From NCBI GenBank assembly GCA_963665275.2, contig CAXXIN010000007.1:64001-128000 (forward strand): 64,000 bases of DNA. Reading direction: 5' to 3'. The notes beneath the pieces are model-generated. The model made no database searches, was not told the origin of the DNA, and was given only the letters and a program-made list of their open reading frames with translations. Each line of letters opens with the position of its first letter. Within the stretch, counting starts at the first letter, position 1. Position numbers and translations under genes: made by a program. Source of the DNA: Negativicutes bacterium. Lineage in GTDB: Bacteria; Bacillota; Negativicutes; UBA1444. This document shows, in pieces, positions 1 through 64,000 of this stretch.

Positions 1-2
1 CC

Positions 3-329
3 GGCGGTCACGCCTGCGGCTTCATCATCAACTATTACGGCAAAATTGTTTATCATGCCGGAGACACTGCCATCTTCGGCGATATGGCCCTGCTCGGACG
101 GCTGGAAGCCATCGACGTCGCTCTACTTCCTATCGGCGACAATTTTACCATGGGGCCGTCGGACGCGGCGGAAGCAGCCAATTTGCTGCAACCGAAACGT
201 GTCATTCCGATGCACTACAACACCTGGCCGCTGATCGCCCAATCCCCCGAGGGCTACAAACTGGATGTAGAAACTCGGTTCAAGATTCCAGTGCAAATCC
301 TGAAACCGGGCGACACTTTCACGCTATAG
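3..329 (+). CDS. Metal-dependent hydrolase (UPF0173/metallo-beta-lactamase fold), 5'-truncated by window edge
   Basis: Frame open from base 3: GGHACGFII..VYHAGDT..FGDM..LLPIGDNFTMG..VIPMHYNTW, typical UPF0173 motifs. Confidence 0.85.
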   Translation, partial: GGHACGFIINYYGKIVYHAGDTAIFGDMALLGRLEAIDVALLPIGDNFTMGPSDAAEAANLLQPKRVIPMHYNTWPLIAQSPEGYKLDVETRFKIPVQILKPGDTFTL

Positions 330-3300
330 GTTCTTGCGGACAAATCTCGGCAAAAGGACAATAAGGGCAATGAGCCACCTTGCAGGGATACTCCGCTTCT
401 TCATGATGACTGCGGATAAACCCCGCGACCGCTTGAAGTTCCTTCTCTGCCCAACCAAGCGAAGCTGATCCAACATCAATCGAGGCAGTCTCACCCGAAC
501 GAACGAAATATAGCCTTGCATCCCGAACCAATCGACCGAACACCGCCCGCGCCGCCAGCACATACCCCAGTAGCTGGAGGCGATATCGGGCGGCCTTTTT
601 TTGCCCATCCCCGCTGTTCAAATGGTCCGTTTTATAGTCAATGATGCCGATCGTTCCATCCGGATAGAACAGAACCCGGTCCACTTGCCCCGACAGCCAC
701 ACCACCGGCAGCATCCCCTCCGGCGGCAACAAACGATACTGAAAAGCCCATTCGCGGCGCTCGTCCGTCACGTTGCTCAATTCGGAGTAAAGCGCGCTGT
801 CTGCGTAAAGGGATGCCCATTCCTGCATCAGTCCTGCCGCGTCTTCCTGCAAGGACACCGGCATCGTTTCCTCCAGCGCCTGCGTCAAAGACTCCTGCCA
901 AGCCTCTCGGCTGGGAAGCAGTTCCAAAAACTTGTGAAAAGCGATGCCCAACTGTAGCGGCGACACCGTCGATTCCATAGGCAAAACGGGCTCAAACGGC
1001 AAAGTAAAGCTGTCGCCAACATCGGTTTTTTCGGCGTCAACACCTCGTGGCTTGAAATCCGGCGGCATCGGCAGCCGAAAAATATGTGAATAATAATAAC
1101 GTCGCGGGCAGGATGCATACTCCGTCAAATACGCCGGTGACAACACCTGGGGCTTCGCTTCTTGCACCAAAACAGCGCCCACATTGCGCTGAACAGCCGT
1201 CGGCAGGGAATCCGGCATTGTTCCCCCCGGCAGTTCCGGTTTGAAAATATCGCCTATTGCACCACTTTCCACACCATCGTCCAAACTGATATGCAGACAG
1301 GTTTCACCAATATATTTTTCGTGCGGCCATTCCTGCGGTGAGCCCTCCAATCCGAACAAATGCCGAGTCCAGTCCAACCAGCCGGATGCATTGCGCAGAT
1401 TTTTCTCGCTCTTCGGGCTATTGGCGACTGTTGACAGGATGATTCGCCTTTGGGCGCGCGTCATGGCGACATACAGAACCCGCTTGAGTTCAGCCCGTTC
1501 CATCGCATTGTCCTGGCGAGCAATCCTGCGAAAGCGGCCCGACTCCAGAAGTTTACCCCGGCCGTCCGGCACTTTCATTCCCATGCCCATTCCCCGCATG
1601 AATACAGTCATTTGCGAGCGCAAAATGAATTTGCGCTGCAAATCCGGCACAATAACCACCGGGAATTCCAACCCTTTGGATTTGTGAATCGTCATGATCC
1701 GAACCGTATCTCCGGCCTCGCTGTCTATCTCCGCTTCTCCCTCACTGTCGGCCCGCTTCTGCAGATACGTCAAGAACTCGGCAATGCCGCCATTTTCACT
1801 CTCCATGAAGGCCACGGCCATATCTTGCAATTTTTGCAGATTGGCATACCGACGAACCCCCATGAACTGCGTCAACTGCAACAGTTCAAAACCGGTCGCC
1901 TCCAGCGCTTCCCTGGTCACCTGTTCCGGCGTCAGGAAGGCCCGTCGCTGCAGCCATCGCTCCAGCAGTTGTCTGGCGCGCCGGACTACGGCAATCTCCG
2001 ACGCCGTCAAGTCTTTCACCGCATCTACCCCGGCTAGCCCAGCCCAGATTCCCCCTTCGCCGCCGGCACGCCGTAGCCGCAACAAAGCTTCATCCGACAA
2101 CTGAAAGAGCGGGGAACGCAGAGCGGCAAACAGCGCCATTTCATTCAACGGATTGCACAGAAATTGGAGCAAATTCAGCACATCCGCTATTTCCTGCCGA
2201 TCGGCAAAACCCCGGCTACCGGCAACATAGTACGGAATCCCGGCCTGCGCGAACGCTTCTTCATAGGCCCCGACATGCGTAAACGCCCGCAGCAGCACTG
2301 CGATATCCCGATATTGAACCGGTTGCTGACCCTCATCAACCAGTGCTTTGATCCGGAGGGCAATCATCGCCGCTTCCCGCTGCCTGGCATCGCCACCAGC
2401 TAAAGATTCCGCATCCAGCACCCATAGATCAGCCCGCGACAGTCCTTCTTGACTGCCGCCGCCTTCCAGATTCCGATATTCCACCGTATCGGCGCCTTCC
2501 ACGTCTTCTTCGCAAACCGTCGCAGGCATCAGCCCGGCAAAAAAATCATTGAAAGCCGACACCAGATGTCGGTGAGACCGGAAATTCTGCAGTAATTCGA
2601 TGACCAAGCCGCCACTCTTCCCCACATCCTCCTGCAAGCGCGCGAATACCCGGGAGTCGGCCCCCCGAAACCGATAAATCGACTGCTTCCCATCGCCAAC
2701 CGCGAACAGATTGCGACTGCGCAGCACCGCCGCATCCCCTCCGGCCAACAGATAGATGATCCGTCGCTGCCGTTCGTTGATATCCTGACATTCATCCACC
2801 ATCAGGAAGCGAAACCGCCGATTATAGCGCGCACAAATTTCCGGCTGCCCTTGGAGCAATTTTTCGGTTTCTTTTTCCAGATCATCATAGGTCAGCATGC
2901 GTCGAAGTCTTTTTACCCGCGCCCATTCCGCCCCAACAGAGCCAAACCATTCGCATAGATCAGGCACTAATTTTTCCACCGTCTGATCGAGCAGTGCGCC
3001 CCGCAGCAAAGCTGCCGTGGTTTTACGCTGTTGCAAGGCTTCCCGCAGCTCTTCGCCGCCACGCATGTTTTTCAGTTCTGCATCAAGATCATCAAAGACG
3101 GAGAGATCAGTAATCACACTCTCAATTTGACGTTCCAGCTCTGGCCACTTGGCCTGCAGGATGAGCAGCCGCTCCTGCGTGGCCGATTTTTTGCCGGGCG
3201 TCGGCACCATCGCGAACAGATCTTGATAATCCTGCTTCAATTGTTCCACAAGAAATTCAACATCTCCGGCTGCAAGCGGCCACAGGATTTTCGCCAAGTC

Positions 3301-3858
3301 CGGCCCGATGGCCCCTTCATCCAGAACGGCATCAAAAAGCGGGCGAAATTTCTGCCGGACCTGCGCCGGAGAATAAACGGCAAGCAGTCGCTGCAGCCAA
3401 GAAGCATTGCTTTTAATGGCCGTTTCCAGCGTCGTCTGCCACACTTCATCCAACAGCGACTGTTCATCCAGATCCTCCATCAAGCCAAAATCGGGATCGA
3501 CGCCTGCTTCGGCGGGATGCTCGCGCAGAATACGGCTGCACAGGGAATGAATCGTCGAAACGTTGAGGGCATCCAGTCTGGCAAATATTTTGCGCCACTT
3601 GCCCCACGCTTCGGTTCCCTGAGTCAGGGCCATCAGCTCCTCCACCCTGCCCCTGATCCGCTCTTTCATCTCCCGGGCCGCCTTGCGGGTGAAAGTGATC
3701 GCGACGATTCCATCCGTATCCGCCGCACCGGTTTCCAGAATATGAATGTATCGCTCCACAAGAACCCGCGTTTTCCCAGCTCCAGCCCCTGCCTTTACCA
3801 AAAGGTTCCGGTCCAGCGTTTCAATCGCCGCTTTTTGATCCGGCGTCAATTTACTCAT
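319..3858 (-). CDS. addA: AddA-like ATP-dependent helicase/nuclease (UvrD helicase + C-terminal PD-(D/E)XK nuclease)
   Basis: AGAGAGKT, ITFTRKAA, VDECQD, VGDGKQSIYRFRGA, TIHKSKGLE, YVAMTRA and GQVDR..IIDYKT. Start set at ATG 3858, which overlaps the addB stop. Confidence 0.9.
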   Translation of the reverse strand: MSKLTPDQKAAIETLDRNLLVKAGAGAGKTRVLVERYIHILETGAADTDGIVAITFTRKAAREMKERIRGRVEELMALTQGTEAWGKWRKIFARLDALNVSTIHSLCSRILREHPAEAGVDPDFGLMEDLDEQSLLDEVWQTTLETAIKSNASWLQRLLAVYSPAQVRQKFRPLFDAVLDEGAIGPDLAKILWPLAAGDVEFLVEQLKQDYQDLFAMVPTPGKKSATQERLLILQAKWPELERQIESVITDLSVFDDLDAELKNMRGGEELREALQQRKTTAALLRGALLDQTVEKLVPDLCEWFGSVGAEWARVKRLRRMLTYDDLEKETEKLLQGQPEICARYNRRFRFLMVDECQDINERQRRIIYLLAGGDAAVLRSRNLFAVGDGKQSIYRFRGADSRVFARLQEDVGKSGGLVIELLQNFRSHRHLVSAFNDFFAGLMPATVCEEDVEGADTVEYRNLEGGGSQEGLSRADLWVLDAESLAGGDARQREAAMIALRIKALVDEGQQPVQYRDIAVLLRAFTHVGAYEEAFAQAGIPYYVAGSRGFADRQEIADVLNLLQFLCNPLNEMALFAALRSPLFQLSDEALLRLRRAGGEGGIWAGLAGVDAVKDLTASEIAVVRRARQLLERWLQRRAFLTPEQVTREALEATGFELLQLTQFMGVRRYANLQKLQDMAVAFMESENGGIAEFLTYLQKRADSEGEAEIDSEAGDTVRIMTIHKSKGLEFPVVIVPDLQRKFILRSQMTVFMRGMGMGMKVPDGRGKLLESGRFRRIARQDNAMERAELKRVLYVAMTRAQRRIILSTVANSPKSEKNLRNASGWLDWTRHLFGLEGSPQEWPHEKYIGETCLHISLDDGVESGAIGDIFKPELPGGTMPDSLPTAVQRNVGAVLVQEAKPQVLSPAYLTEYASCPRRYYYSHIFRLPMPPDFKPRGVDAEKTDVGDSFTLPFEPVLPMESTVSPLQLGIAFHKFLELLPSREAWQESLTQALEETMPVSLQEDAAGLMQEWASLYADSALYSELSNVTDERREWAFQYRLLPPEGMLPVVWLSGQVDRVLFYPDGTIGIIDYKTDHLNSGDGQKKAARYRLQLLGYVLAARAVFGRLVRDARLYFVRSGETASIDVGSASLGWAEKELQAVAGFIRSHHEEAEYPCKVAHCPYCPFAEICPQEPIA

Positions 3859-6800
3859 CCGTGCTTTCCTCCGTTCCCTCCTGGTCTGACTCCGAGTCCC
3901 GCCGACAACAAGTCCGCGCCGGGCAATAGGCAGGGCAGGGCGCCCCAGGTTGGGCCCTGAAATTCCCACTGCGAATCCCCGCTACATAACTGAGAACGTA
4001 TGCCTGCGTCGCCGCGAACAGTTCTTCCCGCGACTGTTTCGCTCCAGGAAGTTTGAGCTCCGTCGCGCCCTCTCCCACCGGCAGATACATACCATCTGCC
4101 ACCGTCTCACCGGTCCTGCACAGCAAGGAATCGACCGCCATCATATACAAAGGCACCTGCAGACGGAGCCCCTGCTCCACCTGCTTCCGCGCCGGAGCCT
4201 TGCCTGTCTTGTAATCAATAATACGATAGCTGCCACCGCCTGCATCGATGCGGTCCACCTTGCCCTGCAGTTCGACCGCGTCGCCATCTTCACCTGCCAG
4301 TACCATAGGCTGCTCGGTGGATTCACCATCGCAGCCCCGCCGCAGCGCCGTGCCAAAGGCCCACTCGAAATAATGCGGTACTCGATCCGTCTGCGCCTGG
4401 CGCTCCATTTCGCCGTTCAGCCAACTGCGCAGCGCTTGCTCCCAGCGCGGCTTTTCGAACCTCCACCAGATATCCGGCGCCACCCGGCCGTCTTTCTCCC
4501 GCCGATCAACCGCAGCCTCCAGCAGGCCCACCAGTTCCCGCACATATTTCTCAGCCGACTCCTGCGCCAGCTTCCTGCCGCGATATCGTCCGAGAAAACC
4601 AGCCAACACCTCATGCCATACCGAGCCGGACGACAACGCGTCGAACCCTTCCTCCGCCGCATCCCACTCACCGAGACCCAGCACTTGGGTCACAAAATAG
4701 GCAAACGGACAAGCCGCATATTGTTCCAGCGCCGATGCACTGTAGCACTGCACCGCGATCAACGCCGGATCAACCTGACCGGCGTAAGCCCCCACCCGTT
4801 CACGTTCGGTTGCCGCCACCTGTTCCAAACATTCCGGCAGCACAGAGCGCAGAGCCGAATATACGGTCGCCCATTCTTCACCTGCTAGCGGCTGACACCA
4901 GATATGATGCAAACTCGCTTTCAACAGATCCCTTTTGCTGCGGGCCTCTTCCACATTTTCAGCCACCAGTTGGTGCGGACCATAGGCTTCCGCGGCGATC
5001 GCGCCTGTGGTGAACAATCGTTTTACTTCTTCCAGATACCGTGAAGGCAGTGTCTCACTGTCCGTCACCGCACTCAGCCAAAGCTGCTCGGTAGCCATCC
5101 CGACCGCCAGTGAAAAAGAAAAGTCGGCGGCTGCGGCCCGGTCTTCCGATGTTGGCAGACTAATGCCCGCTTCGGCCAGCGTCCGGCGTTCCTGATCGCT
5201 GTACAGCCAGCTCTCCCGTGGCGGCGCCGGGAATTCCCCTTCCGCCAGCCCAAGCACGAATACCGCCCGGAACTTCATGCCGCTGGCGGTTTCCGGCGTT
5301 ACCACCTGAACTCCGGTATCCTGCCGGTCCGCCAGACTGACAGATAGATCTTGCAGCGTGCGTCGCAGAAAATCGGCGAAATCGGCAGCCCCGACCATTT
5401 CCTCCGGCTGTCGCAGCACCTCGTCCAGTTGTTTCACTTGTACGGTTGCATCCCGCAGAGCCGCAAGGCTTGTCAGCTCAGCCCGGATTTCAGCCAAAGA
5501 AAGCACGCCCTTGCTACGCCGTCGCCCCAACGTTGCCGTTACATCAAACCAGTCCAGCAAGCCACTTAACCGCTTGGCCCATTGCGTCCAGGTTGCCGGG
5601 CCGGACCACTCCCGTACATACAGAAGCAATTCATTCCAGCCTTGCCGCCAGAGAGCATCCGTCATTTCGTCCGGGGCACTGCGTCCAAGCGCCACCGGCC
5701 AATCACTCCAGCCCCGAATCACTTCGCCCAGCAAGCAGCTTTCCAACTGGTCCGCATCCCAGCCCAGCTTATCACTGATGTATGGCGACTTCAGAACCGC
5801 TGTCACGCTGATTCGGCTTCCCTGCTCCTGCAACATATTCAGCCAGGCGAAAATCAGACGTGGCAGCGCACATTGAAGTAGCGGCATACTTTGGGCCAGA
5901 TCAACAGGGATTCCCCTTTCGGCGAATTCGTCCCACAGCCGCGTGTAAGCGCCCGGATCACGCAGAACCACCGCTACTTCCTGCGGCTTATATTGCTTTT
6001 GCAACAACACTGTTTTGACATGATCGGCCACTACCGCCAATTCCTTGGTCCGGTTGGGGCAAAACAGCAACCCGATACCCGCAGCATCTTCGCACATGTG
6101 CGGCGCATCTTCAAACACGTTGCGACGCACATGCTCCAACGCACTCATGCCTGTCGAGGCGACTTCATGAAACTCGGCGGTGAACCCCATGCCGACGAGA
6201 TCCTGATAAACCGGCTCTACTGCGCGAAAAACTCCGGGTCGGTTTTTTTCGAAACAAATGCCGATTTCTAAAGGCACCCGCTTTTTCAGCCGTTCGATCA
6301 ATTGCAGGCGTAGCGGCGACAGCACCGAGAATTCGGCCATAAAAATCTGTTCATACGGCAGGGGATTTTCGCTCTGGTCCAGAGCCTCCAGCGCCCGCCG
6401 GTACATTTCCCCCACATCCATGAGGAAGTATTTTTCCAGACGCTCCTGATAGGCGAGGAAAAGTCCGGCGATATCCGCATCCCGCCCGGCATTGCGCTCG
6501 ATCTCCCCTTCAAAAGCCTCAATGGCTCCTGCGAGCTCTTCCGGCAAAACATCGGCCATTTTCAGCTCGTCAAAGAGCCGGGCCAGCGCAGCTACGAAGC
6601 CGGGGAAGTCGGCAATTTGCGCAAAATAGGGGAAAAGCCCCGCCGCGGAGTTCTCCCTCACCAAACGGTCAATCAATAACTCCTGCTCCACCCGGCTGAT
6701 TTTGCAGCAACCCGCCAAGTTGGCGGCCAATTCATCCAGCGACAGAACCCGTGGGAACTCCCAAGCCGAAATCTCCGTCTGCCGTAGCGCATTTCTGGCG

Positions 6801-6934
6801 CGTTCCAATAGATACGGACTGGGCAGCAGCAGCGCCATACGGCCGGACGTACCTATTTCCCCTGCCTGTTGCAGACGCTTGATGAAATTGTCAAACATGG
6901 ATACTCCGAGCGGAGTGCAGTGCAATCGATTCAA
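3851..6934 (-). CDS. addB: AddB-like subunit (inactive helicase scaffold + PD-(D/E)XK nuclease with Fe-S cysteines)
   Basis: SASALEQYAACPF, LQGKVDRID..IIDYKTG, LQVPLY and C-terminal CPAYCPARTCC; coupled to addA. Confidence 0.85.
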   Translation of the reverse strand: MNRLHCTPLGVSMFDNFIKRLQQAGEIGTSGRMALLLPSPYLLERARNALRQTEISAWEFPRVLSLDELAANLAGCCKISRVEQELLIDRLVRENSAAGLFPYFAQIADFPGFVAALARLFDELKMADVLPEELAGAIEAFEGEIERNAGRDADIAGLFLAYQERLEKYFLMDVGEMYRRALEALDQSENPLPYEQIFMAEFSVLSPLRLQLIERLKKRVPLEIGICFEKNRPGVFRAVEPVYQDLVGMGFTAEFHEVASTGMSALEHVRRNVFEDAPHMCEDAAGIGLLFCPNRTKELAVVADHVKTVLLQKQYKPQEVAVVLRDPGAYTRLWDEFAERGIPVDLAQSMPLLQCALPRLIFAWLNMLQEQGSRISVTAVLKSPYISDKLGWDADQLESCLLGEVIRGWSDWPVALGRSAPDEMTDALWRQGWNELLLYVREWSGPATWTQWAKRLSGLLDWFDVTATLGRRRSKGVLSLAEIRAELTSLAALRDATVQVKQLDEVLRQPEEMVGAADFADFLRRTLQDLSVSLADRQDTGVQVVTPETASGMKFRAVFVLGLAEGEFPAPPRESWLYSDQERRTLAEAGISLPTSEDRAAAADFSFSLAVGMATEQLWLSAVTDSETLPSRYLEEVKRLFTTGAIAAEAYGPHQLVAENVEEARSKRDLLKASLHHIWCQPLAGEEWATVYSALRSVLPECLEQVAATERERVGAYAGQVDPALIAVQCYSASALEQYAACPFAYFVTQVLGLGEWDAAEEGFDALSSGSVWHEVLAGFLGRYRGRKLAQESAEKYVRELVGLLEAAVDRREKDGRVAPDIWWRFEKPRWEQALRSWLNGEMERQAQTDRVPHYFEWAFGTALRRGCDGESTEQPMVLAGEDGDAVELQGKVDRIDAGGGSYRIIDYKTGKAPARKQVEQGLRLQVPLYMMAVDSLLCRTGETVADGMYLPVGEGATELKLPGAKQSREELFAATQAYVLSYVAGIRSGNFRAQPGAPCPAYCPARTCCRRDSESDQEGTEESTDE

Positions 6935-7071
6935 AATAACCTCCAGAATTTAAGAGATTGCGGTCATTTATAATTATTCTGATCTATCTAGCAATTATCC
7001 TTGTTATCGAATGAATTGACTGATCATAGACCGTGATACAGTTTATGATGTTTTTGCCGTGATTGAAAAAT

Positions 7072-7098
7072 AAAAAGCCGGGGAAAAATAGCCCGGCT
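7072..7098 (-). terminator. Intrinsic terminator after the GDSL gene
   Basis: Minus strand AGCCGGG-N9-CCCGGCT followed by a T run. Confidence 0.6.
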
Positions 7099-7126
7099 CA
7101 TACTTAGGATTCAAGAATTCCTATAA

Positions 7127-7918
7127 CTATAGATCTTTTCGACTTTCTTTATTTACTATGGGGAGATTCTTTTCGGCAATGACATAGGTATCAATTTGAT
7201 TACGCCAGATCCAGTATGCATCCTCATTTAAATGCAGCCCATCATAAGTATACTGCGCTAACAAACGTCCATCTTTATCGGAAAACAATGCCGTCAAATC
7301 CAAATATTCGTAGCCATATTCCACCGCAAGTTTGCGAATAGCAATATTAATTTTTCGGATATTTTCATTTCGTCTCAACCCTCTCGCAGGGAACATTTTC
7401 TCATTAAACGGCAACACACTCTGGACATAAACCGGCGTATCAGGCAATTCCGCCCGAAAGCGCGCGAGAATCAGACTATAGTTTGCGATAATATTTTCTA
7501 TTGGCCGCCCAAAACAAAGGTCATTTGTACCGATCATCAAAAAGATGCGCTGTGGATGTAGTTTTATGATTTCATCCTGCCTGTTCAAAAGCCCCAAAGT
7601 CGTGTCACCGCTGATCCCGCGATTCACTACCGGAGACTCGGGGAAAAGTCGTTGCCAGTTTGCGCCGAACGTGATACTGTCGCCAAAAAACACAATTGGG
7701 TTTTTGGTGATCTCGGAGGTAATTGAAAAATAAAACCGCCTAAGGCGATAATTCAAATTGAGATAGGCAGGATCATCAGTTTTTCTACCGATCGTATTCA
7801 CCCACGACAACGCCCCGGCCACCTGCTGATTCGCCAACACTGATTCGATCAACCCGTCTTGGGTTTGTACCAAACCAACCATTGCTGCCAGCAAAATTAT
7901 AACAACCGCCTTTTTCAC
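7127..7918 (-). CDS. Secreted SGNH/GDSL-family esterase
   Basis: FFGDSIT, NRGISGDT, MIGTND and DGLH blocks; hydrophobic N-terminal signal. Confidence 0.88.
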   Translation of the reverse strand: MKKAVVIILLAAMVGLVQTQDGLIESVLANQQVAGALSWVNTIGRKTDDPAYLNLNYRLRRFYFSITSEITKNPIVFFGDSITFGANWQRLFPESPVVNRGISGDTTLGLLNRQDEIIKLHPQRIFLMIGTNDLCFGRPIENIIANYSLILARFRAELPDTPVYVQSVLPFNEKMFPARGLRRNENIRKINIAIRKLAVEYGYEYLDLTALFSDKDGRLLAQYTYDGLHLNEDAYWIWRNQIDTYVIAEKNLPIVNKESRKDL

Positions 7919-7991
7919 AAAACCGCTCCTTGCTAAATCATCATTTTCCGTTACAATTCAGATTGTGATGCGAATCAGTTGATCTGGTATT

Positions 7992-8756
7992 TTATACATT
8001 CCCCCTCTTTCTCATAGTCCATCGAATGTCTCCGTCAAAGCGAAATATCGGTATTCGTCGCAGCACAAACGGATTGGTATTGTGTGAACACGAACCCGGA
8101 ATAATTGAAAACCCGCCGCAACATCCTGCTTCGCCGGCTTCCGCACCCGTATCCTGATTATAGCTTCCTTTCGGGTAAGCAACAAAATCAACGGATTTTT
8201 GCAACATTCCCTCAAGATATGCCCTGGAAAGTACCAATTCACTTAGGGCCTCCTCATTATCCATGTCTCCCAATGCTCGATGGCTCATCGTATGGGACCC
8301 AATGGACATTCCGTTCGCGGACATTTCCCGTATATGCCCCGTTGCCAGTCGGTCTTCCTCGTTGACCATATTGGTGATGATGTAGAAGGCCGCCGTCATC
8401 CCATAACGTCGCAAAATGGGGTATGCGTTCATGAAATTATCAAGATATCCGTCGTCGAATGAAATCATAATAGGCTTATCAGGGAGTTCAACATCAGCAT
8501 TGATTAAAAATCCTCGGAAAGTTTCCAACGTAATGGTTGAATATCCCAATTCGCTCAACCTGGATAAATCAAGTGCAAATTTTTCCGGAGTCACAGTCAA
8601 AGGTCCCTCCGTGTCTCCTACCCGATGATATAACAAAACCGGAATAACTAAAGCGTTCAACGCACTCGCGGAGGACAAAAATGGAGAGAATCCTGTCAAG
8701 CTGACGGCAGCAATAGAGGAAACACAGTTTTTGATGAATTTACGTCGACTATACAC
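7992..8756 (-). CDS. Polysaccharide deacetylase (CE4) with twin-arginine signal
   Basis: PVLLYHRV, ISFDDGY, IGSHTMSH, AYPKG and SRRKFIK Tat motif; GTG at 8756 behind a GAGGTG RBS. Confidence 0.85.
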   Translation of the reverse strand: MYSRRKFIKNCVSSIAAVSLTGFSPFLSSASALNALVIPVLLYHRVGDTEGPLTVTPEKFALDLSRLSELGYSTITLETFRGFLINADVELPDKPIMISFDDGYLDNFMNAYPILRRYGMTAAFYIITNMVNEEDRLATGHIREMSANGMSIGSHTMSHRALGDMDNEEALSELVLSRAYLEGMLQKSVDFVAYPKGSYNQDTGAEAGEAGCCGGFSIIPGSCSHNTNPFVLRRIPIFRFDGDIRWTMRKRGNV

Positions 8757-8996
8757 AAAACACCTCGCAACTAAAACCAGATTGCCCAAAAGAAAAAAGC
8801 ACATTATTGCGCTTTTAAACCTAGGTCTGAACTTTAGTGACCAAATCAATTTCGCAGTTTATGAAATTTTCGCCTCGAAGTTTCCCTACATCGTGCAGCA
8901 ATTTCTTAACCACTTAATAATATACAACACGAAACAATAAATTAATAATATTTCTTTCCGGTATTATAATAGTTATAAACTATATAAAAAGGTGGA

Positions 8997-9905
8997 ATGA
9001 TTTTTTTGGAGCTCCGTCAACTGCAATATTTTCAATCCGTTGGGCGACTGCTAAGCATAACAAAAACAGCTGACAAGTTTAACATTGCCCAACCGTCGGT
9101 TACAATAGCGATTCAAAACCTTGAAAACGAACTGGGAGTTCAGCTTTTGGACCGAAGTCGCAAACGAATTGCGTTTACCGTAGAAGGACAATTATTCCTG
9201 CAGAAAGTTGATGAAATCCTGTTCCTTTTGGCTGATTCAGTGCTTCAACTAAAGGATACCCGCAAACTAAGATGTGGATTTATCCGACTGGGCATAACGC
9301 CTACCGCCAGCGGCTTTATATTTCCACGAATTTTTGCGGAATTTCATACGCAATATCCTTTAATTGAGTTAAACAGTGTTGAAGAAGGTTCGCTTGCGGT
9401 AATTAAGCTTTTAGAACAAGGGGAGTTAGACATAGGCATCATCATAATATCAGACTTGTCTTCCAGTCTGGAAGTTTTGCCGATCACAACAGAACCAGTC
9501 GTGCTGTGTCTACCTATAGACCATCCATTAGTAGGGACAAAGAATATAACCTTTGACTCCCTGAAAGACTTTCCTTTCCTTTTATTTAAAGAAGATACCT
9601 ATTTACGACAAATCATCTTACAAAAATGCGCCCAAAATCATATCACTCCCAAAATCGCCTTTTCGTCAAGCCAAATTGAAACAATTATTGGCCTGGTGGA
9701 AGAAGGCGCAGGCATAACTTTTCTCCTTGAATCGATTGCTCGAAAGCACACAAATATAATAGGATTGCCTTTGAACGATCCGCTATCTGTACAGCTGGGA
9801 ATAGCGTGGAACAAAAAGAAGTACTTGTCAAAGGCGTCCAGCGCATTTATAGATTTTGTATCTTCGTCTCATTTTGCTCCTATTTCACGCATGTTGCGAC
9901 GTTGA
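8997..9905 (+). CDS. LysR-family transcriptional regulator
   Basis: LRQLQYF..SITKTADKFNIAQPSVTIAIQNLENELGVQLLDR HTH; about 300 aa. Confidence 0.92.
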   Translation: MIFLELRQLQYFQSVGRLLSITKTADKFNIAQPSVTIAIQNLENELGVQLLDRSRKRIAFTVEGQLFLQKVDEILFLLADSVLQLKDTRKLRCGFIRLGITPTASGFIFPRIFAEFHTQYPLIELNSVEEGSLAVIKLLEQGELDIGIIIISDLSSSLEVLPITTEPVVLCLPIDHPLVGTKNITFDSLKDFPFLLFKEDTYLRQIILQKCAQNHITPKIAFSSSQIETIIGLVEEGAGITFLLESIARKHTNIIGLPLNDPLSVQLGIAWNKKKYLSKASSAFIDFVSSSHFAPISRMLRR

Positions 9906-9934
9906 AAATTTGTTGAGAGCAGTCCGGCTGTCCA

Positions 9935-11494
9935 TTATTCGCCCAACTTTCGCAAGTGCTCCGCCTGTGACGCATCCGTCAAGATAAACAAATAATCACC
10001 GGTAATCATGCGGACGTTTCCCTTCGGCACGAGTTCGCGCTCGCCACGCCTAATGCTGACCAATAAACAATCGGTTGGCCAGCAAACATCTTGGACCAAT
10101 TTGCCTTCCAGTTTGGAGCCACTGCCAACAGGAATTTCAATAACCATGCGTTTTTTGCCGTTGCTTTCCGCTATGGATTTTCCTTGCTTGCTCAGTATCC
10201 GGTTGAGCAATTCTTCGTAAATCGGCTTGGTCTTTGCCAGGTCGGCCATCAAATAGGCCGTGATTGAAACGATGATTAATGGCAACATATGATTGAAAGA
10301 GGCAGTCATTTCCATAATGAGTATACTCCCAGTAACAGGGGATTTGACTACCGCTGAAAAATAAGCGGCCATGGACAATATGATGATATTCATCCGATAA
10401 CACGGTTCCATCAAACCGGTTTGGATGACAATATCACCGAAAATTCCACCGGTCAATGCACCAATAACCAACAGTGGCAAGAAAATTCCACCAGGAACAC
10501 CCGACCCATAACTGAGGAGAGTAAAGAAAAACTTCGTTACCAACAATAGAAATAATAGGCTCAGGCTAAGGGGAGCGGATGCGAGTTTATTGACCAGATC
10601 GTTGCCGCCACCCAGAATATCGGGAAGTATGAATCCGATGATTCCTGCAAACAGCAGCGGCAGCGCCGCTTTTTTCATGCCAGTAAGCCAGCGCTGCTTT
10701 TCATACATGTCCAGCGTTTTGACCACTCCACGGTTGAAAGCGGTAGCAGATATTCCTGTAATCATCCCAAGAAAAATTACCAGAACATAATAGCGAGCAG
10801 GAAGGATTGGCAACCCGAGAAATTGAAAGATCGGACTCGCACCGAAAAAATATTGCGATACAACATCAGCAGTTAGAGCTGCGGCAATGGTCGGCATTAA
10901 CACAGCGGAAGAAAAATTTTTGTGTAATTCTTCCAAGGAGAAGATCACGCCGGCCAATGGTGCGTTAAATGCTGCGGCCAGTCCTGCACTGGCGCCGCTG
11001 GTTATCAAATATCGCTCCTCCATTCTGGTGCGGCCAAGCAAGCGACTCAATCCCTGCCCAATGACAGCGCCCATTTGAACAGATGGACCTTCACGACCCA
11101 GGGAAAGCCCAGCGCCAATCGCCAAAGTGCCGCCAATCAATTTGCCTGCAAGGATTCTGCCCCATTGCATTTTCAACACTCCAAGGATCGTTCCTTTTAC
11201 TTGCGGAATTCCGCTGCCAGCAGACATAGGCTCCAACACCACGATGCGATTCAACACATAAGCAATTCCGAGCAACACGGCGAACCACGCAAGAATAAGC
11301 GGCCAGTCGAAACCCACAATATGTGTGTAAACTTCGCTACGTAGGGCTTCAAGCTGCTGCAGCGCAAAACGGAACGCTACCACAACGAGGCCGGAACCAA
11401 TTCCTACAATAATACCTTCTCCAAACAGTTTAAATTGAAAGTTTCGCCAATCCGCTAAAGAGGCGTATACTTTGCTAACGCGATGAACGGCCAT
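9935..11494 (-). CDS. ClC-family Cl-/H+ antiporter with C-terminal TrkA-C (RCK_C) domain
   Basis: GSGIP, GREGP, AAAFNAP and GIFLP motifs; C-terminal EIPVGSGSKLEGK..IRRG. Confidence 0.9.
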   Translation of the reverse strand: MAVHRVSKVYASLADWRNFQFKLFGEGIIVGIGSGLVVVAFRFALQQLEALRSEVYTHIVGFDWPLILAWFAVLLGIAYVLNRIVVLEPMSAGSGIPQVKGTILGVLKMQWGRILAGKLIGGTLAIGAGLSLGREGPSVQMGAVIGQGLSRLLGRTRMEERYLITSGASAGLAAAFNAPLAGVIFSLEELHKNFSSAVLMPTIAAALTADVVSQYFFGASPIFQFLGLPILPARYYVLVIFLGMITGISATAFNRGVVKTLDMYEKQRWLTGMKKAALPLLFAGIIGFILPDILGGGNDLVNKLASAPLSLSLLFLLLVTKFFFTLLSYGSGVPGGIFLPLLVIGALTGGIFGDIVIQTGLMEPCYRMNIIILSMAAYFSAVVKSPVTGSILIMEMTASFNHMLPLIIVSITAYLMADLAKTKPIYEELLNRILSKQGKSIAESNGKKRMVIEIPVGSGSKLEGKLVQDVCWPTDCLLVSIRRGERELVPKGNVRMITGDYLFILTDASQAEHLRKLGE

Positions 11495-11701
11495 GCACAG
11501 ATCCTCCTTTGGATATTACTGCGTTATTTTACCACTCCAGCCACCTCCCTTCCAGACTAACCGTTTATGCACTGCAATCGTTTCGCACGTTTTAACCATT
11601 TAATACGTCGTTAATCCCAATAGGTTAAAGGGGTTTGGCCCCAGACCCAAGAATACTATTCTTAGCCCATATCAAGAAGAAGACATGAAATAGGAGTGAA
11701 A

Positions 11702-12892
11702 ATGATGGAGAATTTTTTTCGGGTAGTTCCTCCGCAAGCGTTTGGCAGTAAGTCGATTGTTCGAATTAGAGATATTGACGCGGTGGTTCATAATTACAAA
11801 CTTTTCAAAGAAAAAGCAGACCGTACCGGTTCTATTTGCGGCGCTGTGATCAAGGCGGATGTCCATGGCTTGCAAATGAAAGATGTAGCTCCTGCTTTGT
11901 ATCAAGAAGGCGTTCGGTATTTTTTCATTGAAGAAATATCTGAAGGACTTGCTTTGCGGAACATATTACCATTTGCCGATGCCAAAATTTATGCGCTGGC
12001 GGGTTTACTGGACGGCGAAGAAGAGTACTTTTTCAAATCGCAAATCTATCCATGCATTAATTGTTTGGAGCAACTTGAAAGATGGAACAAATTTTGCGGA
12101 GAATACGGACGAAGTTCAGCGATAATCCATCTCGATACGCATATGAATCGTCTGGGGCTACTTGACGACGAAGTTGATTTGCTTAGCCAAAACTTTGACG
12201 CTCTTACCTCCAACCTTGACATAACCTTCTATATGAGTCATTTTTATGACATAAAAGGGTCAGATCATACAAACTGCTACAAACAACTGGATATCCTGAC
12301 AAGCTATTTATCAAAATTGCCTTCTAGACCTGTAACTTTTGCCTGTACGGACAGCGTTATTTTGTTAAACAATGCTGAATTCAACATGGGGATGATTCGC
12401 CCAGGTATTGGGTTGGTGGGAGGAGCACCGGATGTCCGTCACCCTATTTCACCAGATGCGAAGCATACCATAGAAATTTACGCCAAGATTTCGCAAATCA
12501 AGAAGGTCAAATGCGGCGAAACCATTGGGTATGGCGGCGCTTATACCACAAAACGGGACACTGTTTTGGCGCTTGCGCATATTGGCTACAAAGACGGTTA
12601 CCTGAGAGCTTTAAGTGAATTGGACGCTCTGCCCAAAGGGGTATATATGCATATCGCGCAGTACCAGGCCCCGTTAATCGGAAAAATCTCACTAGGCGCT
12701 ACGACGCTTGACGTTACCGACATCCCGCAGGAGATTCTTGATCAATACAAATATGCGGAGGTTGTCGGGCCCAATGTCGATATCAAATATCTCGCGGATA
12801 AGGCCGGTTGTTATGAAATCCTGGCTTCGCTCGGAAGACCCAATATAAAAGTGGCCGATTATACGCTGCAGGCATTCAAAGATTTGTTTTAA
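11702..12892 (+). CDS. Alanine-racemase-family PLP enzyme (atypical active-site motifs)
   Basis: AVIKAD (PLP lysine), HLDTHMNRLG, MSHF, IRPGIGL, ETIGYGGAY, IGYKDGY and YEIL. Confidence 0.8.
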   Translation: MMENFFRVVPPQAFGSKSIVRIRDIDAVVHNYKLFKEKADRTGSICGAVIKADVHGLQMKDVAPALYQEGVRYFFIEEISEGLALRNILPFADAKIYALAGLLDGEEEYFFKSQIYPCINCLEQLERWNKFCGEYGRSSAIIHLDTHMNRLGLLDDEVDLLSQNFDALTSNLDITFYMSHFYDIKGSDHTNCYKQLDILTSYLSKLPSRPVTFACTDSVILLNNAEFNMGMIRPGIGLVGGAPDVRHPISPDAKHTIEIYAKISQIKKVKCGETIGYGGAYTTKRDTVLALAHIGYKDGYLRALSELDALPKGVYMHIAQYQAPLIGKISLGATTLDVTDIPQEILDQYKYAEVVGPNVDIKYLADKAGCYEILASLGRPNIKVADYTLQAFKDLF

Positions 12893-13521
12893 GCTTGAAT
12901 TAACGAGGACATGAGCTGATAAAAATATTCCGGCTGTTTTTCTTTGTTCAGCTTATACCAGAAAGTCAGCGTATCGGGTTCAAAAACGTCCAAGCGATCA
13001 AGGATATGATAGGCAAATTCCAACGGCGCTGTTCCACTGGCGGTGATCAAATTTCCATCCCTGACAGCCTCCTGCTGTTGATACAGCCGCGCCCCCGTGT
13101 ATGCGTCGCCGGCAACTTGGCGCAAGTATGCCAAATCATTGCTGGTATGCTTTTGCTGATTCAGCAGACCGGCCCGTCCCAACGCGAACGTCGCTCCACA
13201 AATAGCGGCAACCGGAATCCCAGCCGTCAGAAAAGCCGCAGCTTTTCTAATCGCCGGTTCATGCTGCGGTTCCAGCCAGGTATTGCTCCCCGGCAATATC
13301 AGCAGCGCGGCCTCTGACAGACAAATTTCATCCACCAATAATTCAGGCATGATCTTTAGGCCACCCATGGTCGTTGCCGGATTCATCGACAGCGCGCAGG
13401 ATTTCACAGTTAAAAGTTGCGCCGTTTTTTTGAAAAAACGTCCGGAGTGAAGCTCCGCTATGGCATACCCCGCTTCCCAATCCGCCAGAGAGTCTTGAAG
13501 ATAAATGTACACCGTTTTCAT
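12889..13521 (-). CDS. DJ-1/PfpI (type 1 glutamine amidotransferase-like, YoaZ-type) protein
   Basis: LADWE, TTMGGL, LILPG, AAICGA and DGNLITASG; start at ATG 13521 after AAGGAGG. Confidence 0.85.
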   Translation of the reverse strand: MKTVYIYLQDSLADWEAGYAIAELHSGRFFKKTAQLLTVKSCALSMNPATTMGGLKIMPELLVDEICLSEAALLILPGSNTWLEPQHEPAIRKAAAFLTAGIPVAAICGATFALGRAGLLNQQKHTSNDLAYLRQVAGDAYTGARLYQQQEAVRDGNLITASGTAPLEFAYHILDRLDVFEPDTLTFWYKLNKEKQPEYFYQLMSSLIQA

Positions 13522-13523
13522 CG

Positions 13524-14180
13524 TTAAACTTCCTCCTTTATAACCACTCCAAAATTCGTAGCCAAAGCTATGGCTTGTGCAGGGGCAATGATACAGCCCC
13601 GAAGGTCCTCCAGTGTCAACGCCAGTTGATAAAATTGACAAGTGCTCAGATCGATTCCTGCCAGTTTAGTGCCCGATAATTGAACCCTATCGAGATTGCA
13701 ACAGACAAATCTTACGTCGGCCAGTGTGGCGGAGTAGACATCAGCTTCAGCTAAAGCAGTGTTGCGAAAGATGCTCTTTGCGCACTTGAAGTAACGCAGG
13801 ACGGCATAGGAAGCATTACAGCTATCAAAGACAACATTCCGAAGAGAAGATTCGGTCAGATTGACGCCGACCATCTTGCAGTCACGAAACTGGACACGAT
13901 CCATAAAACACTGGCTGAAATCCGCATTGGAGAGGTCACATTGTTCAAATAGAATGTCGGTTAGTTTGACGTTCGGCCAATGAACACGAGTGAAAACAAC
14001 GTTTTTAAAAACAACTTGGTTAATCACCAGGTTGTCGGCAGTCTGATCTTCAATTGCAGACTCTTGTATCAGGCAGAGTTCCACGCACTCTTCGTCATGA
14101 AACGCGCTTATTGGCGCCAAAGATAATTGGGGCGGCAGATTAGGCGCTACGGGGTTCAGTTCAACATCTTTTTTGGCCAT
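13524..14180 (-). CDS. Pentapeptide-repeat protein (Qnr/MfpA-like fold)
   Basis: Repeated 5-residue units such as CDLSN ADFSQ, VNLTE SSLRN, TKLAG IDLST. Confidence 0.88.
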   Translation of the reverse strand: MAKKDVELNPVAPNLPPQLSLAPISAFHDEECVELCLIQESAIEDQTADNLVINQVVFKNVVFTRVHWPNVKLTDILFEQCDLSNADFSQCFMDRVQFRDCKMVGVNLTESSLRNVVFDSCNASYAVLRYFKCAKSIFRNTALAEADVYSATLADVRFVCCNLDRVQLSGTKLAGIDLSTCQFYQLALTLEDLRGCIIAPAQAIALATNFGVVIKEEV

Positions 14181-14226
14181 GGTATTCCTCCAACTAGTCC
14201 ATTTACTTTCTCGCGGCCGATATTCG

Positions 14227-14238
14227 GAACATTTGTTC
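14227..14238. promoter_or_regulatory. Firmicute LexA/SOS box (GAAC-N4-GTTC)
   Basis: GGAACATTTGTTCC at 14226-14239, just downstream of a minus-strand TTTACT-17-TATACT promoter-like sequence and upstream of the pentapeptide gene. Confidence 0.65.
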
Positions 14239-14409
14239 CATATCTATAAGTATAGCGATTTATAATTCCCAAGTAAAGAAAATCTCCCCCTGTTGACCAT
14301 TCCTGCTCATTTGGGGCATTTAAAGTCAGTAACGAAAATATATATTGTCGGCAACAATGATTCAATAATATAATATAAGTATAATACTGAAACTGAAAGG
14401 AGATTCATC

Positions 14410-14634
14410 ATGCAAACACATTTTGAAAAACGCGATCATCTGTATAGCGAAATTGTGATCAATGTTACTGCAGATGGATTTGAGCTATTGAACCGGGGAA
14501 GAGTAATTTCCCGCTGGGATTCACTAGGTTTGGCCTCCATCGAACGGGAGCGCGTTGTTGAAACAATCGCGCAAATGTCTCGCCTGCGGGAACTGCAGCA
14601 TTCGACTCACAAAATGTCGCACGAACCATGCTAA
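14410..14634 (+). CDS. Small hypothetical protein (74 aa)
   Basis: AAAGGAG RBS, AT-rich upstream region with TATAAT, downstream terminator; no recognised motif. Confidence 0.6.
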   Translation: MQTHFEKRDHLYSEIVINVTADGFELLNRGRVISRWDSLGLASIERERVVETIAQMSRLRELQHSTHKMSHEPC

Positions 14635-14670
14635 AAAGAACGCCGGACAATAACCGGTCCATAAACAAGT

Positions 14671-14713
14671 AAAAACCCCTCCGAAACGCCGCATGCGAAT
14701 CAGAGGGGTTTTT
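14671..14713. terminator. Bidirectional intrinsic terminator
   Basis: AAAAACCCCTC...GAGGGGTTTTT between convergent genes. Confidence 0.75.
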
Positions 14714-14739
14714 ACTTGTGCTACGATTCTATCCTATTA

Positions 14740-15837
14740 TCAGGAAAGAACCCAATCCATAATCTCCTGATCTTTGAACACCTTCACGATCGTCCGGCTT
14801 TGGGTTCTCCCCAAATCCATCGAATCCTTTTCTTTTGTCCGATTGCCCCAAGGATCCATCAACAAACGAATTATGGGGCGATCAGGATGTTCCGGATTGA
14901 GCGTTTCCACTTCACCGATCTCCCCACTATCCACCTGTACCAGACTGCCCACCGGGTAAGGCGCCACCCGGGGAAGCAGGAGCCGGATGATCTCCGGATC
15001 AAGCAGGCGACTAGAAAGCGCATTAAGAATCGCGATGGCCTCATGTGGCAGATAATAATGGCGAAAAGGTCGGTCAGACACCAATGCGTCGAACATATCG
15101 GCCACACTGGCAATACGTGCGTACTCATGAATAGCGGCGCCGGAGCAACCACGCGGATAGCCTTTGCCGTCGAAACTTTCATGATGCTGGTACGCCACTT
15201 GCCGGGAGGTGGCTGGCAAAGCATTGAGTTTCTTGCGCAACCCATCCAGTCCATTTTCAGGGTGCTGCTTGATCTGCTCCATCTCTTCAGGGGTCAGGCA
15301 GGCGCTTTTCCGCAATATCGCCGCAGGAATGAGCATCTCTCCAATGTCCATCAACAACGTCCCGATCGCCAGTTCCTGCAATTTCGCCACTGTATAATCC
15401 ATTTTTAATCCAACCAGGACGGATAGAACCGTTACATTAACTACATGAGCCGGCAAATATTGCTCCGGAGTCCGTAAATCGACAAATTGAAACAAGCGCT
15501 TCCGGTTTAGGATGATCTCGTTGACCATACGAGAAGCCAAATCGCGGAGAGGCGCTTCATCCATATCCGCTTTGGATTGAAAGTTTTCATAAAACTGACC
15601 AATCAGTCTGGTGGCCTCAGATCTCAATTCCGGACTTATAAAATCATCCACGGGATTGTGCTCAAGAAAGCCCGGCACGGTCACGTATGCGGATTCGAAG
15701 CCAAATTTCTGCATCGCCTCGATATGCGATTCCTGCAATGCCTGACCGCAGCGGATCAACAGGCGTCCGCCAGTATCCATCATATCCATGGCCGCAACCA
15801 TCTCTGGGCGCAAGCATTTAAGGACAAGTCTCTGCAT
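14740..15837 (-). CDS. HD-GYP domain protein, HD dyad degenerate (MD)
   Basis: LLMDIG in place of LLHDIG; HHESFDGKGYP, VADMFDAL..RPF retained; start at ATG 15837. Confidence 0.85.
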   Translation of the reverse strand: MQRLVLKCLRPEMVAAMDMMDTGGRLLIRCGQALQESHIEAMQKFGFESAYVTVPGFLEHNPVDDFISPELRSEATRLIGQFYENFQSKADMDEAPLRDLASRMVNEIILNRKRLFQFVDLRTPEQYLPAHVVNVTVLSVLVGLKMDYTVAKLQELAIGTLLMDIGEMLIPAAILRKSACLTPEEMEQIKQHPENGLDGLRKKLNALPATSRQVAYQHHESFDGKGYPRGCSGAAIHEYARIASVADMFDALVSDRPFRHYYLPHEAIAILNALSSRLLDPEIIRLLLPRVAPYPVGSLVQVDSGEIGEVETLNPEHPDRPIIRLLMDPWGNRTKEKDSMDLGRTQSRTIVKVFKDQEIMDWVLS

Positions 15838-15962
15838 AATATCTCCCTCTGTTACAAAAATAGAACCAAATCCCAAAAGTCCGAAGGACCTATGGAATCT
15901 GGTTCTATTTTAACACATGACGAAGTATCGTTGAAACATTCGGGTACGAATTGAGGTATCGA

Positions 15963-17849
15963 TTACTTCAGGCACCCCTGCAGGAACTTCTCCATCGCCT
16001 CGTAAAACTCGAACCTATTCTCTTCATTATGAAAACCATGGCCTTCATTTTCCTTGACCATATACTCCACAGTGACGCCCCTGGCAGCCAGCGCCGCCAC
16101 CATCTGGTCCGACTCCGCCTTGTTCACGCGAGGATCGCGGGCGCCCTGCGCAATGAAAAGCGGCACTTTGATCTGGTCGGCGTGGAATGCGGGTGAAATG
16201 GCCTTCAGTAGTTCCTCATCCTTTTCCGGGTGGCCAACCTTTTCATAGAACTCGGCCATCAGCGGTTTCCAATACGGAGGAATCGTTTTGAGCAGTGTAA
16301 AGATGTTGGAAACACCGACATAATCGACGCCGCAGGCATAGACATCCGGTGTGAAAGCCAGTCCGGCCAGCACCGCATAACCGCCGTAACTGCCCCCGTA
16401 AATCGCGACGCGCTTCGGATCGGCGATGCCCTGTTTCACCAGCCAGTCCGCCCCATCGGTGATGTCGTTCTGCATCTTATTTCCCCATTGTTTGAAACCG
16501 GCTTCCCAGAACGCCCGTCCGTAGCCGGTCGAGCCCCGGTAATTCATCTGCAGTACGGCGAATCCACGGTTGGCCAGGAGCTGCACTTCCGAGTTAAAGC
16601 CCCAGTTGTCGCGCACCCAGGGTCCGCCATGCGGATTGACGACGACCGGTAGGTTTTTGGCTTCCTTTCCCTTGGGCAGCGTCAAGTATCCATTGATGGT
16701 CAGCCCATCCCGGCTCTTGTAGCTGATAGGTCGCATATCGGCCATGTCCTTTTCATTCAGCCAGGGCGAAAGCTCACGCCACTTTGTCAGCTTTCCTGTC
16801 TTTGAATCGAAAATGTAGTAAGCGCCGCGGGATTTGTCACTGTAGGTACGAACGACGAATTTCTCCTCCGCCTTGTCGATGGAGGTCAATGCCACTTCGT
16901 AGCCAGGCAGCTGTTTTTCCAAGGTGGCATAAATGTTGCGAATCTTGCTGTCGAAAAAGTGTCTGTGGCTCTTGTCCGTTGTATATCCGACACTCGTCAG
17001 CACCTTGCGGACCCGCGACCAGCCAGCACCGCCCACATCCACTTCAGGATGCGAATACAGCATCTGAATTTCCTTGCCATCCGCCGGGTTGATCAGGACC
17101 AACGCCTTGCGGTCGCGGCCGATGTTCGAAGTCGCATACAGGTTCCGGTTATCCGCCGAGAAAAAATACGGCGACACCTGATCTTTGAATCCAGTGGTGA
17201 TGATCGGGCGGAATTCCTGTGCTTCCGTCTCGCGATAAAGCAGGATATTCTGGTTCGCTTCCGCATCTTTGGCCATTGCCACGCGGAGTTTCCCTTCGTG
17301 GTCCGTCAAATATCCCACATAATTGCCCGGATTTTCGGCCACCATCGTCATTTCACCTGTCACGACATTGAGCCGATACACGTCGAAAACATCCAGTCGA
17401 CGTTGGTTCATGTCGATCAGTATCTCGTTTTCGACATCTTCCAGATCATCCGTCACTCCGGCCCGTACACCGGGGAATGGAGTCAAATCGCGGGTTTTTC
17501 CTGCAACAAGATCGACCGCGTACAGATGATAGTTCTCATCGCCGCCGTCATCCTTGAGATAGATCAGCGTATTGGCGTTTTTCCAGAAGTAGCCGCCGAT
17601 GTCGCGATCCCGGACATCCGTCACCTGGCGCGGCTTTTCATCTCCTATTTTCTGTACGAACAGATTCAGCCGCTGTTCCACAGGTGCCAGAAAGGCTACC
17701 TGCAAACCGTCCGGCGACAACTCCAGCGCCGAAAGCTCGGGGTTCCTGAAAAAATCGCGCAATGGCACAATCGGCGCTGCCTCACCGGTCGCCATCCCGC
17801 CAAACGCAATACTAATCGTCAAAACTAAAGCCCACCTTTTCCAATTCAT
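15963..17849 (-). CDS. Secreted S9-family peptidase (dipeptidyl/acylaminoacyl peptidase)
   Basis: Signal peptide; PHGGP, NYRGSTGYG, GGSYGGY, QGARDPRV and EGHGF motifs (catalytic Ser, Asp, His present). Confidence 0.92.
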   Translation of the reverse strand: MNWKRWALVLTISIAFGGMATGEAAPIVPLRDFFRNPELSALELSPDGLQVAFLAPVEQRLNLFVQKIGDEKPRQVTDVRDRDIGGYFWKNANTLIYLKDDGGDENYHLYAVDLVAGKTRDLTPFPGVRAGVTDDLEDVENEILIDMNQRRLDVFDVYRLNVVTGEMTMVAENPGNYVGYLTDHEGKLRVAMAKDAEANQNILLYRETEAQEFRPIITTGFKDQVSPYFFSADNRNLYATSNIGRDRKALVLINPADGKEIQMLYSHPEVDVGGAGWSRVRKVLTSVGYTTDKSHRHFFDSKIRNIYATLEKQLPGYEVALTSIDKAEEKFVVRTYSDKSRGAYYIFDSKTGKLTKWRELSPWLNEKDMADMRPISYKSRDGLTINGYLTLPKGKEAKNLPVVVNPHGGPWVRDNWGFNSEVQLLANRGFAVLQMNYRGSTGYGRAFWEAGFKQWGNKMQNDITDGADWLVKQGIADPKRVAIYGGSYGGYAVLAGLAFTPDVYACGVDYVGVSNIFTLLKTIPPYWKPLMAEFYEKVGHPEKDEELLKAISPAFHADQIKVPLFIAQGARDPRVNKAESDQMVAALAARGVTVEYMVKENEGHGFHNEENRFEFYEAMEKFLQGCLK

Positions 17850-17891
17850 TTCTTATGCCCTCCATAGTTATTCCCGATCCGAGTCGACAGC

Positions 17892-18539
17892 TTAATGCGT
17901 CTTGCCGTCGCCTACCGAAATATCGGTTTCATAGGTGATCGCGGCTTCCAGAGCCGCCTCCAGACCTTTCACGATCGTTTCCACGGCCATGCTGGGCTGC
18001 GCCCCGATCCGGGCAGCCTGTTCCGGCAGGTACGGGATATGCACGAAGCCGCCCCTGACTTTCCCGCCTGACTGGGCCAGATGATGCATCAAGCCGTAAA
18101 ACAGATGATTGCAGACAAAAGTCCCGGCGGAATTGGAAACAGAAGCGGGGATGCCTGCTTCCCGCATTGCCACTACCATGGCCTTGATCGGCAGCGTGCT
18201 CCAGTATGCCGCAGGTGCACCCTTGACAATCGGCTCATCGACGGGCTGGAATCCGCCATTATCCGGTATGCGGTAATCATCCATATTGATCGCCACCCGC
18301 TCCGGTGTGATCTCCAGACGCCCGCCAGCCTGTCCTACCGCCAGCACCAGCGCTGGATCGGTCTCTTGGCAGAATTTCACGATGGCATCAATCGCCTCGA
18401 ACCGCGTTACAGGCAATTCCCTTGTCACGATCCGACAGCCGCCAATGATGCGGCCATCCAGCAGCTTGATCGCCTCCAGAGCCGGATTGACCGGCTCACC
18501 GCCGAACGGAACAAAGCCTGTCACCAACACATTACGCAT
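17892..18539 (-). CDS. pcp: Pyroglutamyl-peptidase I
   Basis: [41 protein letters not shown] and GFVHIPY. Confidence 0.95.
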
Positions 18540-18575
18540 CTCAGTTGTTCTCCTTTACATACAAATTTTCAAGAA

Positions 18576-19502
18576 CTATTTCCCGGGGAATGCCAGAAAA
18601 TACATCAGAAAAATATTCACGATTAGTAGGGGAACTGCTGTCATCACCTGGGCCTTGATGACTCCGTTCTTGTCCTGCATTTCCAGCAATGCGGCCGGTA
18701 CCACGTTGAAGTTGGCCGCCATGGGAGTCAGCAATGTTCCGCAATAGCCTGACAGCATGGCAATCACACCGGCGATGGCCGGGTCCGCCCCATGCATCTT
18801 GATCACCAGGGGAATGCCGATGCCGGTCGTAATAACCGCAAAGGCCGCAAATGCATTGCCCATGACCATCGTGAACAGCGCCATTCCGACGCAGTAGGCA
18901 ACAACTGTAGCCAGCCGGATATCCACCGGCACGACAGTTGCCACCATTTCAGCTACAACCTTGCCAACGCCGGCCTTGTCGAACAGGAAGCCCAGCGCCG
19001 CCAGGAACTGGGACAGGATGATGGCCCAGCCGATCGCGTCAAGCATCCGCCGGCCTTCTTGAAAAGCCTGCACCGGCATGATCCGCGTCAACAAAAAGGC
19101 CAATACCAGCGCCACAACAGACCCGATGCCCAGTCCGACCAACGCTCCCATCTTGGGCGCCAGCCAAGCCACCAGGAACGTCACCAGCGGTACTGCCAGC
19201 GCCGGTCCGAACAGCCACATGCCATATTTATCCGCCATTTTGCGCCGGAATTCGGTTGCGGCGCTGAGATAGTCGCCCATACCCATCCATTTGGCCCCGG
19301 CGATCAATGCCATGACGACCACCATCCCGCCGACTACCGCCGGTGGAATCTCTTTACCCCAGATAAACGTGATCCCATAGATTCCCCAGAACATCGCCGT
19401 GCCCCATTTTCCCGCATGTTTCTTGTCCAGCACGGTCAAAACGGTAAAGATCAGCAAAAACACGCCTGTGACTGCATAAATCTGATCCAGTGTGACAGTC
19501 AT
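18576..19502 (-). CDS. DUF979-family membrane protein (putative 5-oxoproline transporter subunit)
   Basis: Polytopic; MGNAFAAF, GYCGTLLTPMAANFNVVPAALLE; adjacent to pcp. Confidence 0.85.
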   Translation of the reverse strand: MTVTLDQIYAVTGVFLLIFTVLTVLDKKHAGKWGTAMFWGIYGITFIWGKEIPPAVVGGMVVVMALIAGAKWMGMGDYLSAATEFRRKMADKYGMWLFGPALAVPLVTFLVAWLAPKMGALVGLGIGSVVALVLAFLLTRIMPVQAFQEGRRMLDAIGWAIILSQFLAALGFLFDKAGVGKVVAEMVATVVPVDIRLATVVAYCVGMALFTMVMGNAFAAFAVITTGIGIPLVIKMHGADPAIAGVIAMLSGYCGTLLTPMAANFNVVPAALLEMQDKNGVIKAQVMTAVPLLIVNIFLMYFLAFPGK

Positions 19503-20182
19503 GCCTGCTCACCTCCCTTGTTGTTCCTGCCTGCGGCCTTGATCGACCGGTCCAGCAGGAGGAAGCGCACCAATGCGATGGCAGAAGCAGCGACTGCCGA
19601 TGGGATCGCATATTGCGCCATCACCATCAAATCGACCTTATAACCGGCGTTTTCCAGCACCCCTTTAACCAGTAATAACCCACCGGCTGCCGGAAACAAC
19701 AGCTGGCCGAAGAAATTGCCGTAATTCTCGGCGGAAGCTGACATCCCGCGGACGCGGTCCATCCATGCCGTTCCTTTGACGCCCTCCCGGATAGCTGCCG
19801 CCTCCGTCATCGGTGCGATGATAGGCCGGATGAAACTCGGATGACCACCCAGCTGCAAGCCCAATCCGACCGTCACCTGCCGAAACAGCTGATACACGAA
19901 CATGACTCTGCCTGCCGTCAGTGTTTGCATGCTGCGGATGATATCCTCCGCTTTTTCACGCAGTCCGAATCGTTCCAAAATGCCGATGACCGGCAGCACC
20001 AGAATGAGCAGGGACATATAACGGTTGGTGACAAAAGCCTGGCCAATCGCCGTCAAAATGTCTATTGGCGTCATTCCTGCCACCAGGCCAGTGGCAAATC
20101 CGGCCACCAGAACGACCAGGAGGGGATTAAAACGAAATACTAGTCCGACGATAACGATTGCGACTCCAATTAATTTGATCAA
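19499..20182 (-). CDS. DUF969-family membrane protein (putative 5-oxoproline transporter subunit)
   Basis: LPVIGILERFGLRE, LGGHPSFIRP and ENYGNFFGQ; coupled to the DUF979 gene. Confidence 0.85.
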   Translation of the reverse strand: MIKLIGVAIVIVGLVFRFNPLLVVLVAGFATGLVAGMTPIDILTAIGQAFVTNRYMSLLILVLPVIGILERFGLREKAEDIIRSMQTLTAGRVMFVYQLFRQVTVGLGLQLGGHPSFIRPIIAPMTEAAAIREGVKGTAWMDRVRGMSASAENYGNFFGQLLFPAAGGLLLVKGVLENAGYKVDLMVMAQYAIPSAVAASAIALVRFLLLDRSIKAAGRNNKGGEQA

Positions 20183-20399
20183 AATTTCATCCTCCTTTGC
20201 TATGTATGATCGTCAAGAATCCGCGAGAGACGGAAATTTATGGTTTTGTTCAATCATCCGTACTATATTCATGTTCCACACCTGTGCCCTGACTCCTGCA
20301 ATCAAGCGTCTTCCGGCGATAAAATACGCATTTTCAGGCACACCCCCTTGCCGGATATGGTAAAATTAGAGATATCATAATGAACAGGAGGACTCCGTC

Positions 20400-22328
20400 A
20401 TGACACAACATCCTATTGGCAAAGAAACTCGTGAGTTTCAGACCGAAACCAAACAACTCCTCGACCTGATGATCCACTCCATCTACACCAATCGGGAGAT
20501 ATTCCTACGGGAATTGATCTCCAACGCCTCCGATGCCATCGATAAAATCAGGGTCCAATCGCTGACCAACCATGAACTGTTGGAAAACGACCCCAATTTT
20601 GAAATAACCCTCGCCGCCGATGAACAGGCGCATACCCTGACCATCTCGGACAATGGCATTGGCATGACCTACGATGAAGTCGTCGAAAACATCGGCACCA
20701 TCGCTAAATCGGGCACCAAATCGTTCCTGGAGAAACTGAAGGAAGCCGGCACGGTCGGCGACAGTGAGCTCATCGGCCAGTTCGGCGTAGGCTTCTACTC
20801 CGCGTTCATGGTAGCGGACAAAGTCACCCTGATCACCCGCGCACCCGGCGAAGCCAAGGGCGTTCGCTGGGAATCCATCGGTGACGGCACCTATACCATC
20901 GAAGAATGCGAACGGGAAAAACGCGGCACCAGCCTCATCCTCTCACTCCATACCGATTTCCACTCCCCCGAACATCCGGAAGAAAACTTCCTCAACCAGT
21001 ACACCCTGCAACGACTGGTCAAAAAATACTCCGACTACATCCGTTACCCAATCAAAATGACCTTCACCGTCAAAGGCAAAGAAGGCGAAGCGGATACCCT
21101 CGAAGTCCGCACCTTGAACTCGATGACGCCGCTGTGGGTCAAGCCCAAAAACGAGATAACCCCGGAAGAGTATAGCCAGTTCTACAAGGAAGTCTTCCAC
21201 GCCTGGGATGACCCGCTCGAAATCATCCATACGAAGGCGGAAGGCGCTGTCGAATACACCACACTGCTCTTCATCCCCTCCCACGCTCCTTTCGACTTCT
21301 ACCAGCGGGAGATGACGTCAGGCATCAGGCTCTATTCGAAAAACGTCTTCGTCATGGATAACTACCAGGACCTGCTACCGGAATACCTCAGATTTGTCCG
21401 GGGCCTCGTCGATTCACCCGACTTCTCGCTCAACATCTCCCGCGAACTGCTCCAACACAGCAGCCAGATGAAAAAGATCGGCAAAAACCTGGAGAAGACC
21501 ATCTTCAAAACCTTGGAGAAACTCATCACCAAGGACCGGCCAAAATATGTGACCTTCTGGCAGGAATACGGCAAAGCCATCAAAAACGGCGTCTACGCCG
21601 ACTTCGCCAACCGCGAAAAACTGCAGGATCTGCTGATGTTCCCGTCTTCCCATTCTGCAGACGAGCAGACGACGATCGCGGAATATATCGAGCGCATGCC
21701 GGAAACACAGACCGTTATCTATTACGCTACAGGCAAGGATCGTGCCGCTGTCGAACGCCTGCCGCAAATGGAGATCCTGAAGGAGAAAGGTCTCGAAGTC
21801 CTCTACCTGTTCGACCGGGTCGATGAATTCGCGATCGATGCTCTGCGGGAATACAAGGATAAGAAGTTCCAGTCGGTCAGTCGCGGTGACCTGAAACTAA
21901 AAGAGCTCGATTCGCCGGCTGAAAAGAAAGACGACGAAACTCTCGCCAAAGAGAGCGAACCGTTGATTGCCGCCGTCAAGGAACAACTGAAAGGCCGCAT
22001 CGCCGACGTCAAAATCAGCAACCGGCTGAAATCCAGCCCAGTCTGCCTCGTCAGCGGAGACGAAGGCATCAGCCTGTCGATGGAGCAAATCCTGTCCGAA
22101 ATGGACAAGCCCATCTACAAAGCCAGCCGGATTCTGGAACTGAATCCTGAGCACGAGCTGTTCGGCGTCCTGAAAAATCTGTTCGCCACTGCCCCCGACT
22201 CTGAGAACTTCAAGGATTACTGCGAGCTGCTATATGGCCAGGCTCTCCTGATGGAAGGGCTGGCGCCGGAAGACCCGGCGGGCTTCGCCACCAAAGTCGC
22301 TCGCCTGATGACCAACCTATCCAAATAA
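20400..22328 (+). CDS. htpG: Molecular chaperone HtpG (Hsp90)
   Basis: IFLRELISNASDA, DNGIGM, GTIAKSGT, IGQFGVGFYSAFMVA and LNISRE. Confidence 0.97.
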   Translation: MTQHPIGKETREFQTETKQLLDLMIHSIYTNREIFLRELISNASDAIDKIRVQSLTNHELLENDPNFEITLAADEQAHTLTISDNGIGMTYDEVVENIGTIAKSGTKSFLEKLKEAGTVGDSELIGQFGVGFYSAFMVADKVTLITRAPGEAKGVRWESIGDGTYTIEECEREKRGTSLILSLHTDFHSPEHPEENFLNQYTLQRLVKKYSDYIRYPIKMTFTVKGKEGEADTLEVRTLNSMTPLWVKPKNEITPEEYSQFYKEVFHAWDDPLEIIHTKAEGAVEYTTLLFIPSHAPFDFYQREMTSGIRLYSKNVFVMDNYQDLLPEYLRFVRGLVDSPDFSLNISRELLQHSSQMKKIGKNLEKTIFKTLEKLITKDRPKYVTFWQEYGKAIKNGVYADFANREKLQDLLMFPSSHSADEQTTIAEYIERMPETQTVIYYATGKDRAAVERLPQMEILKEKGLEVLYLFDRVDEFAIDALREYKDKKFQSVSRGDLKLKELDSPAEKKDDETLAKESEPLIAAVKEQLKGRIADVKISNRLKSSPVCLVSGDEGISLSMEQILSEMDKPIYKASRILELNPEHELFGVLKNLFATAPDSENFKDYCELLYGQALLMEGLAPEDPAGFATKVARLMTNLSK

Positions 22329-22355
22329 AACGTTAAACTGCTGCTATAATGCTAA

Positions 22356-22407
22356 AAAGGGTCTGTCTCAAGCAGGTATTAAAACCTACTTCAGGGACAG
22401 GCCCTTT
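22356..22407. terminator. Hairpin/terminator between convergent htpG and cydC
   Basis: AAAGGGTCTGTC...GACAGGCCCTTT imperfect inverted repeat. Confidence 0.6.
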
Positions 22408-22456
22408 GACTTTTACCAAAATGCAATTATATCTTCTGTTCCAATTTGTCAGCGGG

Positions 22457-24184
22457 CTAACTAAAAACGTCTTGCTGCAACGCCAACATTTTATAAAGAA
22501 AACCTTGCTTAGCTAACAGTTCATTCCATCGCCCTTGCTCCACTATGCGCCCCCGGTCCAGCACCAGAATTTCATCCATATTTTGCAGGCCGTTCAGTTG
22601 ATGCGTGACCAAAACAACGCATCGCCCTTCCCGCATGATCGCCCCTCCCTCAGCCAACAATTGGCTGGCCAGATGAGGGTCCAGTCCAGCAGCCGGTTCA
22701 TCCAGGAGAAGAATAGGAGGATCCTTCAGCAGCGCTCTCGCCAAAGACAGCCGTCGTCGTTCTCCGCCAGACAACCCCTGTCCCTCTTCGCCAACCATAC
22801 TATCCATACCGTTCGGCAATCCTCGGACCACCTCTCCCAAACAAACCTCTTCCAGCGCTTTCCACAATTCCTGGTCCGAAGCGCAGGGTTTGGCCAACCT
22901 GAGATTGTCCGCTACCGTAGCGTGGAAAATGTGATCGTTCTGCAATACCACCCCCATCGCTTCTTGCAGCGCGGCGGGAGAGATTTCCTGGATCGGTCGG
23001 CCGTTGAGCAAAACTGAACCGCACTCAGCGGTTTGCAGGCGGGACAGCAAGGCGATGATCGTACTTTTTCCAGCGCCGCTAGGCCCCACCACGGCGATAC
23101 GTTTGCCGGGAGCGAGCGCAAAACTGACTTGTCGAAGGGTGTAGACATCACCGGGCGGATAACGAAAACTCACATCGTTAAAAGCAACGTGGAATGGAGC
23201 CGCTAGAACTTGAGTTCCTACGGTGATGAGCGACAAGTCCCGGGTACCCGCCGAGAAAATCCGCTCTGCCGAATCACGGATTTCTTCCCAATATCGCCAG
23301 ATGCACGGTAATGGGAAAAATGCTTCAAAGCTGCTTTGGATTACCAGAGCCCACGTCGCCAGAAAAATTCCTTCGATTTTGCCGCAACGCACCAGGAACA
23401 CAAGCAATGCAAGCGCACCAATAAACACGACATTGGCAACCAGCTGTCCTCCCGCTTCCCCTAGCGCATCTTTTTGCCGGCATTGGCTCTGCGCTGACAA
23501 AAACGCTGAATTTGAGTCATGAAATCGCTCCAACATGAGGTTGCCTCGCCCAAAGGCCGACAAGTCCCGTAGTCCGCGAATACTGTCCAGAATCGATGCC
23601 TGAAAGCAGGCGCGCGCCGCAGCCAGGTTCCGATTCTTTTCGTTATCATCCCGATGGATCAATGCCGGGAGCAAAACGCCCATGGTGAGGAGGCCGCCAA
23701 AAAACCACAAGGCAAGCCAAAACTGTAACTGCGCCAACAGGAGGGTAACGGCAACGAGAACAAAAAAAGCGACGCCACCTGGAAGAATGATCCGAACCGG
23801 AAGAAACTTCAGGGTTTCCACATCTGCGACCATCCGGGTAAACAAATCGGCGGAAGAAAATCGGGCAAGGCCTGCCGGCGCCAGCGGTTCAAGCGAGCCA
23901 AAGAACCAGACTCTGATTTCACGCAACAAGCGCAGCGCAGCATCATGCCCGGCATATCTTTCAACATAACGGGAAAAAGCACGGCTTATACCGAAAAACC
24001 GCACCCCGACGATAGCAATGGAAAGTGCGGCAAACGGAGGATGCAGCGCCGCAAGTGAAAGCAGATAAGCAGAAGTAGCCATCAATCCGACATTCGCCGC
24101 AATGGTAACTACCGTGAATATTGCCGCCGCACACAGGGCAGGCCAGGTAGGAGCAATCAACGACAATAAACGTCGGATCAACAT
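22457..24184 (-). CDS. cydC: Thiol-reductant ABC exporter subunit CydC
   Basis: VRFFGISRA..RYVERYAGHDAA, GPSGAGKST, LSGGERRR and LLLDEP; last gene of the cyd operon. Confidence 0.9.
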   Translation of the reverse strand: MLIRRLLSLIAPTWPALCAAAIFTVVTIAANVGLMATSAYLLSLAALHPPFAALSIAIVGVRFFGISRAFSRYVERYAGHDAALRLLREIRVWFFGSLEPLAPAGLARFSSADLFTRMVADVETLKFLPVRIILPGGVAFFVLVAVTLLLAQLQFWLALWFFGGLLTMGVLLPALIHRDDNEKNRNLAAARACFQASILDSIRGLRDLSAFGRGNLMLERFHDSNSAFLSAQSQCRQKDALGEAGGQLVANVVFIGALALLVFLVRCGKIEGIFLATWALVIQSSFEAFFPLPCIWRYWEEIRDSAERIFSAGTRDLSLITVGTQVLAAPFHVAFNDVSFRYPPGDVYTLRQVSFALAPGKRIAVVGPSGAGKSTIIALLSRLQTAECGSVLLNGRPIQEISPAALQEAMGVVLQNDHIFHATVADNLRLAKPCASDQELWKALEEVCLGEVVRGLPNGMDSMVGEEGQGLSGGERRRLSLARALLKDPPILLLDEPAAGLDPHLASQLLAEGGAIMREGRCVVLVTHQLNGLQNMDEILVLDRGRIVEQGRWNELLAKQGFLYKMLALQQDVFS

Positions 24185-25908
24185 TCTTCCCTCCTCCCTG
24201 TTGCAATAAGCGAGGAATAGAATCCATGCCGTCCGCACAAGCTTACGTGAGTTCCCGACTCCACCAGTAATCCCTCATGAAAAACGAGCACTCGGTCCGC
24301 TTTTCGCGCCGTACTGGGACGATGCGCGATAACAAGTACCGTCCGGCGATCCTGAAGACGAAGGAGGGATTCCTGAATCAGCTTCTCGTTGAAAGGATCG
24401 AGTGCAGTCATCGCTTCATCCATTAACACTAGGGGCGCATCTCGGAAAAATGCGCGAGCAATGGCGATGCGTTGGGCCTCGCCGCCACTTATCCCAACGC
24501 CGCCTTCGCCTATTGGAGTGTCATATCCGGCAGGGAGTTGACGAATCCAGTCTTCCAGCCCCGACAATGCGGCTGCTTCTTCGACCTTGCCCGGTGAGTC
24601 CACGCCGTCAAAACGAATATTGTCGCGAATCGTTCCCTGAAACAAGTGAGGAAACTGAGGAACATAAGCGATGGAGGATAGCCAGTCTTGTTTTGCCAAA
24701 TCGGATAGTCGCTGTCCGTTAATCCATATTTCACCTTTTTGGGGTTGGATAAATCGCATCAACAAGTCAAAGGCCGTACTTTTCCCAGCGCCGCTGTGCC
24801 CAACCAAGGCCACTTTTTCGCCCGCCGCTATAGAAAAGCTGACGGAAGAAAGAGCAGGTCGCCGATTTTCAGCATAAGAAAAAGAGACGTCCTCAAACAA
24901 TAACGATGGAGCGCGCTCCATCCGAAAGTGTACCGGATTGGTCGGGCAACTTTCCGCTTTGCATGTCGTTAATAGTTCCTGTATTTTTTCCGCCGCGGTG
25001 ATTCCGGCTAACCCGGCGTGGTAATGAGTTCCCAGCAGGCGAAATGGAAAATAAAATTCCGGCGCCAGAACCAACACGAAAAAAGCCTGTTGGAAAGCAA
25101 GTTGCCCAAAAAGCAGTTTAAGCCCAACCACTACGGCAATCACGGCCGTTCCCAACGTAGCCAGCAGTTCCAGGACCAGCGCCGATAAAAATGCAACGCG
25201 CAATACACCGAGAGTGGAACGCCGGAGTTGTTCACTGAGGCGGGCGATCACTTCAATTTGTTCACGGCTTCTTCCCCATACTTTTAACGTAACCAAGCCG
25301 GTTAAAACGTCCAAAAAATGACCGCCAAGAAAATGAAAAAGCTTCCACTGCCTATTTTGCAGTTGTTCGGCCCATCGACCAATCAAAATCATGAAACAAG
25401 GAATCAGCGGGGCAGTAACGAGCAGGATAGCCGCAGCAGTGAAATCAACATTGAATACGCAAACCAGCACAACGACCGGAATGACCAGCACAGAAACCAA
25501 TTGGAGCAGGTATTTGGAAAAATAGGCATCGATGCCATCCATCCCGTCGCCCAGCAGGTGCAGGAGTTCTCCTGAACGTTCCTGGGCAACGCGCACCGGG
25601 CCGATAGCAAAAAAATGAGTGAGAATGCGTTGCCGCAATGAAGTTTTTATTGCCGCCGCCAAGTTAACACCAAGGCGCTCGCTGCCCCAGATCGCACTTG
25701 CCCTGATCACAGCCGCCGCCAGCATCACCGCAAAAAGAGGCCAGAGCTCGCCGATTCCTTGCTCAGCGAGAAAGGCCCCTTGAACGATGGCAGCAAAAGC
25801 GTAAGCCTGTGCGATAATGGCCAGGCATCCCAGCAGATTGATAATAACAAGACTCACCGCAAGCTTGCCGTGCGAGCGGAGTTCCTGCGCAAGAAGAGTT
25901 TGAAACAT
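24178..25908 (-). CDS. cydD: Thiol-reductant ABC exporter subunit CydD
   Basis: TAPLIPCFMILIG, LRVAFLSALVLE, LAPEFYFPFRLLGTHYHA, GHSGAGKST and ISGGEAQR. Confidence 0.9.
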   Translation of the reverse strand: MFQTLLAQELRSHGKLAVSLVIINLLGCLAIIAQAYAFAAIVQGAFLAEQGIGELWPLFAVMLAAAVIRASAIWGSERLGVNLAAAIKTSLRQRILTHFFAIGPVRVAQERSGELLHLLGDGMDGIDAYFSKYLLQLVSVLVIPVVVLVCVFNVDFTAAAILLVTAPLIPCFMILIGRWAEQLQNRQWKLFHFLGGHFLDVLTGLVTLKVWGRSREQIEVIARLSEQLRRSTLGVLRVAFLSALVLELLATLGTAVIAVVVGLKLLFGQLAFQQAFFVLVLAPEFYFPFRLLGTHYHAGLAGITAAEKIQELLTTCKAESCPTNPVHFRMERAPSLLFEDVSFSYAENRRPALSSVSFSIAAGEKVALVGHSGAGKSTAFDLLMRFIQPQKGEIWINGQRLSDLAKQDWLSSIAYVPQFPHLFQGTIRDNIRFDGVDSPGKVEEAAALSGLEDWIRQLPAGYDTPIGEGGVGISGGEAQRIAIARAFFRDAPLVLMDEAMTALDPFNEKLIQESLLRLQDRRTVLVIAHRPSTARKADRVLVFHEGLLVESGTHVSLCGRHGFYSSLIATGRREEC

Positions 25909-25922
25909 GCCCTCTCTCCATG

Positions 25923-25956
25923 AAAAAGCCGCCCAATCGCTACCGATTCAGGCGGC
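25923..25956 (-). terminator. Internal terminator-like hairpin between cydB and cydD
   Basis: Minus strand GCCGCC..GGCGGC stem followed by TTTTT. Confidence 0.55.
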
Positions 25957-25974
25957 CGCCATTTTATCCATTGT

Positions 25975-26979
25975 TTAGTATTCTAGGTTCTTTCCCGATA
26001 CCCTTCGGCGAAAAACCCAGTAAGTCCATATTTGATACGCCAATACCACAGGAACCAAAATGAATGCTGCGACGGTCATCAGCTTCAGAGTGTAGGGGCT
26101 GGACGACGCATTATAGATAGTTAGGCTCCACGCGGGGTTCAGACTGGATACGATGAGTCTCGGAAACAATCCTAGGAAAAAAGCAACCGTCGTCAACAGA
26201 ATGGTGATCCCGCTCAAAGCAAAAGCCCCGGCAAAACGGCGAAGAACCACCAACGCAAAAGCAGCGACAAACGTCGCCACCGCCCCCCACAAAGCAATAC
26301 CAGCGGCCAAACTACTGAACAGATCGGTTTTCAAATACGTCAGACCAACCAAAGTGAGAACAGTCAAGGCCGCGACTACTCCCACGCCCAGAGCCGCCTG
26401 CCGGGACCGATTCACCAGCTGTCCCTCCGTCTTCAACGAAAGGTAAACCGCGCCATGGAAGACAAACACCGCCAAAAAAGCAACTCCGCCAATCAGCGTA
26501 TAAACACTCAACAAGTCAAAGAATGTGCCGACATAGTGCATCTTGGCATCTACAGGAACCCCTTGGATAAGATTCGTTACCGTAACTCCCCAAAGTATTG
26601 CCGGGATAATGCTGCCGGCAAAAATCAGCCAATCCCAGCTTGATCGCCAACGTGAGGAACTTTCTTTGCTGCGGAACTCAAAACCAACGCCTCTGACGAT
26701 TAAAGCGGCCAACATCAGGAAAAGAGCCAAATAGAAGCCACTGAACAACGTAGCGTATACATGAGGGAAAGCAGCGAACATGGCTCCCCCTGCCGTGACC
26801 ATCCAAACCTCGTTTCCATCCCAGACCGGTCCGATCGTATTGATGAGAATTCGTCGTTCAAGGTCATTTTTTCCCAGAAAGGGTAACAGCACTCCCACTC
26901 CGTAGTCGAATCCTTCCAAGAAGAAAAAGCCAATGAAAAGTACGGTCAAAAGAATAAACCAAATGACATTCAGTTCCAC
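25975..26979 (-). CDS. cydB: Cytochrome bd ubiquinol oxidase subunit II
   Basis: LEGFDYGVG, IGPVWDGNEVW, FAAFP and YQIWTYWVF. Confidence 0.95.
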   Translation of the reverse strand: MELNVIWFILLTVLFIGFFFLEGFDYGVGVLLPFLGKNDLERRILINTIGPVWDGNEVWMVTAGGAMFAAFPHVYATLFSGFYLALFLMLAALIVRGVGFEFRSKESSSRWRSSWDWLIFAGSIIPAILWGVTVTNLIQGVPVDAKMHYVGTFFDLLSVYTLIGGVAFLAVFVFHGAVYLSLKTEGQLVNRSRQAALGVGVVAALTVLTLVGLTYLKTDLFSSLAAGIALWGAVATFVAAFALVVLRRFAGAFALSGITILLTTVAFFLGLFPRLIVSSLNPAWSLTIYNASSSPYTLKLMTVAAFILVPVVLAYQIWTYWVFRRRVSGKNLEY

Positions 26980-28352
26980 AGTATCGCCTCCTTCACAGTC
27001 TCGGAAGCTGTCTTAGACGCATCCTCCGGCCCTGCCCCGGCAAACTTGACAAGCAAACGCACGCCAACCACTGCCAGAATTCCGTATAAAAGAGTGAATC
27101 CAATGAGCGACGTCCAAACTGCGCCTGATGAAACCGTAGGCGAAACAGCCTGTTCAACGCGTTGCAGGCCAAATACGATCCAAGGCTGCCGCCCCATTTC
27201 GGTAACGATCCAACCTGCCGAGTTAGCCAGATACGGCGCAGGCAGGGACCAAAGCGCGGCGCGCAGAAGCCATGGCGTTTCTTCCAGGCGGTTTTTTCGT
27301 AACAGATAGAACGAGAACAGCGTGAGAAACAGCATCCACAATCCAGCCGCAATCATTACCCGATAGCTCCAGAACACAGGCAAGATATCGGGCACATAAT
27401 TTCCTTGTCCATACATTTGCGCATATTGTGATTGGAGTTCCTTAATTCCCTTGATCTCCCCATCCAAGGATCCGTACACCATCAGGGAAAGCCCGCCAGG
27501 GATACCCACTTCCAGTGAATTCTTCTGGTTCTGCTGGTCAATGGAGGCAAATAAAAGATACGGCGCAGGTTTGGCCGATTCCCATAGCGATTCCATGACA
27601 GCCAATTTCATCGGCTGAGCTTTGGCAACATGTTGCGCTTGCAAATGTCCTGTTCCCGCCACCAACAAAGTTGCGGCCAACGCACAAAACAAACCAATTC
27701 GAAAAGAGGTACGGAAGAATTCCGGCTGATTTTTTCGCAGGAGATGATAAGCACTGATTGCCATGATGAAAATACCCGCCGTCGTAAAACCGCCGAACAA
27801 GGTATGGGGATATTGATTCAACACATACGGATTGGTAAGAACCGCAAAAAAATCCGTCATTTCGGCACGACCATTACGCAGGACGTAGCCAACGGGGGCC
27901 TGCATGAACGAATTGGCGACCAAAATCCAGAGCGCAGAAAGATTGGCCGCAAAAGCCACCAACCAAATGGAAGCCAAATGGACTTTCGGTGACAACCGAT
28001 CCCAGCCGAACACCCACAGCCCCAGAAAAACCGATTCAAGATAAAAGGCTGTCAATGCCTCCAGCGCCAAAGGAACTCCAAAGATATCACCCATAAAACG
28101 CGAGTATTCGGACCAATTCATGCCGAATTGAAATTCTTGAACCAAGCCGGTAACTACACCTAATGCAAAATTGATCAGGAACAGCTTACCCCAAAATTTG
28201 GTCATTTTTTTGTATAGATCTTGCCCTGTTTTTACATACAGCGTTTCCATCACAGCCACCATAACAGACAAGCCCAGTGTGAGTGGAACAAAAAGGAAAT
28301 GATAGACTGAAGTAATACCAAACTGCCAGCGTGCTAATAAAACATCTCCCAT
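26970..28352 (-). CDS. cydA: Cytochrome bd ubiquinol oxidase subunit I
   Basis: LARWQF..YHFLFVP, EFQFGMNW, QPMKLA and EMGRQPW; start at ATG 28352. Confidence 0.95.
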   Translation of the reverse strand: MGDVLLARWQFGITSVYHFLFVPLTLGLSVMVAVMETLYVKTGQDLYKKMTKFWGKLFLINFALGVVTGLVQEFQFGMNWSEYSRFMGDIFGVPLALEALTAFYLESVFLGLWVFGWDRLSPKVHLASIWLVAFAANLSALWILVANSFMQAPVGYVLRNGRAEMTDFFAVLTNPYVLNQYPHTLFGGFTTAGIFIMAISAYHLLRKNQPEFFRTSFRIGLFCALAATLLVAGTGHLQAQHVAKAQPMKLAVMESLWESAKPAPYLLFASIDQQNQKNSLEVGIPGGLSLMVYGSLDGEIKGIKELQSQYAQMYGQGNYVPDILPVFWSYRVMIAAGLWMLFLTLFSFYLLRKNRLEETPWLLRAALWSLPAPYLANSAGWIVTEMGRQPWIVFGLQRVEQAVSPTVSSGAVWTSLIGFTLLYGILAVVGVRLLVKFAGAGPEDASKTASETVKEAILWN

Positions 28353-28512
28353 ACAGAAACCTCCTTTTCCCATCGTCAATAAATAACAAATGCTAACAAA
28401 AATTATTATTCACCAACGAAATAGATTCTCCTGCAAAAAATGGAGAAAGTTCAGCGAAATCTCTATTAAATTATAATTGTAAGTATTGTTCCCGATTAGG
28501 CAACTACGCATC

Positions 28513-28558
28513 AAAAAAGAGAAAATCTGTAGAGCCGGCATGACTCTACAGATTTTCT
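28513..28558 (-). terminator. Intrinsic terminator of the aminoacylase/opp operon
   Basis: 15-bp arms AGAAAATCTGTAGAG/CTCTACAGATTTTCT, with a T tract on the minus strand. Confidence 0.8.
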
Positions 28559-28618
28559 GCTTTTAACACACTGGATATGTGGTATAACGGACAAAATAGC
28601 TAATAAATCGTTAAGACG

Positions 28619-28738
28619 TTATCTGCTGAGAACCTGCCCCTGATAAACTTCCTGATGAACCCCATCCTTTAACACGATATTCCCGTTCACAATGACCACA
28701 TCCATACCGACGGAGTATTGCTTCGGATCGGTAAAGCC
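28619..28738 (-). pseudogene. 3' remnant (39 codons) of a third D-aminoacylase gene
   Basis: Hand translation GFTDPKQYSVGMDVVIVNGNIVLKDGVHQEVYQGQVLSR* aligns with the C-termini of both upstream aminoacylases (e.g. YSDPCQYSTGMDAVLVNGRVAVRKGQFTGVLAGQVLRK); not in the ORF track. Confidence 0.8.
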
Positions 28739-28756
28739 CCCTGCAATAATCCAACA

Positions 28757-29734
28757 TCAGGCGTAAACCTTGTGACAGGCCACTTTATGTCCGGTGCAGA
28801 CTGTTTTTAGTTCCGGCACGGTGTCCCGACAGGCGCCGGCTGCCAGCGGGCAACGAGTATGAAACACGCATCCACTCGGCAGATTGAGTGGCGAAGGAAC
28901 ATCGCCGGTCAAAATCACCCGATCCCTTTTGCGCCGGGGATTGGGATGCGGAACCGCAGACAGCAGCGCCTGTGTATAAGGATGAAAGGGCCGGGCAAAC
29001 AGCTCGTCAGTTTCGGCTTCTTCCATCAAGTTTCCCAGATACATCACACCGATTCGGTCTGAAATATGCCGGACCACGCTTAGATTATGCGCAATAAATA
29101 GATAGGTCAACTTCATATCACGCTGCAACTTTTCCAGCAGGTTAATGATTTGCGACTGTGTAGACACATCCAGCGCCGACACCGGTTCGTCGCAGACCAC
29201 GAATTTCGGTTTCACCGCCAGAGCCCTGGCGAGTACGATGCGTTGCCGCTGGCCCCCGGAGAATTCGTGAGGATAACGATCATAATGATCTGTTTGCAAG
29301 CCAACTTTGTCCAGCAAGTCATAGACCTGTGCTTTGCGGTCCTTATTCTGGCCGATGTCAAAAATATCCATGGTTTCCTTGATCGCAGAGCCGATCCTGA
29401 TTCGTGGGTTCAAAGCAGAAAAGGGGTCCTGAAAGACCAGCTGCAAATCTTTGCGAACTTTGCGCAACTCTTCCTCACCATATTTCAGGATGTTTTTCCC
29501 CTGATAGTACACTTCACCGGCAGTCGGCTCGATCAGCCGCAATACCAGGCGGCCAGTCGTGCTTTTTCCGCAACCGGACTCACCGACCAAGCCATAAGTT
29601 TCACCTTCCTGAATCGCCAACGAAACATCATTGACAGCTTTAACAGAGCTCGGCGACTGTGCCCATCCCCCACCGACCGAAAAATGTTTGACCAATTGTT
29701 TGATTTCTATGAGCGGCGCAGCTTGGCTCGTCAT
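28757..29734 (-). CDS. Oligopeptide/dipeptide ABC transporter ATP-binding subunit (OppF/DppF-like)
   Basis: [34 protein letters not shown] and C-terminal Cys cluster. Confidence 0.92.
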   Translation of the reverse strand: MTSQAAPLIEIKQLVKHFSVGGGWAQSPSSVKAVNDVSLAIQEGETYGLVGESGCGKSTTGRLVLRLIEPTAGEVYYQGKNILKYGEEELRKVRKDLQLVFQDPFSALNPRIRIGSAIKETMDIFDIGQNKDRKAQVYDLLDKVGLQTDHYDRYPHEFSGGQRQRIVLARALAVKPKFVVCDEPVSALDVSTQSQIINLLEKLQRDMKLTYLFIAHNLSVVRHISDRIGVMYLGNLMEEAETDELFARPFHPYTQALLSAVPHPNPRRKRDRVILTGDVPSPLNLPSGCVFHTRCPLAAGACRDTVPELKTVCTGHKVACHKVYA

Positions 29735-30735
29735 TAGGCTGGCCTCCTTTCAGCGGCAAGTGCGGCGGCCTGATGCCAGCACCGGACTTTATGAGTCTCA
29801 TCGACTGCTATCAGTTGCGGCGGCACGAGGCACTGCCTGTCGGCATGCGGACAACGCGGGGCAAAGTGGCAGCCCTGCGGCACCTGATAAAGAGAAGGCA
29901 CGTTGCCTTCAATGACATGCAGCTCTTCCCGCCGGCTGGTTTCCATGGATGGGATCGATTTGATCAGACCACGGGTGTACGGGTGCAGCGGCGTGTCGAA
30001 CAAGACCTCCACCGGGCATTCTTCTACGATTTGTCCGAGATACATGACCAACACCCGGGTGCACACTTCCGCGACCACACCGAGATCGTGGGTGATCAGG
30101 ATCACACCCATATTCAGTTCTTTTTGCAGCTTCAGCATCAAATCGAGGATCTGGGCCTGAATCGTTACATCCAGCGCCGTCGTCGGTTCATCCGCAATCA
30201 ACAGGCGGGGCTGGCAAGCTAGGCCCATGGCGATCATCACCCGTTGCCTCATACCGCCGGACAATTGATGCGGATAGTCGCCAATCCGTTTTTCCGGCGC
30301 CGGAATTCCCACCAGCTCCAACATATGCACCGCTTTGTCCAACGCCGCTTGTCTGTCAATTTTTTGGTGCAGCATGATGGATTCGGCGATTTGATCACCG
30401 ACAGTGAACACTGGATTCAGAGAAGTCATCGGGTCCTGAAAAATCATTGATATCTTGTTGCCCCGAATGGTTTGAATCTCATCCTGCGATAATTTCAAGA
30501 GGTCCCGGTCTTCGAAGATGATTTCCCCTTCCAACCGGGTTCCGCTGTGCAAACCGAACAAACGAAGGATAGAAAGCGAAGTAACACTTTTGCCGCAACC
30601 GGACTCACCCACCAACCCCACCGTTTCTCCTTCGTACACTTCGAAACTGACGCCGTCAACAGCTGTCACCGAGCCTGATTCAGTGGCAAAATGGGTCTTC
30701 AGCTCCCTGACTTCCAGTAATGATTGATTCTTCAT
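29734..30735 (-). CDS. Oligopeptide/dipeptide ABC transporter ATP-binding subunit (OppD/DppD-like)
   Basis: [25 protein letters not shown] and HPYT; exact start among 30735/30741/30744 uncertain. Confidence 0.92.
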
Positions 30736-30772
30736 TCGCATCACCTTCTCCGCTCGTTTTTATTCTGACGGA

Positions 30773-31670
30773 TCAACCTTTGGCCTTATTGGTATGCGGG
30801 TCCAGCAGATCGCGCAGTCCATCGCCGATCAGATTGAGGCCGAGCACTGTCATGACGATCGCAATCCCGGGAAATACCATGATCCACCATGCTTGTTTCA
30901 TCAAAGTCCGCCCATCACTGAGAATATTACCCCAACTGGGTTGTGGCGGCGGAGTCCCCGCTCCGAGGAAACTGAGTGACGCCTCGATGATGACAGCATA
31001 AGCGAAAATGAAAGTCGCCTGAATAATCAGGGGAGACATGCAGTTCGGCGCAATATGAAGCCAGATGATCCGCCAGGAGCGTCCGCCCAAAGCCCGAATC
31101 GCTTCGATATAAGTTTGTTCCCTCACGACAATGGCGGCTGATCGGACCGTTCGGGCTACCGTCGGGATATATACCACGCTGATTGAAATAATGACATTTT
31201 CGACTTTCGGTCCTAACGCCGCCATGATCGCTATCGCCAGCAAAATCGCCGGAAAAGCCATCAATCCATCATTGACTCGCATGATCAGGTTATCCAGACG
31301 GCGGTAATACGCGGAATACAGCCCCAATATCAAACCCAGGCCTGATGAAATTACGACCACCGAAAGTCCAACCATCATTGAAATCCGACTCCCATATAAA
31401 ACTCGGCTGTAAACATCGCGACCGAACTCGTCTGTGCCGAACCAATGCTCGGAGCTTGGCGCCTTCAAGCGATCGGTCACTTTCATCTGTAACGGCGGCT
31501 GAGAAGCCAACAACGGCGCCAACACAGCCATTAGGAAAATCAGCGACAGCAGAATACATCCCGTAACCGCCATTCGGTTGGAAAGGAACCTGCGCACGAT
31601 GATATTTTTGTCTGAAAGAACTCAGACTGCTTTTTTTATTTTTCACTACGCTGATCGCGGCAGCATCCAC
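30773..31670 (-). CDS. ABC permease (OppC/DppC-like); +1 frameshift near the 5' end
   Basis: HWFGTDEFGRD, EASLSFLG and PSWG. The strong RBS AAAGGAG precedes GTG 31670, which is one base out of frame with the body; removing one T from run 31605-31609 restores ..FRQNIIVRRFL. Confidence 0.85.
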
Positions 31671-31698
31671 AGCAATCGTCTCCTTTCGTGCAGGTCAG

Positions 31699-32646
31699 TT
31701 ACTTCGCCAGCCGTACCCGGGGGTCAATCCAAGCATACGTCAGATCAACCAATAGGTTAATGAGTACATAAGCAGCGGCGGTCATCAGCACAGTTCCCTG
31801 GATCACCACATAGTCGCGACGCAAAACCGAAGTAACGATCAATTTACCAATGCCCGGAATGTTGAATACAGTTTCGGTAACTACCGCGCCACCGATCAAA
31901 ACGGCAAAGGTCAGACCGATTACCGTAAGAATCGGAATGAAAGCGTTGCGCAGCGCGTGCTTGTAAATGACGATCCAGCGATTTAGCCCTTTGGCTTCCG
32001 CTGTCCGGATATAGTTTTCATTCAGCACTTCCAGTAAAGAGGATCGGGTCATCCGGGCAATCAATGCTCCCTGCATGATACCGAGCGAAACGGCGGGCAT
32101 GATCAGATACTTCAAATGATTCAACAGCCCATTGGACAGAGGCTGATAGCCTGCCGCCGGCAGCCAGTTCAGCTGTACTGCGAATAGAAGAATAAAATTA
32201 AGCCCGATCCAAAAACTCGGAATGGAAATGCCCAGTAACGCTAATGTCATAAAGGACTGATCGATCCAGGTTCCCCTGTTGACAGCTGCCATTACCCCGA
32301 TCGGAATTGCCAGTACGATGGCGATGGTTTCAGCCATGACCGTCAGGGATACGGTCGGCCCCAGATGCTGCCAAATGGCAGTGGTAACCGGCATATCCAT
32401 GAAAATCGACCATCCCAGATTTCCCTGCAGAACTCCCCACAACCATCGCCCGAATTGCACATAAATGGGGAGGTTGAGGCCAAGCTGTTCACGCAGCCTG
32501 GCCAGATCGAAATCAGTGGCGTCGGAACCGAGAATAACCGCTGCCGGGTCGCCCGGAGTCAAGTGAATGATGATGAAATCGACGACCGCAACCACAGCTA
32601 ACACTGGCAGCAGGGATAAGATTCGCATCAGAAGATATTTCGCCAT
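31699..32646 (-). CDS. ABC permease (OppB/DppB-like)
   Basis: PGDPA, LGLNLP, YIRTAEAKGL..HALRNA, VVTETVF and DPR. Confidence 0.92.
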   Translation of the reverse strand: MAKYLLMRILSLLPVLAVVAVVDFIIIHLTPGDPAAVILGSDATDFDLARLREQLGLNLPIYVQFGRWLWGVLQGNLGWSIFMDMPVTTAIWQHLGPTVSLTVMAETIAIVLAIPIGVMAAVNRGTWIDQSFMTLALLGISIPSFWIGLNFILLFAVQLNWLPAAGYQPLSNGLLNHLKYLIMPAVSLGIMQGALIARMTRSSLLEVLNENYIRTAEAKGLNRWIVIYKHALRNAFIPILTVIGLTFAVLIGGAVVTETVFNIPGIGKLIVTSVLRRDYVVIQGTVLMTAAAYVLINLLVDLTYAWIDPRVRLAK

Positions 32647-32692
32647 GGGGTTTCGTCGCCCTCCCGTTTGTTTATTGCTTATCTTAAGTGTG

Positions 32693-34284
32693 TCATTTTA
32701 CCGTAGTGTTCCAGTATTGTTTTTCGCAGAAGAACACGGCCCCTTTTACATTCTTGCGTGCGGCGGAAAATTGGTGCAGGTTGCCGAACTTGATAACCGG
32801 CACGTCATCCCAATACAAGGCTTGTACTTTTTCGAACACTTTCTTGGCTTGTTCCAGATTGGGAGCTTCCCGCATTTCATCCAGCAAGGCATCCATCTTA
32901 GGATTGCTGTACCAGCCCGCCCATTTGAAACGGGAGTCGATATACAGAGTTTCGGACGGTTCAAGCGTAATCAGGAAACCGGTAATGAAGATGCTCCAGA
33001 GTTTGTCATTGGAACGCTTGCTCAGAACGGTCGGCCAGTCGTAAACCTCCAGATTCACTACCATGCCGATTTTCTCCAGCTGGTCTTTCAGCACAACCGC
33101 ACTCTTGTACATGTAGTCATAGTCCCGCGTGGTAATGATGGTCACCGGCTCGCCGTTGTAACCTGACTCGGCCAGCAGTTTCTTCGCCAGCTCCGGGTTT
33201 TTCTGGTTATATTTTTCCTTGCCGCTGTCGACATACCAGATCTGTTCCTTGAATACCAATCCATGATTAAGCTCGTAAAAGTCCGGTGTCCCCCCCCCCC
33301 CCCCCCCCCCCGCCACCGCTTTCATGATCGTTTCGGAATCGATGGCGGCATTGACGGCTTGGCGTTTTTTTCACGTCAGCGAACAATCCGCTCTTAGTGT
33401 TGAAAATCATGGAAATATAGCTCGAAGGTTTTGCAACCTGCACGTTGATGTTGGGATCTTTTTTCAGAGACTCGTAACTATCAGTCGGCAGGCCTTCCGC
33501 GAAATCATATTCGCCCGGACTGGATGCCGGCCACCCGGGTTGCCGCATCCGGCACGAAATAGAAGAATATGTTGTCCACCAGGGCTTCTTTCTTGCCCGA
33601 TAGGCCGCTTGTAGGGCCAGGAGCTGTTTTGTAACCGGCGTATTTTTTCACCTGGATATATTGATTCTGTTTCCAGTCGACAAACTCGAAGGGGCCGGTG
33701 CCGATGAATTTTTTGACATTGCCGTCGCCTGCTTCTTCAATTACTTCTTTCGGCATGATGACAGCACCCTGGGACGGATACGCCAGAGCCGGCAGCAATG
33801 CGCTGGACGGTTTGGGCAGAGTGATTACGACCGTATTGCTGTCTTTGGCGGTAATGGTGGCCGGCGCAACAACCGCCCTGCCGATAGTGGAGTATTTCCG
33901 CCACCGCAGCAGCGAAGCAACGACATCATCCGCAGTCAGATCCTTGCCATTGTGGAATTTGATGCCTTTACGCAGCGGGAAAGTGAAGGTCTTGCCATCC
34001 GGACTGATTTCGATTTTTTCCGCCAGGGAGGGTACTACCTGGTATTTTTCATCGACTGTGACCAGGTATTCAAAAATGTGCCACCCAACCTGTTGCGTCA
34101 CCGTTGCCGTGGTTCTGTGCATGTCGATCGTGGGCGGAGTCGTGGTCAACGCCACCTTCAAATCATTTTTCTCTTTACCGCCTCCCGCCCCCGGCGCCGT
34201 CGGCGTGGACGAACTGGAACAACCGAGAGTGAATAGAAGAATCAGAACTACCAATAATACAGAGATTTGTTTTTTCGTTGTCAT
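32693..34284 (-). pseudogene. Family 5 (Opp/Dpp) substrate-binding lipoprotein, split by two +1 frameshifts and containing a G22 tract (real lesion or sequencing error)
   Basis: Lipobox LFTLGC; three consecutive ORFs join as GIQS-GEYDF...DVKK-RQAVNAAID...KAVAG7TPDF if one base is removed at a GGG near 33515 and at an A7 near 33365-33371. Confidence 0.8.
33290..33311. repeat. 22-nt C homopolymer (G22 on the coding strand)
   Basis: Directly visible; encodes Gly7 in frame. Confidence 0.95.
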
Positions 34285-34325
34285 ACCATAGCCTCCTCAT
34301 TATGTTTGTGGCAATTGCGCGAAAT

Positions 34326-35913
34326 TTATTGGCCGCGTCTCAGGGTCCGGCCTTCGAGAGCTCCTGTATACTGACCTTGCCTGACGGCCACGGATCCATT
34401 GATCAGCACATGGTCAATTCCCACTGGATATTGGGCCGGTTCAGCAAAGGTAGCTTTATCTGCAATGGTCGCGGGATCGAATACAACGATATCGGCCCAG
34501 GCGCCTTCCCTGAGCACGCCCCTGTCGCGCAGCCCCAGTTTTTGCGCCGGCAATGACGTCATTTTGCGAACGCCTTCCTGCAGGGAGACGACTTGCTCTT
34601 CGCGGACATATTTGGCCAGCACCCGAGGAAACGTCCCGTAGAAACGGGGATGCGGCTTGCCGGAACTGGGGATGGCGTCCGACCCGATCATCGACGCCGG
34701 ATGCCTGATGATGGTTTGCACATCCTCTTCCGTCAGGAAGAATATGTTCATCAATGCCAGTCCGTCTTCTTCCAATAAAACCCGGAACAGGACATCGACA
34801 GGATCCTGGTGGCTTATTTCGGCTAATTCCTGCAGATTCTTACCCTCATAATCCTTGTTTTTCATGCAATAGGCAATCATGATGCCATCCCAACCTGTTA
34901 TTTTGGCGGTGTTTTCCCAGCCGGGCAGCCCTTGCGCGATGTCCCGACGCATGCGTTCCTGCAGGGCCGGTTGCCGCACCCGATCCAGCAAAGCGGTGAT
35001 TCCGCCATCATGCGCCCACGGCGGCAGCAATGTTTTCAGCGAGGGTACTGGCGGCAATATAGGGATATACATCGCAAGTGACATCGTTCCCCCGCTGCCG
35101 GGAAGCATCGATCATCGCCAACGTCTGGCGGCATTTCCCCCAATTTTGGCGACCGGCTGATTTGTGGTGGGAGAGTTCCAGCGCGACCCCGGACTGCTCA
35201 GCCACCTGGATTGCCTCCGCAACCGCTGTCAACACCTCGTCCGCTTCGTTTCGGATGTGGGTAGCGTACATTCCACCTTTGGCAGCCACCACCCGGCACA
35301 GTTCCCTCATCTCATCGGCTTGGCTGAAAATTCCGGGAGGATAAATCAGTCCGCTTGACAGGCCAAAAGCGCCCTCGTCCAGCGCCTCGCCGACCAGATC
35401 CTGCATACGCCGCAATTCCTGCGGCGTGGGCTGCCGATCGTCGAATCCCATAGCGCCGATCCGCACCATGCCATGCCCGACGAGAGCCGCCACATTGCCG
35501 ATCGTCTTGTGCTCGTCAATCCGGTCCAGATAGTCGCCTACACTTCGCCAATTCCATTTCACGGAACTATCTCGAAAGGTTGGCGACGCCTGCTTCAAAA
35601 ACAGCGGCAGCATCTTTTCATTGACGGGCGCTACCGAAGTGCCGCAATTGCCGACCACTTCCGTCGTCACACCCTGCAATATTTTCCCCTTTTCCCGCGG
35701 CTCGGCGAAGGACAGCACGTCGGAGTGACAATGAATGTCGATGAACCCCGGCGATACGATATGACCCGCCGCATCAATCGTTTCCGCCGCCAGTGCATCG
35801 TTAAGCTTGCCGATGCTCACGATTTTGCCGTCTTTGATCCCCACATCTGCCTTGAACCAGGGATTGCCGCACCCATCCATGACATGGCCGTTTTTTACCA
35901 GGACATCATACAT
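34326..35913 (-). pseudogene. N-acyl-D-amino-acid deacylase (D-aminoacylase), copy 2; one +1 frameshift
   Basis: PGFIDIHCHSD, VGNCG, HIRNE, SHHK and GSDAI..PHPRFYGTFPR. An extra C in ACCCTCG (35043-35045) breaks AASTSLKT. Confidence 0.85.
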
Positions 35914-35942
35914 AGCGAATCTCCTCCATCTCACTTGGTTGC

Positions 35943-36008
35943 CGAAATAAGCAATGACGCTTGCAACATAACATAGGAGTTATGCCGTAAGCGTCATTGC
36001 TTATTTCG
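35943..36008. repeat. Long intergenic inverted repeat (perfect 20-bp arms)
   Basis: CGAAATAAGCAATGACGCTT ... AAGCGTCATTGCTTATTTCG with an inner CATAAC/GTTATG stem. Confidence 0.85.
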
Positions 36009-36045
36009 ATATGTTTTTCGACTTCAGTCAGTTAAATAACCAAAT

Positions 36046-37627
36046 TTATTTTCGCAGAACTTGCCCAGCTAAAACTCCGGTAAATTGGCCTTTGCGTACC
36101 GCCACCCGTCCATTGACAAGCACGGCGTCCATTCCTGTCGAATACTGGCAGGGATCGCTGTATTGGGAACGATCCGCCACGACAGCCGCGTCGAAAACCG
36201 CAATATCGGCCGCCATGCCGATGCGAATCATGCCCCGGTCCCGAAGTCCCAGTTTCTTCGCCGGCAGTGAGCTCATCTTGAGCACGGCTTCCGGCAACGT
36301 CAACAGTTTTTCCTCTCGCACATATTTTCGCAACACGCGGGGAAACGTACCGAAAAAGCGGGGGATGCGGCTTACCGACGCTGGGAATGGCATCAGAGCC
36401 GACCATCGATAACGGATGCCGCAAGATCGTCGATACATCCTCTTCACACATCAGAAACGCGAGCATCAGGGCATTCCCCTGTTCCTCCAGCATAAAATCA
36501 AACAATGCTTCCGCCGGTTCCTGCTTCCGATCCGCAGCCAACGCCGCCAGGGTTTTTCCCTCGCAATCATGATTGATGCCGCAGGAGGCAATCATGATGC
36601 ACTCCCAGTTCGCGCCCGTTACAAATCGGTCCCAGCCTGGAATTCCTGCTTCGAATTCTTTTTTTATCCGCGCACGATTCGCCGGATCCCGCAACCGTTG
36701 CAGCAAAAGGTCGCTGCCGCCGGCCTGCATCCATGGCGGCAGAACGGTCCCGAGCACCGTACTGGAAGCAGTATAAGGATAAACATCACAATGAATATTG
36801 AGACCTTGCGCACTGGCGTCTGTCATCAATTGGAGAGTTTGGTTCACTTTGCCCCAATTTTGGGGACCAGCCGCCTTGTGATGTGAAATCTCAACCGACA
36901 CACCCGCTTCCAGGGCCACATGGATGGTTTCCTGAACTGAATCAATCACCCGGTCGCCTTCATTGCGCATATGAGTCGCATACAGTCCGTCCGCTGCCGC
37001 AACGATCCGGCACAATTCCACCATTTCAGGCGTCTGGCTGAATAAACCCGGCGGATAAATTAATCCGCTCGACAGGCCAAAAGCCCCTTCGGACAACGAT
37101 TCCGACACCAGTTGCTTCATCTGGGCCATTTCGGCGGCATCCGGCGTCCGGTCGTCAAAACCCATGACTGCTATCCGGACGGTGCCGTGTCCGACGAGGG
37201 CCGCCACATTGCTGATCGTTTGGCGTTTTTCGATGCACTCCAGAAATTCGCCGGTCGTCTTCCAACTCCAGGGCATCTCACCATCGGCAAAAATCGAGGA
37301 AGTGTATTTTTGCAGCAGGTCCAACGTCGGCAAGGCTACCGGAGCCGCCGACAGGCCGCAGTTTCCGATGGTCTCGGTCGTAACCCCCTGCAGAATTTTG
37401 CTCTGTTCACGCGGCGTTTTGAACAGGACGGCATCGGAGTGACAGTGAATATCGACAAAACCAGGTGTCACCACCAAACCGGCCGCGTCAATCCGCTCCT
37501 GCGCTTCCTGTCCGGTCAAGTGGCCGATGCTGGCTATTTTTCCATCTTTTATGCCCAAATCCGCCTGAAAGGCTGCTTCTCCGCTTCCGTCAACGATTTG
37601 TCCGTTTTCAATAATAATATCGTACAC
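36046..37627 (-). pseudogene. N-acyl-D-amino-acid deacylase (D-aminoacylase), copy 1; one +1 frameshift
   Basis: PGFVDIHCHSD, IGNCG, HMRNE and SHHK. An extra C in the C5 run (36360-36364) breaks GKPHPRFFGTFPR, which is intact in the paralogue. Confidence 0.85.
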
Positions 37628-37644
37628 TGTAGTCGTATCCTCCT

Positions 37645-38970
37645 TTAAAACCTGACCCTGTCCGACAATCGCAATGAATACAGTTGTCGGGGCCGTCCCT
37701 TATGAATCGGCTGCTCTTCACCCACCACAACAGCCAGATTGCTTTGCCCCAGCTGATTTAGAAGTCGCCGCGCGCTGCGCAGTGAAATTCCAAACCATTG
37801 GGCCAACTCGGCGGTTGTGAGATTGCTGCGCCCATGCTGTTCATTCAGCGCAACCAGCTTATTCAGCGTCCCAATGCTGACGCCAGCTTGTTTGGCAAGA
37901 GCCAGCCGCTCCGGATCAGCGCTGCGGGCAGAGTAACTTAACTGCGTTCCTTTTCCCAACGGCCCGAGTACGGCCCTATTCGGCAAAACGGCGTAGCATC
38001 CGCCGCCGCCCTGCATTTCCGCCTTTGACAATGCTTCCTTTGCATTTCGTTCGGCTTCGTTAGCTGTACAGCCAATCCCAATTCCTTGGCTAATACATAG
38101 TTGCAACGCATCGGAAACCTCCCCGACCAGCGGCGACCTCGTAAAATTCCCGGTCAAGGACTCAATGACACCGCGGGTGGTAACGAACGTCGTGTCCTGC
38201 TGATCCGACCAATACATCAGGGTTTGCGTCTGTTCACCAAAGCTTGCCAGCATTTGATTGATGCCCTCACGAATCCGTTCGCCTTCTGCATCCGAAGTCG
38301 CTTTGTCATCTCCTGTTGCACGGATACTGACGATACATACCGCCAGCTGCGTATTGCCGACTTCCAGGCTTTTGCCTTCCAATTGGACCAATTTCAGCGA
38401 ATCACAAATTGCCGATTGCGTCGGGATGATCCGGTAACAAGGAACACCCAATTCCAGCAGCCGCTCGTAAACGGAAGTGACGCAGGTGATGGCCTGGTCA
38501 ATCTGGCGCTTCTGCCACAGATCATAATGGAATTGCACTATATCCGACGTCTGCAGCCCCAACCGAAACTCTTTGACGAACAGCTGCTCGGCGAGCAATC
38601 CCACTTCATTGATCCTTTCCTGAACCTCATGGCGCTTCAGGATATCGACGCTGATGCGAAGAGGCGCCTGTCCAGTATCCCCAACGCGGTCCCGTGTCAG
38701 TTGGAACAGCACACGGTATAGGCCGGCGCCTGTGTAAGGAATATATACCATGGGAATGGTTTTGACTTGCTGGCTGGCGATTTCGTAAGGAATCGGTCCT
38801 GCAAATAAAAAAATGTCGACTTTTGTCTGATAGTCCAATGTGAGTGAAAGAGCTTCCGCTTCATGCCGATAAGGTACGGGAATCAAACTCAGACCCGGAT
38901 AATTCCTGCCAACTTCAGCAACCAAAGCCACGAGGTCCGGCGGGCCGATCACAGCAACTTTCAGTTTCAT
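37645..38970 (-). CDS. Putative transcriptional regulator (N-terminal sensory region, C-terminal HTH)
   Basis: C-terminal LTTAELAQWFGISLRSARRLL..KGRPRQLY winged-HTH-like segment; first gene of the operon; start at ATG 38970. Confidence 0.7.
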   Translation of the reverse strand: MKLKVAVIGPPDLVALVAEVGRNYPGLSLIPVPYRHEAEALSLTLDYQTKVDIFLFAGPIPYEIASQQVKTIPMVYIPYTGAGLYRVLFQLTRDRVGDTGQAPLRISVDILKRHEVQERINEVGLLAEQLFVKEFRLGLQTSDIVQFHYDLWQKRQIDQAITCVTSVYERLLELGVPCYRIIPTQSAICDSLKLVQLEGKSLEVGNTQLAVCIVSIRATGDDKATSDAEGERIREGINQMLASFGEQTQTLMYWSDQQDTTFVTTRGVIESLTGNFTRSPLVGEVSDALQLCISQGIGIGCTANEAERNAKEALSKAEMQGGGGCYAVLPNRAVLGPLGKGTQLSYSARSADPERLALAKQAGVSIGTLNKLVALNEQHGRSNLTTAELAQWFGISLRSARRLLNQLGQSNLAVVVGEEQPIHKGRPRQLYSLRLSDRVRF

Positions 38971-39008
38971 CGCTCCCATTCCTTTCTGCGGTGATTTGCA
39001 TCCCTCGC

Positions 39009-39030
39009 AAGTAGTCCGTAAGTAGTCCGT
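39009..39030. promoter_or_regulatory. Tandem 11-bp direct repeat (AAGTAGTCCGT x2), candidate operator
   Basis: Exact tandem repeat about 40 nt upstream of the regulator start. Confidence 0.5.
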
Positions 39031-39041
39031 AAATAACAAAT

Positions 39042-39084
39042 AAAAAAGACCATGCAGATATGATATCGACATGGCCACATTGCC
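39042..39084 (-). promoter_or_regulatory. Leader attenuator: GGC-AATGTG-GCC hairpin overlapping an intrinsic terminator (ANTAR-like)
   Basis: Minus strand GGCAATGTGGCCATGTCGATATCATATCTGCATGGTCTTTTTT; paralogous element at 40104-40154. Confidence 0.6.
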
Positions 39085-39113
39085 TAACTGCGTGTTACTC
39101 TATATTGGAATCT

Positions 39114-39142
39114 ACTTTACAATGCCTGCGGAAATTTGTCAA
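39114..39142 (-). promoter_or_regulatory. SigmaA-type promoter of the regulator/aminoacylase/opp operon
   Basis: TTGACA-17 nt-TAAAGT. Confidence 0.6.
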
Positions 39143-39182
39143 GCCTATAATATTGCTTTACAAATCCAGCGATCAAGTGGGC

Positions 39183-40037
39183 CTAGTTGTTGTCGATCAA
39201 TTTTTGGTATTCTGCATTCAATTGGGCGAAAATTTGACCGACGCCGTTGCCAACGGGTTTGCCGTCGATGGAACCAACCGGTACGATACCGCTGGCTGCC
39301 GAAACGAAAACTTCATCCGCGCTGGTGAAAAATTCCGGTGTGCAGAACTCTTCCACGACTTTGATACCCAGTTTATTTGCGATCTGCAGGGCAACGGCCC
39401 GCGTTATGCCCGGAAGGATGAGTTTCCCCAGCGGAGCCGTGTGAATGACGCCGTCCTTGACTGCGTAGCAATTGCTATGGGCGCTCTCGGTAACGAATTT
39501 CTTGCCGCCGTCTTCCCGTATGAAGATGACTTCCTGGCAACCGGCTTTGGCCGCCGCATTGCTGGCCATCACGCTGCCCAGCAGATTCAGTGTTTTAATA
39601 TGGCAGAAATGTTGCCTTTCATCCGGATAAAAAATTGTTTTGCATCCTTGAGTATAAAATTCAGCGGGTTTCGGCGACACTGGAATAATAGAGCCGGACA
39701 GAATGGGCCGTAGGTTCGGCACGCTCACATGATTGCGCGGTGATTGCCAGCCACGGGTCCACTGAAAATAGAACATGCCGCGTTCAATGCCTGATTCTTT
39801 CAGCAGCAGATCGCTGAACTGTTCGACTTCGGCACGGGTATAGCAGGGAATGATGTCAAGCATGTTGCAGCTGCGTTCGAACCGATCCAAGTGTTCCTTG
39901 CGCAGGAAATGCTTCCCGTTGAAAACCATCCATGCATCATAAACCCCGTCGCCGAACTGATAGCCCCGGTCCTCAACGCAGACAACCGGTTGATCTTTTT
40001 CCACAATTTTTCCGTCGTAAAAAACTAATGACCTCAT
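39183..40037 (-). CDS. dat: Class IV aminotransferase, D-amino-acid aminotransferase-like
   Basis: EDRGYQFGDGVYD, HLDRFERS, IKTLNLLGSVMA and ILPGITR; start at ATG 40037. Confidence 0.8.
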   Translation of the reverse strand: MRSLVFYDGKIVEKDQPVVCVEDRGYQFGDGVYDAWMVFNGKHFLRKEHLDRFERSCNMLDIIPCYTRAEVEQFSDLLLKESGIERGMFYFQWTRGWQSPRNHVSVPNLRPILSGSIIPVSPKPAEFYTQGCKTIFYPDERQHFCHIKTLNLLGSVMASNAAAKAGCQEVIFIREDGGKKFVTESAHSNCYAVKDGVIHTAPLGKLILPGITRAVALQIANKLGIKVVEEFCTPEFFTSADEVFVSAASGIVPVGSIDGKPVGNGVGQIFAQLNAEYQKLIDNN

Positions 40038-40103
40038 GACACCCACACCTTTCTCATCATATATTGGACCGACAGATCCTGTCTTCGCCGCACTCTGCGA
40101 TCG

Positions 40104-40154
40104 AAAAAAACAAAGACCACAATAGCACAGTTGTACTATCATGGCCTCATTGCC
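40104..40154 (-). promoter_or_regulatory. Leader attenuator: GGC-AATGAG-GCC hairpin overlapping an intrinsic terminator (ANTAR-like)
   Basis: Minus strand GGCAATGAGGCCATGATAGTACAACTGTGCTATTGTGGTCTTTGTTTTTTT. Confidence 0.6.
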
Positions 40155-40184
40155 GCATCCCAAACAAGACCCTCAACATGGATA

Positions 40185-40213
40185 AAAATACAACTTTCGC
40201 AGGCGTTTGTCAA
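40185..40213 (-). promoter_or_regulatory. SigmaA-type promoter of dat
   Basis: TTGACA-17 nt-TATTTT. Confidence 0.55.
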
Positions 40214-40357
40214 GGCGTCACATGTAAAACCGCGAAAAAAATCACCAATTACATCTCGCGGTCACTTAGCCTGAACGGAGATGTTTCAAAGACGTTTGGA
40301 GACGAGCAGGGATATCGGTTCAGCCTGTTACTGACAAACACCTGGTAATATGCCAGC

Positions 40358-42259
40358 CTAATCTCCGAGCAGAATCTGGTGTATTTCCACCCCATAACGG
40401 CGGACAAACGCTTGTTTAGCCTGGTGATAGGCTACGCTGTCGCCTTTTTGCGTTGTCCTGTCTACATAACGGCGGGCCAGCTCGTCCGCGATCACATCCA
40501 GGAGCAGTTCCGCCAGCAAGAGCCGCGCGCCGTCCCGGAAGCGGCCTTGTCCATCTACATACAGCCGCACTGTCGGGGCTTCGGTATTGATGAGAATGAG
40601 CCGCTCCTCCGCGCTATACACCGCTCGCTCGATATCATTGTTCAGGTTGCGCAGTTCATAGCCCGAAAACAGATCAGTCGAATTATCCCTGTCCCACAGC
40701 GCCGGGGGCTTGCCGGAGGGATGCCCTCCGCCTGTCCCGACAGCGGTTTCGGCAATGACAATTTCGCAATACGCGGAATAAGGACCGGAGACCACTTGAA
40801 TCCGCCCTTTGGCCCCTATCTCTGTTCCCGTCACCTTCCATTCGAACCGTCCCTCCTCCGGTAGTTCAGCAACCGCCAGATCTTCCAGAACCGGTTCCGC
40901 CGTGATGCTCTCAGGCAGCTCATAAACAAAGGACAGCAAATCCTGGGCCAGCAATTGTGTGCGGTCCACAATCATGGCCACATGAAAGGGTTGCTGCACC
41001 TTGCGGTAGTAAAACGGAGTGCTGAAGCGCAATACAGCAGGTCGCCCCGTATCAAACGGCCCGTATTTTCCTGATCCGGGGCCGGGAGGAAGCACGATTC
41101 CCAGCTCTTCCACCGCAATCTTGTTCATCCGTTGCAAAATCTGCTCGATCAGGGTCTGGGTTCGCCTGGACGTGGTCGCATGGTCCAGATGGCTCAGCCT
41201 CAGCTGTTCACTGTGGATCGCTTCAGCGATCATGTCGCTTACCGAATTCGCGAAAGCGGCGACAAAGGGATCTTTCAGGTTTAACCCTTCCCGCTCATCG
41301 CTGATGATTGGGTGGCCGCCTGCCAGCATATCCGCCAGTCCGGGGCACTCGACCGTTCCAAACAGGAATTCTGTCCCCAACTGGTTCTCAAAACGAAAGA
41401 ACTGGCAGTCCAAAACCGCTGTGCCGGAGATAACGAGCAATCCATTGGTGCGCTCGTCTCCTTTGAGTACCAGTTCCGCACCATGCGCTCTGCTCAGGGT
41501 AAGGTGGAACTGGTATTTGCTGTTCTTAAAAACAAAGTACCCCGGCATGTCTGGACCGATCAGCATTTCAGCTTCCGGTTCAGCATAGCGGAGTACCGTC
41601 AAGGATTTCTTTTTGCGTGCCTGGTTCAGATTCGCCAGCTCAACATTGCGCCGCTGCAAAATATCACGCAGGTAAATATTGTTGGTGATCGCGATGAGCA
41701 GCGACCGAAAATAGGGAATATTCGTCTGCGGATTCTCCACAACAATGGTCACCTGTGTTCCGTTGCCGCCCGCCGGAAGAGCCAATCGTTCATAATCCGC
41801 CGCCCCGGCGGCGCGGTCGCCGTCCCAGTCGTCATACATGTACCCGCCGGATTCCGAACGAAACAGATCGATTCTGGCCAGCCTGCCCTCATGGACAGAC
41901 TCGATCCACCCATATCCCAGTCCATAAATCGCCTGTTTCATGCCGCGCCCGAAATAGCCGCGGCCGCTGGACTCGCCCCTCGCCAGAAGGCTATGGGCGC
42001 CCCCATACGACAACACCGCGCGCATGCGATCGATAGTCATGCCTTCCGCTTGATCGGTTACAGTCAGCACCGCCCCATTCTGATGACGCTCATAACTGAT
42101 CCGAATGTTGCCGCTGATTTGTGACTCTTGCCGTTCCAACCGGGAATAACTGTCATCGCTATTGGTGATCAGCTCGACCAGTGCTTTTTCGATAGACGCA
42201 AACCGCCGGGAATCGATATCAATCACCCGTTGGTCTACAGGCAACGCCAACACAGTCAT
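40358..42259 (-). CDS. GHKL-family (Hsp90/MORC-like) ATPase with uncharacterised C-terminal region
   Basis: ALVELITNSDDS (N box), VTDQAEGM (G1), GRGYFGRGMK (G2) and GTQVTI. Confidence 0.75.
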   Translation of the reverse strand: MTVLALPVDQRVIDIDSRRFASIEKALVELITNSDDSYSRLERQESQISGNIRISYERHQNGAVLTVTDQAEGMTIDRMRAVLSYGGAHSLLARGESSGRGYFGRGMKQAIYGLGYGWIESVHEGRLARIDLFRSESGGYMYDDWDGDRAAGAADYERLALPAGGNGTQVTIVVENPQTNIPYFRSLLIAITNNIYLRDILQRRNVELANLNQARKKKSLTVLRYAEPEAEMLIGPDMPGYFVFKNSKYQFHLTLSRAHGAELVLKGDERTNGLLVISGTAVLDCQFFRFENQLGTEFLFGTVECPGLADMLAGGHPIISDEREGLNLKDPFVAAFANSVSDMIAEAIHSEQLRLSHLDHATTSRRTQTLIEQILQRMNKIAVEELGIVLPPGPGSGKYGPFDTGRPAVLRFSTPFYYRKVQQPFHVAMIVDRTQLLAQDLLSFVYELPESITAEPVLEDLAVAELPEEGRFEWKVTGTEIGAKGRIQVVSGPYSAYCEIVIAETAVGTGGGHPSGKPPALWDRDNSTDLFSGYELRNLNNDIERAVYSAEERLILINTEAPTVRLYVDGQGRFRDGARLLLAELLLDVIADELARRYVDRTTQKGDSVAYHQAKQAFVRRYGVEIHQILLGD

Positions 42260-42345
42260 GGCAATCCGCCTCCCCGTTCTTTTTAGGTTGCGAGCAGTTG
42301 CTTGGCTTGAAGGGCACCTATGGCTGCGACTGAGTGTTTATATTA

Positions 42346-43590
42346 TTATTTTAGCATGGTTGCAGCCGGGTTGACCATGCGCCCCTGGAACAGGATCGAA
42401 CCGGTTGCATTGTGACGGATGAAGAAGAGGAACGGTCGGTCGGCCTTGAATTCCGGTCTGAACTGAACGGACTTCGTCCCTACGATAACGGCGGTGGCCG
42501 CTGCCGCTTCGCTGCCTGCTTCGTTCACTTCGATCACGGCTTTGTGAATCACCTTGGTGATGTACAGATCCTTGTAGCCGGAGATGCCGGAGAAATCGGC
42601 GGGCGGCAACTCGAAGGCATCCGACATACCCATGCCGGAAAGAACGTCTTGCAACTGATATTCGGCTTCAAATTTGAATTTTGGCAGGAAAACATCCAGC
42701 TCCACTTCATTTGTTTTCGCCAACCAACCATTCAGGCTATTGGCATCGAGCTTTGGTTCCAACTCCGCCAAAGTAGTGGCAGGCAGCACGACGACCATTG
42801 ACAGATCGCCGCCGACATAGGGCATCTCCAGAACCTTCAACCCGTCAATATCCGCGTAACGGAAATTGCCAAATTGATGCATCATCGGTGCCTCCACCGT
42901 TTCATCCGCCCGGATATGGAACGGGGCCGGTTTCGTCCGTTCTTCTTTGAACTTTGTTGCCCAATCTCCTTTGAAATAGATCGCATTCGTCAGTACCAAA
43001 CGAGTGTAAGTCGTTAGTGACCCTTGCGGAATCAGGTTTTTGATCTTATCGTTGGTGTTTTGTTCCACCCAGCGGTTGATCGTCCCCCGGCTCGCTTCTG
43101 TCGCTCCGGCGAAGTCAACCGTATTAAATCCGCCATTATAATATTTCTGGACCAGCGCCAGAAATTCAGGCTGAAATGCATATCCCTGCTGTCCCCACAA
43201 CGCGTTCGCGACCTCCAGCCGGTACCCTTTATTATGGGAATTGAGCGCAGCAGTCAAATCGCCAAAAGCCGCATGCAAGGCTGGTGACGGCAGATTGAAA
43301 TGCATCGTCCCTGCCATTTGCTGCGCCGTATTTCCCCTCGCGCCGGCGTAAGTCATGGCCAGTGCCGTGGAAATGCTGAACGGCGAAAAAAACATGTTTT
43401 TGTCAGCAGCCGATTCACTGATTTTTTGGTGCAGCTCCATGGCAAATTGCGAATTACCGCTCACGACTGCCTGTAGGTTCGGATTCTCGTTCGTCGCCGA
43501 GGCTGCGGCACTCCCGGAAAATCCTCCAATGGCTAGCTGCGTCAAAAGGAATACTGCGACCAAAATCCCTGCCGTCATCTTTTGTTTCAT
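42346..43590 (-). CDS. Secreted serpin (serine protease inhibitor)
   Basis: Signal peptide; NMFFSPFSI, NAIYFKGDW, LPKFK, hinge EAGSEAAAAT and FKADRPFLFFI; start at ATG 43590. Confidence 0.93.
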   Translation of the reverse strand: MKQKMTAGILVAVFLLTQLAIGGFSGSAAASATNENPNLQAVVSGNSQFAMELHQKISESAADKNMFFSPFSISTALAMTYAGARGNTAQQMAGTMHFNLPSPALHAAFGDLTAALNSHNKGYRLEVANALWGQQGYAFQPEFLALVQKYYNGGFNTVDFAGATEASRGTINRWVEQNTNDKIKNLIPQGSLTTYTRLVLTNAIYFKGDWATKFKEERTKPAPFHIRADETVEAPMMHQFGNFRYADIDGLKVLEMPYVGGDLSMVVVLPATTLAELEPKLDANSLNGWLAKTNEVELDVFLPKFKFEAEYQLQDVLSGMGMSDAFELPPADFSGISGYKDLYITKVIHKAVIEVNEAGSEAAAATAVIVGTKSVQFRPEFKADRPFLFFIRHNATGSILFQGRMVNPAATMLK

Positions 43591-43661
43591 CTCATCTGCC
43601 TCCTCAACTTTGTGTTTCTCGTGTATATCTCTATTAACGTAGAAATTCACTTTTGGTAACG

Positions 43662-44828
43662 TCAGGAAGCAGATTTATTTATGTGATAATAATACCATTT
43701 GCTGAGCAATATTTTCGCAGAAGCTGCCACAGGCACGGCAGTCAACATCCCGACCAGCCCGCCCAGATTGCCGCCAATCAAAATGGCCAGCATAATGAAC
43801 ACCGGATGCAAGCCCACACTATCGCCAATAATTTTCGGCGCCAATAAATTATTATCCACCTGTTGCACTCCGAGCATTCCCACGATCGCCCACAAAGCCA
43901 GGATCGGTTCGCCGCTCAACAGCGCCATGATGACTGCTAGCACGGTTCCGGCCAGAGGGCCTATATAGGGAATCATATTGCAAATTCCGGCGATAATCCC
44001 GATCATCAACGCATAATCGATCCCAATAATGTACAGTACGGCCGCTGATAATACGCCTACAATGGCCGCTTCCAACAATTGTCCCTTGATGTATTTTTTG
44101 AAGGTATCATCGATGATCCAGAGTATTTCATTTATTTTACTCCCAGTAGTGCTGTTGCCGAACATAAGGGTAAACAACTTGTTCCACAAGCTGGCAAAGT
44201 ACTCCGAATCCTTTATTAAATAGATGCTCAACACGGCGCCGATAAAAAAGGAGGCCGTATTGCTGCCGATGGAAATCAAAAAATTGGTCGTCCCACCGAG
44301 GACGGTATAGAAATATTCCTGCACATTGCTCACGATTTGAGCAATTTTTTCGTTTAAATTCCCTGGTATTGGAATGTTCAAACTTTGCAATTTTTCACTG
44401 ACAGCATTCACTGACAAGGTAGATTTCTTCACATAGTCCATGAGATAGTCCGTCACCGCGACAACGCTGGTGTTATTGGAAAGTTTACCACCAACCATAA
44501 CATAAATTCCAATGAGAAGAGCCAGGAAAATCGAGATCACCAATGTGTACATCATTATGATTCCAACAATTCTTCTGGAAGCCACCTGGCTAAATATGTT
44601 TCTCTTAGTCAAGAAGTTCTCGATTCCCTGCACCCCTGGCTGCAATAAATACGCGATGACCAAGGCAAACAAAAACGGAGTCACCAAATCAACCAGCGTC
44701 CCCAGGATGCTGGATACCACGGAAAATATGCCAACGATGTGGTTAATCGTGGTAATTCCTAGGTAAATCAGCAACACGGTCCCTGTGGTATATAAAGAGT
44801 ATTGCAATAACTTTTTATCTATTCTCAT
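43662..44828 (-). CDS. AI-2E family (UPF0118/PerM) transporter
   Basis: PFLFALVIAYLLQP, YIKGQLL, NMIPYIGP and PKIIGDSVGLHP. Confidence 0.88.
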   Translation of the reverse strand: MRIDKKLLQYSLYTTGTVLLIYLGITTINHIVGIFSVVSSILGTLVDLVTPFLFALVIAYLLQPGVQGIENFLTKRNIFSQVASRRIVGIIMMYTLVISIFLALLIGIYVMVGGKLSNNTSVVAVTDYLMDYVKKSTLSVNAVSEKLQSLNIPIPGNLNEKIAQIVSNVQEYFYTVLGGTTNFLISIGSNTASFFIGAVLSIYLIKDSEYFASLWNKLFTLMFGNSTTGSKINEILWIIDDTFKKYIKGQLLEAAIVGVLSAAVLYIIGIDYALMIGIIAGICNMIPYIGPLAGTVLAVIMALLSGEPILALWAIVGMLGVQQVDNNLLAPKIIGDSVGLHPVFIMLAILIGGNLGGLVGMLTAVPVAASAKILLSKWYYYHINKSAS

Positions 44829-44921
44829 CTCTTTCGTAACCTTCCTTGCTCCCTAGAATAGCCTCTTAATTTAGGCTTTTCGCCAACTTCTGCGCCCTGC
44901 GCCGCTCCCTGTTTGTTCCCC

Positions 44922-46283
44922 TCATGAACCCATCAAAAGGGATCCTACCTGTTCTATGTAGCGGGCGATGTTAAATTTCCTTTTGAGCCCCTTGTCGTTC
45001 ATATAGCGGATTTTGCCAAAAATTGGCCGTTCGCCCCAGGCGCGATCATGCACTCCGCCGATGCTCCAGGCGATCCCCGCGTAGCCGTTCGGATCGCGTC
45101 CATCCAATTCATATTTGTCATTCAGGTAAATGGCGGTTTTCATCGCAGCCGAGGGATTAGCCGACCATTCCAGAATTTTTTTCGCCCAATACATCCGCAT
45201 ATACCCGTGCATTTTGCCGGTAACCAGCAGTTGCCGCTGCGCAGCGTTCCAGATCACGTCATGGGTGCGGGCCTGCTCGAATTCCTCGCGGCTATAGACA
45301 TATTCCCGGACATCGTCCAGATGTTCCGCCAGCGTTTGCTGGGCCCAGGCATGAAAACCACCCGGGTCATCATAGCGGGAATTGTAAAAGCAGAAGTTAT
45401 CGGCCAGTTCTCGCCGGACAAAGAGTTCTTCGAGGAAGGATTCAGTGGCAGGCGTTTTTTCAACCCGGCGCAAAATGTTGATCATCACCCTCTGAGCAGA
45501 GAGCTGTCCGAAGTGCAAATAAGGGGAGAGCTGAGACTGCCTATCTTGGGTGGGGTCATTGCTTAGCGTGTCGTAAAAAGGCAGACTGTTCTCGATGAAC
45601 GAACTGAGACGACCCATGGCCGCCACACTTCCCGGTGTCAGCCAGGAAACCTCCCTGACGCTGTGATCAATCTTCAACGAGGCAAGCAATGACTCAATCT
45701 CCGGGAAAGGTTCCACGGCAATTCCCGGGTAGGGATGCGACAGGACTTCAGGGAACTCCTGCAAGAATTCGGGAAGCAGCCTGTTGAGTTTGGGACGAAG
45801 AGTGTAGGCGGCAAATTCGGCTTTCGGAGAAGCAACCCAACAGGGAACGATATTGTGGGCATCGACTTCATGGCAAGGGATATCGATAGCGGCGAGCACT
45901 TGGGCTTTCCATTCCTGCTTGATTCGCAGCGGATCAAAATCAGTGACGAGCAGCCCAGCTTGCTGCTGCGAAAGCCACCGGGGAATAGTTTCATGCGGCT
46001 GCCCCCGCAGCAGAGTGCAGGAAATATGCTTCAGTCCGAGCGCGGCAAAGGTTGCCGACAGCCCGCGCAGCATGAACCCATATTGGCGCACGGTGGCCTC
46101 CAGAAAATCCGGCACGAGGCAAAAGATGACCTGAAGCGGTTGCTTGCTTTCCAGTGCAAGTTGCTGGGCATGGTGCAGCGCCCAGTTGTCCTCGGCGCGT
46201 TGATCCCGGCTCATCCAGTAGACAACCGGCCCAACGGTGGTTGGGGAGCTGTTTTTGAGGATGCGAAAACGCTGTTTGTTCAT
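44922..46283 (-). CDS. phr: Class II CPD photolyase
   Basis: YWMSRDQRAEDNWAL, SQLSPYLHFGQ, RRELADNFC, KMHGYMRMYWAKKILEW and DGRDPNGY. Confidence 0.92.
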   Translation of the reverse strand: MNKQRFRILKNSSPTTVGPVVYWMSRDQRAEDNWALHHAQQLALESKQPLQVIFCLVPDFLEATVRQYGFMLRGLSATFAALGLKHISCTLLRGQPHETIPRWLSQQQAGLLVTDFDPLRIKQEWKAQVLAAIDIPCHEVDAHNIVPCWVASPKAEFAAYTLRPKLNRLLPEFLQEFPEVLSHPYPGIAVEPFPEIESLLASLKIDHSVREVSWLTPGSVAAMGRLSSFIENSLPFYDTLSNDPTQDRQSQLSPYLHFGQLSAQRVMINILRRVEKTPATESFLEELFVRRELADNFCFYNSRYDDPGGFHAWAQQTLAEHLDDVREYVYSREEFEQARTHDVIWNAAQRQLLVTGKMHGYMRMYWAKKILEWSANPSAAMKTAIYLNDKYELDGRDPNGYAGIAWSIGGVHDRAWGERPIFGKIRYMNDKGLKRKFNIARYIEQVGSLLMGS

Positions 46284-47128
46284 GGTCCGGTTTCAATCCG
46301 GACATTAACCGTCAACCCCGGTTGCAGCAATCCGGCGGGTGGCTTGACGAGATTAATATGAGCCAGAAAAGAGACCAGGGCATTGTCCTTCACTTCCGGG
46401 AAAATGCCTGCCACCTCCCCTTTGACAGTGACGCCGGAAACTTCGACAGACACCGGGGTGCCGGGTTGCACCCTGTAAAGTTCCTGTTGTTCCAGCGGAA
46501 CGACCGCCGCCAGAGTTTCGCCGCTGCCCAGAGACAGCAGGCGTTGGCCGGACTGCACCGCCTGATCTGCTGTTGCCGCCAGATCAGTGACCACTCCTGC
46601 AATCGGCGCAACGGTGATCACTGGGCCGGCAGGAACGCCGGGCCCAGGGTTCGAATTGGAGGACGCTGCACCCAACCGCTTTTCGGCATTTTCCAGCTCT
46701 CTGCGCGAAATAATCCCCTGCTCATACAGTTTTTGCAAACGGTTGTAGTCTCTGGCAGCCGTCTCATTGGTTGGGAGTGACGCCGCAGCGCCCGTCGTTT
46801 TCTGAACGGCCGAGGCCTCCAGCTTGAACAAAGGCTGACCGGCCTTTATCGTTTCGCCTTCTTTGACATAGACTTCACTGACTCGCCCATCAAAGCCGCT
46901 ATTGATTGGCAGGCGTGTGGCGTGCACAATGTGTCCCGCCCGCACAATCCCAGTCGTTGTATCGCCCTTATCCATTGGCACGGCAGGGGCTTCCACGGTT
47001 GGTGGTGTAACATCCGGTTCGGCCCGGAAGTCTGGTCGGACAACGATCGCCAGGAATACGCCCAGCGTAAGCACGGATAAGGCGACAGCCTTGCGATGTT
47101 GCCGGATAAAATTTCTCACAGTTTTCAT
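46280..47128 (-). CDS. Membrane-fusion/periplasmic adaptor (HlyD/RND MFP-like) protein
   Basis: N-terminal TM; GRVSEVYVKEGETIKAGQPLF, RLQKLYEQGIISRRE, APIAGVV and LQPG; start 47128 or 47143. Confidence 0.75.
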   Translation of the reverse strand: MKTVRNFIRQHRKAVALSVLTLGVFLAIVVRPDFRAEPDVTPPTVEAPAVPMDKGDTTTGIVRAGHIVHATRLPINSGFDGRVSEVYVKEGETIKAGQPLFKLEASAVQKTTGAAASLPTNETAARDYNRLQKLYEQGIISRRELENAEKRLGAASSNSNPGPGVPAGPVITVAPIAGVVTDLAATADQAVQSGQRLLSLGSGETLAAVVPLEQQELYRVQPGTPVSVEVSGVTVKGEVAGIFPEVKDNALVSFLAHINLVKPPAGLLQPGLTVNVRIETGP

Positions 47129-47302
47129 CTCCAATAATCCCACTGCGAATCACGCAGTATCAATATCATATTCTCATCTTTCATTTTTGCGGTCAAGTAT
47201 TAAGCCCCACAAGCGCTCGTGGCCGATGCAACCAAGAAATAAATTTAAATCTGCGGTATAATAAACAAATGACCATTTTATTTCACTGGAGGAAGTATCG
47301 TA

Positions 47303-47902
47303 ATGCCAATTTCTAAAGCAAGGCGGATGTTGCTGCCGACCGCGTTGATTGTATGCTCGGTCGCGCTTATGCTGAATTATCTCCCCACCCATACCACCTA
47401 CGCGGTTGCGCCAACCCAGTCGGCACAGACACAGACTAACGACATTGCTCTCGCGCAAGTGAAAGAAGCTGCAGCCAAAAAGGCAGAGAAACTGGCCGTC
47501 ACGCCATCCATCTGGCCAGTTAGTGGGCCCGTCACTTCCGGTTTTGGCGGACGCACCTCGCCATTCGGCAACGGCAGCGAGTCTCATCCCGGCGTAGATA
47601 TCGCAATCGAGACAGGCGCCCCCGTCGTTGCGACAGCTGACGGACGGGTCTTGCAGAGTGGTCCTGCCGGCGGGTACGGCAATTTGGTGCAAATCGATCA
47701 CGGCAATGGGATCGCAACTTTGTATGGGCATAATTCGCAGCTTGCCGTCAAAGTCGGCCAAACTGTGAAAAAAGGTCAGGTAATCGCATATGCCGGCAGT
47801 ACCGGCCTAAGCACCGGCCCACATGTTCATTATGAAGTCAGGGAAAATGACGCAGCCGTGGACCCGTGGAAATATCTGATTTCCAACACCCAACACGTAT
47901 AA
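47303..47902 (+). CDS. M23-family metallopeptidase
   Basis: PSIWPVSG, HPGVD, GYGNLV.IDH, TLYGHN and STGPHVHYEV. Confidence 0.92.
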   Translation: MPISKARRMLLPTALIVCSVALMLNYLPTHTTYAVAPTQSAQTQTNDIALAQVKEAAAKKAEKLAVTPSIWPVSGPVTSGFGGRTSPFGNGSESHPGVDIAIETGAPVVATADGRVLQSGPAGGYGNLVQIDHGNGIATLYGHNSQLAVKVGQTVKKGQVIAYAGSTGLSTGPHVHYEVRENDAAVDPWKYLISNTQHV

Positions 47903-47926
47903 AAACAAGTAACGTTACCGCTCATA

Positions 47927-47970
47927 TAAAGAGGCTCTTCGGACAAAAGCTGATCCGAAGAGCCTCTTTA
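47927..47970. terminator. Bidirectional terminator
   Basis: 17-bp arms TAAAGAGGCTCTTCGGA/TCCGAAGAGCCTCTTTA between convergent genes. Confidence 0.8.
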
Positions 47971-48002
47971 GTTTATCGCAGCAATTTTCGCCTATTACCG
48001 CT

Positions 48003-49106
48003 CTACATAGCCATCTTGTTAAGCTCAACTACAGCGTCTTCGCCAAATACGCGTACGATTTCGACAGTAGGATAATCATGCAGATCAACGACTATTTTTT
48101 TGCCGAAGGGGGTGCGGTTCTTATCCAACATCAAGCGAAGCACAGGCCGATTCTGCATGCCATAAAACACCTTGGTCACAACGCCGATCTGGCCGCTCGA
48201 CAATTCAACCACACTCCCGATCGAATAGATGGCAACTCGTGTGAGAAATGCCGTTAGCACTTCCACATCAAACTGTTTGCCCATTCCTTCGGCCAAGAGC
48301 ATTGCCGCCTCATGCGGAAACAGACCTCGATGATAAGGACGGTCGGAAGTTACAGCATCGTAGACATCAGCAACCGCAACAATTTTAGAATACTCGTGGA
48401 TCTCTGCGCTCACTATTTGACGGGGATAACCGGTTCCGTCCGGTTTTTCCTGGTGCTGAAACGCCATAAGGATCGACTTTCGGGAAATGATATGAGACGC
48501 AGTGTTTCGCAAAATTTCATATCCAAGTTCCGCGTGCGTCTGCATGATCTTGTATTCATCGGCGGTCAATTTTGCGGGCTTGTTCAATATATCCGTCGTA
48601 ATTTTCATTTTCCCCACATCATGGAGCAACCCGCCCAAAGCAATTTCGAGAAGCTTTGTTCGGGGGTATTTCAGCGCAACACCGATTAAGACGCAGAGAA
48701 CCGAAACATTGACCGAATGTCCAAAAGTGAATTCATTGTGTGAGCGAATATCAGTCAACTGCACCATCGCTTGAGCGTTGGTCCCTACCTCATCGACAAT
48801 TTTCTCCGCAAGGGTGACAAATTGCGCCGGGTTCCATCTACGATTCTCCCGAATAGCCAGAAACTGCTGTTGAACCGCCTGAATAAGCTTGACACGGGAA
48901 TTTTCAGAAATGATTTCAGGAGGAATGGCATCTTCGAAATAGGGGTTACGAACATATACAGAAAGTATACTGAAGTGAGCCAGCCGTTCAATATATCTCT
49001 GCGTCAGTTCAACATCTTCACCAATTAGGACGCGGCCATCTGCACTGAAAATATTCTTTGCAGTTACCATTCCCGGGCACAAGTGGGTCAGTGGAATCCG
49101 TTGCAC
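48003..49106 (-). CDS. HD-GYP domain c-di-NMP phosphodiesterase
   Basis: HSVNV, LLHDVGK, HQEKPDGTGYP and VADVYDAVTSDRPY; GTG 49106 follows AAGGTG. Confidence 0.88.
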   Translation of the reverse strand: MQRIPLTHLCPGMVTAKNIFSADGRVLIGEDVELTQRYIERLAHFSILSVYVRNPYFEDAIPPEIISENSRVKLIQAVQQQFLAIRENRRWNPAQFVTLAEKIVDEVGTNAQAMVQLTDIRSHNEFTFGHSVNVSVLCVLIGVALKYPRTKLLEIALGGLLHDVGKMKITTDILNKPAKLTADEYKIMQTHAELGYEILRNTASHIISRKSILMAFQHQEKPDGTGYPRQIVSAEIHEYSKIVAVADVYDAVTSDRPYHRGLFPHEAAMLLAEGMGKQFDVEVLTAFLTRVAIYSIGSVVELSSGQIGVVTKVFYGMQNRPVLRLMLDKNRTPFGKKIVVDLHDYPTVEIVRVFGEDAVVELNKMAM

Positions 49107-49282
49107 AGCCAAATCACCTTTCATTTCGAGCGGACGACATCCATCAAGGGATTTTCCGATATCTATATATTCCCCTCCGGGCTAAATATTCCTTCCGTAT
49201 AATTTAAATAAAAAAAGTATTTGACGTTAATCTTACAAGGCGCCGTAGACACGCAGAATGATTCAAATATTCCACCGCCGGT

Positions 49283-49314
49283 ACTACAATCCACGCGCCC
49301 GCACAGGGCGCGAG
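49283..49314 (-). repeat. Solitary degenerate CRISPR repeat (26/32 identical to array repeat)
   Basis: Plus strand ACTACAATCCACGCGCCCGCACAGGGCGCGAG vs GTTTCAATCCACGCGCCCGCATGGGGCGCGAC; 7-bp stem intact. Confidence 0.85.
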
Positions 49315-49359
49315 GTATAACCATGTTTAGAAATCCGCGATAGATATGTAAGTCACACT

Positions 49360-51414
49360 TTAAGCCTTGGAGTACCGGCGCCTGAACAGTTCCCCGCTAT
49401 CAGTAATTCGTGTTCCCTGTCGACCGACTCCACTTTCCAGGAACCCGGCATTTGTCAATTTGGCGATCCGGCTGCGCAAGGCCTGTTCGGTGATCGCAGG
49501 ATGCTGCAATTGCAGATGATCGCATAGGCTTGAGCGGCCTATGCGTATTTTTTTTTGACCAGCTTCCGCGAAAACATTCAATATACTGATGTATAAGGTA
49601 ATATCCTCTGGTTGCAAGTCGATCGGGAATACGGCCGAACTCGCACGGCGATTATGGATTCGGCTAAAAACAGCTTTTTTGAATGCTGAGGGACTGTCGC
49701 TGATCACACCCGCATACTGAATAACATTGGATAACTCTCTGATGTTTCCCGGCCAGGAGTAGCGCCGCAAACAATCCAGCAATTCACTATCAATGCAGTT
49801 CCGGACTATATGGTATTCCTGCATAATGCTTTCCAGCAGAGCCGGGATATCTTCAGGACGGTCACGCAGCGGCGGTATATATAACGGAGCAACAAAAAGG
49901 CGATAAAACAAGTCTTGACGAAATTGGCCCTTTTCCACCATATCCTGCAAATCCTTATTGGTCGCCGCAATGATTCGAATATTGACGGGAATTACCCGCC
50001 CGCCACCGATCCGCATGAGCGCTCTTTCCTGAATGACTCGCAATAGCTTAGTCTGCGCCTCCAATGTGATATCGCCGATTTCATCCAGAAAAAGGGTTCC
50101 TTTGTCCGCCTGCTCAATCAGGCCCGACTTTCCCCCTTTTTTGGCTCCAGTAAATGCGCCATCCTCATAGCCGAACAATTCGCTTTCCAATAGCGTGGGA
50201 GACAATGCTGCGCAATTGACGGCGATAAACGGACCGCTTGCGCGCGGGGAATCGCTGTGGATCGAATGCGCAAACAGTTCTTTTCCCGTACCGTTCTCGC
50301 CATGAATCAGCACATTGAGATCACTGCCGGCTAGTTTGGCGGCAACGCCAATCACTTCTTTAATTGTTGACGAATCCCCTACAATGTGGTCAAAAGTATA
50401 TTGCGCGACGTAACCCCGCTTGCGCAGCGCCTGCCTCACTTCGGTTTCCATGCGCAGCACTTCCGTAACATTCCGCAGAGTGACAATCGCACTGATCTGC
50501 TGTCCTTCTACGTCTTCCAATGTCTGTATATCAACGTGGTAAGCCTGCTCCGCGATGGTAACGACACTTTTGTCCGGCTGCCACTCATATTCAAAAGATA
50601 TTGCCTCCTGCAACTCGGGGATGAGTTGTTGGAGCGGCTGTCCAATAACCTGACTCGACTGAAGCCCAAGGAATGCCTGGGCGGTATCATTGAGAAACCG
50701 GATGATAAAATCGGCATCAACAACGATCAAACAATCTGTTACGTTATTCAACACCACGCTCAACTGGCGATTGAGCAAATCGATGGATTTTGCGGATTTC
50801 AACATTCGTTGGCTGCGGTGGACAATTTCCTGCAAATACTGAATACTGATGGGAATATTCGTCTTCAGCGGCTCATTCAATTCATGAGCCAGTGCAACCA
50901 AGCTGGACAGTTCAATTTCGCGCACACCCAAATCGATGACTTTCGTCGCCCACGCGGGTATTTGTTCCGGTTCATCAAAAAGCAGGATCGTCGTAATGGA
51001 TGCACAGAGGTCATAATCATCGGTCAAAAACGAATGGATGGAAAAATGGGAAAATCCGATTTCTCCGAGTGTTTCCAATGCCTCCGTCGTGCCAATGGCA
51101 GTCTTCGTAACAAGCAGTGTCTTGCAACCCGCCGGCAACTCTACCAATTGATCAATAACGTCCAGTCGCAACGTGCGGTTTGCAATAAGCAGCGGAACCG
51201 TCGGATGGATAAAAGGGCTTAGCACTTCTCGCACAGCATTACAGGAAAGGAGCGCCAAATCAGCCATAATGGGAGAGCGTGGATTGTGGCGCAACTCATC
51301 GAACCAGTAGGGAGTTACCTCGATCGCATCGTTTGAAAACACCTGCCGGATCTGTTCTGCCATCACCTGACTGGACTTCTTTCCCGTTGCCAAAACCGCA
51401 ATGGATTTTTGCAT
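49360..51414 (-). CDS. Sigma54-dependent transcriptional activator (PAS + AAA+)
   Basis: GENGTGKE, ESELFGY..GAFTGA, LFLDEIG, RIIAATN, FRQDLFYRL and WPGNIREL; PAS-like segment; start at ATG 51414. Confidence 0.92.
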   Translation of the reverse strand: MQKSIAVLATGKKSSQVMAEQIRQVFSNDAIEVTPYWFDELRHNPRSPIMADLALLSCNAVREVLSPFIHPTVPLLIANRTLRLDVIDQLVELPAGCKTLLVTKTAIGTTEALETLGEIGFSHFSIHSFLTDDYDLCASITTILLFDEPEQIPAWATKVIDLGVREIELSSLVALAHELNEPLKTNIPISIQYLQEIVHRSQRMLKSAKSIDLLNRQLSVVLNNVTDCLIVVDADFIIRFLNDTAQAFLGLQSSQVIGQPLQQLIPELQEAISFEYEWQPDKSVVTIAEQAYHVDIQTLEDVEGQQISAIVTLRNVTEVLRMETEVRQALRKRGYVAQYTFDHIVGDSSTIKEVIGVAAKLAGSDLNVLIHGENGTGKELFAHSIHSDSPRASGPFIAVNCAALSPTLLESELFGYEDGAFTGAKKGGKSGLIEQADKGTLFLDEIGDITLEAQTKLLRVIQERALMRIGGGRVIPVNIRIIAATNKDLQDMVEKGQFRQDLFYRLFVAPLYIPPLRDRPEDIPALLESIMQEYHIVRNCIDSELLDCLRRYSWPGNIRELSNVIQYAGVISDSPSAFKKAVFSRIHNRRASSAVFPIDLQPEDITLYISILNVFAEAGQKKIRIGRSSLCDHLQLQHPAITEQALRSRIAKLTNAGFLESGVGRQGTRITDSGELFRRRYSKA

Positions 51415-51684
51415 CTTACAGTTCCTCCCGCTTATCCATAGCTTATCGTTACCGGCTGATTGCATTTATCCTATCACTTTGCTGTCAAAAATCAAAGCTA
51501 ACAGGTTGGCAAACATACACAATCGCACTAAAAACCAACCCGTAAACAAACCAGTTAACGAACCACCAGTCTTTCTTTCGGCAAATTATTACATCGTCCG
51601 CGGTTCGCAACGAAATTCCTCAGAAGCCAAATACCGGCTTCTCCTGTTGCTCGAGTCCAGATAACACGCTCCCCACGATAGGGT

Positions 51685-51700
51685 TGGCATAGTATTTGCA
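51685..51700 (+). promoter_or_regulatory. Sigma54 (-24/-12) promoter
   Basis: TGGCAT-AGTAT-TTGCA, upstream of the M24 gene and divergent from the activator. Confidence 0.85.
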
Positions 51701-51712
51701 TTACCAAATAAT

Positions 51713-51784
51713 AAGCAGAGACGCTTTGAACCCAGAACTCTACTCCTTATACAGGAAAGAGACTCCGGTTTAAAGCGTCTTTTA
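51713..51784 (+). promoter_or_regulatory. Leader attenuator-like element after the sigma54 promoter
   Basis: AAGC-AGAGAC-GCTT hairpin overlaps the 14-bp stem AGACGCTTTGAACC/GGTTTAAAGCGTCT, followed by TTTA. Confidence 0.5.
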
Positions 51785-51825
51785 TATAGTACATCTGCGA
51801 TACACAAAAAAGGGAGGGATTGTCT

Positions 51826-52923
51826 ATGGACTCAGTATTCAAAGAACGGTACGAGAGAATTTTGAAAGGTATGCAACAGCAATGGGATGGCATCATTTTA
51901 TGGCCCTCGGCCAACCTCTTTTATTTCACCGGCTATGCGCCCAAACCGGACGAACGCCTGCAAATCGCCATCATTCCCGCATCAGGCAACCCCGTGTTCA
52001 TCGTGCCGAAACTGTATGCCAATCAGGCAAGACAAGACTGCTGGATTGCGGATCAACGCGACTGGCGCGATGGCGATGACCTGTACGCTTTGGTAGCGGA
52101 CATCATGGAAGAACTGGGCTTACGGCAGGGAAAATTGGCAATGGATGATACTATGGGCTTCATGCAGGCCGATCCTTTTCTCAAAGCCTGTCCCAAAGGC
52201 GTCATAGGACTGGCCAGCTCAGTATTCACGCCGTTGCGCAACATAAAAGATGCGGCTGAAATCAGCTTGATGAAACAGTCTGGAATTCTCAGCGACGAAG
52301 TCATGCCGCTCGCCCTCGCTGCTTGCGCCGAAGGAAAAACCGAATTGGAAATCAAGGATTTGGTGGAAGTGGAACTGAAAAAGCGCGGTATGGCCGGCCC
52401 CTTCAGCAATTTGATCGCTTCAGGCCCCAACAGCGCCAATCCCCATCATATCTCAGGCGGACGCATTCCCACTACCGGCGATATGGTCTTTTTGGATCTC
52501 GGCGGCGCTTACAAGAAATATTGGTCCGATATTACACGCACCGTTTGCATCGGCCGACCTTCGGATAAAATGCGCGAGGCCTACAAACAAGTGCAGGAAG
52601 CCCAGGCAATGGCCAAGGCGGCGGTCAGACCCGGCGTAGTGGCTGAAGACGTACATGCCATAGCATACAATCATTTGGCCAAGAAAGGCCTGGAAAAATA
52701 TTTCATTCACCGCACCGGGCATGGGATGGGGCTGGACGGTCATGAGCTGCCTTCCATCAACATCGGCAATAAAATGGTGCTGGAACCCGGGATGACTTTT
52801 TCCGTCGAACCGGGAGTCTATTTCCCCGGCGAATTCGGTATCCGCATCGAAGACAGTGTCGTTGTGACCGAAAGCGGCCATCAATCATTCAATCATTTTC
52901 AGCACGACTTAATCTGCTTATAA
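51826..52923 (+). CDS. M24-family (Xaa-Pro peptidase/creatinase fold) hydrolase
   Basis: NLFYFTGY, LRNIKD..EI, NPHH, DLGG..YWSDITRT, HRTGHGMG..HE, SVEPG and GIRIED. Confidence 0.9.
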   Translation: MDSVFKERYERILKGMQQQWDGIILWPSANLFYFTGYAPKPDERLQIAIIPASGNPVFIVPKLYANQARQDCWIADQRDWRDGDDLYALVADIMEELGLRQGKLAMDDTMGFMQADPFLKACPKGVIGLASSVFTPLRNIKDAAEISLMKQSGILSDEVMPLALAACAEGKTELEIKDLVEVELKKRGMAGPFSNLIASGPNSANPHHISGGRIPTTGDMVFLDLGGAYKKYWSDITRTVCIGRPSDKMREAYKQVQEAQAMAKAAVRPGVVAEDVHAIAYNHLAKKGLEKYFIHRTGHGMGLDGHELPSINIGNKMVLEPGMTFSVEPGVYFPGEFGIRIEDSVVVTESGHQSFNHFQHDLICL

Positions 52924-52942
52924 TTTTGAAGGAGGCGCCAAC

Positions 52943-54259
52943 ATGAAATTCATCACCAAATGGTTGGTTAACTTAGTAAGCCGATATCTACCGGACGATT
53001 ACATCCTGGCTTTGGGAATGACTTTGCTGGTATTTGGCGCAGCGCTATTCTGGACTCCTTCCAGCGCCCTCTCTCTAGTGGATTATTGGGGCAAAGGGGT
53101 GGTCAGCCTTTATGGATTTACGACACAAATCATTTTGATCCTGATCACGGGACACGTTTTGGCCAATACAAAACAGGTCAAGAAAATCTTGACGACCATC
53201 AGCGTCTGGCCCAAAACTCCGGAGCAGGCAGTCATGTTCACCGCCGCGATCTCCTACCTTTTATCCTTTCTTAACTGGGGCCTCGGCATGATCGGAGGGG
53301 CCATCTTGGCGCGAAAAGTGGCTACCAACAACCGCGGTACCCACTACCCCATACTCGTAGCCGCAGTGTACGGCGGCACACTTGCCCGCGGTTTTTCCGC
53401 TTCCATCCCTTTGGTTGTAGCTACACCGGGGCATTTCCTGGAGAAAGTGATGGGTGTCATTCCTGTCAGTCAGACCTTGTTTTCTCCACTCAACTGGTTC
53501 ATCGACATCGGCGTTGGAATCCTGTTGGTGCTGACCATGCGATACATGATGCCACCCACCAACGAAGTCATCGGCATTTCGGACAAATTGATCAAAGAAG
53601 ATGAAAAAGTGGAAGAAATACCGGAAATCCTGACTCCGGCCGACCGCTTCAACAACAACAGCATTGCCAGTTATGTCGTGGGAATTTTCGGGTTGGTTTA
53701 TGTCGCCAACTATTTTATGAAAGTTAAGACTTTTAACATCAATATTGACATTGTCATCATTTTCTTTCTAGTTTTGGGCTTCCTGCTGTTCGGCAACCCG
53801 ATGCGATATAAAACCGCATTCTACAATGGGGCCAAAAGTGTAGGCCCCGTATTGCTGCAATTCCCCATATATGCAGGCATGATGGGAATTATGCAACACT
53901 CCGGCCTTACGAACGTCATATCCCAATGGTTCATAAATTGCTCAACGCCCCATAGTTTTCCCTTGATGACTTTTTTAAGTTCTGGCCTGGTCAACATAGC
54001 AATCCCTTCCGGCGGCGGAATATGGGCTGTACAGGGGCCAATCATGATGAAAGCGGCTGAAAAACTGGGCGCCGATATGGGAACGACCTTAATCGCGTTT
54101 ACCTGGGGCGAAGCTTGGACGAATCAAATTCAACCGTTTTGGGCACTGCCAATATTGGCGGTTGCCGGGTTGGGAATCAAGGATATCATGGGCTACTGTG
54201 CAGGTTTCACCATCATTTCCGGCCTGTTCATCGGCATCGTATTAGCTATTGTCGGGTAA
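52943..54259 (+). CDS. Short-chain fatty acid transporter (AtoE/TIGR00366 family)
   Basis: RYLPD, LNWG, HYPILVA, LQFPIYAGMMG, PSGGG.WAVQGP and WTNQIQPFWALP. Confidence 0.88.
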   Translation: MKFITKWLVNLVSRYLPDDYILALGMTLLVFGAALFWTPSSALSLVDYWGKGVVSLYGFTTQIILILITGHVLANTKQVKKILTTISVWPKTPEQAVMFTAAISYLLSFLNWGLGMIGGAILARKVATNNRGTHYPILVAAVYGGTLARGFSASIPLVVATPGHFLEKVMGVIPVSQTLFSPLNWFIDIGVGILLVLTMRYMMPPTNEVIGISDKLIKEDEKVEEIPEILTPADRFNNNSIASYVVGIFGLVYVANYFMKVKTFNINIDIVIIFFLVLGFLLFGNPMRYKTAFYNGAKSVGPVLLQFPIYAGMMGIMQHSGLTNVISQWFINCSTPHSFPLMTFLSSGLVNIAIPSGGGIWAVQGPIMMKAAEKLGADMGTTLIAFTWGEAWTNQIQPFWALPILAVAGLGIKDIMGYCAGFTIISGLFIGIVLAIVG

Positions 54260-54269
54260 GGAGTAGAAA

Positions 54270-54313
54270 GACGCCTCCCGTCTTGAACCGTAGAGGTCCG
54301 GACGGGAGGCGTC
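54270..54313. terminator. Hairpin after the AtoE-like gene
   Basis: 13-bp arms GACGCCTCCCGTC/GACGGGAGGCGTC. Confidence 0.7.
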
Positions 54314-54413
54314 CGTTATTTGCAACAGCAGATACTTTCTTGGTCGAGAATGGTTAAATCTGGAATACTCGACCCGTCGAGTTTTGGCAATGTAATATTC
54401 AAATATTTGCTCC

Positions 54414-57400
54414 AAAATAAAAGTCGCGCCCGCATGGGGCGCGAAGTGATGGAACGTCCGGGCGCTTATGAAATAAGGAGTTTCAATCCACGCGCCCCGC
54501 ACGGGGCGCGACCTACGTGCCGATGTATGGATCTGTGGCCATCTTGGTTTCAATCCACGCGCCCATAGAAATTTTTGCTTCACGACCATTGTTTCAATCC
54601 ACGTGTCCGCATGGGGCGCGACAACGGAACGGAAGTCTATCATTTCCCAACCAGCGTTTCAATCCACGCGCCCGCATGGGGCGCGACGTTGATAACAGCA
54701 TCAGCATAGCGCCCTTGATCGTTTCAATCCACGCGCCCGCATGGGGCGCGACACCCTGCCAGCGCCAATGTCCCCGTCAGGACGCTTGTTTCAATCCACG
54801 CGCCCGCATGGGGCGCGACGTATTTGGCATGCCGGCTAGATTATGCCCGAAGTTTCAATCCACGCGCCCGCATGGGGCGCGACCTTTCGTTCCACTGTAA
54901 CGCGGCGAACAGCGAAGTTTCAATCCACGCGCCCGCATGGGGCGCGACTTTCTAACGGGGGCAGGGCGTAGATAACGCTGGGTTTCAATCCACGCGCCCG
55001 CATGGGGCGCGACCTCATTTTCGAGTTTTTGAGAATTTGCGTATTGGTTTCAATCCACGCGCCCGCATGGGGCGCGACTGCAGTCTCGGCTGCACGATCA
55101 TGGTTTGAATTGTTTCAATCCACGCGCCCGCATGGGGCGCGACGAGCTTTTTAGAGCAGATTTCACACCGCCGGAGTTTCAATCCACGCGCCCGCATGGG
55201 GCGCGACGCGGCGAGAACGGCATCTACGGTTGCCCAAAAGTTTCAATCCACGCGCCCGCATGGGGCGCGACGATTAGAAGTAAGAAAATTGCGATCCATT
55301 GCCGGTTTCAATCCACGCGCCCGCATGGGGCGCGACCTTCCCGTACTGACTTGCGCTGTAGCCGTTCAAGTTTCAATCCACGCGCCCGCATGGGGCGCGA
55401 CATACGATCCACGATGAACCAACCACCCGAAACACGTTTCAATCCACGCGCCCGCATGGGGCGCGACGCGAAAGGCTAGGCAAGACGGAAAAAGGCTATC
55501 GCGTTTCAATCCACGCGCCCGCATGGGGCGCGACCCATCGGATAGTCGCGAAAGGAACGATTGACGAGTTTCAATCCACGCGCCCGCATGGGGCGCGACG
55601 ATTAGAAGTAAGAAAATTGCGATCCATTGCCGGTTTCAATCCACGCGCCCGCATGGGGCGCGACGAAATCGCTCTTTGATTCGATCCTTCTCATGCTTGT
55701 TTCAATCCACGCGCCCGCATGGGGCGCGACAATCGCGGCTTGCGAGGCAAATCGTACTGCTAGTTTCAATCCACGCGCCCGCATGGGGCGCGACACTCTT
55801 TCTCGGCTTCTTTTTGGTCAAGCCCGAGGTTTCAATCCACGCGCCCGCATGGGGCGCGACAGCAGCAGGCGGTGGAAGATGCGAAGAAAGACCAGTTTCA
55901 ATCCACGCGCCCGCATGGGGCGCGACTTGCTGGGTGTGGATGAGCAGGAGATACCGACGTTTCAATCCACGCGCCCGCATGGGGCGCGACCAAAAAACAT
56001 CAAAGAGGTGGAGAGCCGGGGCGATGTTTCAATCCACGCGCCCGCATGGGGCGCGACCTAGTTTTGCGGCTTCGTAAATGTTCATTTTGTGTTTCAATCC
56101 ACGCGCCCGCATGGGGCGCGACGCGAATATGCGTCATGTTTGGATCCTTTACCAGTTTCAATCCACGCGCCCGCATGGGGCGCGACCGGAGGAAATCAGA
56201 AAGCTGCTGGGAGGAGGTGAGTTTCAATCCACGCGCCCGCATGGGGCGCGACGGTACTCGTTGATATACGGGATAGACCCAGACGTTTCAATCCACGCGC
56301 CCGCATGGGGCGCGACATGGAAAGACTGCGAATTGCGGGGGTGGAAACGGTTTCAATCCACGCGCCCGCATGGGGCGCGACCATGAGGAGGTATTTAAAA
56401 ATGCAATTGAGTAATGTTTCAATCCACGCGCCCGCATGGGGCGCGACTACGATTGTTGGCGAATTGCACATTACCCCCGAGGTTTCAATCCACGCGCCCG
56501 CATGGGGCGCGACACATACCGATAACCATGCAAACGAGGATGATGATGTTTCAATCCACGCGCCCGCATGGGGCGCGACGCCGGGGCAAAGTTACCGCCA
56601 AGCGTGTGACGAGTTTCAATCCACGCGCCCGCATGGGGCGCGACGAACCGTTGTTTCTACCGATTGTTCGAGTCGTTTGTTTCAATCCACGCGCCCGCAT
56701 GGGGCGCGACTGGTCGCTACGGCGATTCGTTTCAGGTCATTCAGTTTCAATCCACGCGCCCGCATGGGGCGCGACCAGGGTTGTATCGCAGCGATTGGCG
56801 CGAGAACAGTTTCAATCCACGCGCCCGCATGGGGCGCGACTGCCTTTTTTTGTGCGCTGTTTAGGGTTCCCCATGTTTCAATCCACGCGCCCGCATGGGG
56901 CGCGACTTGCAAGGCGGCGAATCTTTTGCACAACCGTATGTTTCAATCCACGCGCCCGCATGGGGCGCGACTTCAATAGCCGCCCTTGCATTAAAAACTT
57001 CGGGGTTTCAATCCACGCGCCCGCATGGGGCGCGACCTGACAGGTCTGACGGAGACATTCAAACTGTTGTTTCAATCCACGCGCCCGCATGGGGCGCGAC
57101 CCGCCGTTGGGGACCGTTGGCGTGGGCCACGATGTTTCAATCCACGCGCCCGCATGGGGCGCGACAACCGAAGGGCATATTTTGGCAGCGAGTGCATAGT
57201 TTCAATCCACGCGCCCGCATGGGGCGCGACGGGCGGTAGTGCTGGCCTGCCAGACCCCGCGCGTTTCAATCCACGCGCCCGCATGGGGCGCGACAATAAT
57301 CGATATCCTGATATTCGGCTTGGTATAGTTTCAATCCACGCGCCCGCATGGGGCGCGACTGTTGCAGGATCCGGGCTGATAAAGCTACACCCGTTTCAAT

Positions 57401-57884
57401 CCACGCGCCCGCATGGGGCGCGACTCTTTGACTTTGTTAATGAGAGGCCCCTCGATCGTGTTTCAATCCACGCGCCCGCATGGGGCGCGACGATCACCGC
57501 CGCGTCATCTTCCCATCCGTACATGTTTCAATCCACGCGCCCGCATGGGGCGCGACACCTTTTGTTTTTTGTATGAATATGCGGACTTGGTTTCAATCCA
57601 CGCGCCCGCATGGGGCGCGACTGATCAGAGAAACACTATTCAACTTTAAGGGCGTGTTTCAATCCACGCGCCCGCATGGGGCGCGACGCCAGAACGATTG
57701 AGGCGCAGATTATTGCCGAAACGTTTCAATCCACGCGCCCGCATGGGGCGCGACAAAATGTTCGACGTTCAGGTAAATGGCGGATTGTTTCAATCCACGC
57801 GCCCGCATGGGGCGCGACTGGGGTATGCCCAGCTTAAGGACCGACCCAACCGGTTTCAATCCACGCGCCCGCATGGGGCGCGAC
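54414..57884 (-). CRISPR. Type I-C-like CRISPR array: 54 repeat units (4 degenerate at the trailer), 53 spacers mostly 32-35 nt; repeat GTCGCGCCCCATGCGGGCGCGTGGATTGAAAC
   Basis: Directly visible 32-nt repeats ending ATTGAAAC on the minus strand; degenerate units at the left end, leader and cas2 at the right end; counted by hand. Confidence 0.98.
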
Positions 57885-58052
57885 AGTCTTTTTAGAACCA
57901 TAGAAAAATCATGCATTCCCACACATGATTTCGCGAACCCACTAAACCCAATCTTCCAAACTCTACGAAATTTCCTATTAACTTCCCGAATCCAGCTGTT
58001 TTCCAGCCGTGCGAACTTCCCCCCGGCAAAACTTGTTCGCTTGGAGTTCGCA
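57885..58052 (-). promoter_or_regulatory. CRISPR leader
   Basis: 168-nt non-coding region between the cas2 stop and the first repeat, with four GCGAAC/GTTCGC copies. Confidence 0.8.
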
Positions 58053-58343
58053 CTACATCAGCAACAAGCCTTCCGGGTCATAACCGCCCTTCGCGCCAGC
58101 ATGTTCCACGCGACTCTTCCAATTATTCCCCAGGAAATAATACCGCAGACTATCCGTCTCAGGATCAATGATACTCTCCAAACGATGCTTTAACTCCGCA
58201 AACTGAGTCGGATCTACCAAACATTCAAACACAGAGTTTTGCACTCGCTGCCCATAATTCACACATTGTTTGGCGACTTTGCGCAGCCGCGTCTTGCCAG
58301 TTTCCGTCGTCACGCTCACATCGTACGTGATCAACACCATCAT
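58053..58343 (-). CDS. cas2: CRISPR-associated endonuclease Cas2
   Basis: VLITYDV, RLRKVAKQC..YGQRVQNSVFEC and DSLRYY. Confidence 0.96.
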   Translation of the reverse strand: MMVLITYDVSVTTETGKTRLRKVAKQCVNYGQRVQNSVFECLVDPTQFAELKHRLESIIDPETDSLRYYFLGNNWKSRVEHAGAKGGYDPEGLLLM

Positions 58344-58352
58344 TTTATCACC

Positions 58353-59384
58353 TCATTTCCAGAAAAACGGCGGATAATCTTCCAGATCGCCACGCATATG
58401 TCGTGCCATTAACAAAGCCTGAGCATAGGGCACCAAGCCCAAAGGTATCTTTTCTTCCAGATATGGATGCGTGATTTCTTCCTGCTTGCGTTTTTGCCAA
58501 GCAGTTAAAACTTCTTTGCGCGTATCGTCTTCCATAATCACCGCCTCGTTCTCTTTAACGACGAAGCCTTTTCCCGAAATCTGCTTCCGATTGATTAGCG
58601 TCAGCGCCAACCTGTCGGCGAAATGCGGTCGCAATTCTTCCATGAGATCCAGCGCCAAACTCGAACGTCCCGGTCGATCACGATGCAAAAAACCCACCTG
58701 CGGGTCCAAGCCGACACTTTCCAGCGCCGCAGTCACTTCATGCGCCAGTAGCGTGTATAAAAACGACAACAACGCATTCACCGGATCAGTCGGCGGCCTA
58801 CGATTACGATTATTCAGGCAAAACGTTTCTTTTTGCGCCAATATCATTTGATTGAAATTTGCAAAATACGCCCCAGCAGCTTCTCCTTCGATTCCTCGAA
58901 TCACGTCGCCTGTATGCGCTTGCTCCAAACGAGGCATCATGCCTGCCATTAACTCCATCGCCCGTTCCACCGGAGCAGCCTCCACCACATCCGCATGATC
59001 CCGCAACGCCCGATGCAACAGCGCCCGGCTATTGAGAATTTTAGCCGCGATGAAACGACGGGACAGTCGGGTCGAGATTTTCACATCATCAGCCCAACGA
59101 TACTGGGTACGCCGCAGCAACACATTACCGGATACTTTTCCTGTCACACGTCCCATGAATTTACCGAACTCAGTCAAAAAAGAAATCGCAACGCCTCTAT
59201 CGCAGCACAGCTTCATAAGTTTTGGCGACGCACCAGAAAACCCGAAACAAACGATCCCTTCCAAATTATGAACCGGAACGCGAAATTTTACTTCATTCTG
59301 CAATTTGATTAGCACATTCTCGCCATCACAGGCAAGGTACGAATCCGGCAACGTAACATAAAGAGTGTTCAACAGGCGTCTCAA
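58353..59384 (-). CDS. cas1: CRISPR-associated endonuclease Cas1 (I-C type)
   Basis: LLNTLYVT, GNVLLRRTQY, RGIEG, RRPPTDPVNALLSFLY, GFLHRDRPGR.SLALDLMEE and YPPFFWK. Confidence 0.96.
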   Translation of the reverse strand: MRRLLNTLYVTLPDSYLACDGENVLIKLQNEVKFRVPVHNLEGIVCFGFSGASPKLMKLCCDRGVAISFLTEFGKFMGRVTGKVSGNVLLRRTQYRWADDVKISTRLSRRFIAAKILNSRALLHRALRDHADVVEAAPVERAMELMAGMMPRLEQAHTGDVIRGIEGEAAGAYFANFNQMILAQKETFCLNNRNRRPPTDPVNALLSFLYTLLAHEVTAALESVGLDPQVGFLHRDRPGRSSLALDLMEELRPHFADRLALTLINRKQISGKGFVVKENEAVIMEDDTRKEVLTAWQKRKQEEITHPYLEEKIPLGLVPYAQALLMARHMRGDLEDYPPFFWK

Positions 59385-60064
59385 TCACCCACCTCCACAC
59401 GACACATTCGAGCCAAATAGTTGCTCACAGACCGATGCTTCAACATCCATTGCGGCTGGCACTCCTCAACCAAAGAACATTGGGAACAGTGTTTTCCTTT
59501 GGGAGCTTTCGGCGTGATCCCGCTCCGCAGCAGCTCATGGATTCGCAGTGCCAATTCCGTAGTATGGCAGCGCAATTTTTCATCGATCGCCACGGCTTCG
59601 CGCCGCTTGATCTGTGCGTAAAACAGAAATCCTTCCGCAATCGACACACCCATCATTTCTTCCAATGCCATCGCCTGCGCGCAGAGCTGGACCGCATCCC
59701 GGTCATCCGATTTGGGTTTGCCCCGCTTGTATTCCACCGGAACCGGTCGCCACCACCCTTGCCGATCTTTTAGCCTGCACGTTACCCCCTCGATGGCAGC
59801 TTCACTTTGGTAAAATTCCACCACATCAGCTACACCCCGCAGGCCAAGCCGTTGGGATATGAGAGGCATGCTCCGCACAATCCGCAAACTTTTCCGACTC
59901 TCGTCAAAAAACGGATCGTCAGCGCGCTCGTGCAGGTGCTTTCCTTCCACCGTCCGCACATTCTCAGCCCATACCTGTTCCACATGAATGAGTGCCCACT
60001 GCCGCTCACAAAAGGCCATATGCTGGATTCCTGAAAGTAGCAACAGGTCGTCGTCAGCAAACAT
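59381..60064 (-). CDS. cas4: CRISPR-associated Cas4
   Basis: LSGIQHMAFCERQWALIH, GVADVVE, PVEYKRG, QLCAQ and CSQCSLVEEC. Confidence 0.95.
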   Translation of the reverse strand: MFADDDLLLLSGIQHMAFCERQWALIHVEQVWAENVRTVEGKHLHERADDPFFDESRKSLRIVRSMPLISQRLGLRGVADVVEFYQSEAAIEGVTCRLKDRQGWWRPVPVEYKRGKPKSDDRDAVQLCAQAMALEEMMGVSIAEGFLFYAQIKRREAVAIDEKLRCHTTELALRIHELLRSGITPKAPKGKHCSQCSLVEECQPQWMLKHRSVSNYLARMCRVEVGD

Positions 60065-60084
60065 TTTTTACATCCTTTTTATTG

Positions 60085-62271
60085 TTACACAATTAGAACT
60101 TCATCACTTGAGTGTTGCCGCCAATCAATTCCATTTAAAATACCGTGCATATATCCAAGAAAGTTATCATATTGATTTGGCAATAACACAGGGAGTTCAG
60201 TTATTTCAACACCTAGCGTCTTTACAACGAATCGTCGTAAATTAACGCTACCTCTTTGCAATTCGCGTGAAGAAACCTGCTCACCCATACTGATTTTTTT
60301 TGCAACTTCTTGATCGGCTAGAACAGTTATTGTATCGTCTTCGATTATTCGAAACTTCTCAGCGACATCGACAAAAGCACACTGTTTGTCAAGTTTGCAG
60401 ATTTCTTCCGGCAATCCGCCTAATTCCTTACACTCCATATCGAAGCCTTCAGTGACTGCAACAGTAATGGTCTGGCTAGTTAATACCCCTGAGTCAATCT
60501 GTTTAAGAAATACGGAACGCGGAATATCAAACAGAGGATTCCGTTGAAAGCCAGCATCAGCTATTGTAAAACAAAGCAGGGTTCCATCTCTATATTCACC
60601 GTTTCGACTGACTCGCCCGCTAAGCTGCCAACAGCTTTGTAATGATCGTAGTTCACAAAATCCATAATGAAATGAAAAATCCATTCCACATTCAACACAA
60701 CTTGTAGCAATCAGCGTCCAGTTTTCGTTGAAGCCAAAATCAGGATTTAATCTACGCTTTACTTCGTCAATAACGCCTTCTCTATCACCTGGCGTCAACG
60801 CCGTTGAGAGGTGAAGAACCTCATGCCCCTCCTCGCGCATTGTTTTGGCAAGAAAGGCAGCTGACCGAACAGTGTCCATAACGACAAGGCGTGAACCTGA
60901 AAAACTTGTGACAAAATCAATCAATTTGGAGACGCTTTCAAAATGCGGCGGTTGAGTTGCCATTATATTGATGGCAACTCTATTTTTTTCATATTCATTC
61001 AATTCACACGAAAGGTCTGAAGAAAGAATTGGTATAACTGAACGTGACGATACTTTCTGGAAAATCGGGTTTCCCCAAAACTTAATGGACGTACCAGAGC
61101 ATAAACAAAAATGGCAACCCCATTGCTCCGTTAATTCTACAATCCATTTCCAGGCTGGAGGCATAAGTAGTGCGGGTAAAGCTGCATGACTTTCATCCAT
61201 GACAATTCCACATCCTGGCAATTGATGAAGTTTTCGCAGCTTTGACGGAATATTGCTTGCCAACGTCTCAAAGAACTGAACAGCAGTAGTTACAATAATA
61301 GGTGCAGACCAAGTTGATGCCAGATGTCGTAATTCGATGTTTTCGAAATCAGCTTGATGATGATGTTCAGCGACTATTGAAGCAGGGTCTTCGCCTTCAA
61401 GAACAATAGCTTCACGTAACACAGCAACAGTCTGCGAGATAATATTTGTAAACGGCAGAACAATAATAATGTGCCGCAGATTATGTGCAATCGCTTTTTG
61501 CAACATATGCGCCACGACAGCGGTTGTTTTGCCAGTTCCGACGGGACTGTCGCAATATACTAGGGCCTCATTGACATTCGCCTCTTCGCAACACTGAAAC
61601 ATTTTTTGCCTAAGCCGATTCCGTTTCGTAGTTGGAGCACCCGCCTGCAAATCATTAACATATTGCTTGAGTCGCTGCAAACGTTTAGCCCAAAGAGTAA
61701 GTGGCAAAACAGCTTTTTCTGCCGACGAATCAGAATAATCAGCATCTACAAGGCAACTTAGCATCATCCGGTATTCCATTGAAGAGATCTTTGATATTTG
61801 CGATAAACCTAATTTTACTCCCTGTATTTCCTCGTTATGCAGTCGCAAATATTCAGTTATGCAAGCATTCGTTTGTTCCTTGACGTCTGTGTTGCGAAAA
61901 GGGTTCGCCTTCAACCTTTCTTCCATCAGATTGGGAAGACCTGGGCGATGATGCGAATAAATCAAGGTTGCAGAAATTTTATTCTGACAATCCTCAAACA
62001 AATATTTACTTCCAGCATCGCGATGGTCAACAGGCAACCGTTTCGCTTTTTTCACACCACAAAGCACAGCTTGATTTAAACTATCAAGCTTTCCCAAGTC
62101 GTGAAACATTGCTGCACCGGCTACCAAAGAACGATAGCTGTCATGCTTTTCATTCAATGCAAATGGTAAAACGGCCTCTATATTTTCACATGAGTTTTCA
62201 AACACCCCAGTCACATGATCATGATAGGACTGGGATGGTTGCCCGTTTCTGGCGCTGTGTGCCAATAACAT
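60085..62271 (-). CDS. cas3: CRISPR-associated helicase/nuclease Cas3 (HD + SF2), 728 aa
   Basis: LAHS..YHDH, FHDLGK, LVDADYSD, PVGTGKT, MDESH, TSCVECGMD and QLSGRVSRNG. Confidence 0.9.
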   Translation of the reverse strand: MLLAHSARNGQPSQSYHDHVTGVFENSCENIEAVLPFALNEKHDSYRSLVAGAAMFHDLGKLDSLNQAVLCGVKKAKRLPVDHRDAGSKYLFEDCQNKISATLIYSHHRPGLPNLMEERLKANPFRNTDVKEQTNACITEYLRLHNEEIQGVKLGLSQISKISSMEYRMMLSCLVDADYSDSSAEKAVLPLTLWAKRLQRLKQYVNDLQAGAPTTKRNRLRQKMFQCCEEANVNEALVYCDSPVGTGKTTAVVAHMLQKAIAHNLRHIIIVLPFTNIISQTVAVLREAIVLEGEDPASIVAEHHHQADFENIELRHLASTWSAPIIVTTAVQFFETLASNIPSKLRKLHQLPGCGIVMDESHAALPALLMPPAWKWIVELTEQWGCHFCLCSGTSIKFWGNPIFQKVSSRSVIPILSSDLSCELNEYEKNRVAINIMATQPPHFESVSKLIDFVTSFSGSRLVVMDTVRSAAFLAKTMREEGHEVLHLSTALTPGDREGVIDEVKRRLNPDFGFNENWTLIATSCVECGMDFSFHYGFCELRSLQSCWQLSGRVSRNGEYRDGTLLCFTIADAGFQRNPLFDIPRSVFLKQIDSGVLTSQTITVAVTEGFDMECKELGGLPEEICKLDKQCAFVDVAEKFRIIEDDTITVLADQEVAKKISMGEQVSSRELQRGSVNLRRFVVKTLGVEITELPVLLPNQYDNFLGYMHGILNGIDWRQHSSDEVLIV

Positions 62272-63146
62272 TACATCTGATCCATCAGATCGATAATCGG
62301 TGATGCTTTATCTTTCAATAGCCCGTTGTTCAGCTTGCCAATATTTTCGGTTAGCACTTCTTCATTGTAATCCTTCCATGAAGTTGCCGCTCCTACTGCC
62401 CCGCCGATACGTTGTGGCATCAACGCTTCGATCATTTTAAAGTCGCTGAAAGTACCACGCGCACGATTATGTTCCGTATAAAACGCGTGACGAACATTCA
62501 CTTGGGATCGTATATAAGACGCAGTTTCCGAATAGGCATGAGGAATCAACTTAAAGAGCAAATCAATATCCTTTTTCGTGCAATGCGTTTTGTACGCCGC
62601 TGTAGCGTTGATGAAAAATGGCATAGCATACAAACCATAGGACACAATTCTAAATGCAAGTGGAGCCATTCCTTTGCTCTTGTCATCTTCAACCGGAAGG
62701 ATTTTTGTGGTAGTCATACGCTCGATTTTTACGGGATCAAGCGAAACACCCAATCCGAACTGAACTACGCCGGTCGTTATGAAAGATTTTGCTTCGTCAG
62801 TCTGTTCCTCAAGAAACGTTGTTCCAAAGACGCGAACATCCCAATATTTCGCAGTTATTTCATCAGGTGACATAACCTTAACATCAGTTCGTTTTGTATC
62901 TTTACTTTCCAAAACATCAAAGCCTTGATTGGGTAGCTTAAGCTCTTGGGCGATATCTTTCCAAAATGGCGATTCCTTTTCCGACACCAAATCACGCAGT
63001 TTTCTTTTGAAGGACACCGGGGAAATTTCACCGCGACCATCTTGGCGAGTACGCGGATCACTTTCACGGTCGGGATCACCGTTGGGATTTGAACTGATGG
63101 CTTCGATCAGCAGTAAACCCGTTCCTCTGTTGATTTGTTCAGTCAT
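62271..63146 (-). CDS. cas7: Divergent Cas7 (Csd2/Csh2-related) backbone protein
   Basis: NPNGDPD..PR, SFKRKLRD, WDVRVFG and TGVVQFG; start at ATG 63146 after GAAGGAGG; TAATG coupling to cas3. Confidence 0.85.
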   Translation of the reverse strand: MTEQINRGTGLLLIEAISSNPNGDPDRESDPRTRQDGRGEISPVSFKRKLRDLVSEKESPFWKDIAQELKLPNQGFDVLESKDTKRTDVKVMSPDEITAKYWDVRVFGTTFLEEQTDEAKSFITTGVVQFGLGVSLDPVKIERMTTTKILPVEDDKSKGMAPLAFRIVSYGLYAMPFFINATAAYKTHCTKKDIDLLFKLIPHAYSETASYIRSQVNVRHAFYTEHNRARGTFSDFKMIEALMPQRIGGAVGAATSWKDYNEEVLTENIGKLNNGLLKDKASPIIDLMDQM

Positions 63147-63537
63147 GATTTTCATCCTCCTTCTTTTCATAAGGGATCGCAGCCAAGTAGCCCAATAGCA
63201 CTTGCGCCTGTTCTGCTGGAGAAAATGTTTCAGACAGTTCATTTGCTGAGATTTTTAAACTGACTTCCGAGAACCGCGCAAGAATCCATTTTGCCAGCCC
63301 TGCTCCCTCACCTGTTGATGTATCTGCCCAAGCCAAATAGATTTTCATGCGATCTCTTAAGCGGAGAACTCCTTCCACAGGATTTTCCGAGGCTATCGCC
63401 AACATTTCATTTCCCATAAGTTGAGTCGGCAGCGGCTTTTTTTCGTTTCCTCCGTTACGCACTTGCACACAGTACTGCTTATGCAGCATATCTGCAAGCT
63501 TAAGAAACTGACCCACATTAAACGGTGCATCCAACAT
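63139..63537 (-). CDS. Putative internally translated small subunit Cas11 (132 aa)
   Basis: In-frame ATG at 63537 preceded by AGAAAGGAG-AAGTAC inside the cas8-like frame. Confidence 0.6.
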   Translation of the reverse strand: MLDAPFNVGQFLKLADMLHKQYCVQVRNGGNEKKPLPTQLMGNEMLAIASENPVEGVLRLRDRMKIYLAWADTSTGEGAGLAKWILARFSEVSLKISANELSETFSPAEQAQVLLGYLAAIPYEKKEDENHD

Positions 63538-64000
63538 GTACTTCTCCTTTCTGACGCCAAGACGCCATAACAAAATTGAGATGAGGGAAATGAACATACA
63601 TAAGTTTTTAATCTGCTTGGAAAATGCCTCTGAAGCATTTAATGGATACGGGAATTGAGCGATTATTTGTTGACCAATATCTCCCAACAGCCCTTGGACT
63701 TTCCAAACCGATTTTTGGATGAAATTAGAAAGCAAATCGGAGTCTGAGAACTCCGTCTCGGACTGTGGCATATACAACCGATAAACTTCATGGAGAGAAA
63801 CAGCACTTTGTTTGAGCGGTTTCGCTGAACCAGAACGAGTGTAATGCAATTTCATAATTTGAAGAATTTCATTGGGACCGGGACATATCGGTTTATATTC
63901 TCGAATACCGGTTTTATCTTTAACACGAATACTTATCGGCGGACAGTTTTTTGATTCATCCGACCATGCAAGCAAGTTGTTACAAAAATTCTGTACCGAA
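63139..64000 (-). CDS. Putative Cascade large subunit (Cas8-like), 5'-truncated by window edge
   Basis: Open frame to the edge, immediately upstream of and overlapping cas7; C-terminal PFNVGQFL..EQAQVLLGY resembles the Cas8c/Cas11 helical tail. Confidence 0.6.
   Translation of the reverse strand, partial: SVQNFCNNLLAWSDESKNCPPISIRVKDKTGIREYKPICPGPNEILQIMKLHYTRSGSAKPLKQSAVSLHEVYRLYMPQSETEFSDSDLLSNFIQKSVWKVQGLLGDIGQQIIAQFPYPLNASEAFSKQIKNLCMFISLISILLWRLGVRKEKYMLDAPFNVGQFLKLADMLHKQYCVQVRNGGNEKKPLPTQLMGNEMLAIASENPVEGVLRLRDRMKIYLAWADTSTGEGAGLAKWILARFSEVSLKISANELSETFSPAEQAQVLLGYLAAIPYEKKEDENHD

Follow-up and report, generated by a model that had tools for sequence, protein, structure and literature searches.

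A solitary CRISPR repeat lies between the genes of a sigma-54-dependent activator and an HD-GYP-type phosphohydrolase in a Negativicutes bacterium. The stretch analysed, referred to here as the window, comprises 64,000 nt of one contig and also contains a CRISPR array and most of its cas genes. We consider it probable that a type I-C array formerly adjoined the HD-GYP block and that the orphan is its terminal repeat, left stranded: a rearrangement scar and not a working regulatory RNA. In this history, the last repeat and 13 nt of trailer of a I-C array would once have ended directly before the HD-GYP upstream block. A DNA rearrangement would then have separated this terminal repeat from the other parts of the CRISPR locus. 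In the present lineage a three-gene module would have come to separate the orphan from the current array, and in a sister lineage one deletion would have removed everything from about codon 110 of cas3 through 13 nt past the repeat.

The orphan repeat belongs to the family of the resident array

The orphan occupies positions 49283–49314 on the minus strand and reads, from 49314 to 49283, CTCGCGCCCTGTGCGGGCGCGTGGATTGTAGT. The corresponding strand of the array repeat is GTCGCGCCCCATGCGGGCGCGTGGATTGAAAC. The two agree at 26 of 32 positions, with six substitutions at repeat positions 1, 10, 11, 29, 31 and 32 and a longest exact run of 17 nt. The match to the I-C repeat of the genus genome G005, counted by eye, is also 26/32. 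The sequence-only reading that preceded this analysis had given the same identity, coordinates and sequence, and had placed all six changes in the loop or at the ends with the stem and the TGGATTG motif intact; all of this is borne out. The orphan shows the match of at least 16 nt to an array repeat that Shmakov et al. use as their family criterion. The entire assembly (3.97 Mb in 20 contigs) was scanned with up to 8 substitutions allowed, which returned 52 matches, every one on a single strand of contig C7. These are 50 perfect repeats, one repeat with 2 mismatches and the orphan copy. The chance expectation of matches of at least 26/32 in the whole genome is 3.1e-4. Because the orphan is the sole copy outside the array in the assembly and so few matches are expected, it does not represent a dispersed repeat and the match is not due to chance; the many dispersed copies that the earlier reading had named as a sign against it are absent. 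The orphan is a genuine member of the resident array's repeat family, present as one ectopic copy.

The orphan is oriented like the array, whose transcription proceeds on the minus strand from the leader beside cas2. The distance from the orphan to the last half-repeat of the array (54425) is 5,110 nt, as the earlier figure of 5.1 kb implied. On the minus strand, the stop codon of the activator gene is followed by a gap of 45 nt (49315–49359), by the repeat and, after a further 158 nt, by the first ATG of the HD-GYP ORF. The first of these two distances is the one previously given; the second had been put at about 175 nt and is shorter. No promoter-like or terminator-like site is called on the minus strand within the 45-nt gap, and a promoter and terminator scan of 48900–49600 gave nothing relevant around the repeat on this strand. 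A search with Rfam over 48800–49800 at E ≤ 10 returned a spurious lncRNA match only.

The repeat lies at a synteny breakpoint

The HD-GYP-type (HD_5) phosphohydrolase gene (48003–49124, minus strand) opens a conserved block that lies downstream of the breakpoint. When metagenomes were searched with the HD-GYP protein, 237 candidate stretches came up; 168 of these were confirmed as relatives, and the best 80 were kept. Among these best 80 of 168, only two exceed 40% identity: locus L035 (96%) and locus L036 (68%, with 93 nt of upstream sequence). In L035 the HD-GYP gene is identical at 1049 of 1122 nt (96% at the amino acid level) and the downstream ORFs are syntenic with the window. Upstream of the gene, the match of L035 to the window starts at TATTTGAATCATTC and runs from window position 49269 down to 49125. 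This shared upstream block (49125–49269, minus strand) has 126 of 141 aligned positions identical and 4 identical bases in front. The synteny breakpoint, defined by this one relative, is thus 13 nt from the orphan repeat, and the 13 nt ACCGGCGGTGGAA between repeat and breakpoint (49270–49282, minus strand) are delimited by the same comparison.

Upstream of the junction, L035 contains neither the repeat nor the sigma-54 activator gene. Its nucleotides 1–327, up to the junction, align to nucleotides 8–335 of the full-length G005 cas3 gene with 227 identities in 331 columns, 7 gaps and frameshifting indels. A readable frame of 90 amino acids matches the cas3_HD model TIGR01596 with E 7.5e-10 and 39.1 bits (cut-off 43.45) and the Pfam model Cas3_HD with E 1e-3. 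Over residues 1–72 the fragment is 69% identical to G005 Cas3. It is matched in 3 of 13 family genomes, and G000 is not among these. In direct protein comparison with the Cas3 of the window, only the HD motif aligns (E 0.62). The orphan therefore sits at a synteny breakpoint at which this one relative carries a cas3 pseudogene, the arrangement expected of a remnant. A decayed repeat copy in L035 was also sought and rejected: local alignments are no better than those of shuffled sequences (p = 0.35–0.48) and the stretch is cas3 coding sequence.

The structure of L035 looks like the product of one deletion, from about nucleotide 336 of cas3 (about codon 110) to just past the terminal repeat, because a canonical I-C locus starts with cas3 and ends with the array. 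This reading assumes that a I-C locus was located directly upstream of the HD-GYP block and oriented towards the HD-GYP gene, so that ancestrally the locus would have ended at this block. If a single deletion gave the L035 structure, the last repeat of the lost array falls where the orphan lies. The conservation check proposed earlier has a divided outcome, with the repeat absent in L035 and present in strains of about 95% identity. One metagenome contig (X5 record 13) is about 95% identical over 49036–49422 with 19 differences and no indels, and another (X7 record 28) is about 95% identical over 49276–49551 with 10 differences and no indels. X2 is identical. The junction is not a one-off, since close strains in other metagenomes share the arrangement.

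On its other side the orphan is bordered by a three-gene module, which lies between it and the array end. The gene for the sigma-54-dependent activator (PAS, AAA+ and HTH domains; 49360–51465, minus strand) forms one end of the module, and the genes for an M24 peptidase and a short-chain fatty acid (SCFA) transporter (51820–54259, plus strand) form the rest. Contig C362 of the genus genome G006 carries transporter, peptidase and activator at 82–87% DNA identity, with 82% for the activator gene. The homology between the window and this one relative ends at stop codons on both sides, and by this comparison the SCFA-M24-sigma54 module is a self-contained conserved unit. In G006 the activator gene is followed by unrelated sequence, of which 29 nt precede the contig end. 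G006 has no close copy of the HD-GYP region. The junction of module and HD-GYP block is specific to the present lineage, because G006 and L035 each have one side only.

The 16-nt core of the repeat, with at most 1 mismatch, is found in 4 of 12 genus genomes (G000, G005, G006 and G009). G005 holds it as an array. G006 has a single orphan copy beside a fragment of the transposase HTH_Tnp_1. The one match in G009, with 1 mismatch, is in locus L015. In alignment this locus corresponds to an ordinary stretch of G000 contig C4, with no match to the CRISPR region, and the G009 match is taken as chance.

Resident CRISPR-Cas locus

The entire resident array spans 54425–57884 and is transcribed on the minus strand. 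Its main body (54623–57884) consists of 50 perfect 32-nt repeats. The leader (57885–58052, minus strand) is conserved with the leader of the G005 I-C array; their local alignment score of 59 is reached by 0 of 3000 shuffles. At the leader-distal end, the trailer (54425–54622, minus strand) shows stepwise decay. A repeat with two stem mismatches (54591–54622) is followed by a truncated repeat of 18 nt (54547–54564), a 33-nt repeat with G at loop position 11 and one extra G (54480–54512) and a terminal half-repeat (54425–54444). The hairpin of this half-repeat and the CTTTTATTTT after it form a terminator-like site at the array end (54414–54444, minus strand).

The flanks of the array trailer and of the orphan have the 11-mer AATATTTGAAT in common, of which the genome has 7 copies, distributed over both strands. 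One of them is found 17 nt past the last half-repeat of the array and another spans the breakpoint at the orphan, and the L035 junction also falls within this 11-mer. The 11-mer may indicate a site of recombination or a duplication of the trailer; the gapped alignment of the two flanks is weak (p = 0.067). Comparison of the 80 nt upstream of the orphan with the leader, and of the flanks of the G006 orphan with the orphan flank, trailer and leader of the window, gave nothing significant (p = 0.22–0.997).

The cas genes in the window are cas2, cas1, cas4, cas3, cas7 and the 3′ part of cas8 (58053–64000, minus strand). The cas8 and cas5 genes extend past the window to C7:129848, so that cas5 (C7:129228–129848) and most of cas8 are outside it. 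The operon has the order cas5-cas8-cas7-cas3-cas4-cas1-cas2. Its Cas1 is a type I-C Cas1c (494.6 bits, cut-off 385), while Cas5 reaches 42 bits against Cas5d (cut-off 85) and Cas7 reaches 109 bits against Csd2 (cut-off 182). For Cas8 no family was matched. The canonical I-C locus of G005 has the order cas3-cas5-cas8c-cas7-cas4-cas1-cas2-array. Identity between the resident and the G005 proteins is high for Cas4 (79%), Cas1 (85%) and Cas2 (89%) and low for Cas3 (28%), Cas5 (26%) and Cas7 (24%); Cas8 has no match and the gene order differs. Since Cas4, Cas1 and Cas2 are near those of G005 and the effectors are far from them, the resident locus is a chimera, with a history of recombination.

Two routes could lead to the present arrangement. 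The three-gene module may have entered the present array at its trailer end, or the chimeric locus may have been (re)acquired 5 kb away after the loss of an earlier canonical one. Neither route is preferred, because the orphan matches the resident and the G005 repeat types equally, with 26/32 each. The sequence-only reading had offered, as one of three options, an old array end stranded by an insertion. Of the three this is the option that is supported, taken more widely as stranding by rearrangement, by the breakpoint, the cas3 stub of L035 and the decay at the repeat ends; an insertion is not singled out as its cause.

Hairpin structure and predicted Cas5 cleavage

The orphan retains an intact G+C stem of 7 bp with a 5-nt loop (49294–49312, minus strand), formed by repeat positions 3–9 and 15–21. 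The TGGATTG after the stem is unchanged. The predicted folding energy is −15.3 kcal/mol, compared with −14.3 kcal/mol for the array repeat. With a 5′ overhang of 2 nt and a 3′ overhang of 11 nt, the architecture matches that described for I-C repeats in PMC8524198, as far as the available part of that source goes. There, the main determinants of cleavage by BhaCas5c are the stem base and U22-G23-G24, while changes in the pentaloop and the 5′ overhang are tolerated. Both the stem base and U22-G23-G24 are intact in the orphan, so the reported Cas5c cleavage determinants are present. A canonical Cas5c cut would be expected between 49294 and 49293, giving the 5′ end at 49293 that the earlier reading had predicted. 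By these published criteria the orphan may be a competent Cas5c substrate if it is transcribed. Cas6 (PF01881) was not found in the assembly, which is 92.6% complete, and Cas5 is for this reason the likely processing enzyme. The resident Cas5 is distant from the solved Cas5c proteins (best E 2.4e-7), and in the alignment with them conservation of the catalytic residues is not evident. Over its full 241 nt, the intergenic RNA has no more stable fold than shuffled sequences (z = 0.24).

The segment 3′ of the repeat

The earlier reading had described a 32-nt spacer-like segment after the orphan, followed by a weak second repeat. Only the first 13 nt of this segment are unique to the present arrangement, and the rest is HD-GYP upstream sequence; the remainder of the 'spacer' and the 'second repeat' are both in the block shared with the repeat-less L035. 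The proposed second repeat, GTCTACGGCGCC, agrees with the repeat at 11 of 32 positions, a score reached by 15.9% of window positions outside the array. The best repeat match over spacer lengths of 28–39 nt is 12/32. A second repeat therefore cannot be told from chance in the window, and on this ground a mini-array was rejected.

Targets of the 32-nt segment (ACCGGCGG...) were sought with a type-I seed of positions 1–5 and 7–11 next to TTC. No site with a perfect 10/10 seed and TTC occurs genome-wide. Sites with at least 9/10 seed positions and TTC number 9 genome-wide, compared with 4.0 on average over 30 shuffles (sd 3.2, maximum 13). All 9 are inside open frames of at least 100 codons and none is upstream of cas5. 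Seed-perfect sites with any PAM number 7 genome-wide, against about 7.6 expected by our own arithmetic from genome size. Three sites match at least 11 of the first 12 positions with TTC, while mononucleotide shuffles give 0.2 on average. Because all three are within ORFs and contain a GGCGGTGG run resembling glycine codons, this excess is put down to coding k-mer bias. The search for TTC-flanked partial targets that had been suggested, with the cas promoter in particular, thus gave none above chance and none in the promoter.

The 3′-terminal 7 nt of the repeat are TTGTAGT in the orphan and TTGAAAC in the array, an agreement of 4/7, while the first 7 nt of the would-be 11-nt handle are intact. 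Self-targeting by the array spacers is limited to short, chance-level matches. The best is a 16-nt exact match of a leader-proximal spacer to the photolyase gene (E 0.013, one of 51 queries).

Decay pattern of the repeat

The chance that six randomly placed substitutions spare the whole stem of 14 positions is p = 0.020, and p = 0.0055 for the stem together with U22–G24. Unlike in the orphan, the stem is damaged in two of the trailer repeats within the array. This stem-sparing pattern is the best argument for a function of the orphan, and it could reflect selection on the hairpin.

The individual changes can also be read in another way. G at loop position 11 is common to the orphan, the trailer repeat at 54480–54512 and the G005 repeats. 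The 26-nt core of the orphan is matched exactly by the array repeats of a Paracidovorax genome, with 4 regularly spaced copies, and is also present in Delftia and Olsenella records. Because this core serves as an array repeat in Paracidovorax, the loop differences are within working I-C variation, and they may predate the stranding. The other changes (positions 1, 29, 31 and 32) are biased to the ends, as in terminal repeats. Degenerate terminal repeats are a known feature of CRISPR arrays. The terminal repeat of G005 itself is altered at positions 1, 5 and 27–32. Like the orphan, degenerate terminal repeats change at position 1 and in the last 4–6 positions and keep the core; the orphan differs from them in being 5.1 kb from its array. 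The six changes are therefore not six independent decay events. Within 27 nt, the core has roughly one change of its own, the T at position 10, which is no less than expected, because the adjacent block diverges by about 10% between the window and L035. An intact stem needs no selection if the changes are working loop variants and end decay of the terminal-repeat type.

Alternative explanations

The intact hairpin on the coding strand of the activator gene could be a Cas5-processing site in the activator 3′ UTR, an option also named by the earlier reading, coupling expression of the activator or of the c-di-GMP gene to Cas5 levels. The activator transcript would extend through the repeat, and the cut at 49294|49293 would leave a protective 3′ hairpin on the mRNA or separate the HD-GYP message. 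The repeat is 45 nt past the stop codon with no terminator-like site called between them, and its changes are confined to the loop and the 5′ overhang, which are the regions reported as tolerant in the available part of PMC8524198, and to the last 4 nt. The intact stem base and U22-G23-G24, the lack of Cas6 in the assembly, which makes Cas5 the likely processor, and the stem-sparing pattern (p = 0.02) agree with such a site as well. We nevertheless judge it unlikely. The resident Cas5 falls well below the Cas5d cut-off (42 bits against 85) and its catalytic residues are not clearly conserved. L035 keeps the HD-GYP upstream block (about 90%) with neither repeat nor activator, so that expression of the HD-GYP gene appears independent of the repeat, and in G006 the activator gene is followed by unrelated sequence in the 29 nt assembled. 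There is a slim chance that the orphan is kept for a combined function, in which a Cas5 cut sets the 3′ end of the activator mRNA and releases a handle RNA that brings a 13-nt unique seed into Cascade. The hairpin might also have been exapted independently of Cas proteins, as a 3′-end stabiliser or weak terminator of the activator mRNA. A strong stem (−15.3 kcal/mol) at this distance from the stop would suit this role, and the terminator-like half-repeat with its T-run at the array end indicates that repeat hairpins are usable as terminators. The orphan hairpin is followed by TGGATTGTAGT, with no T-run, and is not called terminator-like; together with the unremarkable fold of the 241-nt intergenic RNA (z = 0.24), this makes exaptation quite improbable.

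A crRNA-like guide of the CreA/CreR/crlRNA type, in which an 11-nt handle and ACCGGCGG... would direct Cascade to a promoter by partial pairing, is in our estimate very improbable. Solitary type I-C repeat units with one repeat-like element are reported to give crlRNAs of 48–50 nt (bioRxiv 10.1101/2024.12.27.630466), and in the orphan the hairpin and the first 7 handle nucleotides are intact. The 3′-terminal 7 nt, by which such units are recognised in the available part of that report, are kept at 4/7 only. No perfect-seed TTC site exists, the 9 near-seed TTC sites are all inside ORFs, sites with any PAM are at chance level, and 13 guide nucleotides at most are unique to this arrangement. The repeat is neither in nor beside the cas operon, is absent from L035 and has no promoter-like site upstream. 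The option of a regulatory mini-guide put forward earlier is thus not upheld, with no second repeat, no target and an altered handle end. The searches made here gave no functional indication, and the orphan is presumably without function. Given read-through from the activator gene, a Cas5 cut at the stem base may occur and would then be incidental, not a regulatory link.

Relation to known systems and significance

The closest known case is a repeat remnant of a lost or rearranged CRISPR locus, a kind that is already known. In Francisella without the V-A locus, a degenerate last repeat and a solitary repeat unit are left (Shmakov et al., bioRxiv 10.1101/2023.03.03.530964). As that case is described in the available part of the source, the likeness consists in a single repeat-family copy at the edge of the former locus, a match of at least 16 nt and alternative states in relatives. 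Unlike the Francisella remnant, the orphan still has, 5.1 kb away and beyond three unrelated genes, an array and a cas operon that look functional, and its sister lineage has retained a cas3 stub in place of the repeat.

Among regulatory systems, the 'CRISIS' I-C solitary repeat units produce crlRNAs that repress defence-gene promoters (bioRxiv 10.1101/2024.12.27.630466), and CreTA/CreR mini-arrays are described in PMC9458426. The orphan resembles these, in so far as the accessible portions of both sources describe them, as a hairpin-bearing single repeat of the I-C family outside an array, on the strand from which an 11-nt handle would arise. It differs from them in having no PAM-flanked partial target and a 3′-terminal 7 nt kept at 4/7, in its place outside the cas locus, 5.1 kb beyond the trailer, and in its absence from L035. 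RNA anti-CRISPRs (Racrs) are, in the available part of PMC10651486, solitary repeats on phages, and like them the orphan is a solitary repeat mimicking the host repeat. Unlike a phage Racr, it is chromosomal and lies between conserved genes of housekeeping type, and its 26-nt core has 0 exact matches in a viral contig collection. A Racr identity was rejected on these two grounds.

For screens that look for solitary repeat units, the orphan is a caution that a hairpin and a plausible 32-nt 'spacer' are insufficient without a target, a conserved handle and conservation. If a functional reading were true, Cas-dependent RNA processing would reach beyond the CRISPR locus to an ordinary regulatory mRNA, and the abundance of CRISPR effectors would be tied to a sigma-54/c-di-GMP node far from the cas operon. 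As a relic, which we take to be the probable case, the orphan would be a dated marker of reshuffling of the CRISPR locus. One chromosomal site then presents three states: an orphan repeat with the module, a cas3 stub fused to the flank, and a chimeric cas operon 5 kb away. Taken together, these three states would show a CRISPR locus that has been deleted, split and partly replaced at a fixed position.

Sequence organization around the orphan repeat and the array

The metagenomic sister lineage L035 lacks the orphan repeat (window 49283-49314, minus strand) and carries instead a frameshifted stub of canonical I-C cas3, comprising the first ~110 codons (L035:1-327). The stub is joined directly to the conserved block upstream of the HD-GYP gene (window 49125-49269), as one large deletion of an entire CRISPR-cas locus would leave it. 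The deletion junction is located within the 11-mer AATATTTGAAT, which occurs in seven copies genome-wide. On the minus strand, one copy lies shortly past the last half-repeat of the array (window 54397-54407) and another shortly past the orphan repeat (window 49261-49271). Possible explanations for the 11-mer are a recombination site, duplication of the trailer and coincidence.

Within the upstream block, ~100 nt directly preceding the HD-GYP start, from the T-run on (window 49125-49222, minus strand), are nearly invariant between the window and L035, with 5 differences counted by eye; the HD-GYP gene itself is 93.5% identical. This stretch, which has no match in Rfam, could be a promoter or an element of the 5' UTR that has been conserved.

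In the terminal half-repeat of the array (window 54414-54444, minus strand), the hairpin alone is retained, followed by CTTTTATTTT. The hairpin together with CTTTTATTTT scored as intrinsic-terminator-like, so the decayed repeat may act as the terminator of the array itself. Further into the array, identical repeat-spacer-repeat units at window 55239-55336 and 55567-55664 indicate an internal duplication of one spacer. A leader-proximal spacer (57758-57786) matches the photolyase gene (45111-45139), 4 kb past the orphan repeat, in a 16-nt exact run and at 24/29 positions overall; this match, the best seen across 51 spacers, is at about chance level.

A second, independent orphan I-C repeat is found in a related species, G006 (locus L016, G006:C710, contig 3190-3221, minus strand), with 1 mismatch to the repeat of G005, a related genome with a canonical I-C locus. 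It adjoins both a transposase HTH_Tnp_1 fragment and sequence present in several copies in G000, the genome of the window. Its flanks are unrelated to those of the orphan repeat in the window.

Chimeric cas locus

The cas locus (window 58053-64000 together with L115, G000:C7:127139-129848, which extends beyond the window) is chimeric. Compared with the canonical I-C proteins of G005, identity is 79-89% for Cas4, Cas1 and Cas2 and only 24-28% for Cas3, Cas5 and Cas7. Cas8 (698 aa) has no match among NCBIfam families, nor one by tblastn to the Cas8c of G005. The effector genes are ordered cas5-cas8-cas7-cas3, whereas the canonical I-C locus has cas3-cas5-cas8c-cas7. The resident effector set may be a divergent I-C-like variant.

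Follow-up and report, generated by a model that had tools for sequence, protein, structure and literature searches.

Probable replacement in place of a canonical type I-C effector by a divergent effector module in a Negativicutes bacterium

In type I-C CRISPR-Cas loci the canonical gene order is cas3-cas5-cas8c-cas7-cas4-cas1-cas2. The locus considered here lies on the minus strand of the window, as we call the whole 64,000-nucleotide stretch of DNA that was analysed (Negativicutes bacterium, assembly GCA_963665275.2, contig CAXXIN010000007.1). As a sequence-only reading had described, its cas3 sits between cas7 and cas4 and overlaps cas7 in a TAATG. This raises the question of whether the operon was inherited in one piece or is the product of an exchange, that reading having favoured an exchange in which a resident I-C adaptation module and array received a divergent effector. 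Synteny, trees and the direction of the change agree with this proposal. At a probability of roughly 85%, the locus is a complete type I system with two histories, in which the genus's own I-C array, leader and cas4-cas1-cas2 are joined to a variant cas5-cas8(cas11)-cas7-cas3 that was substituted in situ for canonical cas3-cas5-cas8c-cas7 as well as a VWA gene and a WYL regulator.

ORF calls and HMM scans, with the contig read past the window end, gave the operon order cas5-cas8-cas7-cas3-cas4-cas1-cas2, all seven genes being open and tightly coupled. The array adjoins the cas2 side through the leader; at the other side cas8 crosses the window end and cas5 follows. The array (54591..57884, minus strand like all features below) comprises 51 copies of a 32-nt repeat, separated by 50 spacers of 32-35 nt, of which 49 are unique. 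No second array of this kind occurs in the host genome. As transcribed, the 32-nt repeat is GTCGCGCCCCATGCGGGCGCGTGGATTGAAAC, ending in GTGGATTGAAAC. The homogeneity ascribed to the repeats was found, 50 of the 51 being identical and the trailer-most one carrying 2 mismatches. The leader (57885..58052, 168 nt) is orthologous, by alignment with locus L133, to the leader of G410, a genome of the same genus. It is followed by the resident adaptation genes cas2 (58053..58343, 96 aa; TIGR01573 70.7 bits, PF09827), cas1 (58353..59384, 343 aa) and cas4 (59381..60064, 227 aa; TIGR00372 128.8 bits). Cas1, the single one in the whole host genome, is a type I-C Cas1c with 494.6 bits for TIGR03640 against a cut-off of 385, and Cas4 and Cas2 also exceed the cut-offs of their own models.

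Per-gene scores are consistent with the divergence claimed for the effector: Cas1 lies above its I-C cut-off, whereas Cas7 and Cas5 fall below theirs and Cas8 has no match. The four effector proteins are closest to type I-C yet distant, with 22-32% identity to their canonical counterparts. For cas7 (62271..63146), the most likely start is the second ATG, behind GGAGG at window position 63146, which gives 291 aa and overlaps the cas8 stop, within an ORF that extends to 63242. Cas7 matches PF05107 above cut-off (170 bits) and the Csd2 model TIGR02589 below cut-off (108.8 bits against 182.25), and its best solved relatives are the I-C Cas7 chains 7kha_B, 9jhb_C and 8g9s_B. The Cas7 tree separates canonical from variant proteins along a starred branch whose length is 6.3 changes per site.

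Cas3 (60085..62271, 728 aa) is a single protein in which an N-terminal HD nuclease domain (residues 18-183) is fused to an SF2 helicase (233-560). It matches the HD model TIGR01596 above cut-off (46.3 bits) and stays below every subtype cut-off; among solved structures it comes closest to the Cas3 chains 8g9u_P, whose entry bears the title type I-C CRISPR-Cas3, and 8zns_A. All the peptides that had been quoted as signs of divergence or kinship (NPNGDPD, TGLLLIEAISS, ISPVSFKRKLRD, DESH, CSGT, VECGMD, SGRVSR) are in the translations. The helicase motifs described as altered are present but not damaged: across 43 lineage members the HD residues, GKT, DExH and QxxGRxxR show conservation of 90% or more, and they can be aligned to their canonical equivalents. 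The catalytic motifs are intact.

The window contains the C-terminal 286 codons of cas8 (63139..64000; the ORF, 63139-63999, is open at the window end), and the whole gene encodes 698 aa and ends at G000:C7:129235, equivalent to window position 65235. The large subunit had been held recognisable only by position and helical tail. In curated models this stands: Cas8 has no Pfam or NCBIfam match, TIGR01863 and PF09709 both missing it, and within its family 2 of 20 members match PF09709, weakly, against 20 of 20 canonical Cas8c that match TIGR01863 as a control. Profile and fold do identify it, however. Comparison with canonical Cas8c by hhalign gave 96.8% with an E-value of 2.2e-10 over 396 columns, the N-terminal ~200 residues of Cas8 not aligning to Cas8c. 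Its AF2 model (pLDDT 89.6) had nine Foldseek matches at E <= 0.001, all of them type I-C Cascade chains with full-length large-subunit alignments (for instance 8dfs_I, 3.5e-11; 8g9t_K, TM 0.62). Homology of the large subunit to Cas8c is therefore indicated by profile and by predicted fold.

A nested cas11 is also predicted (63139..63537, 132 aa), in frame from an internal ATG that is Met567 of Cas8 and lies behind AAAGGAG. This internal ATG occurs in all 57 homologous cas8 genes, and 54 of the 57 have a Shine-Dalgarno-like motif before it, as compared with 39 of 658 (5.9%) other internal in-frame ATGs. The Cas8 tail matches short type I-C Cascade chains of 112-120 residues (TM 0.59-0.76), taken as Cas11c. 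The conserved start points to Cas11 being made by internal translation within cas8.

Beyond position 64000, cas5 (206 aa) was found directly upstream of cas8, so that the effector set is complete, without cas6; Cas6 (PF01881) was not found in the host genome, which is 92.6% complete. Cas5 scores 42.4 bits with the Cas5c model TIGR01876, below the cut-off of 85, and has eight PDB matches at E <= 0.001, including entries for Cas5 of the dvulg subtype and for a pre-crRNA processing endonuclease. Of the Cas5c triad (Tyr/Lys/His), the Lys-His pair has no clear aligned counterpart, the alignment shifting by one residue between two PDB hits; in this region only Asn121 and His124 are conserved, the latter in 51 of 55 sequences. 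Repeat processing by Cas5 is for this reason not secured.

The history of the locus was approached through G410, which carries a CRISPR-cas locus at the same chromosomal site. Its BioY-BioB-exonuclease flank aligns to the window's site at 72-75% DNA identity and its cas4-cas1-cas2-leader-repeat stretch at 75.8%, the proteins being 85% (Cas1), 79% (Cas4) and 89% (Cas2) identical. Between flank and cas4, G410 holds the VWA gene, the WYL regulator and canonical cas3-cas5-cas8c-cas7, which have no similarity to the window. DNA similarity ends at window position 60056, 8 nt inside cas4, and since homology stops at the cas4 start, the effector module appears to have been replaced in place, the start codon of cas4 being the probable right-hand junction. 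Orthologous adaptation genes and syntenic flanks around a non-orthologous effector, with a sharp boundary, are the marks of such a replacement in sequence. No remnant of a canonical effector gene was found upstream of cas5. Because the WYL regulator of the congener is absent from the window, regulation may differ.

Trees point in the same direction, Cas1 siding with canonical loci while Cas7 falls on the variant side of its long branch. Among the Cas1 proteins, that of the window groups as sister to those from canonical loci (support 100/99), and monophyly of the Cas1 proteins from variant loci is rejected by an AU test (p 2.5e-8). Homologues of this Cas1 that share 85% identity in the same genus and 75-78% in the same class are all encoded next to canonical Cas7, and the top 20 Cas1 matches fetched from 401 genomes of the phylum are all in canonical loci. 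Array, leader and cas4-cas1-cas2 would then be the type I-C adaptation module of the genus, inherited at this chromosomal site.

The position of cas3 is shared by a whole lineage and is not a single case. Of 66 lineage loci fetched, 10 lie on contigs that end before the stretch past cas7, and cas3 follows cas7 in all of the 56 evaluable ones, which come from at least twelve phyla. It had been envisaged that this arrangement might already be a defined variant; it is indeed common to the lineage, but no paper defining the order as a variant and no published description of this I-C lineage was found. It is seldom annotated and stands as a deeply branching sister of type I-C. In the Cas1 tree, Cas1 of variant and canonical loci intermix inside one starred clade, which suggests that the two effector kinds are interchangeable on the I-C adaptation module, and effector exchange recurs at least four times on this tree.

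Base composition had been put forward as a further sign of the swap. The hand counts on which this was based are exact (36/60 GC at 59641-59700 and 24/60 at 60181-60240) and the step near the cas4/cas3 junction is real: between window 60085 and window-equivalent 66536, from cas3 to the RhuM fragment, GC is 0.422, which ranks in the bottom 2.5% among 15,384 equally sized windows from the genome, as compared with 0.511 in cas4-cas1-cas2 and 0.501 in the genome. Nevertheless, effector GC is below adaptation GC in 25 of 28 lineage loci (mean difference +0.052, versus +0.012 in 19 canonical loci), and the canonical effector region of G410 has a GC of 0.43-0.51 against 0.55-0.64 in its flanks. As low effector GC is common both in the lineage and in the congener, the step taken alone is a weak sign and not specific to recent arrival. 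On the window side, the low-GC block includes a fragment of a RhuM-family gene and an orphan ORF.

By analogy with type I-C, from which we infer every biochemical step, the PAM and the fit of resident crRNAs and spacers with the new effector, the array would be transcribed from the leader and Cas5, proposed as repeat cutter because there is no Cas6, would cleave each repeat at the 3' base of its hairpin, leaving the 5' handle ...AUUGAAAC. Cascade would consist of Cas5, Cas8, several Cas7 and the internally translated Cas11; Cas8 would read the PAM, an R-loop would form, and HD-helicase Cas3 would be recruited to degrade the target DNA. New spacers would be added by Cas1-Cas2-Cas4. That the system is still active, as had been deduced from the uniform repeats, is plausible, although this uniformity is no proof of present activity since the array may predate the swap.

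Inheritance or acquisition of the seven-gene operon as one piece would make a swap unnecessary. It recalls the distant lineage members, in 23 of 24 evaluable cases of which cas4-cas1-cas2 comes next, and the usual GC difference of the lineage fits it as well. It is nonetheless extremely unlikely in view of the orthologous adaptation genes, leader and flanks that G410 combines with a canonical effector, of the position of Cas1 and of the AU test; moreover, within the window's own Cas7 subclade, cas1 is missing from the neighbourhood in 9 of 10 evaluable loci. The exchange could also have run the other way, the variant cassette being original at the site and G410 having swapped in the canonical effector. 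Two genomes compared alone give no direction, and the low GC of the canonical region in G410 would suit such an event. However, Cas3, Cas5, Cas8 and Cas7 of G410 share 64-80% identity with their counterparts in G430 and G422, from other families of the class, in parallel with 66-88% for Cas4, Cas1 and Cas2, which marks the canonical effector as the earlier partner. Variant Cas7 was found in none of 40 relatives (best match 31%), and it is the window's block that contains the RhuM-family fragment and the orphan ORF, so that this direction is highly improbable.

A type I-B effector that had lost cas6 would explain the adjacency of cas3 to cas4-cas1-cas2, since I-B loci place cas3 directly before these genes, and Cas7 does match the I-B Csh2 model at 74.6 bits. 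The same protein nevertheless scores 108.8 bits with Csd2, Cas5 scores 42.4 with Cas5c and 17.2 with Cas5b, and the Cas8 fold matches I-C chains at E 1e-11 to 1e-5, the next match being an I-B CAST Cascade chain at 4.9e-3 and another I-B Cascade chain standing at 1.1. With cas5 first rather than after cas7, and with I-C-type repeats, this origin deserves almost no credence. More weight, while still unlikely, has the view that the chimera is real but mismatched or decaying, its resident repeats not being processed or loaded, or its PAM differing from the choice of Cas4-Cas1-Cas2, so that the old spacers would be useless. The unrecognisable Lys-His of Cas5 speaks for it, as does the unaligned N-terminal part of Cas8, the corresponding part of Cas8c being the PAM reader in I-C. 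In addition, a protospacer search for the array spacers found none, and in a close relative (L018) only a cas1 fragment and cas2 follow cas3. Against it, the seven coupled genes are open and the Cas3 motifs intact, Cas1 of both kinds of loci intermix, and the lineage keeps long arrays (with counts reaching 72 repeat copies, some arrays being ended by the contig) with I-C-type repeats of the same ...GTGGATTGAAAC end beside I-C-type adaptation genes. The reading of a complete system with a replaced effector remains preferred; its gene set, family relations, Cas8 fold, conserved internal start, Cas3 motifs, and the replacement and its direction are directly supported.

How such a cassette travels is suggested by the window's closest effector relatives, which in 9 of 10 evaluable cases are four-gene cassettes without cas1, cas2 or cas4. 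Identity between the window and locus L003 is 76.7% at the DNA level and limited to the cas3-to-cas5 stretch, so that the cassette behaves as a unit. Three stand-alone cassettes adjoin a shared pair of phage-capsid and D5/NrS-1 primase genes and one an integrase, and in 7 of the 10 host genomes numerous I-C-type repeats are present at other places. In L007, the variant cassette sits between canonical cas3 and cas5. Tentatively, cas5-cas8-cas7-cas3 might form a distinct interference module, mobile and self-contained, that would rank as a sub-subtype or subtype beside I-C. In Bacillota it would spread without adaptation genes on satellite-like or integrative elements that encode capsid and primase, and use host I-C crRNAs in trans. 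It could also insert into I-C operons, L007 being an example, and from there oust the effector in residence, which would be the case of the window. If so, one advantage might be a Cascade-Cas3 that escapes recognition by anti-CRISPRs directed against canonical I-C.

Among known systems, type I-B (cas6 and cas8b, order cas8b-cas7-cas5-cas3) was considered and rejected, there being no Cas6, cas5 preceding cas8 and I-B scores lying below I-C scores. The closest relative is canonical type I-C (Dvulg), solved for example in the Desulfovibrio vulgaris and Neisseria lactamica systems (7kha, 8dex, 8g9s-8g9u); the standard order was seen in all 20 canonical comparison loci where genes were detected, one gene going undetected in two of them. 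The window shares with it a Cas5 without Cas6, a Cas8 with a predicted nested Cas11 and the fold of full-length large-subunit chains of I-C Cascade entries, a Cas7 resembling Csd2, a one-piece HD-helicase Cas3, separate Cas4, Cas1c and Cas2, and a 32-nt repeat ending in GTGGATTGAAAC, the adaptation module being fully ordinary I-C. It differs in that cas3 comes after cas7 and not at the operon head, Cas8 is about 100 aa longer and matches no curated model, Cas7 and Cas5 lie below the NCBIfam I-C cut-offs, the Cas3 of the lineage has DExH where sampled canonical Cas3 have DExQ, and no clear match to the Lys-His pair of Cas5c can be made out in its Cas5.

Module exchange itself is an already known process. 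The sections of Hudaiberdiev et al. 2017 (PMC5704561) on this subject describe effector exchange beside kept adaptation genes and syntenic flanks with a boundary at nucleotide level, and report it for I-A, I-B, I-D and I-U; Cas4 of I-C is characterised there as monophyletic and compact. The comparison of G410 with the window follows the pattern described there, but the partners exchanged here are two effector lineages separated by a deep split, both on an I-C adaptation module. Adaptation-less effector sets on mobile elements that depend on arrays located elsewhere resemble the window's nearest four-gene relatives. Examples are a I-C variant without cas1 and cas2 on huge phages (PMC7162821) and type III-G (PMC12669027), for which a supply of crRNAs in trans has been proposed. 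As characterised there, the huge-phage variant has another helicase, whereas the variant-lineage cassettes keep a full Cas3, and, unlike these stand-alone sets, the cassette of the window is joined to an adaptation module and an array.

The window spans G000:C7:64001-128000, and its CRISPR array (54591-57884, minus strand) contains 51 repeats of 32 nt and 50 spacers of 32-35 nt. Fifty of the 51 repeats are identical, the trailer-most one carrying two changes, and 49 of the 50 spacers are unique. A leader of 168 nt separates the array from cas2 (58053-58343), which is followed on the same strand by cas1 (58353-59384), cas4 (59381-60064), cas3 (60085-62271, 728 aa) and an ORF for cas7 (62271-63242) that overlaps cas3 in a TAATG, as the sequence-only reading had described. 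The start of cas7 has to be corrected: the second ATG (window 63146), which follows a GGAGG by nine bases, is the most likely one and gives a protein of 291 aa. The large ORF of cas8, also on the minus strand, runs past the window end and its full length of 698 aa was read in the extended locus. A search beyond position 64000 had been advised for cas5, and the gene (206 aa) is indeed found upstream of cas8, just outside the window. The contig beyond the window thus supplies cas5 and the rest of cas8, so that the operon reads cas5-cas8-cas7-cas3-cas4-cas1-cas2-leader-array. Upstream of cas5 lie a 91-aa orphan ORF (orf91), which has no homologue in the fetched loci, the last 99 codons of a RhuM-family gene as a C-terminal fragment, and then host-like genes, namely an aldo-keto reductase, an RNase T-type exonuclease, bioB and bioY. 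Cas1 of the window is the sole Cas1 in the host genome and its array is the sole such array there.

The adaptation module is an ordinary type I-C module: Cas1 scored 494.6 bits on the I-C model (cut-off 385) and Cas4 and Cas2 were above their model cut-offs. When the other genes were scored one by one, as had been proposed, they fell outside the curated limits of I-C, although they are recognisably nearest to it. Cas7 passed PF05107 at 170 bits but reached 108.8 bits on NCBIfam Csd2 (cut-off 182), Cas5 reached 42.4 bits on the Cas5c model (cut-off 85), Cas3 passed only a generic HD model and Cas8 had no match in the HMM scans. The peptides quoted from these proteins were all recovered in the translations. 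The Cas3 helicase motifs, described as altered, are intact and typical of the lineage rather than impaired. Among solved structures compared by sequence, Cas7 matched I-C Cas7 first (7kha, 9jhb, 8g9s) and then I-B Csh2, while Cas3 matched the Cas3 chains 8g9u_P (from a type I-C entry) and 8zns_A. In the same way, Cas5 matched I-C-entry chains of the PDB named Cas5, Cas5 dvulg subtype or pre-crRNA processing endonuclease.

For Cas8, a 20-sequence profile found nothing relevant among PDB sequences and a fold search was therefore needed. A 95-sequence profile aligned with a profile of 20 canonical Cas8c proteins, all 20 of which match TIGR01863, over columns 210-700 (hhalign probability 96.8%, E 2.2e-10); the N-terminal ~200 residues did not align to Cas8c by profile. 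The AlphaFold2 model (pLDDT 89.6, pTM 0.82) folds like the large subunit of a type I-C Cascade, which answers the call for a structure prediction: each of the nine Foldseek matches with E <= 0.001 is a D. vulgaris or N. lactamica type I-C Cascade chain whose alignment spans the large subunit, and the next one is an I-B CAST Cascade chain (4.9e-3). The last ~116 residues match short I-C-entry chains of 112-120 residues (TM 0.59-0.76), here taken to be Cas11c. At the level of profile and modelled fold, these comparisons settle the identity of the protein as Cas8c-like.

The DNA around Met567 of Cas8 reads AAAGGAGAAGTACATG. All 57 homologous cas8 genes compared have an ATG at the aligned position, and GGAG, GAGG or AGGA is found 5-16 nt upstream of it in 54 of the 57, as compared with 39 of 658 other internal in-frame ATGs of these genes, whose GC content ranges from 31 to 64% across genomes. 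This internal start points to a putative internally translated small subunit, of 132 aa in the window and with a predicted length of 117-166 aa across homologues apart from one outlier of 467. A nested, internally translated small subunit is the arrangement described for I-C. The abstract of bioRxiv 10.1101/2020.04.18.045682 describes I-D.

Relatives of this effector are widespread. The Cas8 search returned 136 protein clusters that are mostly unnamed or 'hypothetical', with one named Cas8c by NCBI, and RefSeq Paenibacillus records also annotate the variant Cas8 as hypothetical. When one genome per species was scanned, 66 variant-lineage loci were recovered, whose genomes include, by their labels, Bacillota, Bacteroidota, Thermodesulfobacteriota, Planctomycetota, Nitrospirota, Acidobacteriota, Pseudomonadota, Myxococcota, Chloroflexota, Gemmatimonadota, Armatimonadota, Calditrichota and Ignavibacteriota, and one locus is labelled as a Methanosarcinales MAG. 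Wherever the contig extends beyond cas7, as it does in 56 of the 66 loci, cas3 follows; the remaining 10 are cut short. This order marks a lineage rather than an accident. In a quick Cas7 tree of 69 rows, from which rows under 250 aa or with stops were dropped, canonical and variant sequences are separated, with full support, by a branch of 2.68 + 3.61 changes per site. In three loci the variant cas8 is found in two ORFs, which may reflect frameshifts or decay: L022 in Holdemania massiliensis (9962-12126), L049 in Blautia producta DSM 2950 (9971-12125) and L068 in a delta-proteobacterial MAG (10001-12212).

The neighbours of the cassette were surveyed in the 34 of 66 loci in which cas3 is complete and the contig continues for at least 2.5 kb after it. 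Distant members, with a Cas8 less than 40% identical to that of the window, have cas4-cas1-cas2 next in 23 of 24 cases and arrays of repeats ending GTGGATTGAAAC. Close members (Cas8 40-73% identical, all Bacillota) are without cas1 nearby in nine of ten cases, and it is inside this usually adaptation-less group that the window falls in the Cas7 tree. Stand-alone cassettes occur, for example, in Anaerotaenia torta and in Paenibacillus. In another variant locus, L018, cas3 is followed only by a 70-aa cas1 fragment and cas2. In the tenth close member, L007 (Paenibacillaceae MAG JBBDIY010000093.1, 6749-22073), the cassette is flanked by the cas3 and the cas5 of a second, canonical I-C operon, so that one operon holds two effector sets in the order canonical cas3, variant cas5-cas8-cas7-cas3, canonical cas5-cas8c-cas7-cas4-cas1-cas2 and array. 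It looks like either an insertion intermediate toward replacement or a dual-effector locus.

The sequence-only reading had proposed that a divergent effector was swapped onto a resident I-C adaptation module, and synteny with a same-genus genome (G410), the trees and an AU test all support it. The 20 best Cas1 matches with fetched context (58-73% identity, among 401 genomes of the host phylum) all belong to canonical loci, whose effector proteins are 22-38% identical to those of the window. Comparing Cas1 with Cas7 trees, also suggested at the outset, places the window Cas1 with canonical loci and its Cas7 with the variant lineage: a carefully built Cas1 tree (49 rows) recovers the window as the sister of two sequences from canonical loci (100/99). 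At least four changes of the 'variant' label are required on this tree, and a single clade for all variant-locus Cas1 is rejected (AU p 2.5e-8).

The decisive comparison is with G410, whose Cas1, Cas4 and Cas2 are 85, 79 and 89% identical to those of the window and whose contig aligns on both sides of the effector. The BioY-BioB-exonuclease flank is 72-75% identical at the DNA level, and the segment from cas4 through the first repeats 75.8%, an alignment that breaks off 8 nt into cas4. The two genomes also have an orthologous leader and an orthologous repeat, the latter with differences at two positions of the loop, and different spacers. Between the aligned flanks, G410 has a VWA gene, a WYL/WCX regulator and canonical cas3-cas5-cas8c-cas7. 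The first two precede cas3 (4039-6494 of locus L133, G410:C64), and the window-equivalent region (66237-67676) has instead the aldo-keto reductase, the RhuM-family fragment and the orphan ORF. As the VWA and WYL genes are absent at the window site, a CRISPR regulator likely left with the old effector. The effector proteins of G410 have 64-80% identity to their counterparts in two other families of the class, which parallels the adaptation proteins; the canonical effector was thus the earlier partner, replaced in the lineage of the window. Variant Cas7 was absent from 40 of 40 relatives (best match 31%), and a search upstream of cas5 for traces of the canonical genes that were replaced gave only noise (E >= 0.1). 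The incoming effector block of the window is 76.7% identical in DNA to its nearest relative, L003, from cas3 to cas5 only.

The step in base composition was real, the hand counts over 60 nt being exactly 36 and 24. The stretch from cas3 through the RhuM fragment has a GC content of 0.422, a value that ranks among the lowest 2.5% when 15,384 genome windows of equal length are compared; the adaptation genes have 0.511 and the genome 0.501. Such a step was rejected as insufficient proof of recent import.

The variant locus L030 (15188-20140) and the canonical L108 (10657-14589) have nearly identical Cas1, a cas4-cas1-cas2-array block with 75-78% DNA identity and, separating cas4 from cas1, an additional ~0.7-0.9 kb. 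The similarity of their DNA sets in precisely where cas4 starts, so that this is a second independent exchange. In parallel, the canonical locus L136 (G431:C1:3061000-3080000) has adaptation proteins 72-80% identical to those of the G410 locus but canonical effectors only 29-34% identical, indicating that two deep canonical I-C effector clades also exchange on this adaptation module.

As to the origin of the cassette, the neighbours of eight stand-alone loci were scanned. A D5/NrS-1-type primase-helicase, 75-96% identical among the three, stands beside the cassette in L003 (15592-21468), L019 (1793-8424) and L006 (298-2601), and a phage capsid gene (57% identical) also adjoins it in L003 and L019. 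A phage-type integrase was found at a fourth locus and host-like neighbours at the other four. The shared primase and capsid neighbours suggest carriage on a satellite-like or integrative element. L006 and L019 are labelled as different families and have almost identical Cas7; the L019 primase is interrupted by an IS (rve plus AAA_22). Elsewhere on its CRISPR-bearing contig, the host genome contains a D5-type primase, 33% identical to the stand-alone neighbours, adjoining a second RhuM-family gene that is 38% identical to the fragment at the CRISPR locus (G000:C7:587354-591332), and this is probably another mobile element.

The I-C repeat end occurs elsewhere in 33-173 copies in seven of ten stand-alone-cassette genomes, in arrays wherever positions are listed, in 3-4 copies in two and not at all in one 1.8-Mb MAG; the reversed pattern, used as control, gave 0-1 copies. 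I-C Cas1 was found elsewhere in three of five such genomes tested; for comparison, the phylum sample has an I-C-like Cas1 in 105 of its 401 genomes. The pattern is consistent with a mobile interference module that would borrow I-C crRNAs. Two adaptation-less cassettes are followed by short I-C-type arrays right after cas3 (L005, 15357-17210; L017, 15341-15761 and 19077-19569). One array runs opposite to the cas genes and the other locus has two arrays, inverted with respect to each other, on either side of ~3 kb of host-like genes.

By analogy, the system most likely works like type I-C, and the stoichiometry of the canonical I-C Cascade is assumed for it. As no Cas6 (PF01881) was found in the host genome (92.6% complete), Cas5 would, as in I-C, cut the pre-crRNA into mature crRNAs with a predicted 11-nt 5' handle ending AUUGAAAC. 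A Cascade of Cas5, Cas8, Cas7 and Cas11 would then locate a PAM-flanked target for degradation by Cas3, and Cas1-Cas2-Cas4 would add new spacers. The Cas5c triad consists of Tyr, Lys and His with an invariant Lys (PMC8524198). Its Lys-His falls opposite His-Gln or Gln-Leu of the window Cas5 in two PDB alignments, and only Asn121 (53 of 55) and His124 (51 of 55) are conserved there among 55 lineage Cas5; an attempt to map the triad gave no confident placement. The active site is either remodelled or misaligned. The I-C PAM is TTC or TTN in two canonical systems. The array, searched whole, had no match among 50,697 phage and 72,556 plasmid records, and its 50 spacers had none in the host genome outside the array.

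Within type I-C there is thus a second effector lineage, deeply diverged, largely missed by standard models and present in at least a dozen phyla, and variant and canonical effectors exchange freely on one adaptation module. The window and G410 form a natural experiment, a same-genus pair differing only in the effector block. This raises the questions of how PAM choice by Cas4-Cas1-Cas2 is matched to PAM reading by a very different Cas8, whether stand-alone cassettes use arrays in trans and whether effector exchange evades anti-CRISPRs. The four genes also offer a compact Cascade-Cas3 set of ~5.8 kb, distinct from current I-C tools. The literature search found no paper on an I-C-like lineage with cas3 after cas7. 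In the main text of the 2025 classification, I-C appears only as a transposon-borne form, and the lineage may stand in its figures or supplements. Papers on 'I-C variants' have, in their available text, other subjects (degraded B. cereus loci, a mycobacterial I-G, and a system of huge phages in which the helicase is a different one). Replacement of an effector module beside an untouched adaptation module is already documented in PMC5704561, whose available text treats I-C as compact and reports no exchanges within it; the window is rated as a variant I-C lineage caught in a very clean exchange in situ.
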